A DNA stretch of 64,000 nt, taken from an uncultured Acidobacteriota bacterium. GTDB taxonomy: Bacteria; Acidobacteriota; Thermoanaerobaculia; Gp7-AA8. This document shows positions 1 to 64,000 of the stretch, in pieces. How positions within the stretch are numbered: position 1 is the stretch's first letter; each line of letters opens with the position of its first letter. The translations under genes and the position numbers were made by a program. The notes below the pieces were generated by a model. That model did no database searches and was not told where the DNA came from. It saw only the letters and a list, made by a program, of their open reading frames with translations. Location: positions 480,001 through 544,000 of the forward strand of contig CAVUKB010000005.1 of assembly GCA_963741955.1 (NCBI GenBank). Reading direction: 5' to 3'.

Positions 1-1
1 G

Positions 2-3000
2 TTCCGCATCGGCGACACCATGACCGTCACCTGGAACAACACCGCCGGCGGCGACAACAACAGCGACACCATCAGCGGCGTCACCTTCGACTTCTCCGCG
101 TTCGGCGGAGGTGCTGCCGTCGCGGCAACCAACAGCGCCGGCAGCTGGAGCGCGACCTACACCAGCTCGTCCTGCTCCATCAGCGGGCCGTCCCTGAACG
201 TCTCCGCGACCGCCACCGACGACGCCGGCAACTCCACCACAACCGCGAAGGCCGTCTCCTTCAATAAACTCTCGGGAACGCTCGCCCTCTCCAGCGCGAC
301 CTACTCGGTCAGCGAGAGCGGCGGCTCGGTGACCGTCACCGTCGACCGGACCGGCGGGAGCGATTGCACCGTCACCGTCGACTACGCGACCTCCGACGGA
401 ACCGCAAAGAGCACCGCCGCCGGCACAGGCACGCCCGACTACACCGCGACATCAGGAACGCTGACCTTCAATGCCGGCGTCACTTCACAGACCTTCGCCG
501 TCCCCGTCACCTCCGACGCCGTCTACGAAGGCGACGAGACGTTCACCGTCACCCTCACGAATCCGGGCGGCGGAGCGACGCTCGGCGGCACGGCGAGCGC
601 CACCGTCACCATCGTCGATGACGATCCGGCACCAGCGTTCTCCATCGGCGACGTCTCGCAGTCGGAGGGAGACAGCGGCACCACGGCATTCACGTTCACC
701 GTCACGAAGAGCGGCGCGACCGCAGTCAATGCCACCGTCGACGCGGCGAGCTCGGATGGAACGGCGACGACCGCCGATGCCGACTACGTCGCGCTCGGCA
801 CGACCACTGTCACCTTCGCGCCAACCGACCTCACGAAGACAGTGACCGTCAACGTGAACGGCGACACGACCTACGAGTCGGACGAGACGTTCGACGTGAA
901 TCTCTCCAATCCCACCGACGCCACCATCTCCGACAACCTCGGCGTCGGGACCATCGTCAACGACGACACCGCGCCCTCGTTCGCCATCGACGACGTCTCC
1001 CTCTCCGAAGGCAACAGCGGCACCACCGCATTCACCTTCACCGTCACGAAGAGCGGCACCACCGCCCTCCCCGCCACCGTAGACGTCGCATCCTCCGACG
1101 GGACCGCAACCGTCGCGGACAACGACTACGCCGCCCTCGCAACGACCACCCTCACGTTCGCGCCCGCCGATACGACGAAGACGGTCACCGTGAACGTCAC
1201 CGGCGACCAGCGCGTCGAGCTCGACGAGACCTTCAACGTGAACCTCTCCAATCCCGTCGACTCCACCATCTCGGACAGCCTCGGCGTCGGCACGATTCTC
1301 AATGACGACGCCGCCGGCGTCACCGTCACCCCCACCTCCGGTCTCGTGACGACCGAGGCCGGAGGCACCGCGACGTTCACCATCGTGCTGAATACGCAGC
1401 CTTCCGCTGACGTCACGTTCGGCCTCTCCTCGTCCGACACCACGGAGGGGACCGTGAATCCCGCCAGCGTCACGTTCACCGCCGTGAACTGGATCACGCC
1501 CCAGACGGTCACCATCACCGGCGTCGACGACACCATCATCGACGGCGACATCGCGTACACCATCACCACCGCGCCGGATACCGTCACCGCCGATCCCGAC
1601 TACCGCAATCTCGACCCGGCCGACGTCTCGGTCACCAACACCGACAACGACGCCGCCGGCGTCACCTTCTCGAAGAGCACCGTCAACACATCCGAGAGCG
1701 GAACGACCGACACCTACACCGTCGTACTCAACGCACAGCCAGCTGCAGACGTGACCCTCACCGTCACCTCGGGTGACACCACCGAGGGACTCCTCTCCGA
1801 CTCCGACGAGACGCTCCAGCCGGCAGTGACGCTGACATTCACTGCGGCGGACTGGAACGTCGCTCAGACGGTCACCGTGACCGGTCAGGACGACTCTCTG
1901 ACCGACGGCAATCAGACCTACGCCGTCTCCACCTCCAGCGCGAGCAGCGATTCGAACTGGAACGGCCTCACGATCGCGGACGTCACCGCGACGAACAGCG
2001 ACGACGACTCGCCGGGAGTGACCGTCGCTCCGATCACCGGTCTCATCACCACGGAGGCCGGCGGCACGGCGACGTTCACCGTCGTTCTCAATGCGCAACC
2101 TGCGGCGGACGTGTCGATCGACCTCTCCTCGAGCGACACCACCGAGGGACTCGTTTCGACCAACGGCGTGACGCAGCAGTCGAGCGTGACGCTCACGTTC
2201 ACTCCGGCCGCATGGAACGTCCCGCAGACCATCACCGTCCACGGTCAGGACGACTTCGTCACCGACGGCGATCAGGGCTACGCGGTCACCACGTCCGCCT
2301 CGACCTCGACGGACCCGCTCTGGAACGGACTCACCGTCGACGACGTCTCGGTGACGAACCAGGACGACGAGGTCTCCCAGGTCACCGTCACTCCGACCAG
2401 CGGCCTGGTCACGACCGAAGCCGGGGGCACCGCGACGTTCACCATCGTTCTGACCAGTCAGCCGATGCCCGGAACGGACGTGTCGATCCTTCTCTCTTCG
2501 AGCGACACCACCGAAGGAACCGTCTCTCCGTCGAGCGTGGTGTTCGATCCGACGAACTGGAACGTCCCGCAGACCGTGACGGCGGCCGGCGTCGACGACT
2601 CGGTCGACGACGGTGACCAGCCGTGGACTGTGGTGACCTCGGATGCCATCTCCGCCGACCCGACCTACAGTGGGCTAGGAGTGGCCGATCCGGGCGTGAC
2701 CAACATCGACGACGACTCGCGCGGCGTCACGGTCACCCCGACCAGCGGACTGACCACGACGGAAGCCGGCGGCACGGCCACATTCACCATCGTCCTCGAC
2801 TCGCAGCCACTGGCGGACGTCACGATCGGCGTCGGCTCGAGCGACGGCTCGGAGGGAGCGGTTTCTCCGGCGAACGTGGTCTTCACCGCGGCGAACTGGA
2901 ACGTTCCTCAGACGGTCACCGCGATCGGCGTGGACGATCTGATCGACGACGGCGACCAGGCGTGGACGATCGTCACCGCCAATGCCGTCTCGACCGATCC

Positions 3001-4009
3001 CGCTTACAACGGGCTTCCGGTCGCCGACGTGAGCGCGGTGAATCTCGACAACGACACCAGTGGCGTGACTGTCATGCCCAGCAGTGGACTCTCGACCACC
3101 GAGGCGGGAGGGAGTGGGAGCTTCACGATCGTGCTCGACACTCAGCCTGCGTCGAACGTCACCATCACCCTGAGCTCCAGCGACACCACGGAGGGGACGG
3201 TCTCACCGATCGCGGTGACGTTCACCAGCTCCAACTGGAACGTGCCGCAGAGCGTCACGGTGACGGGAGTGGACGACAACCTCGCGGACGGCGATCAGCC
3301 GTACACGATCGTCACTTCGACGACGGCGTCGGCGGATCCGACGTACGCGGGGCTTGCGGTACCGGACGTATCGGTCACCAACGTCGACGACGAGACGTCG
3401 GCGTCCGACAGCGACGGCGACGGAGTGCTGGACGTGACGGAGAATGCCGGACCAAACGGCGGCGACGCGAACGACGACGGCACCTCGGACTATCTCCAGC
3501 CGCAGGTGGCGAGCCTTCCGCCGGCGAGAGGTGGCGGATATCTGACCGTGATCTCGAGCTGCGAGCTGCGGGACGTCCGGACGCTGACGAAGGACTCGAT
3601 CGCGCCGACGCCTCTCACGTTCCCGTACGGGCTGGTCCAGTTCCGGATGCCGTGCGCGACCGCGGACATGCACATCCTCTATCACGCCGGGAGCGCGTGG
3701 CCGGACGCGACGCAGTACTGGAAACATGGCCCCACCACGCCGGGCGACACGTCGACCACGAAGTGGTACCAGCTCCCGGCCGTGACGTTCGACACGACCA
3801 CCGTGGCCGGATCCACAGTGGCGCGCGCGAACTTCACACTGACGGACGGCACGCTCGGCGACGACACCGGCGTCGACGGGGAGATCATCGACCAGGGCGG
3901 TCCGATCGCGCCCGCCTCGTCCGCCACGGCCATTCCGACCGCGTCGGGATGGGCGCTCCTTCTGATGGCGATGCTCCTCGCCGTGATCGCCGTCGTCCGT
4001 CTCCGCTAA
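2..4009 (+). CDS. Large surface protein/adhesin: Calx-beta domains, ~105-aa Ig-like repeats, choice-of-anchor-like domain and IPTL-CTERM sorting signal (5'-truncated by the window edge)
   Basis: Frame is open upstream of the ATG at 20. Calx-beta motifs (YATSDGTA..DY..GTLTF..E.DETF.V.L.NP); about 7 repeats of VTVTPTSGL.TTEAGGTATFT.VL...NWN.PQTVT; C-terminus IPTASGWALLLMAMLLAVIAVVRLR. Confidence 0.85.
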   Translation, partial: FRIGDTMTVTWNNTAGGDNNSDTISGVTFDFSAFGGGAAVAATNSAGSWSATYTSSSCSISGPSLNVSATATDDAGNSTTTAKAVSFNKLSGTLALSSATYSVSESGGSVTVTVDRTGGSDCTVTVDYATSDGTAKSTAAGTGTPDYTATSGTLTFNAGVTSQTFAVPVTSDAVYEGDETFTVTLTNPGGGATLGGTASATVTIVDDDPAPAFSIGDVSQSEGDSGTTAFTFTVTKSGATAVNATVDAASSDGTATTADADYVALGTTTVTFAPTDLTKTVTVNVNGDTTYESDETFDVNLSNPTDATISDNLGVGTIVNDDTAPSFAIDDVSLSEGNSGTTAFTFTVTKSGTTALPATVDVASSDGTATVADNDYAALATTTLTFAPADTTKTVTVNVTGDQRVELDETFNVNLSNPVDSTISDSLGVGTILNDDAAGVTVTPTSGLVTTEAGGTATFTIVLNTQPSADVTFGLSSSDTTEGTVNPASVTFTAVNWITPQTVTITGVDDTIIDGDIAYTITTAPDTVTADPDYRNLDPADVSVTNTDNDAAGVTFSKSTVNTSESGTTDTYTVVLNAQPAADVTLTVTSGDTTEGLLSDSDETLQPAVTLTFTAADWNVAQTVTVTGQDDSLTDGNQTYAVSTSSASSDSNWNGLTIADVTATNSDDDSPGVTVAPITGLITTEAGGTATFTVVLNAQPAADVSIDLSSSDTTEGLVSTNGVTQQSSVTLTFTPAAWNVPQTITVHGQDDFVTDGDQGYAVTTSASTSTDPLWNGLTVDDVSVTNQDDEVSQVTVTPTSGLVTTEAGGTATFTIVLTSQPMPGTDVSILLSSSDTTEGTVSPSSVVFDPTNWNVPQTVTAAGVDDSVDDGDQPWTVVTSDAISADPTYSGLGVADPGVTNIDDDSRGVTVTPTSGLTTTEAGGTATFTIVLDSQPLADVTIGVGSSDGSEGAVSPANVVFTAANWNVPQTVTAIGVDDLIDDGDQAWTIVTANAVSTDPAYNGLPVADVSAVNLDNDTSGVTVMPSSGLSTTEAGGSGSFTIVLDTQPASNVTITLSSSDTTEGTVSPIAVTFTSSNWNVPQSVTVTGVDDNLADGDQPYTIVTSTTASADPTYAGLAVPDVSVTNVDDETSASDSDGDGVLDVTENAGPNGGDANDDGTSDYLQPQVASLPPARGGGYLTVISSCELRDVRTLTKDSIAPTPLTFPYGLVQFRMPCATADMHILYHAGSAWPDATQYWKHGPTTPGDTSTTKWYQLPAVTFDTTTVAGSTVARANFTLTDGTLGDDTGVDGEIIDQGGPIAPASSATAIPTASGWALLLMAMLLAVIAVVRLR

Positions 4010-4394
4010 AACGCGATCCGCATGGGGGCGCCACGGTTCTCGCCGTGGCGCCCTCGGCGTCACTCCGAGGACCGCAAGCCTGTTTCCTTCACCCATCCCC
4101 GAACTGCAAACTCGGCGGGGAGCAGGCTTATAGCGTGCTCTTTCGTCCCCAACGAGTATGCGCGAATCACCACCGTCCTCCAGCCCGGAGGACGCGAGCT
4201 CGTGCAGCCCCCGGCGTGAGCCGGGGGGGCCGCTCGGGCTCAGAAGAAAAGGTGTGAGCCCCCTGTGAAGGGGGCGGAACGAACGCTTGCGGCAGCACCC
4301 CCGAAACCTGGATTCGAGGCCCTTCCGCTCCCGCCTCGTACCTTCGTCCAAATCCGGCTCTTCAGCCGACGTACCCGCAGATCCCGCCTGACCG

Positions 4395-4598
4395 TCATTC
4401 CCCCGATAGATCCCACACCCGTTCGTGCGGGCGCAAGGCTCGCCTCCGGGCGATCAGAGGGAGGGCGATCCTCTGCAGTTCCACCACGATTCGGACCTTT
4501 TCCGGAAGTGGAAGTGCGCGACGCTCTGCGCGGAGCTCTTCCTTCCCGCGGCGGAGGCGCTCCATCAGTTGCTCCGGAGTCTCCCGACTCGACATCAT
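4395..4598 (-). CDS. Small basic helical protein (67 aa) coupled to the upstream nucleotidyltransferase
   Basis: MMSSRETPEQLMERLRRGKEELRAERRALPLPEKVRIVVELQ...; its ATG overlaps the upstream TGA (ATGA, 4595-4598). Confidence 0.6.
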   Translation of the reverse strand: MMSSRETPEQLMERLRRGKEELRAERRALPLPEKVRIVVELQRIALPLIARRRALRPHERVWDLSGE

Positions 4599-5083
4599 TC
4601 CTCCGGAAGTCGCAGGCCGAATCGCTCGGCCAGTGACACCAGACGTCGCCGATCGACGACGCCGTCCTCCAGCATCGATCGAACCCGGGCAATGCGTTTC
4701 GAAGATCGCGCCGACGACTCCAGTGACAGCGCAGCAAGGTATTCCGGGAGCATGACGCGGACCGGAACACCGTCGTAGTCCAGCGTCGCCGCCGTCTGAA
4801 TCGCCTCCTCCACGAGATCCGAATGCGCCGGGATGACCTGCACGGGTGTTCCGGCGATCATCAGATGTTCGTGCTCTGCCGCATATCCATGGCCTTTCGC
4901 CCAGTCGTAGACGCCGGAGAGGGAAATGCGCGATCCGCTCGCCGGCAGCGTCACGAAGACGTCGAGGTCGAAGGTCGTCACCGGATCGGCCCGGAACGAA
5001 AGCGCCATCGCACCACCGATGGCGTATTCGGTCACGGTCCCATCGCCCCGCATCGCGTTGATCGCCTCGAGAGTTCTCTTCAC
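4595..5083 (-). CDS. Pol-beta-superfamily nucleotidyltransferase-like protein
   Basis: YAIGGAMA...TTFDLDVFV (GG-x-A ... DxD signature); 162 aa. Confidence 0.7.
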   Translation of the reverse strand: MKRTLEAINAMRGDGTVTEYAIGGAMALSFRADPVTTFDLDVFVTLPASGSRISLSGVYDWAKGHGYAAEHEHLMIAGTPVQVIPAHSDLVEEAIQTAATLDYDGVPVRVMLPEYLAALSLESSARSSKRIARVRSMLEDGVVDRRRLVSLAERFGLRLPEE

Positions 5084-5853
5084 TTGTCGACCTTCCGGGG
5101 AGATCCGTCGTGGACCGAAATCCCTCGCCGGATATTATGCCGAATCCTCTCGCGCAGGATACGGAGGTTGCCCGCGTCGTCTCGGAGCCTCGGCCACGCG
5201 GACAAACTCGCCCGCGCCTCAACCCGCGGCGGAAAGTACAAGACCCCTGTCCGCCCTTCCCACGGTCCCCATCCATGCCACGACGACCGTGACCGCCGAG
5301 ACGGGCTGCGGCTCGAAATCGTCGTGGTCTCCGCACGGGCAGGTCGCGCCGCTCATCCCGGACATTCGTGCTCCAAAACTTCGGTACTCCGTCCCCACAA
5401 AGCACCCACTCCCTCGCGCCGCCCTCCTATTCCCGTCCGGGGTCACGTCTTCAGCCGCGGTCCGAGTTCGGTGACAGCGTCAGGGTGAAGGGCAACTCGA
5501 AAGTCGGATTCCACGCCGTAGCCACCCGCCTCGTGCCACGGAGCACCTCACGCCATTGCCACACGTCTCTCCGAGTGCACGCGCCATCTCACCGACAATG
5601 CCGCTCCTCTCGTCTCCCTCGATGGAGGTAAAATGCTCCCAAATGCGACTCCCCCTCGGCGCACTCGCGTACACCGAAGGGGACGGAGTCCGTCCAGCGG
5701 CGGGCGCAGAAGCGGGATCGCCGCTCGAAACCCAGGACGCCTCCGCCGAAACCGACAGTCGATTCCCGCCGACCGTCCCACCGTCGCGCAGCCGCCCTCA
5801 CGCCAGGCCTGGCTCCGCCGAATCCGGAACCGCACCCATTTTCGTGAATCATT

Positions 5854-6027
5854 TTATCGGACCGAAAATGTCCGGACGAAACCGGACATTCCGAAGAACG
5901 AAACGAAGAACCTGTTTCCTTTCAACAGCTTCGACCGAACTATACGAACGGACCGCGGAATGTTATCGGACAAAAACTGTCCGGTTTCACGATTTTCGTT
6001 AGGTCCACTACAATCCCTTAAACAGTA
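5854..6027 (+). promoter_or_regulatory. AT-richer array leader with two 22-bp direct repeats; possible attI/Pc-like region
   Basis: TTATCGGACCGAAAATGTCCGG (5854-5875) and TTATCGGACAAAAACTGTCCGG (5963-5984); GTTAGGT at 5998-6004; CCCTTAAACAGTA just before the GTT at 6028. Confidence 0.35.
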
Positions 6028-6131
6028 GTTGAACGAAGCCGCTGCAGGCGACGAAGACGCGGCACACCATCTGTCGTAAATTGTTTGGCCAGCTCGGCCG
6101 CGTCTTCGCGCCTGAGCTCTATACGTTAGGC
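6028..6131 (+). other. attC-like recombination site 1 (atypical left box)
   Basis: GTTGAAC-GAAGCC-GCTGCAG-GCGACGAAGACGCGGC ... GCCGCGTCTTCGCGC-CTGAGC-TCTATAC-GTTAGGC; paired arms with an extra base in the L box. Confidence 0.75.
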
Positions 6132-6164
6132 GGCGCTAGAATGCTTACCATGAACGGAGGTTAT

Positions 6165-6521
6165 GTGCGACAGATTGTCACGGTTCTTTTCGCCATCTTC
6201 CTGCTTGCCGGTTGCGCCTCGGGTCCTGGTGGCGAGCTTCTGCCGAATGGGACGATCACTCCTTGCGGCGGACACCATACAGACCCGCAAGCCTGCGGCA
6301 ACGCGACATTCAACGCGCGCGTTATCGGGAAAGTCCAGGTCGGCCAGTCGAAGCAAGACGTTCGGGCGATCATGCAGCACGACCCCGAGCGGCGCGAAAT
6401 ATCCGCAAACGTGGAAACTTGGTCGTACATCACGGATTACCCGTCCGAGCTCGTAACGGAAATTGTGTTCACGGACGGCAAAGTTACGGGCCTGAAGCAG
6501 GCGCCGTGGCACACCGACTAG
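6165..6521 (+). CDS. Cassette-borne lipoprotein, SmpA/OmlA(BamE)-like fold
   Basis: GGAGG then GTG; lipobox LLAGC; VQVGQSKQDVRAIM..P...ETWSY...IVFTDGKV pattern; bounded by a perfect 15-bp inverted pair GTTAGGCGGCGCTAG (6125-6139)/CTAGCGCCGCCTAAC (6518-6532). Confidence 0.75.
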   Translation: MRQIVTVLFAIFLLAGCASGPGGELLPNGTITPCGGHHTDPQACGNATFNARVIGKVQVGQSKQDVRAIMQHDPERREISANVETWSYITDYPSELVTEIVFTDGKVTGLKQAPWHTD

Positions 6522-6525
6522 CGCC

Positions 6526-6648
6526 GCCTAACTCATAGGACTCTTTACCGCATCCGAACTGGCACGGCTCACGTTCGCGCGGTGAGTGTCAGGACGCGGA
6601 GGTCGCGTTCGCTCGCCTAACAGGATGCGGAAAAGAGTTCAGTTGGAC
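6526..6648. other. attC-like hairpin site 2 (atypical; fits in either orientation)
   Basis: GCCTAAC..GGACTCTTTACCGCATCC ... GGATGCGGAAAAGAGTTC.A.GTTGGAC (arms 16/18 complementary); the bottom strand reads GTCCAAC...GTTAGGC. Confidence 0.6.
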
Positions 6649-6892
6649 GAAGCCGCGACGCCATGGGTGGAGTATCGAAGCGGGAGGGCGGCGGAGGGAG
6701 TGGCCGGCGGACGAATCGATGCCGAAGCGCGCGATTCGAGCGTGAATAATCGCGATGATGGGCATGATTCGGCCCGTGTTGCGAGGCGGGTCGGTCGGCG
6801 AGACGTCGCAAAACCGACGGACGCGCAGAGCTGCCGCAGAGCAACCGGATTCGGCCGTCGCAGGATGTCGAGGCGAATGGTCATCGCGAGTC

Positions 6893-8026
6893 TCATGAGC
6901 TATCGAACCACGTCCTGGGGATGTACGGGGCGACGCGCGCGATGATCGACATGACGCCGGTGCCGCATTCGGGACAGAGACGTTGCGGCGCGGGCCGAGG
7001 ATCGCGCGGGCGCAACTTCGAAGCGATCATGTTGCGGGCGAGCTCGATGTTGTGGTGCCGGAGGCGATTGGCGAGGAAGCCAAAGTAGCGGATCCTTACG
7101 AATCGCGACGGGACGATGTGCATTGCGAAGCGGCGGAGGAACTCTGTCGCCGTGAGAGTGGCAGTCCTGGCGGCGTAATGGTTGGCGTAGTCGTGCCACG
7201 TGAACGTGACGCTCTTACCGTCGAAGGCCAGAATGCGGCGGTTGCTGATGGCAATACGGTGCGTATAGGACGATAGATAGGCGAGCACCTGATCCGGTCC
7301 ACCGAACGGCTTCTTGACATAGGCGTGCCAGTCGGTGCGACACGAGAGGCACAGAAGCTGTTCGAGCGCGGGGGCATCGGGAATCGACGGCGGCAGGGTC
7401 ATCTCTCCACTCGCGAGTGCTTCGCGGATGGCGGTCGTGACGAGCGAGCGGAAACGACGCGAGATGACCTTGACGGCGAGTAGGAACGAGAGCTTGCGCA
7501 CGCGCACCCATCGCGCGCCGTCGAGCGAGAAGCCGCCGCCGGTGACGACGCAATGGACATGCGGATGAAACGGCAGCTGCTGGCCCCAGGTGTGGAGCAT
7601 GGCGGTGACGCCGAGAGTCGCTCGGAGCTTGGTCTGGCCGACGTCGATGAGCGCGCGGCCTGCTGCGCGGAGCAGGATCGCATAGACGACCGCCGGCGCG
7701 TGAATCGCGAGCCCATTGAGCTCCTCGGGGATCGTGAAGGCGGCGTGGAAGTACGGCGTTGGGAGTACCTCGCTGCGGCGCGCCTCGACCCACGCGGCTC
7801 GCGCCGCAGCGCCACAGAGAGGACAGTGGCGGTTGCGGCACGAGTTCCATTGCGTCTGCTCGTGACCGCAGGAGGCGCAGCGATTGCGATGGCCGCCGAG
7901 AGCGGGCGTGCGGCAGTCCGCAATTGCGCGGAACGTGCGGAGCTGGTGCGGAGACAGACTCTGCGAAGCGAGCAGCTCTCCGGCTTTAGCGCGCACGATC
8001 GCACCGAGAGTCGGCGCGGAGTCCAT
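6893..8026 (-). CDS. IS91-family (Y2 HUH) transposase with N-terminal Zn-binding domain
   Basis: CRTPALGGH..CASCG..NSCRNRHCPLC; LHTWG; HUH motif HPHVH; YLSSY; RIRYFGFLAN; C-terminal CPEC. Confidence 0.92.
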   Translation of the reverse strand: MDSAPTLGAIVRAKAGELLASQSLSPHQLRTFRAIADCRTPALGGHRNRCASCGHEQTQWNSCRNRHCPLCGAAARAAWVEARRSEVLPTPYFHAAFTIPEELNGLAIHAPAVVYAILLRAAGRALIDVGQTKLRATLGVTAMLHTWGQQLPFHPHVHCVVTGGGFSLDGARWVRVRKLSFLLAVKVISRRFRSLVTTAIREALASGEMTLPPSIPDAPALEQLLCLSCRTDWHAYVKKPFGGPDQVLAYLSSYTHRIAISNRRILAFDGKSVTFTWHDYANHYAARTATLTATEFLRRFAMHIVPSRFVRIRYFGFLANRLRHHNIELARNMIASKLRPRDPRPAPQRLCPECGTGVMSIIARVAPYIPRTWFDSS

Positions 8027-8030
8027 CGAC

Positions 8031-8879
8031 CTAACGCTTCTTTGGGGGCGTGATGTGATCGAGTGGGCTGCCGATCTTGCCGGGCGTCACGTGCGTATAG
8101 GTCTGGGTGGTGCGGAGGTGCGCGTGCCCCATCGCGACCTGAATCATCGGCATCGGCTCGCCCTGCTCCATCAGATGCGTGGCGAAGGAGTGGCGCAGGG
8201 TGCGGTGACAGACGTGCTTGGTCAGGCCGGCGCGGCGCACGGCGATGCGTAAGGCGCGCTGGAACGTGGAGTGGTTGATCGGCCGGGAAGGATCCTTCCG
8301 GATGGGGAACAGCAGATCGCGAGGACGTGTCTCCCGCCACCACTCGCGCAGCAGCTCGAGGGCGATCGGCGAGAGCGGCGCGTAACGATCCTTGAGGCCT
8401 TTGCCCTGCCGCACGCGGATGAGCATGCGCGAAGAATCGATGTCGCCGACCGAGAGCCGGCACACTTCACCAAGGCGCAGGCCGGCCGAGTACGTCACGG
8501 TGATGAGTACGCGATCGCGCAGAGTCTCGGCGGCATCGATGAGCCGCAGGACCTCCTCGGGGGCCAGGACGACGGGAAGGCGACGCTCGCGGTGCATGAA
8601 GGGGATGCGCTCGACCATCTCCTCGCGCCCCAGGACCTTGCAGTAGAAGAGGCGGAGTGCGGACATCACCTGATTGAAGAAGCTGAACGAAGCGTGACGC
8701 TCATCGCGAAGGTGGAGCTGATAGGTGAGGATCTCGTTAGGACCGAGCGTGTCGGGAGAAGCATGAAAGAAGGCCGCGAACTTCGCGACCGCGCCGAGGT
8801 AGGTCTTCTGTGTCCGTTCCGAGTAGTTGCGGACGCGCATGAAGTCGTGCATCCGTTGACGAAGGGGTGAAGTGGCCAT
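8031..8879 (-). CDS. Tyrosine recombinase with integron-integrase-like N-terminal SAM domain (no IntI-specific insertion)
   Basis: RNYSERTQKTY; RLPVVLAPEEV; GLRLGE; GKGLKDR; TLRHSFATHL; MGH; TQTYTHV; 282 aa. Confidence 0.92.
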   Translation of the reverse strand: MATSPLRQRMHDFMRVRNYSERTQKTYLGAVAKFAAFFHASPDTLGPNEILTYQLHLRDERHASFSFFNQVMSALRLFYCKVLGREEMVERIPFMHRERRLPVVLAPEEVLRLIDAAETLRDRVLITVTYSAGLRLGEVCRLSVGDIDSSRMLIRVRQGKGLKDRYAPLSPIALELLREWWRETRPRDLLFPIRKDPSRPINHSTFQRALRIAVRRAGLTKHVCHRTLRHSFATHLMEQGEPMPMIQVAMGHAHLRTTQTYTHVTPGKIGSPLDHITPPKKR

Positions 8880-8985
8880 GACCGATCTCCTTTCATTGAG
8901 ATTCGGTCAGTGGATCACCCCGGACCCTTCGTCGCTACCCGCGCACCCGCCGGGAGGCCGGGCGGCTATGCCGCGCAGCGGCTTC

Positions 8986-9091
8986 GTTCAACAAGCGCTT
9001 GCAGTGGTCCCGGCCCGCTTCGTTCCTGCGTGGCAGCTGGTTTACCGTTGCGCGTCGCGGGCCGGGCGGCTGAGGCGCTGGTCCGTTGGGC
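8986..9091 (+). other. attC site 3
   Basis: GTTCAAC-AAGCG-CTTGCAG..CCCGGCCCG ... CGGGCCGGG..CTGAGG-CGCTGGTCC-GTTGGGC. Confidence 0.8.
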
Positions 9092-9140
9092 TGACCGAAG
9101 GACGGCGCGAAATCAGAAACGTGTGAGAACATCATCTCCG

Positions 9141-10181
9141 ATGTACCCGCCACGTCCGCCCGACATTCGCGTTCGGCAGAACGCAGTCGAAGCTCCTCAT
9201 GTCGTGATTCTCGGCGCGGGAGCAAGCATCGCGACCTGCGTGAAAGGCGACCGGGGCGGGCGTCGGCTGCCGGCCATGGGCTCTCTCGTCGATGTTGTGG
9301 GACTTGGACCACTTCTCGATGCCGCCGAGATCCCTCTCGAGCAAAGATCGGACCTTGAAGAGTTGTACGGTTCCATGCTTGCCGACGCGCGTTTGCTTGA
9401 CCTGCGCCATGCGATTGAGATCAAGATCAAAGAGTACTTCGACGACATCGAGCTCCCGCGCGCGGTTACGCTGTATGACGAGCTTCTTCTTACGCTCCGC
9501 CGGAAGGATCTTGTCGCCTCGTTCAACTGGGACCCCCTTTTGATTCAGGCATTTCACCGCAATCGGCACCTTCGTGAGCTCCCCGAAATTGCATTTCTGC
9601 ACGGCAATGTTGGCGTTGGCGTGTGTCTCAAAGATCGCCGCAATGGTTTCTTTGGTGGTCGATGCGGCGCGTGCGGCGAGCTCTACGAGCAGTCGCCGCT
9701 CCTGTATCCAGTTGCCGACAAGCGGTATGACGAGAATCCTTTCATATCAAGCCAGTGGGCACGGCTTGAATCAAAGCTGAGCGACGCATTCATCGTGACC
9801 ATCTTCGGATACTCGGCGCCGGTATCCGATGTGCGAGCCCGTGAGCTCATGCATCTGGCTTGGAACGCGAATGGAGCGCGAACTCTCGCCGAGATCGAGA
9901 TTGTTGACATTCGACCGAGACGGGCACTGGTAAAGAGCTGGGAGCAATTCATAACCGGTGGCCACTATTCGATTCGAAAGCGCGTATCCGGTACCTTGGC
10001 GTTCCGTTTTCCGCGACGGAGTTGCGATGCATGGGGCTGGGCGGTGCTGCAGAACGATCCGTGGCGAGAGCGTCCACTGCCACGCTACGGCCGCCTCGAT
10101 CGCCTGCAACGATGGTGTGAACCGCTTGTAGTCGAAGAAGCTGAACACTATGACCGCGGAATGCCGCTCACGCAGTGGTGA
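9141..10181 (+). CDS. Cassette-borne SIR2-like domain protein (candidate NADase/defence effector)
   Basis: VVILGAGAS, SFNWD, FLHGNV, IFGYS motifs plus C..(RCGAC) putative Zn site; flanked by GTTGGGC (9085) and GCCCAAC (10191). Confidence 0.75.
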   Translation: MYPPRPPDIRVRQNAVEAPHVVILGAGASIATCVKGDRGGRRLPAMGSLVDVVGLGPLLDAAEIPLEQRSDLEELYGSMLADARLLDLRHAIEIKIKEYFDDIELPRAVTLYDELLLTLRRKDLVASFNWDPLLIQAFHRNRHLRELPEIAFLHGNVGVGVCLKDRRNGFFGGRCGACGELYEQSPLLYPVADKRYDENPFISSQWARLESKLSDAFIVTIFGYSAPVSDVRARELMHLAWNANGARTLAEIEIVDIRPRRALVKSWEQFITGGHYSIRKRVSGTLAFRFPRRSCDAWGWAVLQNDPWRERPLPRYGRLDRLQRWCEPLVVEEAEHYDRGMPLTQW

Positions 10182-10190
10182 GAGCCGGCA

Positions 10191-10293
10191 GCCCAACTTT
10201 CGCACTGCACCGGCCGTGGGCCCGCACCGCGGCAAGCGAAAGAGTACAATCCCCGTGAGCGGGTCCACGCCGGTGAGCGCGGAAACGTTGGGC
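10191..10293 (+). other. attC site 4
   Basis: GCCCAAC-TTTCGC-ACTGCAC-CGGCCGTGGGCCCGC ... GCGGGTCCACGCCG-GTGAGC-GCGGAAAC-GTTGGGC; 103 bp. Confidence 0.88.
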
Positions 10294-10311
10294 GGCAGGA
10301 GCCACATTCGG

Positions 10312-10644
10312 ATGCAAAAAGCCAAGACGGTGACGGCGGCGGTATTTGGCGTGGGCTTGCTCGCCCTCGCCGCGCTCACGTTCGCGGAAGCTCGTGCCGC
10401 GCACCTCAGTCCGTCGGAATATCACTTTGGAAGCGAAGCTATGCTCTTCCACGGCGGCTGGATCTATCAGTCGCAGGCCTCGTACGTTAGGACGACCTTG
10501 CTGGAGGGAAGTTTGTTCCTAGCCGCGGGGGGCGCCTCGGTAGCGTTTGTTTTTCTAAAACGGTGGCCGTACGCAGCGATCGCACTGATCGCGGCGCTCG
10601 TCGGAATCGGTGTCCATCTCAGTGCAATCGTGCCGGCCGCGTGA
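10312..10644 (+). CDS. Cassette-borne small membrane protein (110 aa, ~3 TM)
   Basis: AGGAG before the ATG; hydrophobic segments; bounded by GTTGGGCGGCA/TGCCGCCCAAC (perfect 11 bp). Confidence 0.7.
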   Translation: MQKAKTVTAAVFGVGLLALAALTFAEARAAHLSPSEYHFGSEAMLFHGGWIYQSQASYVRTTLLEGSLFLAAGGASVAFVFLKRWPYAAIALIAALVGIGVHLSAIVPAA

Positions 10645-10648
10645 TGCC

Positions 10649-10752
10649 GCCCAACTCGCAGTCGCACCGGACGCCGACCGCTGCGTTACTCCCCTCCCGG
10701 TTGTGTCATCATCGCGCGGCGGACAGCGCCGGTGAGCGCCGAGCCGTTGGGC
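10649..10752 (+). other. attC site 5
   Basis: GCCCAAC-TCGCA-GTCGCAC-CGG ... CCG-GTGAGC-GCCGAGCC-GTTGGGC; 104 bp. Confidence 0.8.
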
Positions 10753-10755
10753 GTC

Positions 10756-11150
10756 ATGACCCCCACAATCACCCAATCACCACGCGGCCCCTGACCGATG
10801 ATGAACTGCGCCTCGCCCGCTGGATGCTCGAGAACGGCGGTCCCGACGCACGCGCCTACCTCAGTCAACTCGAGGCATCAGAGGCGACAACGTGGCGTTG
10901 CCCCTGCGTCTGCGCGAGCTTCAACTTCAAGGTGCAGGGGAGGCAGGAAGCTCCTCCCGGTGTGCACATCCTCCGGGACTTCGTGTTCGGTTCTGAAGCA
11001 AACCTCTCGGGCGTATTCATTTTCGAAAGCAATCGCACCCTCAGTGGAGTTGAAGTCTATGGGTTGGCCGGGGATGCGCCAGCTGCCCTTCCGGAACCAG
11101 GGTCGCTTCGTCCTTGGGGCTCGCACCCGGAGGTGTCGATGAAGATGTAA
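10756..11150 (+). pseudogene. Last cassette ORF of unknown function; probable 5' frameshift, no closing attC
   Basis: The ATG at 10756 is out of frame with the protein-like RPLTDDELRLARWMLENG..CPCVCASFNF..GVFIFE..GVEVYG; a C run follows the ATG; next in-frame ATG is 10824. Confidence 0.5.
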
Positions 11151-11190
11151 AAGTGACCCACTGCGAAGTAGTAAGAGTTGACCACCTGAG
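11134..11190. mobile_element. Isolated IS21-like terminal sequence (remnant)
   Basis: TGTCGATG...GTAAAAGTGACCCA...AGAGTTGACCACC: TGT start plus two tandem binding-site-like repeats; no istA/istB nearby. Confidence 0.45.
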
Positions 11191-11292
11191 GGGAAGGGGC
11201 TCCGCCGGGGAGAGAGGCACGGGCGACCGTGCTGGGTGATGATTCCTCCGTCCGGAGGCGAGCGGAGCGAGCCGGAGGGCGCGAGGGGGCAG

Positions 11293-12082
11293 AGTCAGGC
11301 CTTCGCCCGTCGGCTCTGTTTGCTAAGTATTTGACACGACCTCACTTCGAGGTACGTTTCGCTGCGCACAATCCTGCGACTGCCACAGCCGGATCGCCGA
11401 TCTGGACCCACCGAGGAAGGCTTGCGGAGACGCCGACGATTCTATGAGGAGTAGAATCCACGGCGTCTCGTGAAGCCCAGGGTTTCTCGAGCCCATGCCA
11501 CGATCCACTTCGCCTCGGGTTCCCGGCGCGATCTTCCACGCCCCTGCGCACAAGGAAGTTCCGAAATGCCAATTACTTCTGAATGGTAACCAACAGGCAG
11601 AGCCCTGACTCTACTCACCCCGAGACAACATCGAAGGATCGCGTCATTTCTACGGAAAAACCTTCCGCCTTCGCCGCGGGTCATCGGAGAGTACTCGACC
11701 GATACCGATTCGGGGTTTGTTCAGGCCGGCGAACAACGTCTCGAGGCGAACGGAGCGATGAACGTGAAATCGGATTTTCGATCGTTCTATCGGCTGGTAG
11801 GCTTTCTCGAACTCGCTCTTGAAATTCCTGATCCGTACGAGAGGGCAGGGTCAGGCCTTCGCCCGTCGCTCTTCACGATGAGTGTCGGAGCGTTCGCCCG
11901 GGTGGAGCACGCTGTGAGAGCGCAGGGTCAGGCCTTCGCCCGTCGGCTCTGTTAGCTAAGTATTTGACACGACCTCACTTCGACGCACGGTTCGCTGCGC
12001 AGAATCCTGCGACTGCCACAGCCGGACCGCCGATCTGGACCCACCGAGGAAGGCTTGCGGAGACGCCGACGATTCTATGAGG
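11293..12082 (+). repeat. ~155-bp direct repeat pair (about 11293-11448 and 11927-12082) with a partial third copy at ~11848-11868
   Basis: GTCAGGCCTTCGCCCGTCGGCTCTGTT.GCTAAGTATTTGACACGACCTCAC...GACGATTCTATGAGG occurs twice with few substitutions. Confidence 0.9.
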
Positions 12083-12296
12083 GGTGGAATCTCGTTTCGC
12101 TGCTTTCGCGGCCTGCGGCCCCGAGACAGCCTCCTGGCTGGCGCTCGGCCGCAGCCGCTGAGCAGCAAACCGTCAGGGGCTCGGAAGCCGCCTTCGGCCA
12201 GGCTTTTATTACTATTCCATTCACCGTTCCCAGCGCGGGCGTGGCACCTGATCGGCCACTTTTGGACCCCACATCCGAACGAGTCACAGGAGAATC

Positions 12297-12926
12297 ATGA
12301 GCAAACTGTTCGTCAACATCGCGCTCAGCCTCGACGGCTACATGGCACCGGAAGGAATGACCATGGAGAACCCCGGGTATATGAATTGGGGCGCCAAGTG
12401 GGGCGCGCTGATGGCCTGGCTCCTCAATTCGCAGTACTTCCGCGAGATCCTCGAGCTCGGCCCCGGGGGAAAGACCGGTCCGGTCAACGACATGGTTCGC
12501 TCCACGTTCGAGCGCACCGGTGCCAACATCATGGGGAAGCGTATGTTCGACCAGGGTGAGGTCAGTTGGCCGGAGGAAGCTCCGTTCCACACCCCGGTCT
12601 ACGTCCTCACCCACCAGAAACGAGACCCCTGGGCACGTCCGGGCGGAACCACGTTCTACTTCATCAACGAAGGGCCCGAACGCGCGCTCGCGCTGGCTCG
12701 GGAGGCTGCTGGCAGTCGTGACATCCGCATTTCAGGAGGCGCGGATGTGATCCAGCAGTACTTGAACCTCGGTGTCGTCGATGAGCTGGAAATTGCCTTG
12801 GCGCCCGTGTTCTTCGGCGGCGGGCGACGACTCTTCGAAAACCTCAGCGAGCCCGGACCTCAGTTTCGCATCGACAAAGTTCTCGATGGTCCGGCCGCAA
12901 CGCACCTGCGATACGTGCATAAGTAA
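12297..12926 (+). CDS. Dihydrofolate reductase/RibD C-terminal family protein
   Basis: SLDGY, IMGKRMF, PVYVLTH, ISGGA..IQQYL..G.VDEL..APVFFGGG.RLF. Confidence 0.9.
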   Translation: MSKLFVNIALSLDGYMAPEGMTMENPGYMNWGAKWGALMAWLLNSQYFREILELGPGGKTGPVNDMVRSTFERTGANIMGKRMFDQGEVSWPEEAPFHTPVYVLTHQKRDPWARPGGTTFYFINEGPERALALAREAAGSRDIRISGGADVIQQYLNLGVVDELEIALAPVFFGGGRRLFENLSEPGPQFRIDKVLDGPAATHLRYVHK

Positions 12927-13809
12927 GCGTCACAGCAATTGCGGAGCAACTGAAGGCTCGGCGGTGCTGGTTCAGGATACCCGGTTGACCCGATACCTGG
13001 TGTTCGGTGGTTTCGAGTACACATTTCGATTTCCGCTGCCATTCTGTCGTCCGTGTGCGCCGACGATTCGGAGACGACCTGCATCACCACTCCACCAGCT
13101 GATGGTGTTCGGCGTTTCTTCGTCATCGGCCTCTAGATCGATACGATCGTCGGCATCCTCCTCCGGTCGTCGATCCTGATCGACCGTCCGTGGCCGTGTA
13201 GTCCATCTTCGCTGTCGGCGCGGCTGAAGCGATGGCCATCGATTACGCCTTCGCATTCATCCTTGGACTCGCCCTCACGAAGATCCGCCACTCACGACAT
13301 GTCGTCCGCTTCGCGGACTCCATGACTTTCCTGCCGTCTGCCCGTTCCCGGGGCTCACGCCCCGGGCTACAGATATATCGTCCGCTTCGCGGACTCCGTC
13401 AACCAGCGCTGCAACCGACCCACACGGCGCTGCGCCGCGCCACCAATCGATCGGAGATCTCTCCATTGTGCCACTGCCAACTCAGCATCACCCGTGTCCC
13501 GGCCAGAAACGGAGCGAAACGCCAGAACCACGCGAGCGTCCAGGCGTAAGCCGATGCGGGAGTGCATGAAAGGAACGAACGGCGGGGTACCGCCACCGGT
13601 GCCCCTCCGTTCGAATGCTTCTGTCACAGGCATCCTCTCGATCCGCTCCGAACGCGAGCGTCGCGGCGGCTTGCAAGTCCGCACTCCATCCGCTCAGAAG
13701 GCGATGATCGCAGCGGACTGCAGATCCGCACTCCACCCGCCAGCGCTCGGCTCGGTCCCTCCACCCGCCGATGGCCGCTCTCTCGAAGAGCCGACGATCG
13801 ACTGCCGGC

Positions 13810-14283
13810 TCACGAGACGCGCTCCTCCCGCCCCCGCGGCTCGTACCCTCCTACCTCCGTGCGGAATGAGATGGCGAGACGGTTCCACCCGTTGATGGTG
13901 ATCACCGCCATCGTCAGATTCACGAGCTCGCCCTCGTCGAAGTATTGTCTCGCTTCCTCGTACAACGCGTCGCTGACTCCGCCCCGCCCGATCTCGGTCA
14001 CCGCCTCCGTCCACGCGAGAGCTGCGCGTTCCCGCGGCGTGAAGAATGGCGTCTCGCGCCAGACCGGGATCGCGTAGAGACGCTGCTCCTTCTCCCCCGC
14101 CGCGCGTGCATCCTTCGTGTGCATGTCGACACAGTAGGCGCAGCCGTTGATGTAGGAGGCGCGCAGTTTCACCAGCTCGAGCAACTCGTGCTCGAGCCCA
14201 CAGCCGTCGACGTACTGCTGCATCGCAAACATGGCGCGGTACGCGCCGGCGTGGTCGTTCGAGTCATGGATTCGTTCGGACAT
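13810..14283 (-). CDS. Carboxymuconolactone decarboxylase/AhpD-family protein
   Basis: ELVKLRASYINGCAYCVDMH; FTPRERAALAWTEA; INGWNRL. Confidence 0.92.
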   Translation of the reverse strand: MSERIHDSNDHAGAYRAMFAMQQYVDGCGLEHELLELVKLRASYINGCAYCVDMHTKDARAAGEKEQRLYAIPVWRETPFFTPRERAALAWTEAVTEIGRGGVSDALYEEARQYFDEGELVNLTMAVITINGWNRLAISFRTEVGGYEPRGREERVS

Positions 14284-14299
14284 GTTTTCCTCTATTCTG

Positions 14300-14376
14300 A
14301 AGCATAGACGGATGGGGACCCGCGTTTGTGACGGCTCGAACGGTGTCACGAACGCGCGGCTCGTTCGTCTATGCTT
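14300..14376. promoter_or_regulatory. Back-to-back ECF41-type promoters
   Basis: Minus strand CGTCACA-N16-CGTC (14333-14307); plus strand TGTCACG-N15-CGTC (14344-14369); both followed by TATGCTT. Resembles the ECF41 consensus TGTCACA-N16-CGTC. Confidence 0.7.
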
Positions 14377-14381
14377 GCGGA

Positions 14382-15272
14382 ATGGAGACCGACCTTCGAT
14401 CTGGCGACCTCGACCATCTTCGTCCTCGGCTCTTCGCGATCGCATACCGGATGCTCGGTAACGTCCACGACGCGGAAGATCTCGCCCAGGAGGCGTTCCT
14501 CCGGTGGCATCAGTCGCCGCGGGAAGACGTCGTGCAACCGGAGGCGTGGCTGGTCGCGGTGGTCACGCGCCTCGCGATCGACCGCTTGCGGCGGAGGGTG
14601 CACGAACAGTCGGAGTACCCCGGACCATGGCTCCCTGAACCGATCGCTCCGGAGCGCGTTGCCCCCCCTCCCGATCGCAAGGTCGAGCTCGCGTCGGATC
14701 TCTCCATGGCATTTCTGGTCCTCCTCGAGCGGCTGTCGCCGGATGAGCGTGCGGCGTTCCTCCTGCGCGAGGTCTTCGAATACCGCTATGACGACATCGC
14801 CCGCATCCTGGAGAAGTCTCCCTCCGCCGCACGTCAGATCGTCCACCGCGCTCGCGAGCGGGTCCGCTCGGACCGCCCGCGCTTCGTGGTCGCGCCGGAA
14901 GTGACGGAGACTCTTCTCCGGCGTTTCGTCGCCGCGCTGGAGCGGGAGGACGAGGCCGAGATGATGGCGCTGTTCGCCCCCGAGGCGACGCTCACGAGCG
15001 ACGGCGGAGGAAAGGTCGCGGCGGCGCGTCGCGTGATCCGCGGCGCAGACCGCGTGGTCCGGATGCTCCTCGGCATCGAACGAAAATACGGCCATCCGTT
15101 CCGCTATCGGATCGTCGAGCTGAACGGCGAGCCGGCGCTCGTGCAGGACGTGTCGGGAGACGTTTTCTCCTCGACGTTCGTCGAGACGGACGGAACGCGG
15201 ATCCTCGCGCTGTACCGGGTGATGAACCCGGACAAGCTTGGCGATGTCCGCCCCGGCGTCGCCGACGCTTGA
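14382..15272 (+). CDS. ECF41 (SigJ-like) sigma-70 factor with SnoaL-like C-terminal extension
   Basis: AYRMLG...AED..QEAFLRW; WLPEP; DGGGK; NPDKL motifs. Confidence 0.93.
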   Translation: METDLRSGDLDHLRPRLFAIAYRMLGNVHDAEDLAQEAFLRWHQSPREDVVQPEAWLVAVVTRLAIDRLRRRVHEQSEYPGPWLPEPIAPERVAPPPDRKVELASDLSMAFLVLLERLSPDERAAFLLREVFEYRYDDIARILEKSPSAARQIVHRARERVRSDRPRFVVAPEVTETLLRRFVAALEREDEAEMMALFAPEATLTSDGGGKVAAARRVIRGADRVVRMLLGIERKYGHPFRYRIVELNGEPALVQDVSGDVFSSTFVETDGTRILALYRVMNPDKLGDVRPGVADA

Positions 15273-15479
15273 GGCCCCACCATCTCCCGGCGCGCGCGTT
15301 CGCTCGGGACGGAACGCCGACGTCGGAAATCAACACCCTTTCGACGGATACTCCTGCGGTCCGGACCGCGGTGATCTCGACCGGCGCGGAATACGCGCTC
15401 GTCTACGATACGGCCCTCATTTACAGTGAGCGCGCGAGTGCCCTGATGATGTCGCCTTCCCCCGAGGGCCCGCAAATCG

Positions 15480-15645
15480 ATACGCCGAACGCCTCGAGCA
15501 CGATTCGCTGGTCGGGTGTCCGCATGTACATCTGCCGTCCCGACTATCTGCTGCTCATCGATCAGTCGAATGGGGTGTTCGGTCTTCCCCGGGACTTCTT
15601 CGTTTCCGTCGAACAATTCCAGCTTGCGATGGCGATCGTTCGTGG
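15480..15645 (+). pseudogene. YcxB-like domain fragment
   Basis: SSTIRWSGVRMYICRPDYLLLIDQSNGVFGLPRDFF resembles YcxB C-termini; no credible N-terminus. Confidence 0.35.
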
Positions 15646-15807
15646 GCGCTCGCCGCGTTCCTGCAGATCGTCACCGAACGTCCTCTCCACGCGCACGTCG
15701 CCGAACACAACGCCGGCTCGATCCACGTCCTCGAGAAGTGCGCCTTCCGGTTCGAACGCGAGGAGGAGGGCGGAGAAATCGTCGAGCGGGTCTTCGTGCT
15801 CGAGTGA
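15646..15807 (+). pseudogene. C-terminal fragment of a RimJ/RimL-type GNAT acetyltransferase
   Basis: Manual translation ALAAFLQIVTERPLHAHVAEHNAGSIHVLEKCAF...VFVLE* (N-x-x-S-x-x-VLEK-x-x-F motif). Confidence 0.6.
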
Positions 15808-15829
15808 GGGGCTCGCTCCTTGCGCGACG

Positions 15830-16078
15830 GCGCGCCTCCCCTCTTCCCATCCGGGGTCATGTCTTCAGCGTAATCAATGATTCGGGCGAGGGGCGACGGG
15901 ATCTTCCTCATGCTGAGCGGGAGGGCTGAAGTTCATGAGTCGTGCGAGTGGCACGATGTCTCTTTGCTCGAGTTTCGACACAACTATCGGGGCTGCCCCT
16001 CACCCTGCCCTCTCCCCGAAGCGCGGACCTCAGCTGAAGACATGACCCCGGACGGGGAGAGGGGGAGCGGCGCGAGAG
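15830..16078. repeat. MITE/REPIN-like inverted-repeat element; relatives at ~5410-5495 and ~30740-30930
   Basis: CCGGGGTCATGTCTTCAGC (15851-15869)/GCTGAAGACATGACCCCGG (16033-16051) perfect 19-bp inverted pair; CCCCTCACCC..CCCTCTCCCC/GGGGAGAGGG motifs shared with the other copies. Confidence 0.7.
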
Positions 16079-16220
16079 GGAGTAGAAATCGAGCATGGGC
16101 AGGACTCGGACGCCGCTCGCGCCGATGAAGTCGCGGTTCGTCAGCCCCGCGGAAGACGAACTGGCCGCGAAGGCACGCGTACGAGATAATGCGATCACTC
16201 GTTGCGTTCGAGCGTCGACA

Positions 16221-16763
16221 ATGCGACCACTTCGCTATTCGATCAACGTCACGCTGGACGGCTGTTGTGATCATCGGGCGATCGTCCCGAACGAAGACGT
16301 ACACCGTGTCGCACTGGAGAATATCGAGCGGTCCGATGCCCTCCTCTTCGGCCGGGTGACGTACGAGATGATGGAGGCCGGCTGGCGAGGAACACCTGCG
16401 GAGCCGAGGCCCGATTGGATGGAACCGTTCGCCCGAACGATCGACGCGGCGAAGAAGTACGTCGTGTCGAGCACCCTGACCCGGGTCGACTGGAACGCGG
16501 AGCTCGTCCGCGGCGATCTCCGGACCGCCGTCGAGCGGCTGAAGCAGGAGCCGGGAAAGGGATTGCTCGTGGGAGGCATGACCCTTCCGCTCGCGCTCGC
16601 GGAGCTCGGATTGATCGACGAGTACGAGCTCGTCGTGCAGCCACGGGTGGCCGGCCACGGACCGACGTTGCTCGCAGGCCTCTCGAAACCACGCGACCTC
16701 GAGCTCGTGAGCCGGGTCGAGCTCGACTCGGGCGTGGTGGCGCTGAGGTACGTGCCATCTTGA
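16221..16763 (+). CDS. Dihydrofolate reductase/RibD C-terminal family protein
   Basis: TLDG, LLFGRVTYEMM, KYVVSSTL, GLIDEYELVVQP.VAGHGP. Confidence 0.9.
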   Translation: MRPLRYSINVTLDGCCDHRAIVPNEDVHRVALENIERSDALLFGRVTYEMMEAGWRGTPAEPRPDWMEPFARTIDAAKKYVVSSTLTRVDWNAELVRGDLRTAVERLKQEPGKGLLVGGMTLPLALAELGLIDEYELVVQPRVAGHGPTLLAGLSKPRDLELVSRVELDSGVVALRYVPS

Positions 16764-16818
16764 ACGAACCCGCCATCCACCACCGTGTCGGCGCGCGCAT
16801 CCGAGGTACAATCCGAAG

Positions 16819-17010
16819 ATGCCGACCAAGGTCCGCGAAGCCATCAGGATGCTCGAAGCGGACGGATGGTATCTGGTGAAATCGAAGGGTGGTCACCGGC
16901 AGTTCAAACATCCTGAAAAGCCGGGTCGAGTGACCGTTCCGGGAAATCCGGGCGACGATCTCGCAACCGGTACGTTCAACAGCGTTTTGAAGTAGGCAGG
17001 GCTGAAATGA
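16819..17010 (+). pseudogene. hicA: HicA toxin with a premature TAG 5 codons before the ancestral stop (58 aa if translated)
   Basis: MPTKVREAIRMLEADGWYLVKSKGGHRQFKHPEKPGRVTVPG...SVLK*AGLK*; TAG at 16993-16995; final TGA overlaps the hicB ATG. Not in the ORF track. Confidence 0.85.
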
Positions 17011-17234
17011 TGAATACCACGCATCGATTCCTGATCGTCATCGAGAACGCCGGCTCGAACTTCTCCGCGTATTCTCCCGACCTGCCTGGCTGCGTCGCCA
17101 CCGGATCGACTCGTGAGGAGACGGAGCGCAATATGTACGAGGCGATTCAGTTTCACATCGAGGGCCTGCGGGAGGATGGTCTTCCGATCCCGTCGTCGGA
17201 TTCGTTCGCCGAGTATGTCGTCGTCGGCGCATGA
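17007..17234 (+). CDS. hicB: HicB-family antitoxin (short form)
   Basis: FSAYSPDLPGCVATGSTREE...EAIQFHIEGLREDG.PIP. Confidence 0.9.
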   Translation: MMNTTHRFLIVIENAGSNFSAYSPDLPGCVATGSTREETERNMYEAIQFHIEGLREDGLPIPSSDSFAEYVVVGA

Positions 17235-17600
17235 CCCGCAGGAGAGTCCTGCTGCGACTTCTCGGACGGCTCGCGCCGCGGAGAGCGGCGGCGCGAGATG
17301 AAGCAGTTCGCGGGCTTCGTTCTGTTCGGACAACAGCTGTCCGATTTTGCATTCGGCCGACGACGCGAGATGCTCTCCAGGGTTCTCCCATGCATGTGGG
17401 AGCTGCTCTCCCGCACCGATCGCAATGCCGGTTGCGACCTGGTGCCGGAGCCGCTGCTCGGCAGCGATCAGGTCGCGCTCCTCATGTACGACCGCAGCAG
17501 GCACTTCCACGTCGAGAAGAAGTAGCGGAGCCGGCTCGCTGCGCTCGCCGATGCCACCGGGGCGGTCGCACCACACGAGGGGTGCAGTTGCAGTCCGCGC

Positions 17601-20600
17601 TCACTCGATCCGCAACGTCTGGTCCGCGGTGCCGTTGTCGACCGAGGAGGTCATCGGGATCACTGCACCGGCACCGCCGGTGATCCGGATCTCCAGCTGC
17701 ACGTTGCGGAGATCGCCCACCCCCGGATTCACCTCGCCGATCAGACTCGTGACGTTCATGATCTGCAGATCGTACGGCTTCAGCTCGATCGATCTCGAGA
17801 CCAGACGCGTTCCGGTCGCGAGATGCCCGACTTCTGCGTAGATCACGGTGACCTTCGCCGTCGCCGGAGCGCCGGAGGTTTCGACGAGGATCAGATTCGT
17901 GCGGAACGTCGCCGGGGTCTTCGCGCCGATCGTCTTCACCGATGCGACGTCGAGACCGGCGATGATCCGCTTCTGTCCGGCGTGCAGTGCGAACGAGCCG
18001 GGAAGCGTCGGCACGCCGGTGCCGAACGTCCCGTCGACTCCGTCCTGCGTGGCGAAGGTCCGGCTGGTCACCAGCGCTGCTCCGCGGGTCGGGGTCACGG
18101 TCATGAAGCCGACCGTTCCGCCGAGCGAAGGGAAGAGCGTGCCGACCACGTCCTGAACCACGCGCGTCTGATGCGCCGTGAGCGAGATCGACTCCTCGGC
18201 GTCGCCCGCTCCACCGTTGTAGTGGTATCGGAGGATGGCGGACGCGGGATCCGATCCGGGATTGGTGATCGCGATGTCGGTGCGGAAGAAGTTGTTGTTC
18301 GCTCCGTGCAGGGAGCCGGCGACCGGGATGATCTGCGGCTCGGTGCGTGTGGAAGCGAAATAGCTGTTCCAGTCCGCAATGCTCCAGGTGTCGCCGCTCC
18401 GGTCGTCCACCGGAGTCGCGTACACGACGATGCTTCCCGCGGAATCGGGGCGGTTGGTCACCGCGGCGAGAACCGCGCCGTCGGGAACGATCCCGTTCAG
18501 ACGAGAGAGGCGGAAGGCCGGCACGCTGACTCCGGTCGCCGCGGCCGTCGACGGCACGACAGTGCCATCGGCGGCGTAGAACGTGAGGTCGGCGGTCGCA
18601 TCGTTCCCCGAGACTTCCTGAAGGAGGATGTTCGTGTGGGATGACGCGTCCTTGCGCAAACCGGTCAGGAGAATCATCCCTCCGGGCCCCGCCGCGCGAT
18701 CGCCACGGAAGACCGGGATCGACGTCCCGTACGTCCCTCGCGAGCTCGAAACGTTGATGATGTTCGCGTTGAGCGCGAGGCTGTTCCAGTCGAGGCTCCG
18801 GATCTGGAGCGTTCCCTGTTCGCCGTCGCCGTCGAAGACGTTCTTCACCACGTCCGCGAGGGCGAGCGCCTGTCCCGGCTGAACCGGCGCGGCGGCTGTG
18901 ACGCCGCTCTGCGCTATCGTTCCGTTCGTCGGCGTGTAGTAGATCGCGACGTCGCTGATCGCGTCGCTTCCGTAGACGTTGACCAGGGAGAGATCCGAGA
19001 GGAAGAGACCGACGCTTCCTTCGATGTGACCGACGCCGGCGATGAAGAGAGGGACCTCGCCCGGACGGAGCGGAGGGATGGACGTCGACGAGGTGGGCGG
19101 CTTGACCGTGTCGACCACCGTCACCAGACTCGTGCTCACCGGAATTCCGTCCTGTGGGGTCAGGTCTTTTGTACGATGGGCGTAGGCCGTCACCATTGAG
19201 GCGGCATTCGTCCCCGATGCATAGACGAGTGCCAGCGTTCCGATCGCGGTTCCATCGAGCGATGCGGCATCGGGCCGCAGGGTCCGGTCGACGCCGAACT
19301 CCACCGTGGCCGAGGCGCCCGGGTCGATGGTGACGAATCCCGAAGGGGGGACGATCCACGGCTGGTCTGCGACCACGATGCCGGTCAGCTTCGCACTGCC
19401 ACTGTTCGTGAAGACGACCGAGCCGCTCAGGTCGGTGTCTGCCGCGGTCGCCGCGACGTCGATCCGGTTCGTATTCGCGATGGCGAGGACCGTCCCGCTT
19501 GCGGGAGCGACCGAGGCGAGGCGGACCGGAATCCGGGTTCCCGCCGGCACACCCTCTCCCGCCAGAATCGCCGCGCCGCGGTAGTCTCCTTCGTCGCGTG
19601 CGAGTCCGGTCAGATCGACTTCCTGCGATGCGCCTCCCCCCAGCGTGAACGACGCCGGTGAGAGGGTGAAGAAGTCGCCTTCCTGCGAGACGGTGACCGT
19701 CGTCGCGAGATCTCCGACGTTCACTACGATGAAGCGGTCGCCCGCTCCGCCCTTCCCCGCCTCCTGGTACATCCCGTCGGGATACGAGAGGACGACCACA
19801 CTCGCCGGCGCGGGCGTGCCGTTCGTCGTGCGCGCGTGGAGGACGGCAGTCGGCTCGCTCACGAGCGTGTTGGGATTGTCGCGGTTCGAATAGGTGACGG
19901 TCGACACGCGGACGAAGTAATCGGTCGTCGGTTCGAGCCCGTCGAGAATGAACGTAGCAGTCGTCTTGTCCGGAGTCGTCACGAGGACGGAGAACGGCCC
20001 GCCCGCCGACGTCGCGACCTCGATCTGGTAGCCGCCCGGATTCCACTGGTAGCGGATCGGGGTCCAGCTCACCACCACGGAGCGATCCTTCACCGCGCGG
20101 ATCGCGGCGTCCGCCGGAGCGACGGTCTGCGAGGCCGCCCAATCGCCGGCCTTCTCCATCAGGAACGCATCGACGGACGGATCGCTGCTTGAGAGCGCGT
20201 TGTAATCGAGAATCAGCCCGCCGTCGCGCAGCGCGGTGAGGTTCGCGATCTCGGACGGGATCGCGCCACTGAGGCGGTTGCCCTCGAGCGCGAGGTACTC
20301 CAGCTGCGAGAGCGCACCGATCGACGACGGGATCTCGCCGTCGAGACCGTTCTTCGAGAGATCGAGTTGCCGGAGTGCCCTCAGCTGCCCGATATCGCCG
20401 GGGATCGGCCCGGTGAGGAGGTTCTCATTGAGGCGGAGCTCCTCGAGCTTCGCCGCCTCCCCGAGCGGCGGGATCGATCCGGTCAACCGGTTTCCGGCGA
20501 GGGAGAGATCGACGATCTCCGGCATCGAGAAAACCGCCGGCGGAATCTCTCCTTGAATGCGGTTGATCGAAAGATCGAAGTACTGGAGCTTCGCGAGTCC

Positions 20601-21962
20601 TTCCAGTCCGACGGGAAACGCGGTGAACTGGTTATCCGCGGCCTCGAGGACCACGAGCTCAGCGAGTGATCCGAGGTTCGCATCGAAGGAAGCGAGCTGG
20701 TTCTCGTCGAGGTGGAGGTAGAGGAGCTGCGTCAGATTGCCGAGCGACGCGGGGACGACGCCGTTGAGCCGATCGTCCTGCAGAGAGAGATCGCGGAGCG
20801 TGGTGATGTTGCCGAGCTCCGCCGGGATCTCGCCTCCGATCGGATTGTGCTCGAGATGGAGGTCCGCCAGCTTCGTGAGCGATCCGATCTGCGAGGGAAT
20901 CGGACCGGTGAACGCGTTGCTCCCGATGTAGAGAGAGCGGAGTGACGTGAAGACCATGAAGTCGGCGAGACTGCCACCGAGCGCCGTGCCGGAATCGGCG
21001 CGGCCGGTGAGCCCGAGGTTCTCGAGCTTGGTGAGTGTGAAGAGCTCGGGCGGAACGGGACCGCTCAGGAGCAGGTTCGAGAGGCCGAGGTCACGCAGCT
21101 GCTGCAGCTGGCCGATCGACGGCGGGATCGAACCGGACAGGTCGTTGTTGTCGAGAACCAGGCGGGTGAGTGCGGTGAGGTTCCCGAGATCCGTCGGAAT
21201 CGATCCGGAGAGCTGGTTGTCGGGGAGCTCGATCTGTTCGAGCGCACCGAGTCTCGTGATGCCTGCCGGAATCTCGCCAGTGAACGCGTTCGAGCCCAAT
21301 CGGAGCTCGCGCAGATGAGGCGAGCTCACGATCGCTGGAGGTATGACCCCGCTGAACTGGTTGTACGAAAGATCGAGGACCTCGAGGAGCGGGAGATTCA
21401 TCGTGGCCGGAATGGTTCCGGTCAGCTGGTTCGCCCAGAGGGAGAGCACTTTCAGTCTCGGGCTGCGGAAGAGCGCCTCAGGAATCGTTCCGGAGAAGTC
21501 GTTGCCCGAGAGATCCAGCTGTTCCAGTCCGCCGAGGTTCGCCACGCCCGCGGGGAACGTTCCGCCGAACGGCGTTCCGTAGAACTCGCCCGCGTTCAGC
21601 ACCCGGAGTTTCGACAGATCGAGGATCGCGCCCGGAAATCCGCCCGCGAGCTCCGTCGACGTGAGATCGAGCACCTCGAGATTCGTGAGATTCCGGATCT
21701 GGGGCGGCAGGGTTCCTTTGACATTGTTCCACGCGAGGTCGAGACCGGTGACGGCGGAGCCGCTCGTGTCGCATGTCACCCCGTCCCACGTGCACTCAGT
21801 TCCGGGCGCACCTTTCCAGTTCGCGTTCGACTGCCACTGGTCGCCGTTCGTGGAGTCGTAGATCGCGATCAGCGCGTCGCGCTCGGAGGACGGAATCGCG
21901 GCGGTCGCGGAGGGCGCGATCGTCGCGAAGACCAGAGCCATGGCCGGAATGAGGGCGCGCAT
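17601..21962 (-). CDS. Secreted plant-type LRR protein with FN3/BACON-like and repeated C-terminal beta domains (~1453 aa)
   Basis: Signal peptide; ERDALIAIYDSTNG..W..CTWDGVTC N-cap; over 20 LxxLxLxxNxLxGxIP repeats; start set at the ATG after GAGGTGG. Confidence 0.9.
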   Translation of the reverse strand: MRALIPAMALVFATIAPSATAAIPSSERDALIAIYDSTNGDQWQSNANWKGAPGTECTWDGVTCDTSGSAVTGLDLAWNNVKGTLPPQIRNLTNLEVLDLTSTELAGGFPGAILDLSKLRVLNAGEFYGTPFGGTFPAGVANLGGLEQLDLSGNDFSGTIPEALFRSPRLKVLSLWANQLTGTIPATMNLPLLEVLDLSYNQFSGVIPPAIVSSPHLRELRLGSNAFTGEIPAGITRLGALEQIELPDNQLSGSIPTDLGNLTALTRLVLDNNDLSGSIPPSIGQLQQLRDLGLSNLLLSGPVPPELFTLTKLENLGLTGRADSGTALGGSLADFMVFTSLRSLYIGSNAFTGPIPSQIGSLTKLADLHLEHNPIGGEIPAELGNITTLRDLSLQDDRLNGVVPASLGNLTQLLYLHLDENQLASFDANLGSLAELVVLEAADNQFTAFPVGLEGLAKLQYFDLSINRIQGEIPPAVFSMPEIVDLSLAGNRLTGSIPPLGEAAKLEELRLNENLLTGPIPGDIGQLRALRQLDLSKNGLDGEIPSSIGALSQLEYLALEGNRLSGAIPSEIANLTALRDGGLILDYNALSSSDPSVDAFLMEKAGDWAASQTVAPADAAIRAVKDRSVVVSWTPIRYQWNPGGYQIEVATSAGGPFSVLVTTPDKTTATFILDGLEPTTDYFVRVSTVTYSNRDNPNTLVSEPTAVLHARTTNGTPAPASVVVLSYPDGMYQEAGKGGAGDRFIVVNVGDLATTVTVSQEGDFFTLSPASFTLGGGASQEVDLTGLARDEGDYRGAAILAGEGVPAGTRIPVRLASVAPASGTVLAIANTNRIDVAATAADTDLSGSVVFTNSGSAKLTGIVVADQPWIVPPSGFVTIDPGASATVEFGVDRTLRPDAASLDGTAIGTLALVYASGTNAASMVTAYAHRTKDLTPQDGIPVSTSLVTVVDTVKPPTSSTSIPPLRPGEVPLFIAGVGHIEGSVGLFLSDLSLVNVYGSDAISDVAIYYTPTNGTIAQSGVTAAAPVQPGQALALADVVKNVFDGDGEQGTLQIRSLDWNSLALNANIINVSSSRGTYGTSIPVFRGDRAAGPGGMILLTGLRKDASSHTNILLQEVSGNDATADLTFYAADGTVVPSTAAATGVSVPAFRLSRLNGIVPDGAVLAAVTNRPDSAGSIVVYATPVDDRSGDTWSIADWNSYFASTRTEPQIIPVAGSLHGANNNFFRTDIAITNPGSDPASAILRYHYNGGAGDAEESISLTAHQTRVVQDVVGTLFPSLGGTVGFMTVTPTRGAALVTSRTFATQDGVDGTFGTGVPTLPGSFALHAGQKRIIAGLDVASVKTIGAKTPATFRTNLILVETSGAPATAKVTVIYAEVGHLATGTRLVSRSIELKPYDLQIMNVTSLIGEVNPGVGDLRNVQLEIRITGGAGAVIPMTSSVDNGTADQTLRIE

Positions 21963-22048
21963 GGAGCCACCTCGCATCGACGTTGGGGCATTTTCGTTTC
22001 GGGTTGTGCGGGCCATTGTAGCAGGTGTCTGTCTGCAGGGTGCCATCC

Positions 22049-22245
22049 GTGGGTTGGGCGTCCCGCCCGATGCGGAGCGGGGCCGTGGGTTGGGCGTCCC
22101 TCGCCCGATGCGATGCGGCGTCTGTGGGTTGGGCGTCCTCGCCCGATGCGATGCGGCGTCTGTGGGTTGGGCGTCCTCGCCCGATGCGATGCGGCGTCTG
22201 TGGGTTGGGCGTCCTCGCCCGATGCGATGCGGCGTCCCGCGCCGC
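22049..22245 (+). repeat. Five tandem ~38-bp REP-like units
   Basis: GTGGGTTGGGCGTCCTCGCCCGATGCGATGCGGCGTCT-type units at 22049, 22085, 22124, 22162, 22200; GCGACCCAC half-sites at ~22375-22432. Confidence 0.9.
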
Positions 22246-22436
22246 ATTGCCCGGCGCAAGCTACGACGATCCTTCCGAGAAGAGAGACACGAACTTACCT
22301 CCGCGCGAGAGGAACGATCACCGATCCGTTGACACCATCGCTCCCGGCACGATGCCGGGAGCCTCGCGCCCGGAGGCGCGACCCACCTTGGGGCGACCCA
22401 CCTTGGGGCGACCCACCGGAGGCGCGACCCACGCGA

Positions 22437-22622
22437 TTACGACGCCCGCTCTTCCTTCTTCCGCGGCTGATACGTCCCCACATCACTCCGGAACGAGATC
22501 GCGAGCCGGTTCCAGCCGTTGATGGTGATCACGCAGATGGTCAGGTTCACCAGTTCTTTCTCGTCGAAATGCTTCCTCGTTTCCTCGTACAGCTCGTCGC
22601 TGACCCCGCCCTTTCCTCCTCC
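22437..22622 (-). pseudogene. 3' remnant of a second CMD/AhpD gene
   Basis: GGVSDELYEETRKHFDEKELVNLTICVITINGWNRLAISFRSDVGTYQPRKKEERAS aligns to the end of 13810-14283. Confidence 0.85.
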
Positions 22623-22636
22623 ATTTTGAATCGTAG

Positions 22637-22762
22637 AGGCTCGCGCCGGAGGAGCGCGCTGCATTCCTGCTGCGCGAAGTTTTCGACTACCGCTACGACG
22701 AGATCGCCCGCATTCTGGAGAAGTCACCGGCATATTTCGAGACCGAGGTTTCCCGTCGCTCC
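22637..22762 (+). pseudogene. Internal remnant of a second ECF41 sigma gene
   Basis: RLAPEERAAFLLREVFDYRYDEIARILEKSPA versus RLSPDERAAFLLREVFEYRYDDIARILEKSPS in 14382-15272. Confidence 0.85.
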
Positions 22763-23013
22763 CGTTATCGGATGCGCGGTTCTCTCTTTCGGTCGTGATG
22801 AGCGAAGGAGAGTATCACCGCCTGCAGGGAGCGACCTGAGCTGCCGGCGACGGGCGATGCTTCCGGCACGGCCTACTGCTCGAGGAGCTCGCGTGCGCGC
22901 GGCGGTGATGAAGCGAAAGTAGCTCCCGTAACGCTCAGTCGATTCGGGCTCGGCCAGCGACGTCCGATTCCTCGACACCGTTCTTCCCGACGCCAGACTC
23001 CCGAGGGTCTCCG

Positions 23014-23481
23014 TCATCTACGTCGTTTGTTTGCTTCCCCACTTTCATCGTGCATCGAACGTTTACGCTCTCTCTCCCTTCGTGCCCGTTCCGCCCGGCG
23101 AAGGGAATCTCTCCATGCGGCCTCGTACTCTGGAGTAAGCGACCCGACGACGACCGTCGCCCGCTTCTCTCCTGCACGCACGAACTCGAACGGGACCCGC
23201 TGTCCAGGCTTCATTCCCGCGACGTACTGAAGAAACGCGAGCTCGTCCAGAAAGTCACTGGCCCTCCTTCCGATTCGGGTGATTACGTCTCCGGGACGGA
23301 GACCTGCAGCGAACGCGGGACTCGCGTTTCCGATGCGAGCGACGAAAAGAAAGTTCGAGCCATCCGGTGCTCGCTGAACAATTACTCCCATCCCAAGCCA
23401 CGGCTTCAAGTGCTCTTTAGTGCGTGCGAATCCTGGGATTCCGATCTGGAGCGTTAGAAGGATGATCGTCGCAACCGTCAT
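23014..23481 (-). CDS. Exported stand-alone PDZ-domain protein
   Basis: Hydrophobic N-terminus; WLGM carboxylate loop; SPAFAAGLRPGDVITRI; VPFEFVRAG; ATGA overlap with the upstream gene. Confidence 0.85.
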   Translation of the reverse strand: MTVATIILLTLQIGIPGFARTKEHLKPWLGMGVIVQRAPDGSNFLFVARIGNASPAFAAGLRPGDVITRIGRRASDFLDELAFLQYVAGMKPGQRVPFEFVRAGEKRATVVVGSLTPEYEAAWRDSLRRAERARRERERKRSMHDESGEANKRRR

Positions 23482-25649
23482 GGCGTTTCGGCCTCAGAGA
23501 CATAGTCCACCGTCGCGATCGCGCCCGAAGGAAGAGTGACGTTGCGGCAGTCGCCGCTTCTGCAAACGCGGTACATGCCGGGCTCGATCGCGAACTGGAA
23601 CGCTCCGTCCACGAACTCTCTCATCGCAGCCGCTCCGAACGATGGCATCAGAAACATCTGCAGAGAAATGGAAAAACTGCCACTGGCGAGGATCGGCCAT
23701 GGCGGGACTCGCATTACGACGATACGGAGGGTCGCGCTTTCCGATGGCACCGCGATGGTGAGGAACGGTCCCTGCCACTCCGTGCGGGCGAAACGACGCG
23801 CGATGACCGGCGCGGGAGGCGCGATCACGACGATGTCGATTGCGGCATCGGACTTCAACTCCACCGAGAACAGTCCCTCCGCATCTGCGATGGTATCGTC
23901 GAAGACACCGCTCGCTTCGTCGACCACTCTCACGATCGCTCCGCTGAGGGGTCGTCCGGCGGCGCCGAGAATCACTCCGCGTGCCACTCGCAGAGGCTGG
24001 AGCGTCAGCTCAATCTCCTTTTCGTGCGGCGATGACGACAGATCGACGGCGATCGGGCGTGCCGCGCTGGATGAACCGTCGGCTTCTACCATGAAGCTCT
24101 TTTCGTCGAGGTGCGCAAAGAGGAAAGTCCCGTCGTCGCCCGTCCGTGTTTCAGCGACGACCCGTCCCTTTCGCCTGACTCTCACGAACGCTTCCGCCCG
24201 TTCACCGTCGAGATTTCGCACCGTTCCCCTGATTCGGCCCGCGGGCAAAACGAGATCCAGCTTCTCTGTATCATCGTCGATCGTGACGGGCGCGAGTCTC
24301 AACTCGTCCCTTGAAGACGGCGGAACGGTCACCGTGACGTCCCACGAACCTTTGGAAGGAAACATCACCTCGAACCGGCCTTCGGCGTCCGTCACCGCGC
24401 GAACCCGGGTTCCTTTGCGGTCGGCGAAGACGAGCGAACCACTGACGGGATCATCCCCCGAGACGAGTGTTCCTCGAACTGCAATCCCCGCGATCGTGAA
24501 CGACACGCGCGTTTGGCCGTCGTTTACCTCAACCTGCCGGTTTGCGACTTCCGAATGCAGCTCGTTCATCACCACGACGCCGTAGGAGCCTGCGGGAATG
24601 AGATCGCTCTCCCAGAAGCCTGCGGGAGACGCTACGCCGGACGCGACCACGACGATCTCGTGGGCCCGCCTTCCTTCACCGATGATCCGGACCGTCCAAG
24701 GCGTGCCGGAGGCCGCCATCGGAGGATCGATCTGAACCTCGACCGTTCCAGGAGGAGAGTGCACCAGGGAACCTGCGTGAACGTCCCTCGACGCAACCAC
24801 GATCGAATCGCGGACGGCGTCGGGCAAACCCTCCATTCTGGACTCGAGACGATACGTGCCCGGCTCGACTCCTTCGATCCGGTACCTCCCGTGCAGATCG
24901 GTACGGGCTTCGCGAGTGCGCAATAGCCGGTCGCTGCGCGTCATCTCAGCAGCCGTCGCCGGCACGAGCCGAACCAATGCGGTCACCAGCGGACTGCCCT
25001 TCCGCGTTACGACGTCACCGTCCACGACACGTGCCGATGCAGACGGTGCGGGGGAAAGATCCAGTGTCTCGCCTTCCCGCAACGCGATGTTCTTCGCATA
25101 GCTCGGCACGAGCCCACCCCATTCCAGGCGGAGATCGATTCGCCGGCTGGCCGGAATACGGCAGCGACCGGTCGCACCCTGGACGGTGCAAGGGGCGGTC
25201 TCGAGAATCGACGTGTCACTGGATGGTTCGTCGACGAAGGAAAGACCGAGAGTCGCCGGGACGGGCTTCGTATCCGGCCGCTCCTGGGTCACGAACCCCA
25301 GCGGCCAGACGTTCAGGACGATGCGCGCGTCGCGTCCACGGACGTCGATCTCGTCGACCCAGCAATCCGCCGAGTCGGCGCCGGCACGATCCGCGGACGC
25401 CGGGATTGCGAACGACCGTGTCACCGCTCCGCCGGTCAGTGTGATTGGAGGGTCGAGTGTAAGTTGCTTCTCGGAGCCGTCGGCGAGTCGAAAGTGGACC
25501 GCCGAGATCCGGCATGTGCCGTGCCCGGACCCGGACCGCTGGAACGAGACTTCGGAACCCCATCCGGCGGCGGCACATCCTGCGACAAGAGCACAGCCCA
25601 GAACTCCGACGAGGATGGCGGGCGGAGACTCGCCGCGTCGTCGTCTCAT
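23478..25649 (-). CDS. Exported protein with tandem carboxypeptidase-regulatory-like (beta-sandwich) domains
   Basis: Signal peptide; repeated G.V....G.P...A.V ... TD..G.F/Y motifs (ARTDLHGRYRI, AVTDAEGRFEV, TRTGDDGTFLF, IADAEGLFSV). Confidence 0.8.
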   Translation of the reverse strand: MRRRRGESPPAILVGVLGCALVAGCAAAGWGSEVSFQRSGSGHGTCRISAVHFRLADGSEKQLTLDPPITLTGGAVTRSFAIPASADRAGADSADCWVDEIDVRGRDARIVLNVWPLGFVTQERPDTKPVPATLGLSFVDEPSSDTSILETAPCTVQGATGRCRIPASRRIDLRLEWGGLVPSYAKNIALREGETLDLSPAPSASARVVDGDVVTRKGSPLVTALVRLVPATAAEMTRSDRLLRTREARTDLHGRYRIEGVEPGTYRLESRMEGLPDAVRDSIVVASRDVHAGSLVHSPPGTVEVQIDPPMAASGTPWTVRIIGEGRRAHEIVVVASGVASPAGFWESDLIPAGSYGVVVMNELHSEVANRQVEVNDGQTRVSFTIAGIAVRGTLVSGDDPVSGSLVFADRKGTRVRAVTDAEGRFEVMFPSKGSWDVTVTVPPSSRDELRLAPVTIDDDTEKLDLVLPAGRIRGTVRNLDGERAEAFVRVRRKGRVVAETRTGDDGTFLFAHLDEKSFMVEADGSSSAARPIAVDLSSSPHEKEIELTLQPLRVARGVILGAAGRPLSGAIVRVVDEASGVFDDTIADAEGLFSVELKSDAAIDIVVIAPPAPVIARRFARTEWQGPFLTIAVPSESATLRIVVMRVPPWPILASGSFSISLQMFLMPSFGAAAMREFVDGAFQFAIEPGMYRVCRSGDCRNVTLPSGAIATVDYVSEAETP

Positions 25650-25924
25650 ACCCAGACGCAGTTAGAATACGTCAACTGACAGCTGTACGAGCAGGCGAAC
25701 ACGGGGATGACTCCTCCGTTCTCGACTTTGATCCATCCAGCGATCACACAATTCTGAATCGGCTGACAATCGCTTGCGGCTCTCGATGTTGGTCCAATAC
25801 TGATACAGGTCGCGGTGTCCGTGGTTCGCTCACACTTATAGACACAATCACCCCCACGCACAGGAGATGCGACGAATGAGAGTAGACCCAAGGACACGAC
25901 AACGAAGCGTAGGATGCGATACAT
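25646..25924 (-). CDS. Small secreted Cys-rich peptide (92 aa, 8 Cys, ends CVWV)
   Basis: Strong RBS GGAAGGAGGT before the ATG at 25924; signal peptide MYRILRFVVVSLGLLSFVASPVRG; stop overlaps the next ATG. Confidence 0.8.
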   Translation of the reverse strand: MYRILRFVVVSLGLLSFVASPVRGGDCVYKCERTTDTATCISIGPTSRAASDCQPIQNCVIAGWIKVENGGVIPVFACSYSCQLTYSNCVWV

Positions 25925-26064
25925 GTGACCTCCTTCCAGATTGCACAGTCGTCCTAACATAGGCTCGCGGCCGCCCAGCGCCAACGTGAGTAGCAGGTTA
26001 TACCAAAACATTGCTGACCCGTTGTAAGGCCGCGCTGCGCTCTTTCATCCTCTCCTTCTCCGCT

Positions 26065-27417
26065 TTACGCGAACGCGAACAGCGGCGGAAAGACGATCAC
26101 CACGAGCGCCGCCCAGATGGCGTAGACCGGGAGGTAACGCGTCTGCCACCGTTCGAGTGCCGCAAATGAACCGCGGCCTCGTAGAAACCGCACATACAGC
26201 ACCGCGGACCACGCGAGATTGATCAGGAGAATCGCGTTCTCTCCGAGCGCCGCCACGCGGTTCGGGGTGAAGCCGAGGTCCGTGATTCGTGCGGCGATCG
26301 CCGAGAGCGCGACGGCGTCCGCGATCAGCGCGCTTATGACGAGAACGACCTGGACGACGTCGAACGCGCCGGGAGGCGACAGGGGGTCGCGCGCCGAGAT
26401 CGCGTAGAGAAGAAGTCCAACGATCACGACGAGAAGGAGATCGAACGCGATCAGGACGTTTCGATCCATCCCGATTCCCCGTCCGGTCAGGACCAGCGTC
26501 ACGAGAAACGTGATCAGCAGTCCGGCGAAGAGCGGCGTGAAGATGCGCGTCAGGACCGGCGCCATGTTCTCGGCCACGCTCTCCTTCCCTTCGACCAGCC
26601 ACGACGCAATGATGACCGCGCCTGCCGCTCCGCATGGAATCAGCCACGACTGGAGGAAGGGTTGTGCGTTGATGCCGATCGCCTCGAAGATCATCATCAT
26701 GGCCGCGGAGAAGACGGCGCCGCCGAGGGCGATGAGAACGTAGTCGATGAAGAGCTCGCCGGAGAAGCGGACGAAATCCATGCGTCGCGCGAGATCGCTC
26801 CAGCGGCCGGAGGCGTATGCGATCCCGACCAGCAGCCAGAGCGCGATCGGCAGGTGCAGAATCGCAAGGACTTCGGTCGCGCCGCCCGGGGCGAAGGGAT
26901 AGGCGTTGACTGCTGCGGCGGCTGCGACGAACCCTGCCGCGATCGAGGCGATGGCAACGCCGTTGAGGCGGCGCTTCAACGCGAAGTACGCGGTGAGGAT
27001 CGGGAAGGCGAGGAGGCTCGCGTTGCGCGGATAGAACGTCTCTTCAGTGCCGGGCTGAAGCCCGAAGAGCGCGGGGAGCTTGATGGCGATGGCCGCCGCG
27101 ACCGCCAAACAGAACGCGATCAGCAGATCCCGTCGTGCCGCGCTCGCAGAGAAGGGCGCCACCGGCGTCGCGACGGACTCCTTCCAGACGCGCTCCACGC
27201 GCTCGCGCGCGAATCTCTCCCCCGCCGCATCGCGGCTTCCGATGCGTTTCACGGCGATGAGGAACGCTTCATCCGGCGCGAGCCCGACGGCGGTGAGGCG
27301 TGCGATCTCCTCGCGCAGCGTCTCCTCGAGTTTCTCGCGATCCGCCTCCTGCAGGCGGAGCGAGGTGCGCCACCGTTCGATTTCCGTCTCGAGAGGAGAT
27401 TCGAGATTCTCAGTCAT
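26065..27417 (-). CDS. Permease-prefix-domain membrane protein (DUF4153-like, ~10 TM)
   Basis: N-terminal E.LE..L.E.I..L...GL..DEAFLIAVKRIG motif followed by many TM helices; GFTPNRVAALG. Confidence 0.8.
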   Translation of the reverse strand: MTENLESPLETEIERWRTSLRLQEADREKLEETLREEIARLTAVGLAPDEAFLIAVKRIGSRDAAGERFARERVERVWKESVATPVAPFSASAARRDLLIAFCLAVAAAIAIKLPALFGLQPGTEETFYPRNASLLAFPILTAYFALKRRLNGVAIASIAAGFVAAAAAVNAYPFAPGGATEVLAILHLPIALWLLVGIAYASGRWSDLARRMDFVRFSGELFIDYVLIALGGAVFSAAMMMIFEAIGINAQPFLQSWLIPCGAAGAVIIASWLVEGKESVAENMAPVLTRIFTPLFAGLLITFLVTLVLTGRGIGMDRNVLIAFDLLLVVIVGLLLYAISARDPLSPPGAFDVVQVVLVISALIADAVALSAIAARITDLGFTPNRVAALGENAILLINLAWSAVLYVRFLRGRGSFAALERWQTRYLPVYAIWAALVVIVFPPLFAFA

Positions 27418-27423
27418 GGTTGA

Positions 27424-27452
27424 AGGTTACGAAAAGTACTTTGTATCGTCAA
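27424..27452 (-). promoter_or_regulatory. Sigma-70 promoter, probably giving a leaderless mRNA
   Basis: TTGACG-N17-TAACCT ending 6 nt before the ATG at 27417; AAAGTACTTT palindrome in the spacer. Confidence 0.6.
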
Positions 27453-27506
27453 GTTAATTCTCCGGACTGAACTGCGTCCGTATCCGGAAGGTCTCGAATC
27501 GTCTCC

Positions 27507-28223
27507 TCAACTGGGAAGGCTCTCGGGCTCGTCACCGCGCAGGCTCGCCCGGCTGAAGCCGAGGTTCGAGATCGGCCCGCCGCCGTCCGCGGACGCCACG
27601 ATCAGGAAATCGGGCCCCCACCACTCGTAGAACATCACTTCTTCATCGCCGTCGACGAATGACGGCTCGCCGAGAGCATCGACCAGCTGCGACACCTGCA
27701 GACTGGCGCATGAGAGGCGACTCCCGTCGGGCAGGACCAGCGATGGAACGGCGCCTTCGGCGGTCGCGCCGTCGACGTCCGTCCAATCGAGAGCGAGATC
27801 GATCAGATGGTCCTCCTCCGGGGCCGGACACTCCTCCATCTCCATCTCCTCCAGGAGCGGTTCGATGGGGATCGATTCGTGTGTGCGGCAGCCGGCGCTC
27901 TCGAAAGCATCGGCAGTGAGGAGATTGATCTCCTCCACTTTCATCAGCATCTCGTCGCGATCGTAAAGACACTCCTCGTCGGAGAAAAAGACCAGTTGCA
28001 GGGTCACCGGCGGCTTCGGTTCACGCCGGACTCCCCAGAGCGATCGTCGGGTCACGCCGAGGATGCGCTCGACGTCAGCGCGCGTGTCGTGGATCGAGAG
28101 CGCACCGATCCGTCCTTCGGAGAGGAAGATCTCCGGGGCGCCGAGCCTCTCGATCGGCCAGCCTCGCTCCGCCGATCCCATCAGATCACCTTCGATCAGA
28201 ACCTCTTTCGTCTCATCGCTCAT
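27507..28223 (-). CDS. Acidic hypothetical protein
   Basis: Protein-like ORF from MSDETKEVL; no motif recognised. Confidence 0.55.
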   Translation of the reverse strand: MSDETKEVLIEGDLMGSAERGWPIERLGAPEIFLSEGRIGALSIHDTRADVERILGVTRRSLWGVRREPKPPVTLQLVFFSDEECLYDRDEMLMKVEEINLLTADAFESAGCRTHESIPIEPLLEEMEMEECPAPEEDHLIDLALDWTDVDGATAEGAVPSLVLPDGSRLSCASLQVSQLVDALGEPSFVDGDEEVMFYEWWGPDFLIVASADGGGPISNLGFSRASLRGDEPESLPS

Positions 28224-28679
28224 CGGAACCGTTCTCCTGATTCGCGTCGTACCCGGGGACATGAAATTCCTCTGGCCTACTCTCGAAGCATACCCCCTCG
28301 TCCACATTTCTCGCGTGATGTCGGCATGATCCCGCGGCAGCATATGTCGAATGCCTTACATCGAGACGAACCGCGCGCACGGCGTCACGCCGGGATTACG
28401 ACGCGACTATGGAACGCGGACCGTGACCTCGGGCACCACACGGAACGCGCGCGCGGAGAGATCCGTCGCGTTCTGCGAACCGGGACGGCATGCTCCAGGC
28501 GATTTCAGACCGACGATGAGGCTTGATTACGGCCGCGGCCTGACCTCGGGACGCCATTCGAGCCGTTCCTGAATGGCCTGCGGAATTCGGGGCATGGCGA
28601 TCGCAAAGCCGCAACTGGTAACCCACCGTCGACGCAATATACTACCGGAGACTTCAGTCTCCGCTCCGAAGGACTCGCC

Positions 28680-30521
28680 ATGGAATCCCACATCGAACGC
28701 GCCGACCTCGCGCGCATCGTCATCGTCGCGCTCGCGAGCGCCGCGGTCTGGTTCCACCTCTGGGAGCCGTTTGCCCGCGTCAGCCTCATCGGAATCGCCG
28801 CCGCGCTGATCGGAATCTACCCGATCCTCGAGGAAGCTCTGGAAGCGATCGCGGCGCGCCGCATGACGATGGAGCTCTCCATGACGCTCGCGATCGTCGC
28901 AGCGCTCGCGATCGGACAGTTCTTCACCGCTCTGATCATCATTCTCTTCGTCCTCGTCGCCGAAGTCCTCGAAGGGATGACCGTGGGTCGAGGACGCCGC
29001 GCGATCAAGGACCTCCTCGATCTCCTTCCCCGCAGCGCCACTGTGCGGCGGGACGGGAGCGCCCACGAGATCACTGCGGCCGACCTGGAGGTCGACGACG
29101 TCGTGATCGCGAAGCCCGGCGCACGCATTCCGGTCGACGGCGTCGTGGTTGCGGGAAGCTCGTACGTCGATCAGGCGCCGATCACCGGCGAATCCGTTCC
29201 GGTGAGGAAAGTGAACGGAGTCACGGTGTACGCCGGCACGATCAACCAGACCGGCGCTCTCGAGATCCGCACGACCGGGATCGGTCGCGATACCGCCTTC
29301 GGCAAGATCATCGAGGCGGTCGAAGCCGCAGAGCGTTCGCGCGCGCCGATCCAGAAAACCGCTGACCGCCTCGCCGGCTATCTCGTCTACTTCGCCCTCG
29401 GCTGTGCCGTGCTCACCTTCCTCGTCACGCGGAACCTCACTTCGACGATCTCGGTGATCATCGTCGCGGGCGCGTGCGGCGTCGCGGCAGGAACCCCTCT
29501 GGCGATCCTCGGGGCAATCGGACGTGCGGCGCGCGAGGGGGCGATCGTCAAGGGTGGTCTGTACCTGGAGATCCTCAGCCGCGTCGACACCGTGGTGCTC
29601 GACAAGACCGGAACCGTCACCTACGGCAGACCCGAGCTCACTGCGATCCATCCATTGCCCGGCAGCTCCGAACCGGAAGTACTCGCCGCAGCAGCGATTG
29701 CGGAGCGCTCCTCCGAACATCCGTTGGCGCGAGCCATTCTCGAACGCGCAAAGGAGCATGATCTTCCCGTCATCGAGGCGGATACCTTCGCCGCGATTCC
29801 CGGTCGAGGAGTCGTCTGCTCGATCGACGGCGAGGAGATCGTCGTCGGCAACAGGAGCTTCTTCACCGAGCGCGGGATCACGATGCCCGGGACTCCCGAC
29901 GCGTTGGAACACTCCTCGGAAGTCCTCGTCGCACGCGGCGGCCGCATGCTCGGGTCGCTCGAGATCGCCGATCGCCTGCGGCCGGAAGCCGTCGCGGCGG
30001 TCGCGGCACTACACCGTCTCGGCGTGCAGACGGTTCTCCTCACCGGCGATACAAGGCCGATCGCTGAAGCGATCGCGCGCGAGCTCGGCATCGATCGAGT
30101 GGAAGGAGAGCTCCTCCCCCAAGCGAAGCTCGAGCGCATCAAGGCGCTCAAGAGCAGCGGACGGAGGGTCGCGATGGTTGGTGACGGCATCAACGACGCG
30201 CCTGCGTTGATGGAGGCCGACGTCGGAATCGCGATGGGGTCGGGGACCGACGTCGCGCGCGAGAGCGCCAGCATCATGCTCCTGGGAAACGATCTCCGCC
30301 ACTTCGTCGAAACGCTCGAGATCGCACGCCGCACCCACCGCATCATCATGGCGAATTTCAGCGGGACGGTCGCAGTCGACGCGATCGGCGTCGGTCTGGC
30401 CGCGTTCGGCCTCCTCAATCCCCTCTTTGCGGCTTTCATACACGTGACGTCGGAGCTCGCGTTCATCCTCAACTCGGCGCGGCTCCTTCCCGCCGCCTCG
30501 CGTACGCGGACGACCACGTGA
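28680..30521 (+). CDS. Heavy-metal P1B-type ATPase with atypical GACG membrane motif
   Basis: TGES, DKTGT, SEHPL, TGD, GDGINDAPAL; VAGACGVAAGTP where CPC is usual; no N-terminal HMA domain. Confidence 0.92.
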   Translation: MESHIERADLARIVIVALASAAVWFHLWEPFARVSLIGIAAALIGIYPILEEALEAIAARRMTMELSMTLAIVAALAIGQFFTALIIILFVLVAEVLEGMTVGRGRRAIKDLLDLLPRSATVRRDGSAHEITAADLEVDDVVIAKPGARIPVDGVVVAGSSYVDQAPITGESVPVRKVNGVTVYAGTINQTGALEIRTTGIGRDTAFGKIIEAVEAAERSRAPIQKTADRLAGYLVYFALGCAVLTFLVTRNLTSTISVIIVAGACGVAAGTPLAILGAIGRAAREGAIVKGGLYLEILSRVDTVVLDKTGTVTYGRPELTAIHPLPGSSEPEVLAAAAIAERSSEHPLARAILERAKEHDLPVIEADTFAAIPGRGVVCSIDGEEIVVGNRSFFTERGITMPGTPDALEHSSEVLVARGGRMLGSLEIADRLRPEAVAAVAALHRLGVQTVLLTGDTRPIAEAIARELGIDRVEGELLPQAKLERIKALKSSGRRVAMVGDGINDAPALMEADVGIAMGSGTDVARESASIMLLGNDLRHFVETLEIARRTHRIIMANFSGTVAVDAIGVGLAAFGLLNPLFAAFIHVTSELAFILNSARLLPAASRTRTTT

Positions 30522-30525
30522 CGAG

Positions 30526-30581
30526 GTTGCGAGTCGTCCGTTGCGGGTTGCCAGTTGCGAATTGCGAATTGCGAATTGCGC
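30526..30581 (+). repeat. Degenerate 7-bp tandem repeat, 8 units (RTTGCGA)
   Basis: GTTGCGA GTCGTCC GTTGCGG GTTGCCA GTTGCGA ATTGCGA ATTGCGA ATTGCGC. Confidence 0.75.
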
Positions 30582-31277
30582 AAACCGGTCCACGCTGCTC
30601 CTCTTCCCCGAAAGTCGCCACTTCGTTCAGCCGCCGCCGCCACGCGGCGGTTCGGAGATCGACGAATTGAGGCGGAGCCCCCATGAGCGGGCGACACACT
30701 TCACCCACGAAGCGCTACCCAATCCCACTCGGCAGGACCTCCCCTCTCCCCGTCCGCACTCATGACCTTCAGCCGAGATCCGTCATTCGGGGAGAGGGAA
30801 GGGTGAGGGGCAACCCCGAAAGTTCATCTCGTGGATCGTGCGATGGCTTCCCCTCACCCCCTGGCCCCTCTCCCCGAATAGCGATTCCCGACTGACGATG
30901 AGGATTGCTGACGGGGAGAGGGGAGAGCGACCGTCGCGAGTGCGGAACGACTTCGGCTTACGGGAGCGCCGCTCACTCCCACTCGTGCCACACTCCGCCG
31001 AGCCCGAAGGGCGCCACCTCGTTTAGCCGCCACCGTCAGGCGGCGGTTCGGAGATCCAGAAATAGAGGTGCGAGCCCCCGTGAGGGGGCGACACACCATC
31101 TGCTTCTCCTGAACGAATCCGAAATGGCCAAGGCGAGCAACTCCCGTGAGATTCCGACGCCGCAGCGGATCGCCTCATCGCCGCTCCCCTCAAGGGCCGC
31201 CGCGGCCGTTACGGCGGAAGCCGTGCAACCCCGCTGAGATATGCGCGAGCTCGCGCGGGTTGGTTCGCCTGAAATGA

Positions 31278-31304
31278 AAAAGGCGCCCGCGAAGGGCGCC
31301 TTTT
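31278..31304. terminator. Intrinsic terminator (bidirectional shape) downstream of the POT transporter
   Basis: AAAAGGCGCCC-GCGAA-GGGCGCCTTTT. Confidence 0.85.
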
Positions 31305-31324
31305 CGTTTCACTCGGTTCGTGGT

Positions 31325-32818
31325 TCAGGGGGCGGGGGCGGATGCGACGGCTTCCGCTTCCGGATCGGTCGGCGCCTGGCTCGCAATCGACAGGCGCTTC
31401 ATCATCGGGATCATCGCCGCGGCGATCAGAGTCCCGAGCACTGCAACGTACCCGAGCTTCATGAAGAGGTTCGTATAGAGCGGCAGCGACTGCACCGGAT
31501 CGGTCACGTTCGCGGGGACGCTGGCGAATGTCGCCACCATGCTGCCGAGGTATTGCGAGATTCCGGTGGCCAGGAACCAGACGCCCATGATGAATCCGCG
31601 CAGGTTCGGTCCGACGTATCGGGCGACCACGGCGAGTCCCAGTCCGCTGATCAGCAGCTCACCGAGCGACTGGAAGCCGTACCCGGTGATCATCCACCAG
31701 AACGAGACCCGTCCGGCATGGGCGAAGTGTCCGCTGAAGCCGTAAGTGAAGAATCCGAGAGCGAGAATCGCGAAGCCCATCGCGAACTTCGTGGCGATGT
31801 GGAAGTCGCCCTTCCCCTTCCCGAGGTGGTTGTAGAGCCACGCGAGCGGTGGGCTGAGGGCGAAGATCCAGATCGGATTGAGCGCCTGAACCTGACCGGC
31901 AGGGACGTTGTAGCCGAAGAAATTCAGGTCGACATTACGCAGCGAGAAGAGGGTGAGCGAGGTCGACATCTGCTGGTAGAAGATGAAGAAGAGCATCCCC
32001 TGCGCGGTGAGAGCGAGAACTGCGAGGAGTCCCTTCTTCTCGTACTCCGTTCCCTTCCTCATCATGATTCCGAAGATCGCCAGCATGGCGAGGAACGCGA
32101 GGACGACGATCCCGCGGGCGACGTCGCGATTCTGGATGATGAACGTGACTGCGACGGTTCCGATGGCGATCCCGATCAGCACGAGGAACAGCCTCTTGAA
32201 GCTGAGCGGCTCGAAGTCGGGAGCGGATCCGACGTGGGAGAGGTGCTTCTGCATGATGAGGTAGTTGATGATGCCCACCACCAGACCGATCGCACTGACT
32301 GCGAACGCGGTGTGCCATCCGTACGCGATGGCGATGAGCGGGGTGGCGATCTGCGAGAGGGTCGCGCCGATGTTGACCGCCATGTAGTACATGGTGAACG
32401 CGCTGTCGATCTTCGCCGAGTCGCCTTCGTAGAGTTTCGAGATCAGGTTCGCAGGATTGGCCTTGAACACGCCGCCGCCGACTGCCACCAGCCCGAGGGC
32501 CGGGAAGAGAAGCGCGTCGTAGTTGGGGATGGCGAGCATGGTGTAGCCGCCGGCGAGGAGCACCGCGCCGAGGATGGTGGTGCGGCGGCTCCCGAGGAGC
32601 TTGTCACCGATCCAGCCGCCGATGGCCGGGATCGCGTACGCCAGGGCCGCGAACGCGCCGAACGTCAGGTTCGCGCGATCATCGGTGTAGGCGAGCTTCT
32701 GGACCATGAAGAGGACGACCACTGCGGTCATGCCGTAGTAGCCGAACCTCTCCCACATCTCGATGAGGAAGAGCGTGGTGAATCCCATCGTCTTCGAAGA
32801 GTTGCGAGGTTCTGTCAT
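31325..32818 (-). CDS. POT/PTR-family proton-dependent di/tripeptide transporter
   Basis: ExxERFxYYG motif (EMWERFGYYG); GGWIGDKLLG; YYMAVNIGA; 14-TM layout. Confidence 0.95.
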   Translation of the reverse strand: MTEPRNSSKTMGFTTLFLIEMWERFGYYGMTAVVVLFMVQKLAYTDDRANLTFGAFAALAYAIPAIGGWIGDKLLGSRRTTILGAVLLAGGYTMLAIPNYDALLFPALGLVAVGGGVFKANPANLISKLYEGDSAKIDSAFTMYYMAVNIGATLSQIATPLIAIAYGWHTAFAVSAIGLVVGIINYLIMQKHLSHVGSAPDFEPLSFKRLFLVLIGIAIGTVAVTFIIQNRDVARGIVVLAFLAMLAIFGIMMRKGTEYEKKGLLAVLALTAQGMLFFIFYQQMSTSLTLFSLRNVDLNFFGYNVPAGQVQALNPIWIFALSPPLAWLYNHLGKGKGDFHIATKFAMGFAILALGFFTYGFSGHFAHAGRVSFWWMITGYGFQSLGELLISGLGLAVVARYVGPNLRGFIMGVWFLATGISQYLGSMVATFASVPANVTDPVQSLPLYTNLFMKLGYVAVLGTLIAAAMIPMMKRLSIASQAPTDPEAEAVASAPAP

Positions 32819-33094
32819 ACGAAATCGTCCTGTTCCTTCGTGTATTCAGGGGTTGAACGGAAGATGGACCGCATCCGAACACCCCGGGAATCGCATCATA
32901 CCGCGTTCGCACGCGGAGTCCCCGTGACCGGTCGAGGCGCCGGGCGATCCAGCCGGAACGGCCGGAGCCGAGCGTCGCACTCTTCTCCCCGGATTGCTGA
33001 AAATTTTCGGAACATGCAACCGGGCGAAACAATTGCGGAAGGGAAACGACGGGTGGGTCGGACGCGCGGCGCACGGCCAGGTGCGATCGCATCT

Positions 33095-33715
33095 TCACGG
33101 CGCGAGACGCTCGATCCGCCATCCGTGCGGCTCGCGTGCGTACACCAGGCGGTCGTGCAGACGGCTTGGCTGTCCCTGCCAGAACTCGAAGCGTGACGGA
33201 ACGATCCGGTAGCCGCCCCAGTGCGGCGGACGAGGGACTTCGCGCCCTTCGAATTCCTTTTCGAATCGCGCGACGAGATCCTCGAGCTGTTCGCGCGTCG
33301 CGAGAACTTCGCTCTGTTCGGAAGCCCATGCACCGATCTGGCTCCCGCGCGGACGGCTCGCGAAATACGCGTCGGACTCCTCGGGGGTGACCATCTCCAC
33401 CGTTCCTTCGATGCGCACCTGGCGTCCGAGCTCCTTCCACCAGAAGAGCATCGATGCGCGGGGATTCAGCGCGAGCTCGTCTCCCTTGCGGCTGCGATAG
33501 TTCGTGAAGAAGACGAAGCCGAGCTGGTCGAAGCTCTTGAGCAGTACGGTGCGGGAGGAAGGAACGCCGTCGGGCGTCGCGGTCGAAACGACCACTCCGT
33601 CGTGGAACGGGATCTCGAGCCGCATCACTTCGTCGTACCAGCGGCGGAACTGCTCGACCGGATCGGGGGCGAGATCGTCTTCGAGGAACGGGTGCGGCTC
33701 GTACTGATCCACCAT
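33095..33715 (-). CDS. pdxH: Pyridoxamine 5'-phosphate oxidase
   Basis: PSSRTVLLK, FFTNYRSRKG, RQVRIEG, YFASRPRGSQIGAWASEQS, FEFWQG..SRLHDR, RLAP. Confidence 0.96.
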   Translation of the reverse strand: MVDQYEPHPFLEDDLAPDPVEQFRRWYDEVMRLEIPFHDGVVVSTATPDGVPSSRTVLLKSFDQLGFVFFTNYRSRKGDELALNPRASMLFWWKELGRQVRIEGTVEMVTPEESDAYFASRPRGSQIGAWASEQSEVLATREQLEDLVARFEKEFEGREVPRPPHWGGYRIVPSRFEFWQGQPSRLHDRLVYAREPHGWRIERLAP

Positions 33716-33742
33716 GTCGTGGATAGTAGCAGACGGGAATGG

Positions 33743-36152
33743 GGGTTGGGTCCCGCGACGCCCTGTTCGGTGCGAGATGCGAGGATCGTCCCGAAAGTCG
33801 AGAGATGAACGGACCGTGGCGCGAGAGGAGCGATCTGCGTTTCTTTGACGCCATCGCTCCCCGGCAGGATGCCGGGGAGCCTCGCGCGGGACGCGCGACC
33901 CACTTTCGCGCGACCCACCTGTAGTGGGTTGGACGTCCCGTCCGATGCCCAGTGGGTTGGACGTCTCGTCCGATGCAGGGCGGCGTCCCGCGCCGCCCTG
34001 TTCGGTGCGAGATGCGAGGATCGTCCCGAGAGTCGAGAGACACGAACGCACCACATCGCGAGAGGAGCAATCTGCGTTTCTTTGACGCCATCGCTCCCCG
34101 GCAGGATGCCGGGGAGCCTCGCGCGGGACGCGCGACCCACTCGGAGTGGGTTGGACGTCTCGTCCGATGCAGGGCGGCGTCCCGCGCCGCCCTGTTCGGT
34201 ACGAGATGCGAGGATCGTCCCGAGAGTCGAGAGCTGAACGCACCACATCGCGAGAGGAGCAATCTGCGTTTCTTTGACGCCATCGCTCCCCGGCAGGATG
34301 CCGGGGAGCCTCGCGCGGGACGCGCGACCCACTTTCGCGCCACCCACCTGTAGTGGGTTGGACGTCCCGTCCGATGCCCAGTGGGTTGGACGTCTCGTCC
34401 GATGCAGGGCGGCGTCCCGCGCCGCCCTGTTCGGTGCGAGATGCGAGGATCGTCCCGAGAGAAGAGAGCTGAACGCGCTGCGGCGCGAGAGGAGCGATGC
34501 GCGTTTCTTTGACGCCATCGCTCCCCGGCAGGATGCCGGGGAGCCTCGCGCGGGACGCGCGACCCACTTTCGCGCCACCCACTTGTAGTGGGTTGGACGT
34601 CCCGTCCGATGCCCAGTGGGTTGGACGTCTCGTCCGATGCAGGGCGGCGTCCCGCGCCGCCCTGTTACGGTGCGAGATGCGAGGATCGTCCCGAGAGTCG
34701 AGAGACCGAACGCACCACATCGCGAGAGCAACAATCTGCGTTTCTTTGACGCCATCGCTCCCCGGCAGGATGCCGGGGAGCCTCGCGCGGGACGCGCGAC
34801 CCACTTGGAGTGGGTTGGACGTCCCGTCCGATGCAGGGCGGCGTCCCGCGCCGCCCTGTTACGGGCAAGGTACGACGGTCGTCCCGAGAGTCGAGAGACC
34901 GAACGCACCACATCGCGAGAGCAACAATCTGCGTTTCTTTGACGCCATCGCTCCCCGGCAGGATGCCGGGGAGCCTCGCGCGGGACGCGCGACCCACTCC
35001 GCGCGCGACCCACTGTAGTGGGTTGGACGTCCCGTCCGATGCCCAGTGGGTTGGACGTCTCGTCCGATGCAGGGCGGCGTCCCGCGCCGCCCTGTTCGGT
35101 GCGAGATGCGAGGATCGTCCCGAGAGTCCAGAGCTGAACGCACCACATCGCGAGAGGAGCGATGCGCGTTTCTTTGACGCCATCGCTCCCCGGCAGGATG
35201 CCGGGGAGCCTCGCGCGGGACGCGCGACCCACTTGCAGTGGGTTGGACGTCTCGTCCGATGCAGGGCGGCGTCCCGCGCCGCCCTGTTCGGTACGAGATG
35301 CGAGGATCGTCCCGAGAGTCGAGAGACACGAACGCACCACATCGCGAGAGGAGCAATCTGCGTTTCTTTGACGCCATCGCTCCCCGGCAGGATGCCGGGG
35401 AGCCTCGCGCGAGACGCGCGACCCACTTGCAGTGGGTTGGACGTCCCGTCCGATGCAGGGCGGCGTCCCGCGCCGCCCTGTTCGGTACGAGATGCGAGGA
35501 TCGTCCCGAGAGTCGAGAGACACGAACGCACCACATCGCGAGAGGAGCAATCTGCGTTTCTTTGACGCCATCGCTCCCCGGCAGGATGCCGGGGAGCCTC
35601 GCGCGGGACGCGCGACCCACTCGGAGTGGGTTGGACGTCCCGTCCGATGCCCAGTGGGTTGGACGTCCCGTCCGATGCAGGGCGGCGTCCCGCGCCGCCC
35701 TGTTCGGTGCGAGATGCGAGGATCGTCCCGAGAGTCGAGAGCTGAACGCGCTCCGGCGCGAGAGGAGCGATGCGCGTTTCTTTGACGCCATCGCTCCCCG
35801 GCAGGATGCCGGGGAGCCTCGCGCGGGACGCGCGACCCACTTTCGCGCCACCCACCTGTAGTGGGTTGGACGTCCCGTCCGATGCAGGGCGGCGTCCCGC
35901 GCCGCCCTGTTACGGTGCGAGATGCGAAGATCGTCCCGAGAGAAGAGAGACACGAACGCACCACATCGCGAGAGGAGCAATCTGCGTTTCTTTGACGCCA
36001 TCGCTCCCCGGCAGGATGCCGGGGAGCCTCGCGCGGGACGCGCGACCCACTCCGCGCGCGACCCACTCGGCGCGACCCACTCGACGCGCGACCCACTTTC
36101 GCGCCACCCACTCGGCGCGCGACCCACTCCGCGCGCAACCCACCTGTAGTGG
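33743..36152. repeat. REP/BIME-like tandem array A: 11 units of ~192-237 bp
   Basis: Unit: GTGGGTTGGACGTCYCGTCCGATGC-AGGGCGGCGTCCCGCGCCGCCCTG-[~85 nt core]-GCTCCCCGGCAGGATGCCGGGGAGC-CTCGCGCGGGACGCGCGACCCAC. Confidence 0.93.
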
Positions 36153-36159
36153 ATTTGCG

Positions 36160-36447
36160 TTACACCCCTTCGATCAGGATCATCTCCGTCGACGCGCTCG
36201 CCTGGCGGAGTTTCTTCGCCTCGGCGTAGCCGGGAGAGCTCCACCACGCCCGTGCCGCGTCGCTGGTCGGGAACTCCAGAATCACCAGGCGGCGAGGCGA
36301 CCAACTCCCTTCGAGCGTCTCGACCTTCCCCCCTCGAACGACGAAGCGTCCGTCGAACGGAACGAGTGAGGGAGCGGTCATGCTCTTGTAACGGTCGTAG
36401 GTTTCCGGATCATGGACATCGATCTGAACGAGGACGAACGCGGGCAC
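36160..36447 (-). CDS. DUF1330 family protein
   Basis: GRFVVRGG..E.LEG.W...RLVILEFP...AARAWW.SP.Y. Confidence 0.9.
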   Translation of the reverse strand: MPAFVLVQIDVHDPETYDRYKSMTAPSLVPFDGRFVVRGGKVETLEGSWSPRRLVILEFPTSDAARAWWSSPGYAEAKKLRQASASTEMILIEGV

Positions 36448-36477
36448 GACAACCTCCGGTCTGAATTGGACGCGAGT

Positions 36478-39400
36478 CTACTTCTTCCCCTTCTGCAGGA
36501 TCTCGAGACGCTGCTTCGCGAGTGCCCAGGTGGAGACGGCAGTCCCCTCGTCGGCATCGGGCTTTTCGACCTTCCGGTACGCCGTCACTGCGGCGTCGTT
36601 CTCTCCGTAATCTTCCGCGATGCGGCCGAAGACGAACCAGTCGACGGCGCGCGGCTCATCGAGAGGCGACGCTGCGATGGCCCGCAGGATCACCTGATTC
36701 GCTTCGGCTGGGCGGCCGCTCGACGCGTAGATCGATGCGAGGGTGTGAAGCGTCGCGTAATTTCCCGGCGAGAGGAGGACGGCGCGCTGCCCGAGCTCCA
36801 CGTGATGAGGAGTGAGCCCGGTGAAGAGACCCAGCCACGCCGCGTCGTTGAAGATTCCGGGGGCCGGGTCTCCAGTTTCGATCATGGTCTTCAGGTAGCC
36901 CTCGGCCTCCTTCAGCTCTCCCCGCTGCTCCGCGGTGAGGATCAAGGACTGAAGCGCGTATGCGTCGCGGTCGTCCTTTTTCAACCGCGCCTTTGCCAGA
37001 GAGACCGCCTCGTCGTACCGCTTCAACTCGGTGAGCGCCCCGGTCCTGGCGGCGAAGAGCGTGACCGAGTCGGGATCGTCCTTCGCCAGTTCGTCCGCAA
37101 CCGCGAGCAGTTCCTTCGCCTGGTCGAGCCGCTGGTGCGCCCGCATCTCCGCGAGACGGATCGCGCGCTGCTCGTCCGTGGAGAGGGATTTCGTGTCGAT
37201 GGCGGAGAGTGAGGCGAGCGCTTCTTTCGCCAGCGCCTTCGTTCCGCCCGCCATCAGAGCCGCGACCGCACGGCGGATCGCGGGCTCTTCCGCTTTCGAG
37301 CCTTTGGTCCAGAGCCGCGCGAAGGGAGAGGTGCGGTACCAGTCGTCCCCCCCGCGGATGCTGATCTCCTCGCGAGCCCAGTCGAGCCAGTGGCGTGCGC
37401 CGTCGAGATCGTGTCGTTCGACCAGCTCGAGCACGTGCGGTCCCGTCAGTTCGACCACCTCGGACATCGCGAGCAGCCGGTAGTGGCCATCTTCCTTCAC
37501 CACGAAGTACTTCTCGTCGACTCCCTGCGCGCTCTTCGAGCGCATTCTCAACCGGTAGCCCGACGCTTCGTTTCCGTCACGGATGAACTCGAGGCTCGGG
37601 AGAGCGAGGTCCGCCACCAGGTCGCCACCCATCCCTGCGCTTCCGAGCATCTGCCGGACGAGCGACGCGAGCGCGACCATCCCTTCGAGATCCTCTTTCT
37701 CCACCAGCTCTTCACGGGTCCGGGCGGCGAAGAACGGGATGAGCGTCTCCCCCTCCAGCGACGGATCGGTGAGGACGGTGACGAGGAGCTTTCTGATCAA
37801 CCCCTCCGGCGTGGCATCGTCGATCTTCATCTCCTCGTGCTTCTTCGCCTTTCGGAGGGTGTCGATCAGGACTGCCTTCTCCGCCGCGTTCGATGCACCG
37901 TTGAGCGTCGCACTGAACATGTCGGCCGCGGGCTGGTAGAGCCGGAGGACCATCAGCGAGCCTCCGACGGCATCGAGCAGTTCGCGGCGCTTGTCGGGGT
38001 CCGACCTCAGCTTCTGCCCCTCGACGATGGCTGCCTCACTCCCCCGCTCCGCCGCGATGGCGGTGAGCCGGAGCTCATCGCGGACGGGAAAAGCGAACGT
38101 GGACGATTCCTCCTTTTCCACGTCCGCATACCGCCCCGCCCAGAGGAGCGCAGTGAGATAGAGCTGATCGAGATCACCGCTCTTTTCGAGCTTGCGCGCT
38201 TTCTCGAACGCCTCGATGGCTCCCTTCAGATCGGCGCCGGCACCGAAGCGGGCGCCGTGCTCGTCGAACTCGAGAAGGATGCCGAGGTTCCACGGAATGA
38301 GACCGTTCTCCGGGTCGAGCTCCATCGCTTTTCGATAGGCTTCGACGGCGCCGGCACGATCCCACCCGCTCTTGAACCTCCGGCCGATCATATCGAACTG
38401 GAGAATCCACGCGAGGGCCTCGTATCCGACGGACGACTTCGGGTCGGCCGCAATGGCCTGGTGTGCCTCGGCGCGCGCCAGCTCGCCCATACTTCCGGCG
38501 AGGAGCGCTCGCGCGATCCGGGCGTGATGCACCGCCTCTTTCGGGTAGGCCCTGGCCAGGCGCCTGAACTCCTTCAGCGCATCACCGACTTTCCCCGCGG
38601 CGAGATCCGCTTCTCCGATCTGGTCGAACCCGATCAGAATCGGCTTCCCGTCGAGATCGGCGAGAGCCTTCTTCGTCGCTTCGAATTCCGCAGGAGTCAA
38701 TCGTGCTTTCCCGGTGTCGAGGGTCAGGTGTGCAGTAACCGCTCCGGAAGGCTCGGTGACGAACTTCTTTTCGAAGCGCATCGTGCCGAGATCCTTCGAT
38801 TCATCGGGGGGAAGCGCGCGGGGGGCGAACCCGTCGGGAGCGACGATCCGGTAGGTCCACTCCTTGACGTACGGCTCGGGCAGCTCGAAATCGTTCTTTC
38901 TGGTCTTCTCTTCCTTCTTGTCGTCCTGATCGTCGCTCCCGGATCGGAGCACCCACGGCAACTCGGAGAAGAGCTCTCCCGGAAGGATTCCCACCACCGC
39001 CTCGGACTGGGTGGTGATGCCGCGCGATCCCTTCGGAATCTCGATCCGGATCCGGAAAGGGCGCGTCAGATCGTTCGGATCGCTGACGTCGATCTTCGGA
39101 TCTTCCTTGGCCACATACGCCGTTCGTGCGTATCCCTCGAGATTGCTCTTGATCGATTTGGCGTCGCGCGATGCGTACTCTGCCCGCATCTCGCTCTCCG
39201 GAGCGCCGGTGTACCGCGACGTCTCCACGATCTGCGCGGGGCCGCGCTGCGGGAGAGTGAACTCGCGCATCTCGGAGATCCGGTTGTCGGTGGAGACGGA
39301 GTGGGGTGTCCTGACCAGATCCTTCGTCGATGCCGCGGCGATCAGCGCCCAGTGCCCCTGATCGGCGATGGGCAGCTCCCCTGCCCGGGAGAATTCGTCC

Positions 39401-40596
39401 GTCGGATCGATCCAGAGGTCGACCGGTCGCGAAACGTGAACGATGGCGTGGTTGAAGCCGCCCATTCCGGGGAGCTCCGGATCGACGTACGCGCCGGCGC
39501 CGGAATCGAGGAGGACCACCGCTGCCTCCATCCCGGCGGCGCGGAGCATCCCGGTCAGGAGAGTCGCCTTGTCCTTACAGTCGCCGAAGCGCCGCGCGAG
39601 CGTCTCCGCAGGGGTGCGCGGAACGATGGAAGCCTCACTGAACTCGACTCCGGTGTAGCGCACCTGGGATTGCAGCAGCGCGAGAATGCGATCGATCTTT
39701 TCACGATCTCCTTTCGCGCCGCGGATCGCCGGCGCCACCACGGATTTGAGCTCGGCGCCGTCGAGCTGCTTCGCGACCACGGCCTCGTATGCGGTTGCGA
39801 CGTCGCCCCACGATTTTCCGGTGGTGAACGCGACATAGGGAAACTGATGGACGTCGGAGGGAGTGAGGAACTCGTAGTCTTCGATCGCGGGAACGGGTCC
39901 GAGTTGGAACTGGTACCGGATCCGTCCATCCTGCCGTGTTTCGATCGGTTCGATGGGAGGGGTGGTTCGCACCGCGAAGCGGAGCGGCACGTCCGCGGGA
40001 GCGTCGACCGTGAGGCGGATCTCCCGGGACGGCGCCCCGGCACTCATCGGCACGCGGGTCACCACTCCGGCCTCGAAGAGAGGCAGAGTCCCTCTCTTCG
40101 TGATCCTGAACTCGACCACCGACCCTTTCTTCACCGCCGGCAGAGGGGCGCGGGTCACGCGCGTATCGGTGTACATCCGATTCGAGATCTCCCGCGACGG
40201 GGCGTCGGCGATGGTCGACGGATCGAAGGGATGGACTGCGCCGTCCGGCGTGATCACCCGCGCCTCGATCTCCGGTCTTTGTTCATACCAGGAAGCCCAC
40301 CCTTGCGAGATACCGGACCAGTCTTCGACCGCGCTCTCGTCGAGGATGGTGTACACCTCGCGGCGGGTGAGAGTGATCGCACCCTTCGCGTCGATGCCGT
40401 ACGTGGTGTCGAGCAGAAGGACCTCGACGGGGTTCTGGGATCCGGCGGTCAATGTGTCGGCGCGCTCGAGGATTGCCCTGGTATCCGGCGCAAACGCCTG
40501 CGACCACGGTTCCTGATCGGCCGCAAGAAGTGAGCTGGAAAGAAGAACCGCAGAAAGCAGCAGCAATACGACCCGACCGCGGAGATCCCGAAGCAT
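36478..40596 (-). CDS. Exported DUF3857 + transglutaminase-like + TPR protein
   Basis: Signal peptide; GSVVEF; GDCKDKATLL, FNHAI, WIDPT catalytic triad motifs; TPR-like helical C-terminal half. Confidence 0.9.
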   Translation of the reverse strand: MLRDLRGRVVLLLLSAVLLSSSLLAADQEPWSQAFAPDTRAILERADTLTAGSQNPVEVLLLDTTYGIDAKGAITLTRREVYTILDESAVEDWSGISQGWASWYEQRPEIEARVITPDGAVHPFDPSTIADAPSREISNRMYTDTRVTRAPLPAVKKGSVVEFRITKRGTLPLFEAGVVTRVPMSAGAPSREIRLTVDAPADVPLRFAVRTTPPIEPIETRQDGRIRYQFQLGPVPAIEDYEFLTPSDVHQFPYVAFTTGKSWGDVATAYEAVVAKQLDGAELKSVVAPAIRGAKGDREKIDRILALLQSQVRYTGVEFSEASIVPRTPAETLARRFGDCKDKATLLTGMLRAAGMEAAVVLLDSGAGAYVDPELPGMGGFNHAIVHVSRPVDLWIDPTDEFSRAGELPIADQGHWALIAAASTKDLVRTPHSVSTDNRISEMREFTLPQRGPAQIVETSRYTGAPESEMRAEYASRDAKSIKSNLEGYARTAYVAKEDPKIDVSDPNDLTRPFRIRIEIPKGSRGITTQSEAVVGILPGELFSELPWVLRSGSDDQDDKKEEKTRKNDFELPEPYVKEWTYRIVAPDGFAPRALPPDESKDLGTMRFEKKFVTEPSGAVTAHLTLDTGKARLTPAEFEATKKALADLDGKPILIGFDQIGEADLAAGKVGDALKEFRRLARAYPKEAVHHARIARALLAGSMGELARAEAHQAIAADPKSSVGYEALAWILQFDMIGRRFKSGWDRAGAVEAYRKAMELDPENGLIPWNLGILLEFDEHGARFGAGADLKGAIEAFEKARKLEKSGDLDQLYLTALLWAGRYADVEKEESSTFAFPVRDELRLTAIAAERGSEAAIVEGQKLRSDPDKRRELLDAVGGSLMVLRLYQPAADMFSATLNGASNAAEKAVLIDTLRKAKKHEEMKIDDATPEGLIRKLLVTVLTDPSLEGETLIPFFAARTREELVEKEDLEGMVALASLVRQMLGSAGMGGDLVADLALPSLEFIRDGNEASGYRLRMRSKSAQGVDEKYFVVKEDGHYRLLAMSEVVELTGPHVLELVERHDLDGARHWLDWAREEISIRGGDDWYRTSPFARLWTKGSKAEEPAIRRAVAALMAGGTKALAKEALASLSAIDTKSLSTDEQRAIRLAEMRAHQRLDQAKELLAVADELAKDDPDSVTLFAARTGALTELKRYDEAVSLAKARLKKDDRDAYALQSLILTAEQRGELKEAEGYLKTMIETGDPAPGIFNDAAWLGLFTGLTPHHVELGQRAVLLSPGNYATLHTLASIYASSGRPAEANQVILRAIAASPLDEPRAVDWFVFGRIAEDYGENDAAVTAYRKVEKPDADEGTAVSTWALAKQRLEILQKGKK

Positions 40597-40736
40597 TCAT
40601 CCTCCAAGGCGCGCGAAGCCCCAGTTCCGCGGACGCCGTTGTTTTCTGACAGCCATTCTACCGTGAGACAGAGACGCTGCCCGTCGAGCGGCGAAAATCG
40701 TCACGCACCACAATCCCTCCACTCGCCGAAGCGCAC

Positions 40737-43109
40737 TCAGTGGAGGGTGGTGCCCGTGAGCGCTCGCACCACGTCCGAATGCGGCTCCGAGGCGGTGATG
40801 GGGACGTCCAGCATCATCCCGAGCTGCTTGAGATGTGTGAAGGGGCTTCCCTCATAATGGAGCTTCGCCGACGGATTCGCAGGGCGGAAGCCGAAGTCGA
40901 CCAGTTTCTGCTGTGCGGGAACGTCGAGAAGAAAGTCGTCCAGCGCGCCGGCCGCGACCTTCTTCTCCGGCGTCACACCGGTGTCGTCGAGGACGTAGAA
41001 CGTCGCGTCGTTCCAGATGTTGATCTTCGGATAGACGACACGCACTTTCCCCCAACGGTCTTCGGCATTCTGCATCTTCGTGATCGCGTCACTTTCGTAG
41101 ACCAGCACACCGTCATACGCAGAGGGCCCTCGCACGACCATCGAGTCCATGATCTCAGTGCTGCTCCCCTCTGCCTGGATGGCAGGCGAGAAACCCTTCA
41201 GCCAGCTCAGGAAGTTCGGATCCTCCACTTCGGCAAGGGAGAGAGCCTGCTGATTCCTGAAGTGTTCGGCGGCGACGACCATCACCCCGGTCAGGCCACT
41301 GAGGTGCTTTGCCGGGTCGCCGATGGCGAATGTGAAGCGTCCCCAGTCGGGCTTCCCCGCGATGGTCGTCCAGCCGTCTTTCTGTCCAAGGGCATCGTGG
41401 ACATGATCGAACGTGACGCTGCCATAGTGTTTCACGAAGGCCTGATAACGGTCATCGAACATGACCACCACACTCGGTGTGAGCGAGATGAGATCCGCCC
41501 GGACGATCGCATCACGCCCGTATTTCGAACGGAACTCCTGCTCCAGGTCCTCCCGGAAGAGATTCGACGGTGCAATCCACGCGTCGATCTCGCGTTTGTC
41601 GTCGAGGATCACCTGGTGCGCCTGACCGGACGGAAGCTGGACGAGGTGAACGTCGATGTTGCGGCCTTCCGGCGACTTCTCGAATTCCGCCACCGCCCAC
41701 TTCAGCCAGTCTGCGTTTTCCCGCCCATGCGCCACCGCGATGCTCACGCGGTTCGTGGTCCCGGCCGCGCCGGTCATAGACGCCTCGGTCGCGGAGCCGC
41801 CACCCTTCCCCCGCTGCCAGAGGATTCCTCCGATCGCCACGAGTACGACGACGATGATCGCCGCGATCATCAGCGGCGGGATCCTGCGAGCCGGCGTGGA
41901 AGGTTTCGGCTGCTCGATCACGGTCGGCGCGTCGAGGTCGGACGTCTTCGGGACCGACGAGAGCCGCGCCTTTTCGCCGACCTCGCTCGCGTCGCGAAGC
42001 TCGGCGAGTCTGCCGAGGAGAGGTGCGGGCGCTCCGGTGGTCTCCCCGAGAGATTCACGACAGAGCTTCAGCGCTTCGAGGAGGGCGAACGCATCGACGA
42101 ATCGCTGCTCGGGATCCTTGTCGAGGCACGTGTCGAGGAGCACCACGATCGCGTCACTCACGTCCGGCCTCGCATCGCGAATCGGAGTGTGCGGGAGCTG
42201 GATCGTGGCCAGCATGATCGATGCGGACGATTCGCCGGTGAACGGCGCATGGCCCGCCAGGAGCGCATACAGAGTCGCGCCCATTCCGAACACGTCGGCA
42301 GGTTTCCCTGCTTTGCGTGCCGACATCGCCTGCTCCGGAGCCATGTATCCCGGCGTGCCCATCCCGGTCTGTGTTCCGGTCAGCGACTGCGCGACCTCCT
42401 CGGTGCGGGCGAGCCCGAGATCCGCGAGCTTCGCCTGGTCGAACCGGAGCTCGTCTGTGCCGCGTCCGTACGGGATCATCACGTTGTCGGGCTTGATGTC
42501 ACGATGGATCACACCCAGACGGTGTGCCGCCGCGAGTCCCTCCGTCGCTGCAATGCAGATGTCGAGCGCCGTCGCCTCGTCGAGATGCCGCCCTTCGCGC
42601 GCCGCCGCCTTCATCGCCGCTCCGGCGGAGACACCCCTCACGTACTCCATTACGAGATAGAAGAGTCCCGCTTCCTCGTTGACGTCGGTGACCCGCACGA
42701 GGTGGGACGACTCGATGTTCGCCGCGATCTGAGCTTCACGAATGAAGCGGTCCACCAGCTGCGGCTGGAGCTCCGCCAGATGAAGAGGGAGAACCTTGAC
42801 CGCGACCTCCTGCCGCAGCAGGGGTTTCACTCCGCGGTAGACGGCGCCCATTCCCCCCTGTCCGAGTTTCTCGAGGATCGGGATTCCGCCGAGCGAAGGG
42901 ATCTCCTTCCCATCGTATGTGACGCGCGGAACGTTCAGCAGGAGTCTGTCGGACGAGAGATCCTCGAGGATCGGAGGAAGTCCCGGGATGGGAGTGGGTC
43001 TCCCTGCAGGCACGACGGTCTCCGCACCACCCGACGCTTCAGGAGTGGGAGTGATTTTCGTCTTTTCCGGATCGTCGCCCGCATGACCGGGTTTCGGGGT
43101 TTCGTCCAT
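40737..43109 (-). CDS. Membrane Ser/Thr protein kinase with extracellular solute-binding-protein-like domain
   Basis: LGQGGMGAVY, VAVK, HRDIKPDN, DLGLAR, GTPGYMAPEQ; one TM; C-terminal SBP-like region (TPSVVV, WGRFTF..DP...SG, VYESDAI, QQ.L..GFRP). Confidence 0.9.
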   Translation of the reverse strand: MDETPKPGHAGDDPEKTKITPTPEASGGAETVVPAGRPTPIPGLPPILEDLSSDRLLLNVPRVTYDGKEIPSLGGIPILEKLGQGGMGAVYRGVKPLLRQEVAVKVLPLHLAELQPQLVDRFIREAQIAANIESSHLVRVTDVNEEAGLFYLVMEYVRGVSAGAAMKAAAREGRHLDEATALDICIAATEGLAAAHRLGVIHRDIKPDNVMIPYGRGTDELRFDQAKLADLGLARTEEVAQSLTGTQTGMGTPGYMAPEQAMSARKAGKPADVFGMGATLYALLAGHAPFTGESSASIMLATIQLPHTPIRDARPDVSDAIVVLLDTCLDKDPEQRFVDAFALLEALKLCRESLGETTGAPAPLLGRLAELRDASEVGEKARLSSVPKTSDLDAPTVIEQPKPSTPARRIPPLMIAAIIVVVLVAIGGILWQRGKGGGSATEASMTGAAGTTNRVSIAVAHGRENADWLKWAVAEFEKSPEGRNIDVHLVQLPSGQAHQVILDDKREIDAWIAPSNLFREDLEQEFRSKYGRDAIVRADLISLTPSVVVMFDDRYQAFVKHYGSVTFDHVHDALGQKDGWTTIAGKPDWGRFTFAIGDPAKHLSGLTGVMVVAAEHFRNQQALSLAEVEDPNFLSWLKGFSPAIQAEGSSTEIMDSMVVRGPSAYDGVLVYESDAITKMQNAEDRWGKVRVVYPKINIWNDATFYVLDDTGVTPEKKVAAGALDDFLLDVPAQQKLVDFGFRPANPSAKLHYEGSPFTHLKQLGMMLDVPITASEPHSDVVRALTGTTLH

Positions 43110-43249
43110 CGGGTTCCGTCCTTCCGGCATTGATACGCGACAGTTTCAAAGGAGCTCATCTTAACGCAAAAAAGGAAGATCGGTTTTGGCCGGATGTATG
43201 CTTGCGTTTCGATCCGGTTTCTGTAAGGTTGACTCCCCGGAGGCTCCTG

Positions 43250-44317
43250 ATGGCCGGTGTGCTCTTCCGCAGCGTCAACAAGCGATACGGCGACGTCAGT
43301 GTGATCGACGATCTCGATCTCGAGATCCGCGACCGCGAGATGATGGTCCTGGTCGGCCCGTCCGGTTGCGGGAAATCGACCGCTCTGCGGATGATCGCGG
43401 GACTGGAAGAGATCACATCCGGGACCATCGCAATCGGGGATCACGTGGTGAACGACCTTCCGCCGAAGGAGCGCGACATCGCGATGGTCTTCCAGAGCTA
43501 CGCGCTCTACCCGCACATGACGGTGAGGGAAAATCTCGCATTCGGACTCAGGATGCGGAACGTACCGCGCCCGGAGATCGAGCGGCTCGTCTCGGATGCC
43601 GCAGAGATCCTCGAGATCACCCACCTCCTCGACCGGAAACCGAAGCAGCTCTCGGGCGGACAACGCCAGCGCGTGGCGGTCGGCCGGGCGATCGTCCGCC
43701 ACCCGGCCGTCTTCCTGTTCGACGAGCCGTTGTCGAACCTCGACGCGAAGCTCCGGGTCCAGATGCGTGCCGAGATCACCCGCCTGCAGAGAAGACTCGA
43801 GACGACCTCCGTTTACGTCACGCACGATCAGGTGGAGGCGATGACCATGGGCGACCGGATCGCGGTGATGCGCGCCGGGAAGATCCAGCAGGTCGGCCCT
43901 CCGCTCGAGGTCTACTCCAGCCCTGCCAACCTCTTCGTCGCGCAGTTCATCGGGACGCCGGAGATCAACATCCTCGACGCCCGGATCGGCGAGGACGGAG
44001 CGACGATGGTCTCGATGGGGGTCACGCTTCCCGCCCCGGCGAATCTTCCGGCAGGATCGGGAAGAGAGATCAAGCTCGGCGTCCGGCCGGAGCACGTGCT
44101 GCTCGCCGCGGCCGATTCGCCGGTACGACTCGAGGCGGTCGTGGAGATGGTCGAACCGCTCGGACATCAGTCGATCGTGCACACGTCCGTCGACGGGACG
44201 CGTCTGGTCGCCGCGCTTCCCGCCGAAGTACTGCCTCGCTCGGGAGACCGGATCGGGCTCACGTTCGATGCGCATGCGTTTCATCTCTTCGATGCCGCTA
44301 CCGGTGAGCGCATCTGA
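43250..44317 (+). CDS. Sugar ABC transporter ATP-binding subunit (MalK/UgpC/MsmX type)
   Basis: GPSGCGKST, LSGGQRQRVA, DEPLSNLDAKLR, YVTHDQVEAMTM, C-terminal TOBE. Confidence 0.95.
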   Translation: MAGVLFRSVNKRYGDVSVIDDLDLEIRDREMMVLVGPSGCGKSTALRMIAGLEEITSGTIAIGDHVVNDLPPKERDIAMVFQSYALYPHMTVRENLAFGLRMRNVPRPEIERLVSDAAEILEITHLLDRKPKQLSGGQRQRVAVGRAIVRHPAVFLFDEPLSNLDAKLRVQMRAEITRLQRRLETTSVYVTHDQVEAMTMGDRIAVMRAGKIQQVGPPLEVYSSPANLFVAQFIGTPEINILDARIGEDGATMVSMGVTLPAPANLPAGSGREIKLGVRPEHVLLAAADSPVRLEAVVEMVEPLGHQSIVHTSVDGTRLVAALPAEVLPRSGDRIGLTFDAHAFHLFDAATGERI

Positions 44318-44405
44318 TCCCGGCGATCGAGATTCCCGTATCGAAGACCTGACCCCGATCCATTGCGAAGCCGAGGCGTCAGGACGTATGCGAACGATTC
44401 GCCTT

Positions 44406-44684
44406 TCAGAACAACTTCGCCGCGAGACTCGGTTCCTTGTCCGTCCGCGTTCCGACTTTGATCGCGGTTGCGAGACGAGGCACTCCGTCGGCGTGAAGCA
44501 TCTCGTGGATCTTCTCGATCGCCGCGAAGATCTGGTGAAGATCCCCTTCGACGTTCGTCCCGTACGCGTGGAGCTGTGCGTGCAGTCCCGCCGCGGCGAG
44601 AATCTCGTGCGCCTTCTTGACCTGATCCCGCACTGAAGTTCCGACCCCGAGCGGGATCACTTGAATCTCGGCAGTAGCAATCAT
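44406..44684 (-). CDS. MTH1187/thiamine-binding family protein
   Basis: IPLGVGTSV...GTNVEG...HE.L...G.PR....K...RTDK. Confidence 0.85.
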   Translation of the reverse strand: MIATAEIQVIPLGVGTSVRDQVKKAHEILAAAGLHAQLHAYGTNVEGDLHQIFAAIEKIHEMLHADGVPRLATAIKVGTRTDKEPSLAAKLF

Positions 44685-44722
44685 GAGTCACTCCTCCTCG
44701 ACAGTGATATCACGGCGAGCGG

Positions 44723-44852
44723 CGAGAGACGAGAGACGAGAGACGAGAGACGAGAGACGAGAGACGAGAGACGAGAGACGAGAGACGAGAGACGAGAGAC
44801 GAGAGACGAGAGACGAGAGACGAGAGACGAGAGACGAGAGACGAGAGACGAG
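44723..44852 (+). repeat. Perfect heptamer microsatellite (CGAGAGA) x ~18.5
   Basis: Uninterrupted run 44723-44848 plus a partial unit. Confidence 0.97.
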
Positions 44853-45025
44853 GAGAAGTCAATACGCAGAAGAGCATGTGGTCAAGAGATTTGAGAACAT
44901 AGGGAGATCTCCGGAGCGCCGGACGCGGGGGCGTTGAGGCACTCGAGGCTGTCCGCCGGGAGCGGTCCTCGTCGACACCGCTCCCTCGCCTCACGGTGCC
45001 AGCTCGAAAGAGTCGCGGAAGCGGC

Positions 45026-46633
45026 TCACCCGTTCGGATCGAGGAGAATGATCAGCGCGGAATCGCCCTGAAGCTCGAGCCGCTTCTCGATCCGTGTTCC
45101 CTCCAGGCTCCGGTCCGTCGCCAGGACGACCTCTCCCCGAACTTCGCGGTGCTCGAATTCGACGATCCCGGGGCGGTGCCCGAGGTTCAGCGCGACGAGG
45201 AAGCTTCGCTCGCCGTCGCGCCGTATGTAGGCCAGGAGATCGCCGTCGGTGTTGATCGGGATGAACGCGCCGACGTTGAGCGCCGGCTCGCTCTGGCGCA
45301 ACCGGATCAGCCTCCGGTAAAACGTCAGGAGCGAGCCGGGATCCGCAGATTCGTCTTCCACATTCACGGAGACGTGATCTTCGGGAACCGGCAACCACGG
45401 ATCGCCGGTGCTGAACCCGGCGTTCCCGCCGGACGTCCATTGCATCGGAGTCCGCTGCGGGTCGCGCCCGAGCCCGAGCCCTGGAGTGAGCTTCTCCTGA
45501 GGATCGTGCACCAGCTCGTGAGGGATCGCCACGTCGTGCATCCCGATCTCGTCGCCGTAATACATCGTCGGCGTTCCTCGGAGAGTCAGCAGGAGGGTCG
45601 CCGCCACCGGTGCCTGCTCCTTCCCGACGCGACTGAGCACGCGGGGCTTGTCGTGATTCCCGAGGACCCAGTTCGGCCATCCCCAGGGAGGAAGGGAACC
45701 TTCGTACTTGTCGATCGCGGCAGCGATCTTCCGCGCGTTCCACGGAAGGACGATCAGCTCGAAATTGAACGGGAGGTGTGCTCCGGAACCGTGGAGTCCG
45801 TAGTATTCGACGAGCTGGCCGATCGGGAGATAGATCTCCGCGATCATCACCCGCTGGTCGTATTCGTCGAGGAGAGAGCGCATCTCCGAGACGACGTCGT
45901 GCACTTCCTGCTGGTCGGTGGAGAAAGCGGGGATCACCTCGTGGTAGGGAGGATCGGTCTGCGGGTTGTAGTCGGGATTGGGAGGGTTGTCGCGGAACTG
46001 CGCGTCCTTGATCAAGTGCCACATGACGTCGACCCGGAAGCCGTCCACTCCCTTGTCGAGCCAGAACCGCATCACGTCGTACATCGCGTCGCGGACCTCG
46101 CGATTTCTCCAGTTGAGGTCCGGCTGTTCCTTCAGAAACGCGTGGTAGTAGTACTGCTCCGTCTTCTGGTCGTACTCCCAGGCCTTTCCGCCGAAAGCGC
46201 TCAGCCAGTTGTTCGGCGGCCCTCCCTCCTGGTCCGGATCGAGCCAGAGGTACCAGTCGCGCTTCGGACTGTCCCGCGACGATCGCGACTCGATGAACCA
46301 CGGGTGCTGGTCCGAAGTGTGGTTGGGGACGAAGTCGAGAATGAGCTTCATTCCCCGCCGGTGGACTTCTTCGAGAAGGCGGTCGAAGTCGTCCATCGTC
46401 CCGAACATCGGATGGATTCCGGTGTAGTCGGAGACGTCGTACCCGAAGTCCTTCATCGGCGAAGGGTAGATGGGAGAGATCCAGATCGCGTTCACGCCGA
46501 GGTCCTGGACGTAGTCGAGTTTGCGGACGATCCCTTCGAGATCGCCGATTCCGTCGCCGCTCGAGTCGAGGAACGACCGCGGATAGATCTGGTACACGAT
46601 TCCGTACTGCCACCAGAGATGTTTCTCTCCCAT
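45026..46633 (-). CDS. GH13 alpha-glucosidase/oligo-1,6-glucosidase-like enzyme
   Basis: YQIYPRSF, DFGYDVSDY, DFVPNHTS, GFRVDV, NHD, GRDPQRTPMQW. Confidence 0.95.
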   Translation of the reverse strand: MGEKHLWWQYGIVYQIYPRSFLDSSGDGIGDLEGIVRKLDYVQDLGVNAIWISPIYPSPMKDFGYDVSDYTGIHPMFGTMDDFDRLLEEVHRRGMKLILDFVPNHTSDQHPWFIESRSSRDSPKRDWYLWLDPDQEGGPPNNWLSAFGGKAWEYDQKTEQYYYHAFLKEQPDLNWRNREVRDAMYDVMRFWLDKGVDGFRVDVMWHLIKDAQFRDNPPNPDYNPQTDPPYHEVIPAFSTDQQEVHDVVSEMRSLLDEYDQRVMIAEIYLPIGQLVEYYGLHGSGAHLPFNFELIVLPWNARKIAAAIDKYEGSLPPWGWPNWVLGNHDKPRVLSRVGKEQAPVAATLLLTLRGTPTMYYGDEIGMHDVAIPHELVHDPQEKLTPGLGLGRDPQRTPMQWTSGGNAGFSTGDPWLPVPEDHVSVNVEDESADPGSLLTFYRRLIRLRQSEPALNVGAFIPINTDGDLLAYIRRDGERSFLVALNLGHRPGIVEFEHREVRGEVVLATDRSLEGTRIEKRLELQGDSALIILLDPNG

Positions 46634-46844
46634 TGCCAGCCCTCTCGCTGCCGGACATTGCAGAAATCGTTCACACGTCCCGGCCGCAACGCGGGAGGCT
46701 CGCCTGAATCGCTCCGCCAGCTTCCGTGAAGCCTCGGTCACGAACCGCGTTCCGGAGGCGGGAACCACGTCGATATGACGGCGATCCACGGTATGATCTC
46801 GGCGCGCGTACTGTTTACCCGGAGCGCTTCTCAGGAGAACCGGA

Positions 46845-47423
46845 ATGGCAAAAACACCCCCACCGAAACCGCAGTCGACGGCCAGAGGCTTCGCAGCCGG
46901 ATTACTCGTCGCGGCACTGATCGTGGCGATCGGCCTCGCAGTGGTCTGGTTCGTCCGGCGAGGACAACCGCAACAAACCGAGCCCGGACCGATGGCGACC
47001 GCGACCCCTCCCGCTGCACCTGCGCCATCCCCGACCGTGCAGCTTCCTCCGCCACTCCCTCCGGAGCCGTCGGAAGCGGAGATGGAATCCGTGCAGCGCA
47101 TCCCTCCCCCCGAACTTCAACAGAAGCTCGCGGACGGAACGGCGATCGCGATCGACACCCGGGACGTCCAGTCGTACGAAGAAGGGCACATTCCGGGAGC
47201 GCTTCAGATTCCGCTCGGATTCGTCCAGGGTGAGGTCCCGTGGTTCCCGAAGGACAAACTGATCGTCACGTACTGTACGTGACCGCACGAAGAGACGAGC
47301 GCCCGTGCGGCGCTGATCATTCGCGACGGTGGACTGACGAACGTGGCGGCTTTGGGCGGCGGCTTCGACGCCTGGAGAGCGAATGGATTCCCGGTCGATA
47401 CCGGGCTTCCGCAAAAACAATAG
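46845..47423 (+). CDS. Membrane-anchored rhodanese-domain protein, probable selenoprotein (UGA at 47280-47282)
   Basis: TM + Pro-rich linker + IDTR..SYEEGHIPGA; the frame continues past the TGA as YCT*PHEETSARAA..GLTNVAALGGGFDAW...GFP to a TAG at 47421. Confidence 0.85.
47283..47314 (+). other. Candidate bacterial SECIS hairpin
   Basis: AGCGCC-CGTGC-GGCGCT (47298-47314), loop 21 nt after the UGA with G at loop position 2; alternative stem CCGCACG/CGTGCGG. Confidence 0.55.
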
Positions 47424-47641
47424 AGACCTGGCCCCGGATCAATCATGGCCCCGGATCATTCACGGGATTTCTGATGCGGAGCGCGACGAAATCCCTCGAA
47501 TAGTCCGGGCTGGGAGTCTGCGCGAGAGGAACGTCCTCGGGGCCTTTCCGTCTCTCGATCCGTCTGCTGTTTCAATCCGACTCTCGCCTCCCGGAGAATC
47601 GCACCCTAAATTGCTCGTGACGAGAACCGACGGAGGAATCG

Positions 47642-48757
47642 ATGTCCCCCAGCTCCGGCATCAGACGAATCGCCATCTCGACCGGCGGGGGCGATGCCCC
47701 CGGCCTGAACGCCGTGATCCGTGCCGCGGTTCTCGCCGCGTTGAACCGCGGCTGGCAGTGCGTCGGAATCCGCGACGGCTACAACGGACTCCTCCTCCCC
47801 GAGCAGTACGTCGGCGGGGGCCTGATTCCTCTCACCCGCGAGAGCGTGAGGGGGATCACTCCACTCGGTGGGACGATCCTCGGGACGACAAATCGTGGGA
47901 ATCCTCTCAAGTTCCCGGTCTGTGCCAGCGACGGGACGATGACGGAGGTCGACCGATGCGACGAGCTCGTACAGCTGTTCCGTCTGCACCAGATCGACGC
48001 GCTGATCTCGGTTGGCGGTGACGGGTCGCTCGGGATCGCCGCAGTCCTCGCGAACAAAGGGCTCCGCGTCGTCGGCGTGCCGAAGACCATCGACAATGAT
48101 CTCGACGGGACGGTGATCACGTTCGGCTTCGACACCGCGGTCGCGTTCGCGACCGAATCGATCGACCGGCTCCATTCCACCGCCGAAGCTCACAGAAGGG
48201 TGATGGTGGTCGAAGTGATGGGTCGCTACGCCGGTTGGATCGCGTTGAACGCCGGCGTCTCTGCGTCGGCGGACGCGATTCTGATTCCTGAGATCCCTTA
48301 CGATCTCGACATCGTGGCCAGGAGAATCCGCCGCTGCGAAGACGAAGGCCAGAAGCACGCGATCGTGGTGGTGGCGGAGGGTGCAAAGCCGAAGGGAGGA
48401 ACGATCTCTCTCGCCAGAGCGCGCGTGGCGGGCGCGGCGGAACGGCTGGGAGGAATCGGCGAGCACCTCACCGCGGATCTCGAGGCGCTGACCGGGCACG
48501 AAGCGCGTTGCGTGGTTCTCGGGCACCTCCTCCGCGGCGGTTCACCGAGTACGTTCGACCGGCTGCTCTCGCTCCGGTTCGGCGCCGCTGCGGTGCGGGC
48601 GCTCGAGGAGGGAGAGAGCGGAGTGATGGTCGCGCTCGACCCTCCGGTGGTGAAGTACGTTCCGCTGGAGGATGCGACCCGCAGGATGAAGACCGTCCCG
48701 CTCGACTGCGACTCGATCCGGACCGCCCGGGACGTGGGAATCTCGTTCGGCGACTGA
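47642..48757 (+). CDS. pfkA: 6-phosphofructokinase (PfkA family, probably ATP-dependent)
   Basis: TGGGDAPGLN, GGTILGT, GGDGS, PKTIDND, EVMGR, LGHLLRGG. Confidence 0.93.
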   Translation: MSPSSGIRRIAISTGGGDAPGLNAVIRAAVLAALNRGWQCVGIRDGYNGLLLPEQYVGGGLIPLTRESVRGITPLGGTILGTTNRGNPLKFPVCASDGTMTEVDRCDELVQLFRLHQIDALISVGGDGSLGIAAVLANKGLRVVGVPKTIDNDLDGTVITFGFDTAVAFATESIDRLHSTAEAHRRVMVVEVMGRYAGWIALNAGVSASADAILIPEIPYDLDIVARRIRRCEDEGQKHAIVVVAEGAKPKGGTISLARARVAGAAERLGGIGEHLTADLEALTGHEARCVVLGHLLRGGSPSTFDRLLSLRFGAAAVRALEEGESGVMVALDPPVVKYVPLEDATRRMKTVPLDCDSIRTARDVGISFGD

Positions 48758-48857
48758 GTTGCCTGCAGAATCGAACGACGTCGTCCTTCGCGCGAGTGAT
48801 CAAGGAGACGGCCAGGAGTCTGCGCGGTAGGAACGTCCTAACGCGCAGACGCCTGGC

Positions 48858-49463
48858 TCAACTCTGTCCCTTCCGCTTCAGTTTCACGACCCGGTAGACG
48901 TACCAGATGAAGAGGAGTCCGATCACGGCCCAGGTGATCGGCTGGACGTAATCGTGGATCTTCTTGAAGTGCTCGCCGAGCAATCGTCCACCCCATGCCA
49001 GAGCGGTGTTGAACGCGAAGGTCCCGACGAACGAGTAGAAGGCGAACGGTAGAAACGACATTTTCGAAAAGCCGGCCGGGATCGAGATGAATGTCCGGAT
49101 CGCAGGGATGAGGCGTCCGGTGAGGACCGCCAGGCCACCGTGCCTGTCGAACCACTTCTGAGCTTTGTCGAGATGCTTCGGCTCCATCGCCAGCCAGGCG
49201 CCGTGCCGCTGAACGAAGTGACGGAGTTTCTTCTGCGGAATCTTTCTTCCGACGACGTACCAGCCGAAGCTGCCGAGGTTCGCGCCGATGGTCCCGGCGA
49301 GGATCATGATCCAGACGGAATCGTGTCCGGCCGTGGAAAAGTAGCCGGCGAGAGGCATGATCAGTTCGGAGGGGATGAAGACGATGATGTTCTCGGCCAG
49401 CATCAGGACCGCAACCGCGAACCAGCCATGGGCCTCGACGAGCCCTGTAATCCAACCGCTCAC
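48858..49463 (-). CDS. DedA family membrane protein (start uncertain, may extend to 49493)
   Basis: ENI..FIPSELIMPLAG; WFDRHG..AV..GRLIP.IRTFISIPAG. Confidence 0.92.
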   Translation of the reverse strand: MSGWITGLVEAHGWFAVAVLMLAENIIVFIPSELIMPLAGYFSTAGHDSVWIMILAGTIGANLGSFGWYVVGRKIPQKKLRHFVQRHGAWLAMEPKHLDKAQKWFDRHGGLAVLTGRLIPAIRTFISIPAGFSKMSFLPFAFYSFVGTFAFNTALAWGGRLLGEHFKKIHDYVQPITWAVIGLLFIWYVYRVVKLKRKGQS

Positions 49464-49565
49464 GCCGCCACCGTCTGCCAGCGCTGTGCCCACTCGATGG
49501 GATGACGGAAGAACCTCAGTGTTATAGTCGTCGTAAATAGACTGAAGTCATTCACCGCGAAATCG

Positions 49566-49880
49566 ATGAAGAAACTCATTTTTCTGATCCTGGTCATCCT
49601 CGCGATAGCCTTCGTTGTAAAACGGAAGGTCGAGGAGTATTCGCACAACGAAATGGCCGTGAAGCAGTATCTGATCGACCGCTGTCAGGGCGACAGCCAC
49701 TGCGAGGACCAGACCGAAACGCAGTTCGGCGAGTGTTTCACCCACGCCTACGAATTCAGCGTAATTCCGGGGAGAGACCGCATCCGGACCACCACCCTCG
49801 CGAGCTGCCTCTCCGAAAGGCGCGACTGGTTCCACGACAACGATTACGAGCATCCGAAGCTCCCGTTCCCTGCCGATTAG
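49566..49880 (+). CDS. Small exported hypothetical protein with 4 Cys
   Basis: MKKLIFLILVILAIAFVV signal/anchor; 104 aa. Confidence 0.65.
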   Translation: MKKLIFLILVILAIAFVVKRKVEEYSHNEMAVKQYLIDRCQGDSHCEDQTETQFGECFTHAYEFSVIPGRDRIRTTTLASCLSERRDWFHDNDYEHPKLPFPAD

Positions 49881-50022
49881 CCCGGGCCAGCCCGCATTTC
49901 TCACATCGTCGCCGCTGCGTTCCGCCTCCTCTCGCGCGACTCTCCACCTCTTCGTCTCCGCACGAGGCCGTCACGCGGCGTTCCGGAATCCCCCTTGCAC
50001 GAACTTCGTGCAGGAGGAGCCG

Positions 50023-50925
50023 ATGAAGCGATGGTGGGGATATCTCAAAGAGACGGTGCACGAATTCTCGAAGGACAAATCACCCCGCCTCGCGGCTGCT
50101 CTCGCCTACTACACCCTCTTCTCCATCGCCCCCCTTCTGGTCATCGCCATTGCGATCGCCGGCTGGGTCTTCGGTCCGGCCGCGGCAGAGGGAAAGATCG
50201 TCGGCGAGCTGTCTCAGTTCCTCGGTCCGCGAGCGGCCTCGGGAATCCAGAACATGATCAAGGGGGCGAGTGACCAGCCGACCCAGGGGCTGATCGGAAC
50301 CATCATCGGCGTGGTCGTCCTCCTGTTCGGCGCATCGGGAGTGGTGACCCATCTGCAGGAGAGTCTCAACGCGATCTGGAACGTCCCCGAGTCGCAGAGC
50401 TCCGGGATCCTCGGGACGATCTGGCGAAGGCTCTGGTCGCTGGCGATGGTGCTCGCGATCGGTTTTCTCCTTCTCGTGTCGCTCCTTCTGAGCGCGGCGA
50501 TCTCTGCGCTCGGAACCTGGTTCCAGCAGGCCGTCGGTGTTCCTCAGTGGGTCTGGTTCATGGCCAACATCGTGATCTCGTTCGGAGTGATCACGCTGCT
50601 TTTCGCGCTCCTCTACAAGGTGATCCCGGAAGCGGATATCGAGTGGAGCGACGTCTGGGGCGGCGCGGTATTCACATCGCTGCTGTTCATCGTGGGAAAG
50701 TTTCTGATCGGGCTTTATCTCGGACAGTCGAGCGTCGCCTCCTCGTACGGCGCGGCCGGCTCGATCGTGATCGTCCTGATCTGGCTTTACTATTCGGGCC
50801 TGATCCTCTTCTTCGGCGCGGAGTTCACCGAGGTATGGGCGCGGCACCGGCACGGCCTCGGCTCCAGGGAGGAACGGGGATTGTCAGGGCTCGGGCGCGC
50901 AACTCCGGGGCCGCCACGGCGCTGA
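50023..50925 (+). CDS. YihY/virulence factor BrkB family membrane protein
   Basis: RLAAALAYYTLFSIAPLL; LNAIW; YGAAGS..V.LIWLYYS..I.FFGAE; RBS AGGAGG. Confidence 0.93.
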   Translation: MKRWWGYLKETVHEFSKDKSPRLAAALAYYTLFSIAPLLVIAIAIAGWVFGPAAAEGKIVGELSQFLGPRAASGIQNMIKGASDQPTQGLIGTIIGVVVLLFGASGVVTHLQESLNAIWNVPESQSSGILGTIWRRLWSLAMVLAIGFLLLVSLLLSAAISALGTWFQQAVGVPQWVWFMANIVISFGVITLLFALLYKVIPEADIEWSDVWGGAVFTSLLFIVGKFLIGLYLGQSSVASSYGAAGSIVIVLIWLYYSGLILFFGAEFTEVWARHRHGLGSREERGLSGLGRATPGPPRR

Positions 50926-51085
50926 CCCCGACGGCTTTCCCCGTCGGTCTTCCACACCCCCGAAGCGCTGTCATCCTCTTCGTATGCACGCTCTCTCCGG
51001 CGCCGCATTTCCGGATGATTCGGAATTTTCGCTCGCCTCCCGTTTCGGAATAGATCAGTCTCGTCTGTTATTTTGACGTTCGACG

Positions 51086-51916
51086 ATGATGGGTCTTCGG
51101 TCCTCCCACCACCGCCGAAGCAGAGAATCGGTTTCTTCACGCTCTCGCGTGGTTCCGCGAAGCTTCAGGCGGTTTCATGCGCCCCTCGCTGCAGCTGGGG
51201 TCGCTGCGGTTCTCGTGACCGCGGCGCCTCTTCTCGTGGCTGCCCCGGCCCCGGGGAGTCGATCCGCCGATGCTGCCACGCAGGTCTCGAGCTCCCTCGT
51301 CGAGAGGCTGGTTCGTCAGGCTCCCGGTCTGAAGCCGGAAGTACTCCGCCTCGCCCTCGAGTCCGCGGGAAGAGCGGCGGAGAGGGGGCTGGTCCGGCGT
51401 ACCGACCTTCTGACGGTGATCGACTATTCGATCCCATCCACGAAGCCGCGTCTCTTCGTCTTCGACCTCTCCTCCCGCAAGCTTCTGTTCCGGGAACTGG
51501 TCGCTCATGGGAAGAACAGCGGAGGGAACGTTCCGACGCAGTTCTCCAATCGTTCCGGAAGTCTCGAATCGAGCCTCGGACTGTTCGTGACGGATTCGCC
51601 CTACTACGGGAAGAACGGTTATTCGCTTCGTCTCGACGGGTTGGAAGAGGGCGTCAACGATCGCGCGCGCTCCCGCGCCATCGTGGTTCACGGAGCGTCC
51701 TATGTGAGCAAATCCACCTCGCGCGCCATCGGCCGGCTCGGAAGAAGCTGGGGATGTCCCGCGGTCCGCACCAGCGTGGCCCGGAAGCTGATCGATACTC
51801 TGAAAGGCGGCTCTCCGATCTTCGCGTACTATCCGGATCACGACTGGCTGGCCTCTTCGCGATTCCTCGATCGCGATGGAGCCACGGTCAGCACCTTTCT
51901 CGCCGCGGCGCGTTGA
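51086..51916 (+). CDS. Murein L,D-transpeptidase (YkuD_2-like); start uncertain
   Basis: IDYS.PS...RL.VFDL; VAHGKNSG; SSLG; IVVHGA.YV; GRSWGCPAV. Confidence 0.9.
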   Translation: MMGLRSSHHRRSRESVSSRSRVVPRSFRRFHAPLAAAGVAAVLVTAAPLLVAAPAPGSRSADAATQVSSSLVERLVRQAPGLKPEVLRLALESAGRAAERGLVRRTDLLTVIDYSIPSTKPRLFVFDLSSRKLLFRELVAHGKNSGGNVPTQFSNRSGSLESSLGLFVTDSPYYGKNGYSLRLDGLEEGVNDRARSRAIVVHGASYVSKSTSRAIGRLGRSWGCPAVRTSVARKLIDTLKGGSPIFAYYPDHDWLASSRFLDRDGATVSTFLAAAR

Positions 51917-52163
51917 CCCGGCGACGGTCTCCTCCGCCACCCTCCCGACTCGGAAAGTCGCGTACGCACCGAATCACCAAACGCCGAAATCCGTCCGAGG
52001 ATCGTGTCGACCGCGATCAGGAGCGAGAGTGCGGACTCCCGCGGGGCGAACCCGGCCCGTCGCAGCCGCGAGAAGCGATGCCCCTGGCGGTACACTACGT
52101 GCAGGATGCCCGGCATCGTCGTTGCTCGACCGAGCAACGACTACACTGCCTGACGGAGCCCGA

Positions 52164-52775
52164 ATGCAGGACCCTCGCGACTATCACTTCGCTCTTCCTC
52201 CCTGGTACGGACCGGCGCCTGACGAACCTCCCGCAGAGCCGTATCCCGGGGTCGACGCGGTCCTTCCGTACTGCACCAGTTCCCGTGACGAACACTACGA
52301 TGGAATCATCCGCGCAATCGTCATCCACGCGACGGCCGAACCGAATTCCGAAATCTCGATGGGCGCGATGTTCTCCCACCGGGCGAGCTTTCACTGGCTC
52401 GTGCCCGGCCCGCGGGAAGCCGAGCATGGCCGCTTTTCCTGGAGGTGCGTCCCCGAGAATCTCGCGGCATGGCACGTCCGGAACAGCCGCAGCCATCCCG
52501 AGCTCTGGAACGGTCATCGATTCGTGAACTCATGGAGCATCGGAATCGAGGTCGTGAATATCCAGGACGGCGTCGAACCGTTCACCGAGTGGCAGGTGGA
52601 GCAGACCGCGGCTCTGGTACGCAGCGCGTGGAGCCGCCACCCGCAGATCCACGACGTGATCAGCCACGCGCGCCTCGATCCCGAGCGAAGAACCGATCCG
52701 GGGCCACAGTTCCCGTGGGACCGCTTCCGCGATCTCGTGCTCGCCAGAGACGAGGAGGAGATCGCGAACGCCTGA
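52164..52775 (+). CDS. N-acetylmuramoyl-L-alanine amidase (Amidase_2/AmpD-like)
   Basis: IVIHAT, ASFHW, AWHV, NSWSIGIEVVN, SH...RRTDPGPQFPW. Confidence 0.9.
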   Translation: MQDPRDYHFALPPWYGPAPDEPPAEPYPGVDAVLPYCTSSRDEHYDGIIRAIVIHATAEPNSEISMGAMFSHRASFHWLVPGPREAEHGRFSWRCVPENLAAWHVRNSRSHPELWNGHRFVNSWSIGIEVVNIQDGVEPFTEWQVEQTAALVRSAWSRHPQIHDVISHARLDPERRTDPGPQFPWDRFRDLVLARDEEEIANA

Positions 52776-52820
52776 TATCATGAGGGCCGGCACCCCGGAA
52801 TATCATCGCGCGAGGCAACG

Positions 52821-53465
52821 ATGACAGTCCGTCCGACATCCGAATCCGCATCGTCGATCCCGACCCTCTCGCTGAGTGCTCTTTTCGCGGCGCTCCCCGA
52901 TTTCGCCCTCGCAGGGACATTTCTCATCACCTGGATCCGCCCGGAGACGTTCGGAGTGGAGCTCGTGGGGCGACTGGTGACGCTGCTTCTCCTCGAGTTC
53001 ATCACCATCCATTCGGCGGCGTTCATGGGAATGGCGATGATGAGCCGCCGAGCCTCGCGAACCAAACGGGTCGGCGGCATTCTCTTTCTGACCGCCTTCT
53101 ATTCGCTCTTCGCCGGTGCGTTCTCGTTTTTTGCTCGTTCGTGGTGGCCGATTCTCAGCTTCTGGGGGCTGGTGGGAAATCGCCTCCTGCAGGTTCTGAT
53201 CGGACGGGTTCCGGAAGGGCGGGAGCAGGACGCGGTCATTGCAGGATGGGGGATCACCGGTGCTCTCTACGTCATCTGCGTATTCATCGTGACCATCGCC
53301 CCGATTCCCTCGCTCGGGGTCTCCCCGTCGGTGGTCGCCGCGCAGCATTTCTCCGCGACCGGGATTTGGATCGAACAGCCGTGGCGACCGCTCGCGGGCG
53401 GATTTCTCTACTATCTCCTGGTCGGCTGGAGTGAACTGAAGATGCAGCGCTTCAACGCGGCGTGA
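52821..53465 (+). CDS. Hypothetical multi-pass membrane protein
   Basis: About 6 hydrophobic segments; LEFITIHS motif. Confidence 0.7.
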   Translation: MTVRPTSESASSIPTLSLSALFAALPDFALAGTFLITWIRPETFGVELVGRLVTLLLLEFITIHSAAFMGMAMMSRRASRTKRVGGILFLTAFYSLFAGAFSFFARSWWPILSFWGLVGNRLLQVLIGRVPEGREQDAVIAGWGITGALYVICVFIVTIAPIPSLGVSPSVVAAQHFSATGIWIEQPWRPLAGGFLYYLLVGWSELKMQRFNAA

Positions 53466-53484
53466 GGAACCGTTCGGCAAAGCA

Positions 53485-53510
53485 AAAGGCCACGGGATCC
53501 CGTGGCCTTT
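53485..53510. terminator. Bidirectional terminator between convergent genes
   Basis: AAAGGCCACGGG-AT-CCCGTGGCCTTT. Confidence 0.8.
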
Positions 53511-53545
53511 CTGAGCTCCGCACTCGGGCGATCCGAGTGACGATC

Positions 53546-54973
53546 TTACTGTTCGACTTCTGATCCTAGCGCGCGCCGCAGGGCGAGCGCCAGCGCTCCG
53601 CCACCCGACGCGCTCTGCTCGGCAGCACGGGTCTCCTGAACGTACTTCTGGTAATCGCGGTGCGACGCCTCGTCCTTCGCCGCTTCGTGGCTGAGACTGA
53701 TGCGACGCCGGTTGGTGTCGAGCGAGAGGATCTTCACCGAGAGCTTCTGTCCCGGCTGGTGGACCCGCGAAGCATCGCTTCCGGGCGGAATGGAGAGCTC
53801 GGAGTTCGGGATCAGGCCGGTCAGGCCCGGTTCCAGCTCGACGAATACGCCGGGACCACCCGCACGCTCGACCGTTCCTTCGATGACTTTGCCGTAGTGA
53901 TAGCGGCTCTCGATGTTCTCCCACGGATCATTCACCGCGACTTCGCGCATGGCCAGAGATATCCGGCGGCGGTCGGCGTCGACCTCGCGGATCCAGCCGC
54001 GGATGACGGAACCAGCGGCGACGGAGGGGTCGTCCATCTTCATTCCGAGAGGAAGCTGGGAAACGTGCACCAGGCCATCGATGCCCGGCTCGAGCTCGAC
54101 GAAGAATCCGAATTCCGTGCTGCGAGCGACCGTACCGGTAAACGGCTCGCCTGGAACGAAGCGCTCCGCCACCGATTCCCATGGATCCGGCTCGAGATCC
54201 TTCATGGAGAGCGAGATTCGCTTTCCGTTGTTCTCGATCTTGATCACTTTGACGGTGACTTCCTGGCCGGCTGTTACGACCTCGTTCGGGTCGTTGACGC
54301 GGCGGCGGCTCAACTCGGAGACGTGGACGAGCCCTTCGAGCCCGCCGAGGTCGACGAACGCACCGAACGGAACGATGTTCTTGATCCGACCGGTCAGCTC
54401 CGCCCCGATCTCCAACCGCTCCCGCACTTCGTCGGCGCGCGCTGCGGCTTCTTCCTTCATCAGCTGAGCGCGGGAGACGACGAATTTCCGTCCGTTCTCC
54501 GAATACTCGGTGATCCGGAACTCGAAGGTCTTCCCGACGAACGAGTCAGGATCTTCGATTTTTCCGAGGGCGATCTGGGAGAGCGGACAGAAGGCGCGGT
54601 TGCCGTTGACGTTCACGTCGAAGCCGCCCTTGTTTCGTCCGCTGACTTTCCCTTCGACTGCCAGGCGATTCTCGAAAGCCCCGCGCAGCGCCTCGGCAGT
54701 CGCCTGCCGGATCAGCATCTGCCGCGAGAGCCGAACCATGGCTCCAGTCTGGATGACGGTCGCCTCGACCTCGTCTCCGACATCCACTCCTTCTTCGAGC
54801 TCTGAAACGGCGATCACCGCCTCGGTCGGCCCACCAAAAGCCACGTATGCGTCGTCACCCGAGATGGAAACGATGGAGCCCTTCAGTACGTCGCCCTGCT
54901 GGGGCTGATTGAAGTTGAGGCTGGCTTCCAGTGCTTCCGCGAAGTTCTCGGCGTGATCTCTAGATTGATCCAT
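53546..54973 (-). CDS. RpsA-like multi-S1-domain RNA-binding protein (475 aa)
   Basis: Repeated FGAFV.L..G..GLVHVSEL / RISLS S1 motifs; about 5 domains, shorter than a typical 6-domain S1, so possibly a paralog. Confidence 0.85.
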   Translation of the reverse strand: MDQSRDHAENFAEALEASLNFNQPQQGDVLKGSIVSISGDDAYVAFGGPTEAVIAVSELEEGVDVGDEVEATVIQTGAMVRLSRQMLIRQATAEALRGAFENRLAVEGKVSGRNKGGFDVNVNGNRAFCPLSQIALGKIEDPDSFVGKTFEFRITEYSENGRKFVVSRAQLMKEEAAARADEVRERLEIGAELTGRIKNIVPFGAFVDLGGLEGLVHVSELSRRRVNDPNEVVTAGQEVTVKVIKIENNGKRISLSMKDLEPDPWESVAERFVPGEPFTGTVARSTEFGFFVELEPGIDGLVHVSQLPLGMKMDDPSVAAGSVIRGWIREVDADRRRISLAMREVAVNDPWENIESRYHYGKVIEGTVERAGGPGVFVELEPGLTGLIPNSELSIPPGSDASRVHQPGQKLSVKILSLDTNRRRISLSHEAAKDEASHRDYQKYVQETRAAEQSASGGGALALALRRALGSEVEQ

Positions 54974-55218
54974 GTATGAAACCTTCTTCTCTGTTCTTGG
55001 ATTTTTCGCTCGGTCCCTGAGATCGGGATGGGGTGCGTAGTGTACCCGAAAACCGGGCGAGAGGAAACGGCGCTAGCCAGTGACCTCAACGCCACGAAAG
55101 CATCGATGATTCCGTCTCCGGGATCAGCGTCATCGGTCACGCTGACCTGTGACGACGCGGCAACAAATTTCCTCCCTCTCAGCGCGTAGAATCGCGAAGA
55201 CTTCGGGAGGTCAGAACG

Positions 55219-57138
55219 ATGAAGAGACTCGTCATTTCCACTTTCGCGCTCCTGTTCGTCGTGACGCTCGCACCTGCTCAGGTGCCCGAGAGTATCGTCA
55301 CGCGCAATGTCCCCGAGATTTCACCGACCCTCGCACAGAACGTCGTCCCCTACCTCGAGTACCGATCCGCGTCGTTCCGCGACTGGCATCCGACCCGCCG
55401 GGAGATGCTCATCTCGACACGATTCGCCGACACACCTCAGATCCATCTCCTCCGCACACCTCTCGGCGCACGGCGCCAGCTCACGTTCTACGCAGACCGG
55501 GTCGGAGGAGCGGTCTACCAGCCGAAATCCGGCGACTACTTCGTCTTTTCGAAAGACACCGGCGGCGGTGAGTTCTACCAGATCTACCGGTACGATCTCC
55601 ACTCCGGCCAGGTCACGCTCCTGACGGACGGAAAATCGCGGAACGGGATCAACCGCTTCTCCCGCGACGGGAAGTGGCTCGCCTACGCTTCGACCCGCCG
55701 CAACGGTCGCGATTCCGACATCCGGCTGATCGATCCGGTTCACCCCGAGACCGACCGGATGTTCCTGCAGCTCGAAGGAGGCGGCTGGGGCGTCGCCGAT
55801 TTCTCCCCGGACGGGACGAAGCTCGCCGTCGGCAAGTACATCTCGGCGAATCAGAGCGTGCTTTACCTCGCAGACTTCGCGACCGGAAAGCTCGAGCGCC
55901 TCACGCCGGAAGGGAAAGTCCTCTATGGCGGCGCGCGCTTCTCTGCCGACGGAAAGTCGATCTTCCTCACCACCGACGCATCGTCGGAGTTCTCGCAACT
56001 CGCCCGCCTCGATCTGGCTACTCGCCGGTTCACGCCTCTGACTCCAAACCTCCAGTGGGATGTGGACGAGTTCGAGCTCTCGCCCGACGGAAGCCGCCTT
56101 GCGTTCGTGACGAACGAGGATGGTGTCGGCGTGCTGCACATGCTCGACACGCAAAGCGGTCACGAGGTGCCTGCACCGCGGCTTCCGATCGGCACGGTCC
56201 GCGGCCTCTCCTGGCATCCGGCCGGGAACGATCTTGCCTTCACTCTCACTTCCGCGAAATCTCCCTCCGACGTTTTCTCGGTCGAGGTTTCATCCGGAAA
56301 ACTCGAACGATGGACCTCCAGTGAGACCGGAGGGCTCGACACGAGCCGGAACGTCGAACCGGAGCTGGTCCACATGAAGAGCTTCGACGGCGTCGAGATC
56401 TCGGCATTCGTCTACCGCCCGGATCCTGCGAAGTTCCCCGGTGCCCGTCCCGCGATCATCAGCATTCACGGAGGCCCGGAGGGGCAGTATCAGCCCGGAT
56501 TCCTCGGGCGGAACAACTACTTCCTGAACGAGATGGGGATCGCGCTGGTCTACCCGAACGTGCGTGGGTCGAGCGGATACGGGAAGACGTATCTGACTCT
56601 CGACAACGGTTTCAAGCGCGAGGACTCCGTGCGCGACATCGGCACGGTCATCGACTGGGCCAGGACCGATCCGAAGCTCGACGGCGCCAGGATCGCGGTG
56701 ATGGGAGGGAGCTACGGAGGCTACATGACTCTCGCCAGCCTCACTCACTACAGCGACAGGCTCCGCGCCGGCGTCGACGTGGTCGGAATCTCGAACTTCG
56801 TAACGTTCCTCAAGAACACCCAGGATTACCGGCGTGACCTGCGCCGCGTCGAGTACGGCGACGAGCGCGAACCGAAAATGAACGAGTTCCTCCAGAAAGT
56901 CTCACCGTTGACGAACGTGGCGAAGATCCGTGTTCCTCTGATGGTGGTCCAGGGATTCAACGATCCCCGTGTCCCCTACACCGAGTCCGAGCAGATCGTG
57001 AAGGCGGTCGGCGAGAGCGGCCTGCCGGTCTGGTACATCATGGCGAAGGACGAGGGACACGGCTTCGGCAAGAAGGTCAACGCCGACTACCAGTTCCTCG
57101 CGACGATCGCGTTCCTCCAGGAACACCTGCTGAAGTAG
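55219..57138 (+). CDS. Exported S9 (prolyl oligopeptidase/acylaminoacyl peptidase) family peptidase
   Basis: Signal peptide; beta-propeller repeats (FSPDG); HGGPE, GGSYGG, NDPRV, DEGHGF. Confidence 0.95.
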   Translation: MKRLVISTFALLFVVTLAPAQVPESIVTRNVPEISPTLAQNVVPYLEYRSASFRDWHPTRREMLISTRFADTPQIHLLRTPLGARRQLTFYADRVGGAVYQPKSGDYFVFSKDTGGGEFYQIYRYDLHSGQVTLLTDGKSRNGINRFSRDGKWLAYASTRRNGRDSDIRLIDPVHPETDRMFLQLEGGGWGVADFSPDGTKLAVGKYISANQSVLYLADFATGKLERLTPEGKVLYGGARFSADGKSIFLTTDASSEFSQLARLDLATRRFTPLTPNLQWDVDEFELSPDGSRLAFVTNEDGVGVLHMLDTQSGHEVPAPRLPIGTVRGLSWHPAGNDLAFTLTSAKSPSDVFSVEVSSGKLERWTSSETGGLDTSRNVEPELVHMKSFDGVEISAFVYRPDPAKFPGARPAIISIHGGPEGQYQPGFLGRNNYFLNEMGIALVYPNVRGSSGYGKTYLTLDNGFKREDSVRDIGTVIDWARTDPKLDGARIAVMGGSYGGYMTLASLTHYSDRLRAGVDVVGISNFVTFLKNTQDYRRDLRRVEYGDEREPKMNEFLQKVSPLTNVAKIRVPLMVVQGFNDPRVPYTESEQIVKAVGESGLPVWYIMAKDEGHGFGKKVNADYQFLATIAFLQEHLLK

Positions 57139-57167
57139 ATGGAAGGAAGGGACGAATCCGCGAGGTA

Positions 57168-59680
57168 GTGGGTTGGACGTCTCGTCCGATGCAGGGTGGC
57201 GTCCCGCGCCGCCCTGCTACCGGGCGAGTTACGATGATCCTCCCCAGAGCGGAGACACGAACGCACCACAGCGCGAGAGGAACGATTCGCGTGTCGTTGA
57301 CGCCATCGCTCCCCGGCACGATGCCGGGGAGCCTCGCGCGGGACGCGCGACCCACTTGTGGGTTGGACGTCTCGTCCGATGCCCAGTGGGTTGGACGTCT
57401 CGTCCGATGCCCAGTGGGTTGGACGTCTCGTCCGATGCAGGGCGGCGTCCCGCGCCGCCCTGCTCCCGGCCAAGTCACGATGATCCTCCCCAGAGCGGAG
57501 ACACGAACTCACCGCCGCGCGAGAGGAACGATCTGCGTTTCTTTGACGCCATCGCTCCCCGGCAAGATGCCGGGGAGCCTCGCGCGAGACGCGCGACCCA
57601 CTTGTGCGTTGGACGTCTCGTCCGATGCCCAGTGGGTTGGACGTCTCGTCCGATGCAGGTGGCGTCCCGCGCCGCCCTGCTCCCGGCCAAGTCACGATGA
57701 TCCTCCCCAGAGCGGAGACACGAACTCACCGCCGCGCGAGAGGAACGATCTGCGTTTCTTTGACGCCATCGCTCCCCGGCAAGATGCCGGGGAGCCTCGC
57801 GCGAGACGCGCGACCCACTTGTGCGTTGGACGTCTCGTCCGATGCCCAGTGGGTTGGACGTCTCGTCCGATGCAGGTGGCGTCCCGCGCCGCCCTGCTCC
57901 CGGGCGAGTTACGATGATCCTCCCCAGAGCGGAGGCACGAACTCCCCACAGCGCGAGAGGATCGATTCGCGTGTCGTTGACGCCATCGCTCCCCGGCAAG
58001 ATGCCGGGGCGCCTCGCGCGAGACGCGCGACCCACTTGTGGGTTGGACGTCCCGTCCGATGCCCAGTGGGTTGGACGTCTCGTCCGATGCAGGGCGGCGT
58101 CTCGCGCCGCCCTGCTCCCGGGCGAGTTACGATGATCCTCCCCAGGGCGGAGACACGAACTCCCCACAGCGCGAGAGGACCGATTCGCGTGTCGTTGACG
58201 CCATCGCTCCCCGGCACGATGCCGGGGAGCCTCGCGCGGGACGCGCGACCCACTTGTGGGTTGGACGTCTCGTCCGATGCAGAGAGGCGTCCCGCGCCGC
58301 CCTGCTCCCGGGCGAGTTACGATGATCCTCCCCAGGGCGGAGACACGAACTCCCCACAGCGCGAGAGGACCGATTCGCGTGTCGTTGACGCCATCGCTCC
58401 CCGGCACGATGCCGGGGAGCCTCGCGCGGGACGCGCGACCCACTTGTGGGTTGGACGTCTCGTCCGATGCAGGGCGGCGTCCCGCGCCGCCCTGCTCCCG
58501 GCCAAGTCACGATGATCCTCCCCAGAGCGGAGACACGAACTCCCCACAGCGCGAGAGGATCGATTCGCGTGTCGTTGACGCCATCGCTCCCCGGCAAGAT
58601 GCCGCGGAGCCTCGCGCGGGACGCGCGACCCACTTGTGGGTTGGACGTCTCGTCCGATGCAGGGCGGCGTCTCGCGCCGCCCTGCTCCCGGCCGAGTTAC
58701 GATGATCCTCCCCAGAGCGGAGACACGAACTCCCCACAGCGCGAGAGGATCGATTCTCGTGTCGTTGACGCCATCGCTCCCCGGCACGATGCCGGGGAGC
58801 CTCGCGCGGGACGCGCGACCCACTTGTGGGTTGAACGTCCCGTCCGATGCAGGGTGGCGTCCCGCGCCGCCCTGCTACCGGGCGAGTTACGATGATCCTC
58901 CCCAGAGCGGAGACACGAACTCCCCACAGCGTGAGAGGATCGATTCGCGTGTCGTTGACGCCATCGCTCCCCGGCACGATGCCGGGGAGCCTCGCGCGGG
59001 ACGCGCGACCCACTTGTGGGTTGGACGTCCCGTCCGATGCCCAGTGGGTTGGACGTCTCGTCCGATGCAGGGAGGCGTCCCGCGCCGCCCTGCTACCGGG
59101 CGAGTTACGATGATCCTCCCCAGAGCGGAGACACGACTCCCCCCACAGCGCGAGAGGAACGATTCGCGTGTCGTTGACGCCATCGCTCCCCGGCACGATG
59201 CCGGGGAGCCTCGCGCGAGACGCGCGACCCACTTGTGGGTTGGACGTCTCGTCCGATGCAGGGCGGCGTCTCGCGCCGCCCTGCTCCCGGGCGAGTTACG
59301 ATAATCCTCCCCAGGGCGGAGACACGGACTCCTCACAGCGCGAGAGGATCGATTCGCGTGTCGTTGACGCCATCGCTCCCCGGCACGATGCCGGGGAGCC
59401 TCGCGCGGGACGCGCGACCCACTTGTGGGTTGGACGTCCCGTCCGATGCCCAGTGGGTTGGACGTCTCGTCCGATGCAGGGTGGCGTCCCGCGCCGCCCT
59501 GCTACCGGGCGAGTTACGATGATCCTCCCCAGAGCGGAGACACGAACTCACCGCCGCGCGAGAGGAACGATCTGCGTTTCTTTGACGCCATCGCTCCCCG
59601 GCACGATGCCGGGGAGCCTCGCGCGAGACGCGCGACCCACTTACGCGCGACCCACTTACGCGCGACCCACTTGTGGGTTG
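57168..59680. repeat. REP/BIME-like tandem array B: 12 units of 190-246 bp
   Basis: Same terminal hairpins as array A, with a different core (CTCCCGGGCGAGTTACGATGATCCTCCCCAGAGCGGAGACACGAAC...); length steps of ~28 bp. Confidence 0.93.
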
Positions 59681-59695
59681 CGCGCCGAGCAGCGA

Positions 59696-62536
<2,841 letters not shown>

Positions 62537-62710
62537 GGCCCTTCCTGAACTGAAGATTGATCCGCGTGGAGATCGGGAGATCGGAGGGCGAACGAATCGC
62601 ACACTCCTGTGGAGTTGCGGGGATCATCTTATGCGCCACCCCGGAGGCGGTCAAGACGAGTCGCACGCACGTTACACTGACGAAACATCGATGAAGCGAG
62701 GAGGTACACG

Positions 62711-63610
62711 ATGAAGATCAGAACGACACCGATCGGGCCGCGCGGAGCGGCGCTCGCGGCTCTGGCCGCTCTCTTCATCGCGTCCGCTTGCGCGAGAAAC
62801 GAGTCGGTACCACCCGGGGAGGCGAACACGACCACGGTGGTCACCGAGTCGCCCACCCCGCGGATCACCGTCTCCGCTCCGACTGGCGCTTCGCCCGCGG
62901 CCGCGCCTGCCGCAGAGGGCCAGAGCAACGTCCGTCTCAACCGTCCCGCCGCCGGATCGGCCGTGACCGAAAATCCGATGACCGTCGAGGGTGAAGCTCG
63001 GACCTTCGAGAACGCCGTTACGATCCGGCTCCTCGATCAGCAGCAGCGTCTGATCTCCGAGACCCACGCGGTGGCAGAAGGCGAGATGGGCTCGTTCAAT
63101 CCTTTCTCGGCGCGGGTCTGGATTACGCGATGGCCCGGGACGTCGATGACCGTCGAAGCCCTCGAGATCTCTCCCAAAGACGGCAGCGTACGTTCCCGCG
63201 CCACGGCCGCGGTGCGCATCGCTCTGCCACAGGAGAAGGTGAAGCTCTATATGCCGAACAGCCGGATGGCGCCAACGGACTGTGACCAGGTGTTCCCTCT
63301 GGAGCGGGAGTTTCCGAAGACGGCGGCGATCGGACGCGTCGCGCTGGAGGCACTGATGAGCGGTCCGACCCCGGCGGAAAAGGCGGAGGGGTACTCGAAT
63401 CCGTTTCCTCCCGGAAGCGCAGTGGAGTCGCTGGAGATCGCGAACGGAGTGGCGATTGTCGACTTCAACGAGCGCCTGAAGAACGTCGGCGGATCGTGCC
63501 GGGCGCAGGCGATCCGGGCCGCGGTGGAAAACACTCTTCGGGCGATGCATACCGTCGACCGAGTCGAGATCCGCGCCGGCGGGAGCGAAGCGGAAGCGCT
63601 GCAGCCGTAG
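62711..63610 (+). CDS. Lipoprotein with Gmad2 Ig-like and GerMN domains
   Basis: Lipobox IASAC; V.GEARTFE...G.F.PF; ALEALMSGPT..E..GY; VDF; GGSC....I..TL. Confidence 0.85.
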   Translation: MKIRTTPIGPRGAALAALAALFIASACARNESVPPGEANTTTVVTESPTPRITVSAPTGASPAAAPAAEGQSNVRLNRPAAGSAVTENPMTVEGEARTFENAVTIRLLDQQQRLISETHAVAEGEMGSFNPFSARVWITRWPGTSMTVEALEISPKDGSVRSRATAAVRIALPQEKVKLYMPNSRMAPTDCDQVFPLEREFPKTAAIGRVALEALMSGPTPAEKAEGYSNPFPPGSAVESLEIANGVAIVDFNERLKNVGGSCRAQAIRAAVENTLRAMHTVDRVEIRAGGSEAEALQP

Positions 63611-63839
63611 CTCGGATGCATCAATCGAGGTAACCCGCGATTCGGTGATCTGATTCGGATCGCCCTTCCGCTGCCGCCCTCTCCCGTACGACGGAAAGCC
63701 TGACCTGTGTGGCTCCGGCTCCGACGAGTCCAGGTGCCGATGATACCGGAGCGTCACGCCCACTTCTTTGGCATCCTTTTCAGCTTTCTTAAGAGCTTCC
63801 TTAGAACTCGAAGGGTCCAATTGCAGTTAAATGATTCCG

Positions 63840-64000
63840 ATGAGAATACCGAGCAAAGGCGTTGCTTCGTGGCTCGTGGCGCTGCTTCTCATCGCCGTGG
63901 TCACAACAGCGGGAAGGCTCCTGGACGCGAATCCAGGAGCGGTCGGATTCGCGTATCTGATCGCTGTGCTGCTAATCTCGCTACGCAGCGGGCTGCTCGT
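63840..64000 (+). CDS. 5' part of a KdpD-like (DUF4118) membrane sensor, truncated by the window edge
   Basis: MRIPSKGVASWLVALLLIAVVTTAGRLLDANPGAVGFAYLIAVLLISLRSGLL; N...VG..YL.AVL pattern. Confidence 0.55.
   Translation, partial: MRIPSKGVASWLVALLLIAVVTTAGRLLDANPGAVGFAYLIAVLLISLRSGLL

What the first reader, a model, noticed from the sequence alone, without database searches (positions are those of the whole stretch)
6526..9091. Recombinase + HUH-transposase element built like an integron cassette and sitting at an attC crossover
Seen: both ends of the two-gene element are 15-bp inverted repeats whose outer 7 bp fit the integron core consensus on either strand. On the minus strand it starts GTTGAAC (GTTRRRY), runs recombinase then transposase, ends GTCCAAC (RYYYAAC), and is followed by a ~110-bp hairpin closing in GTTAGGC. 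Deleting 6533-8992 rejoins GCCTAAC to AAGCGCTTGCAG...GTTGGGC, giving an ordinary attC for the lipoprotein cassette. Known: some IS91-family members carry a tyrosine recombinase gene; classical IS91 has ori/ter ends rather than TIRs; attC recombines as folded ssDNA; HUH enzymes act on ssDNA. Inference: this is an attC-targeting, self-mobilising cassette inserted inverted at the R'' box. Its IntI-like recombinase and ssDNA-generating HUH enzyme might also build or shuffle the array without an IntI. Best candidate for an undescribed system here.
Basis: partly seen in the sequence, partly recalled or inferred. Interest (0 to 1): 0.88.

Follow-up and report, generated by a model that had tools for sequence, protein, structure and literature searches.

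The report
IS91-type element mimicking integron cassette
A 2.46-kb jumping gene that carries both an integron-like recombinase and a rolling-circle transposase is built like an integron gene cassette and sits exactly at the edge of an integron recombination site, as its relatives in other genomes do.

Summary
Window 6533-8992 (minus strand) is an intact two-gene element: a 282-aa Xer/IntI-like tyrosine recombinase, a 377-aa IS91-family Y2 HUH transposase, 15-bp inverted repeats (GTTGRACGAAGCCGC) and a ~110-nt hairpin.

Homologous pairs in relatives and metagenomes conserve both repeats and the hairpin, so the hairpin belongs to the element. All 18 clade right ends examined are followed by GTT, 16 by GTTAG. 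Later positions vary and match the host site.

A covariance model of this genome's own attC sites shows the left end abutting a host attC in 5 loci. Four are inverted, as here, and one is direct. Five further right ends lie in integron arrays, one of them beside a decayed intI.

The element obeys the IS91 rule: the same GTTR word starts the element and flanks its hairpin end. Its circle junction is predicted to fold into an attC-like hairpin.

Which enzyme inserts it is unknown. There is no evidence that it builds arrays: the genome has a true IntI 364 kb away, and this array begins with an attI-like site.

Verdict: a new attC/attI-targeting variant of the recombinase-bearing IS91 subgroup.

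The parts
5870..6030 (+). attI-like site that opens the intI-less array. It is context, not part of the element.
   Evidence: 82% identity over 68 nt, plus a second weaker block, to the region just 3' of the genome's own intI. Similarity ends at ...TAGTT. No IntI remnant was found upstream in window 1-13000.
6028..6045 (+). Solo copy of the element's left inverted repeat, exactly at the attI-like crossover and fused to attC A.
   Evidence: 18/18 inverted match to 8975-8992 (I5). That it is a relic of a former direct insertion is inference.
6028..6131 (+). Host attC A.
   Evidence: R1 85.7 bits, + strand. A is one of R1's training sequences.
6165..6521 (+). Lipoprotein cassette ORF whose attC was hit.
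   Evidence: In-frame GTG after a GGAGG motif, with an LAGC lipobox, read. The cassette start at 6125-6139 is complementary to 6518-6532 (I2).
6526..6532 (+). Host R'' box GCCTAAC (GTTAGGC on the element's strand). It serves as the target word next to the element's hairpin end.
   Evidence: It is complementary to the cassette's own start (I2). Positions 5-7 of this word vary among homologous insertions.
6533..8992 (-). The whole element, 2460 bp.
   Evidence: Conservation with L011-L015 and with the metagenome copies starts at GTTGRAC and stops at CCTATGA. Length.
6533..6641 (-). Terminal hairpin B, the oriIS-like end. Stem 6540-6555 / 6623-6638, followed by the terminal CCTATGA.
   Evidence: I20. 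Of 14 stem pairs, 9 show compensatory changes across 14 sequences.
6642..6656 (-). Internal inverted repeat IRR, GCGGCTTCGTCCAAC (R''-like box).
6893..8026 (-). IS91-family Y2 HUH transposase, 377 aa.
   Evidence: HPHVH and YLSSY motifs and a Cys-rich N-terminus are visible.
8031..8879 (-). Xer/IntI-like tyrosine recombinase, 282 aa.
8970..8992 (-). Left end: IRL GTTGAACGAAGCCGC plus the small palindrome GCCGC-TGC-GCGGC (terIS-like).
   Evidence: Conserved in homologues across phyla.
8993..9091 (+). Remainder of the interrupted host attC C (spacer, L'', loop, L', R' GTTGGGC).
   Evidence: R1 hit 8986-9091 at 55.5 bits, + strand only. Alignment A3.
10191..10293 (+). Host attC D (context).
   Evidence: R1 77.5 bits on + against 27.7 on -.
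10649..10752 (+). Host attC E (context).
   Evidence: R1 70.6 bits, + strand.

Best explanation
Window 6533-8992 is an intact member of the IS91-family subgroup that carries a tyrosine recombinase gene upstream of the Y2 HUH transposase gene. It belongs to a clade that inserts at the R-box boundary of integron attC and attI sites.

Shown:
- Element order is [GTTGRAC-GAAGCCGC + small palindrome] - recombinase - transposase - [inverted copy GCGGCTTC-GTYCAAC] - ~110-nt hairpin - CCTATGA.
- The next bases are always a host GTT(A/G)G word.
- In resolved cases that word is the 3' box of an attC strand, or the attI crossover, and the rest of the attC abuts the element's other end.

Inferred mechanism: IS91-type rolling-circle, single-strand transposition. 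The hairpin plus the adjacent GTTR word acts as oriIS. GTTG plus the small palindrome acts as terIS. The single-strand circle is joined next to a (Y)TAAC/GTTAG word at the foot of a folded attC strand, which resembles the element's own hairpin end. This allows either orientation.

Because the element brings its own R-like boxes, insertion leaves two complete hairpin sites. The element therefore looks like, and may behave as, a cassette.

The recombinase probably binds the two inverted repeats. In the circle these pair at the foot of the hairpin to give an attC-like structure. What the recombinase does there is not known. Candidates are end definition, integration or resolution.
For: Proteins:
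- Searches give full-length IS91 and Y2 matches with the catalytic motifs.
- Searches show the recombinase matching the integron-integrase profile in two pieces that skip profile positions 173-236. It is 33% identical to the genome's own IntI, with gaps at the IntI-specific insert.

Homologous pairs:
- All 6 further loci (L011-L016), taken from 5 of the 6 relatives that have a recombinase homologue (60 relatives searched), carry recombinase followed by transposase.
- 26 of 80 loci from a wider scan are such pairs, from several phyla.
- The repeat / repeat / hairpin layout recurs across them.

Boundaries:
- Conservation starts at GTTGRAC and ends at CCTATGA.
- 11 true ends came from a metagenome scan whose pattern did not include GTT. 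With 7 genome-locus ends, 18 of 18 aligned ends are followed by GTT and 16 of 18 by GTTAG. The further copy in L227 is also followed by GTTAGGC.
- L125 and L179 share an identical hairpin loop but have different flanks after GTTAGGC.

Target:
- Model R1 was built from 11 attCs of this genome. It separates the strands, for example 77.5 against 27.7 bits.
- It places an attC flush with the left end in the window, L012, L159 and L179 (22 bits, weak), all inverted, and in L015, direct.
- Reconstructed empty sites fold as hairpins in the window, L012 and L015. In L015 the boxes GGCTAAC/GTTAGCC are perfectly complementary.
- L013a follows a frameshifted intI remnant.
- L013b and L227 lie inverted inside arrays. 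L227 is 4.3 kb from an intact IntI.
- L143 and L158 have an opposite-strand attC 360-480 nt beyond the right end, as in the window.

IS91 rule:
- Passages of PMC13181058 state that terIS lies upstream of tnpA and oriIS downstream.
- They give a GTTC, CTTG or GTCC word next to oriIS, and GTTC at the terIS cleavage site of IS801 and IS1294.
- They report no target duplication, and that the single-strand circle is the functional intermediate.

Circle junction:
- It folds into one hairpin in which IRR pairs with IRL at 14 of 15 positions. DNA-parameter energy is -45.5 kcal/mol, z = -5.5 against 200 shuffles.
- 9 of 14 hairpin stem pairs show compensatory changes.
Against: - No transposition intermediate was seen. 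The only runs available are contigs, and the contig of the probable source run simply spans the element.
- The element is single-copy in its genome.
- 9 of the 19 clade ends show no attC with R1 (L011, L014, L145, L151, L153, L177, L178, L125, L109). Most of these sit on contigs of 3 kb or less, but L011, L014 and L145 have usable flanks.
- R1 is tuned to one attC family, and two of its training sequences contain element-derived boxes.
- GTTAG is rare in this genome and enriched in attCs. 56 of 527 GTTAG sites, and 32 of 127 GTTAG[GAC]C sites, lie in the 30 kb of integron plus array. Plain word preference would therefore already give 11-25% attC hits.
- A relative on a Mesorhizobium plasmid has three identical copies at non-attC sites with a different terminal word, so attC targeting is a clade trait and not a family trait.
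- Sequence alone cannot tell HUH cleavage (5' of GTT) from a tyrosine-recombinase crossover (G|TT). Both give the observed junctions.
Confidence: 0.72

Rival explanations
1. Two-enzyme single-strand pathway. The HUH transposase only peels off or replicates a single-strand circle. The junction (IRR - hairpin - IRL) folds into an attC-like site. The element's own IntI-sister recombinase then carries out an IntI-like single-strand exchange with a folded attC strand or with attI.
For: - The inverted repeats are R-box-like (GTTRRRY / RYYYAAC). They are specific to the recombinase-bearing subgroup and co-vary between elements.
- They flank the hairpin in the circle and pair at 14 of 15 positions.
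- Recombinases found in IS91 elements are reported as among the closest homologues of IntI (10.1101/542381, passages).
- One copy sits at an attI-side position, and a solo IRL sits at the window's attI-like crossover. attI is the preferred partner of IntI by established knowledge (recalled).
- The junctions fit a G|TT crossover.
Against: - No biochemical data exist.
- IS91 TnpA alone inserts single-strand circles (PMC13181058, passages), so a second integrase is not needed.
- The hairpin arms are equal in length, without the extra-helical bases that give attC its strand choice (the role of those bases is recalled).
- In 4 of the 5 aligned recombinases, Arg or Lys stands where IntI has the His of its H-x-x-R motif.
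- The Mesorhizobium relative inserts at non-attC sites.
Confidence: 0.22
2. The unit is an ordinary integron cassette with recombinase and transposase as cargo. The host IntI moves it through hairpin B acting as its attC.
For: - The cassette-like outline: it starts TTGAAC, ends in a hairpin bounded by GTCCAAC...G, and is followed by TTAGGC.
- The direct-orientation copies at an attC R' (L015) and beside an intI remnant (L013a) are what IntI would produce.
- The genomes concerned have IntI genes.
Against: - Most resolved insertions are inverted with respect to the host attC. These are the window, L012, L159, L179, L013b and L227, plus L143 and L158 by context. That requires exchange on the host top strand at R'', which IntI strongly disfavours (recalled from the integron literature).
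- Hairpin B gets no hit with the host attC model.
- The same repeat-plus-hairpin layout occurs in relatives at sites that are not attC.
Confidence: 0.08
3. There is no structural targeting. The transposase simply needs a GTTAG-type word, and integron arrays are where such words are concentrated in these GC-rich genomes.
For: GTTAG occurs only 527 times in 5.4 Mb, and 56 of those lie in 30 kb of integron plus array. For GTTAG[GAC]C the figures are 32 of 127. IS91 family members choose targets by a tetranucleotide (PMC13181058, passages).
Against: 10 of the 19 clade ends lie at an attC box or in an array, and 9 are unresolved, mostly for lack of flank. That is above the 11-25% expected from word frequency. 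The loci come from different genomes, some are related to each other, and the expectation was computed for one genome only.
Confidence: 0.15

Closest known systems
IS91 family (IS91, IS801, IS1294): Y2 HUH rolling-circle insertion sequences
   Same: - Transposase family and motifs.
- terIS-like palindrome upstream of the genes and oriIS-like hairpin downstream.
- The same short word at the left end and in the target next to the hairpin end (GTTG/GTTA here, GTTC in IS801 and IS1294).
- No target duplication.
   Different: - It carries a tyrosine recombinase gene where IS91 has orf121.
- It has 15-bp inverted repeats, one of them internal.
- Its target word is the start of the integron GTTRRRY box, and the sites used are attC or attI hairpin feet.
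Recombinase-bearing IS91 subgroup, known from ISfinder entries. ISShvi3 is the IS91-like element in print, though whether it has the recombinase was not checked here.
   Same: Recombinase followed by IS91 transposase. The recombinase belongs to the 'integron-like' group that lacks the IntI insert (10.1101/542381, passages). [quoted passage not shown]
   Different: - In the 8 searches run, no description was found of the conserved IRL / IRR / hairpin layout, the attC-like circle junction, or recurrent insertion at the R-box boundary.
- That ISShvi3 carries a recombinase is recalled, not checked.
- The Mesorhizobium plasmid relative (about 50% identity) does not sit in attC.
Integron gene cassettes and IntI
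   Same: - Boundaries at GTT.
- First bases complementary to the unit's own RYYYAAC box.
- An imperfect palindrome at the 3' end.
- Insertion regenerates two complete hairpin sites.
- The recombinase is related to IntI.
   Different: - Two genes that encode their own mobility.
- A hairpin outside the host attC family, without unequal arms.
- Mostly inverted with respect to the array.
- The recombinase lacks the IntI-specific domain and scores 181 bits against a cut-off of 265.
IS1111-attC group (IS110 family) and group IIC-attC introns
   Same: Mobile elements that home to attC sites of integrons. This is stated in PMC9229058 and PMC7923331 (passages), including opposite-orientation insertion of the introns.
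   Different: Unrelated enzymes: a DEDD transposase and a ribozyme with reverse transcriptase. Their insertion points within attC differ. Neither mimics a cassette or carries an IntI relative.
IS200/IS605 family (Y1 HUH, 'peel and paste')
   Same: Single-strand intermediates, subterminal hairpins, and a target word next to one end that is also needed for later excision (PMC5027513, abstract only, seen in the listing).
   Different: Different transposase class (Y1, no zinc domain), no recombinase, and no link to attC.

Membership tests
IS91 family insertion sequence | Y2 HUH transposase with an N-terminal zinc-binding domain | tested here: met
   Pfam Y2_Tnp 2.3e-53 and Zn_Tnp_IS91 5.5e-30. NCBIfam NF033538 scores 367.8 bits against a cut-off of 125. 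HPHVH and YLSSY motifs.
IS91 family insertion sequence | No target-site duplication, with a specific short target word next to the oriIS end and a related word at the terIS cleavage site | tested here: met
   The flanks join into an uninterrupted attC with no duplicated bases. GTT(A/G)G follows 18 of 18 right ends, and the element starts with GTTG. The rule is taken from PMC13181058.
IS91 family insertion sequence | Subterminal palindromes at oriIS (downstream of tnpA) and terIS (upstream) | tested here: met
   A hairpin of 14 conserved pairs downstream. The GCCGC-TGC-GCGGC palindrome at the left end is conserved across homologues.
IS91 family insertion sequence | Rolling-circle transposition through single-strand circles | not testable with these tools
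   Only assembled contigs of the runs were available. No junction reads were seen.
Integron integrase (IntI) | Score above the curated cut-off of the integron-integrase model | tested here: not met
   TIGR02249 scores 181.3 bits against a cut-off of 265. The genome's real IntI scores 466.
Integron integrase (IntI) | IntI-specific additional domain in the catalytic domain | tested here: not met
   The match skips profile positions 173-236. The BLASTP alignment to the genome's own IntI has gaps at ...ALERKYPNAGREWPWQWVFP....
Integron gene cassette | Bounded by GTT crossovers and ending in an imperfect palindrome flanked by RYYYAAC and GTTRRRY | tested here: met
   GTTGAAC ... GTCCAAC - hairpin - GTTAGGC. 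The circle junction folds as one hairpin.
Integron gene cassette | An attC recognisable as such: R/L boxes with unequal arms and extra-helical bases, or a hit with an attC model | tested here: inconclusive
   No hit with R1, the host-family attC model. The stem arms are of equal length. The generic IntegronFinder model was not available.
Integron gene cassette | Mobilised by IntI, in the orientation of the array | tested here: not met
   Orientation is inverted in the window, L012, L159, L179, L013b and L227, and direct in L015 and L013a. Catalysis itself was not testable.
Integron / CALIN (the context) | Array of attC sites of one family, with an attI and with or without intI | tested here: met
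   Window attCs A, C, D and E score 55-86 bits on the + strand. The attI-like site at 5870-6030 is homologous to the genome's own attI. There is no intI in the window, and the true IntI is at C5:852424-853368.

The most novel reading that the evidence does not exclude
The recombinase-bearing IS91 elements are a self-contained single-strand DNA cassette system and a sister to integrons.

1. The HUH transposase makes a single-strand circle.
2. The circle's junction folds into an attC-like hairpin.
3. The IntI-sister recombinase recombines that hairpin with attC or attI.

Missed termination at the left end, using the next attC's RYYYAAC box as a substitute stop, would carry neighbouring genes away together with the hairpin. 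Such an element could move or create cassettes independently of IntI. It would also be a living model for how integron recombination on folded single strands arose.

Two observations are compatible with this. Solo or remnant hairpins lie next to unrelated genes (L158, L109). About 50 nt of left flank is conserved between L011 and L151.
Probability: 0.2. Interest if true: 0.9.

Novelty: new variant of a known kind. Interest (0 to 1): 0.72.

Why it matters
Integron integrases are unusual in recombining folded single strands, and how this arose and where attC sites come from are open questions.

This element puts a recombinase from the group reported as closest to IntI next to an enzyme that makes single-strand DNA circles. 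Its circle junction is predicted to look like an attC, and it is found at attC and attI crossovers.

That makes three questions directly testable with two small genes and a 150-nt site:
- whether an IntI relative without the IntI-specific domain already acts on hairpins;
- whether IS91-type elements can move or create cassettes;
- whether they disrupt or stabilise arrays.

Even on the conservative reading, it adds a third kind of attC-homing element, beside IS1111-attC insertion sequences and group IIC-attC introns. It also shows that cassette annotation by hairpin search can mistake such elements for cassettes.

Tried and rejected
- Plain cassette bounded by two complete attCs (6526-6648 and 8986-9091) with reversed genes. 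Rejected because hairpin 6533-6641 travels with the two genes in every homologue, whereas the 8993-9091 part does not.
- Mobile unit 6028-8992 bounded by the perfect 18-bp repeats. Rejected because the lipoprotein gene and attC A are absent from homologues and A is a normal host attC. Undoing an inversion between the 18-bp repeats, worked through on paper, gives an implausible head-to-head pair of attCs.
- intI upstream of the array. ORFs at 4240-6002 have no Pfam hit, and tblastn with the genome's own IntI finds only the element's recombinase.
- Loose regex-plus-fold scans for attC are too noisy in this 63% GC genome, so a covariance model was used instead.
- Rfam on 4000-14000 gives nothing for the hairpins.
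- Sequencing runs: 3 runs of one study, all held as contigs. No RNA holder is listed. There are no joints across the element, no empty allele and no circle. This is uninformative.
- Pattern scan of 401 genomes of the phylum: 4 genomes matched, and only one new copy was gained.
- Family-wide attC targeting: not seen by eye in L036, L067, L028, L049 and others, nor in the Mesorhizobium copies.
- L011 may be a direct insertion into a long attC. R1 gives only 17 bits, 63 nt away, so it is left unresolved.
- Literature: 8 searches found no description of attC-targeting IS91 elements beyond the ISShvi3 remark. Papers were seen only as listings or passages. Supplements are closed, and Figure S2 of PMC9229058 may show the ISShvi3 context. 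ISfinder and TnPedia could not be consulted.


Full report
**What is there**

Read on the minus strand, window 8992-6526 runs as follows:
- GTTGAAC-GAAGCCGC followed by a small palindrome (GCCGC-TGC-GCGGC);
- a 282-aa ORF at 8879-8031;
- four bases later, a 377-aa ORF at 8026-6893;
- about 236 nt of spacer;
- GCGGCTTC-GTCCAAC at 6656-6642;
- a hairpin whose 16-nt stem arms are 6638-6623 and 6555-6540;
- CCTATGA, and then GTTAGGC at 6532-6526.

The two 15-mers are inverted repeats, matching at 14 of 15 positions. The motif occurs 4 times in the window against 0.56 expected, and 0 of 100 shuffles reached 4.

The first ORF has Phage_integrase and SAM-like domains. The second has Y2_Tnp and the IS91 zinc domain, and it passes NCBI's IS91 transposase model at 367.8 bits against a cut-off of 125. 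Its HPHVH and YLSSY motifs are intact.

The recombinase scores highest with the Xer/integron-integrase type models but stays below every cut-off. It matches the integron-integrase profile in two pieces that skip positions 173-236. Against the genome's own IntI it is 33% identical, with gaps where IntI has its specific insert.

A preprint on tyrosine recombinase classification (10.1101/542381, passages seen) states that recombinases found in IS91 and IS3 elements fall in the "integron-like" subgroup. It describes them as the closest homologues of IntI and as lacking that insert.

**The surroundings**

The genome has one full IntI (466 bits) at C5:852424-853368, which is 364 kb from the element.

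I aligned four hairpin sites of the window with seven from the array next to that IntI and built covariance model R1 from them. R1 separates the two strands of a site clearly, for example 77.5 against 27.7 bits. It finds about 35 sites on the IntI side, all on the strand of intI. In the window it finds A (6028-6131), C (8986-9091), D and E, all on the + strand. The cassette ORFs lie on that strand too.

The window's array is therefore of the same attC family as the genome's integron.

Window 5870-6030 is homologous to the stretch just downstream of the genome's intI. Identity is 82% over 68 nt, ending at ...TAGTT. No intI remnant lies upstream. The array is thus an attI-like site plus cassettes that has lost its integrase.

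Hairpin B of the element is not hit by R1 on either strand.

**The hairpin belongs to the element**

Six of 60 relatives searched have a recombinase homologue. All 6 loci fetched, from 5 of those relatives, carry recombinase followed by IS91 transposase.

In L011-L015 the left repeat, the internal repeat, the hairpin stem and the terminal CCTAT(G/A)A are conserved. The flanks differ.

Of the 14 stem pairs, 9 show compensatory changes across 14 sequences.

A wider scan gave 80 loci, of which 26 are such pairs. They come from Gemmatimonadota, Acidobacteriota, Planctomycetota, Pseudomonadota, Bacteroidota, Firmicutes and an archaeon, by record titles. The same order recurs in them, with repeats that co-vary: terminal repeat plus small palindrome, two genes, inverted copy, hairpin.

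My first alternative, a plain cassette between two complete attCs, is wrong.

**Where the clade inserts**

A metagenome scan with a 17-letter pattern from the hairpin's 3' arm, which did not include the following GTT, returned 80 loci. Eleven are true ends and the rest are chance matches.

Together with 7 genome-locus ends, 18 of 18 aligned ends are followed by GTT and 16 of 18 by GTTAG. Positions 6-7 vary (GGC, GAC, GCC, GGT). The further copy in L227 is also followed by GTTAGGC.

In L015 the following GTTAGCC is the exact complement of GGCTAAC at the far end of the abutting attC. In the window, GCCTAAC is complementary to the first bases of its own cassette (I2). The word after CCTATGA is therefore host DNA.

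R1 places an attC flush with the left end in five loci:

| Locus | R1 bits | Orientation relative to the host attC |
|---|---|---|
| window | 55.5 | inverted |
| L012 | 69.5 | inverted |
| L159 | 62.4 | inverted |
| L179 | 22 (weak) | inverted |
| L015 | 65.7 | direct |

Five further ends lie in arrays:
- L013a follows a frameshifted intI remnant, in the orientation of the downstream attC.
- L013b and L227 abut GCCCAAC and GCCTAAC after a cassette ORF and are inverted. L227 is 4.3 kb from an intact IntI, beyond two R1 sites.
- L143 and L158 have an opposite-strand attC 360-480 nt beyond the right end, as in the window.

Nine ends are unresolved (L011, L014, L145, L151, L153, L177, L178, L125, L109). 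Most of these are on short contigs.

In the inverted cases the element lies between the host R'' box and the attC spacer. In the direct case it lies just before R'. In all cases it lies 5' of a GTTAG-type word that closes a hairpin on the element's coding strand.

**Control for chance**

GTTAG occurs only 527 times in this genome, and 56 of those are in the 30 kb of integron plus array. For GTTAG[GAC]C the figures are 32 of 127. Word preference alone would give 11-25% attC hits. The observed share among ends (10 of 19, with 9 unresolved) is higher, but the loci are not independent of each other's ancestry, and the expectation comes from one genome.

**Mechanism**

Passages of PMC13181058 state the following for IS91, IS801 and IS1294:
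- terIS with a palindrome lies upstream of tnpA;
- oriIS with one or two palindromes lies downstream;
- there is a target word (CTTG, GTTC or GTCC) next to oriIS;
- GTTC is the terIS cleavage site in IS801 and IS1294;
- there is no duplication;
- only single-strand circles insert.

The present element fits this point for point with the word GTTR: GTTG begins the element and GTTA flanks the hairpin end. On the transferred strand the target reads (Y)TAAC followed by a hairpin, and the element's own junction has the same shape. This explains why either strand of an attC can be used and why both orientations occur.

What plain IS91 logic does not explain is the internal repeat. In the circle, IRR and IRL pair at 14 of 15 positions at the foot of the hairpin. 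DNA-parameter energy is -45.5 kcal/mol, z = -5.5 against 200 shuffles. The result is an attC-like structure with R-like boxes. The repeats are therefore likely recombinase sites, or a guide for the cleavage site.

Whether the recombinase integrates, resolves or only marks the ends cannot be read from sequence. HUH cleavage 5' of GTT and a G|TT crossover give identical junctions.

Host IntI is an unlikely agent for the inverted majority, because that would need exchange on the top strand at R''. The strand bias of IntI is recalled and was not tested here.

**Limits of the claim**

A relative at about 50% recombinase identity on a Mesorhizobium plasmid is annotated as tyrosine recombinase plus IS91 transposase. 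It has three identical copies. Its ends read GATTGAAC... and ...CTCCA followed by GATTCC, and its flanks are not attC. The family is therefore active, but attC homing is a trait of the clade that has GTTGRAC ends.

No intermediate or empty allele was seen, because only contigs of one study were available.

**Prior knowledge**

attC-homing IS1111 elements and group IIC-attC introns are known (passages).

Eight full-text searches found no account of the repeat / hairpin layout, the attC-like junction, or recurrent insertion at R-box boundaries. ISfinder, TnPedia and paper supplements could not be read.

**Verdict**

It is wrong that orientation is fixed. It is unsupported in claiming that the element builds arrays.

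I rate it a new variant of a known kind: a recombinase-bearing IS91 element specialised on integron sites. The bolder reading, that it is a two-enzyme single-strand cassette system sister to integrons, is open at about one in five.

Noticed in passing
window 5870-6045: The array opens with an attI-like site homologous to the one next to the genome's own intI, but no intI lies upstream. Exactly at its crossover sits an 18-bp solo copy of the element's left repeat, fused to attC A. This may be a relic of an earlier direct insertion at attI, later deleted through the shared GCTGC.
   Followed up: partly
window 6114-6139 and 6518-6543: Complementarity between the start of the lipoprotein cassette and its own R'' side runs 8 bp beyond the 7-bp box (26 nt, 85%). 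The element's repeats extend by the same 8 bp. Neighbouring cassettes extend by 3-4 bp.
   Followed up: partly
G000:C5:827000-853400 (L220, L221): The genome's integron has intI and about 35 attC sites on the same strand, with the array lying 3' of intI (the 'inverted integrase' layout). The same layout is seen in G004:C23 (L227).
   Followed up: partly
L109:963-1105 and L158:3856-3991; also L143, L153, L178: Hairpin B occurs without the two genes. In L109 it is a fully symmetrical version flanked by GCCCAAC/GTTGGGA. In L158 it lies right next to the start codon of an unrelated gene. In L143, L153 and L178 it is truncated to its 3' half.
   Followed up: partly
L011:2808-2880 and the L151 left flank: Two elements that are 87.5% identical, with different right flanks, share about 50 nt of similar sequence (48 of 74 aligned) to the left of GTTGAAC. 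This may be DNA carried along by read-through of the left end, or a shared type of target.
   Followed up: partly
window 8031-8879 (alignment A2): In 4 of the 5 aligned recombinases, Arg or Lys stands where IntI has the His of its H-x-x-R motif (..RTLRH.. against ..HSFRH..). The window's protein has a His one residue earlier. The other catalytic residues (R, K, R, H, Y) are invariant.
   Followed up: no
window 11283-11458 and 11916-12091: A 176-nt direct repeat (94% identity) in non-coding DNA just past the last attC. It has no Rfam match.
   Followed up: no
window 13347-13395: Acido-Lenti-1 small RNA, 37.6 bits against a gathering score of 37.
   Followed up: no
G004: One relative has five places over the integron-integrase cut-off (one of them with an internal TGA) plus a partial one. 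It also has two copies of the element.
   Followed up: no
L229-L232 (Mesorhizobium plasmid NZ_CP080530.1): Three 100% identical copies of a related recombinase-plus-IS91 element. Two start GATTGAAC, and the third has a different 5 nt before AACTAAGCC. All three are followed by GATTCC.
   Followed up: partly
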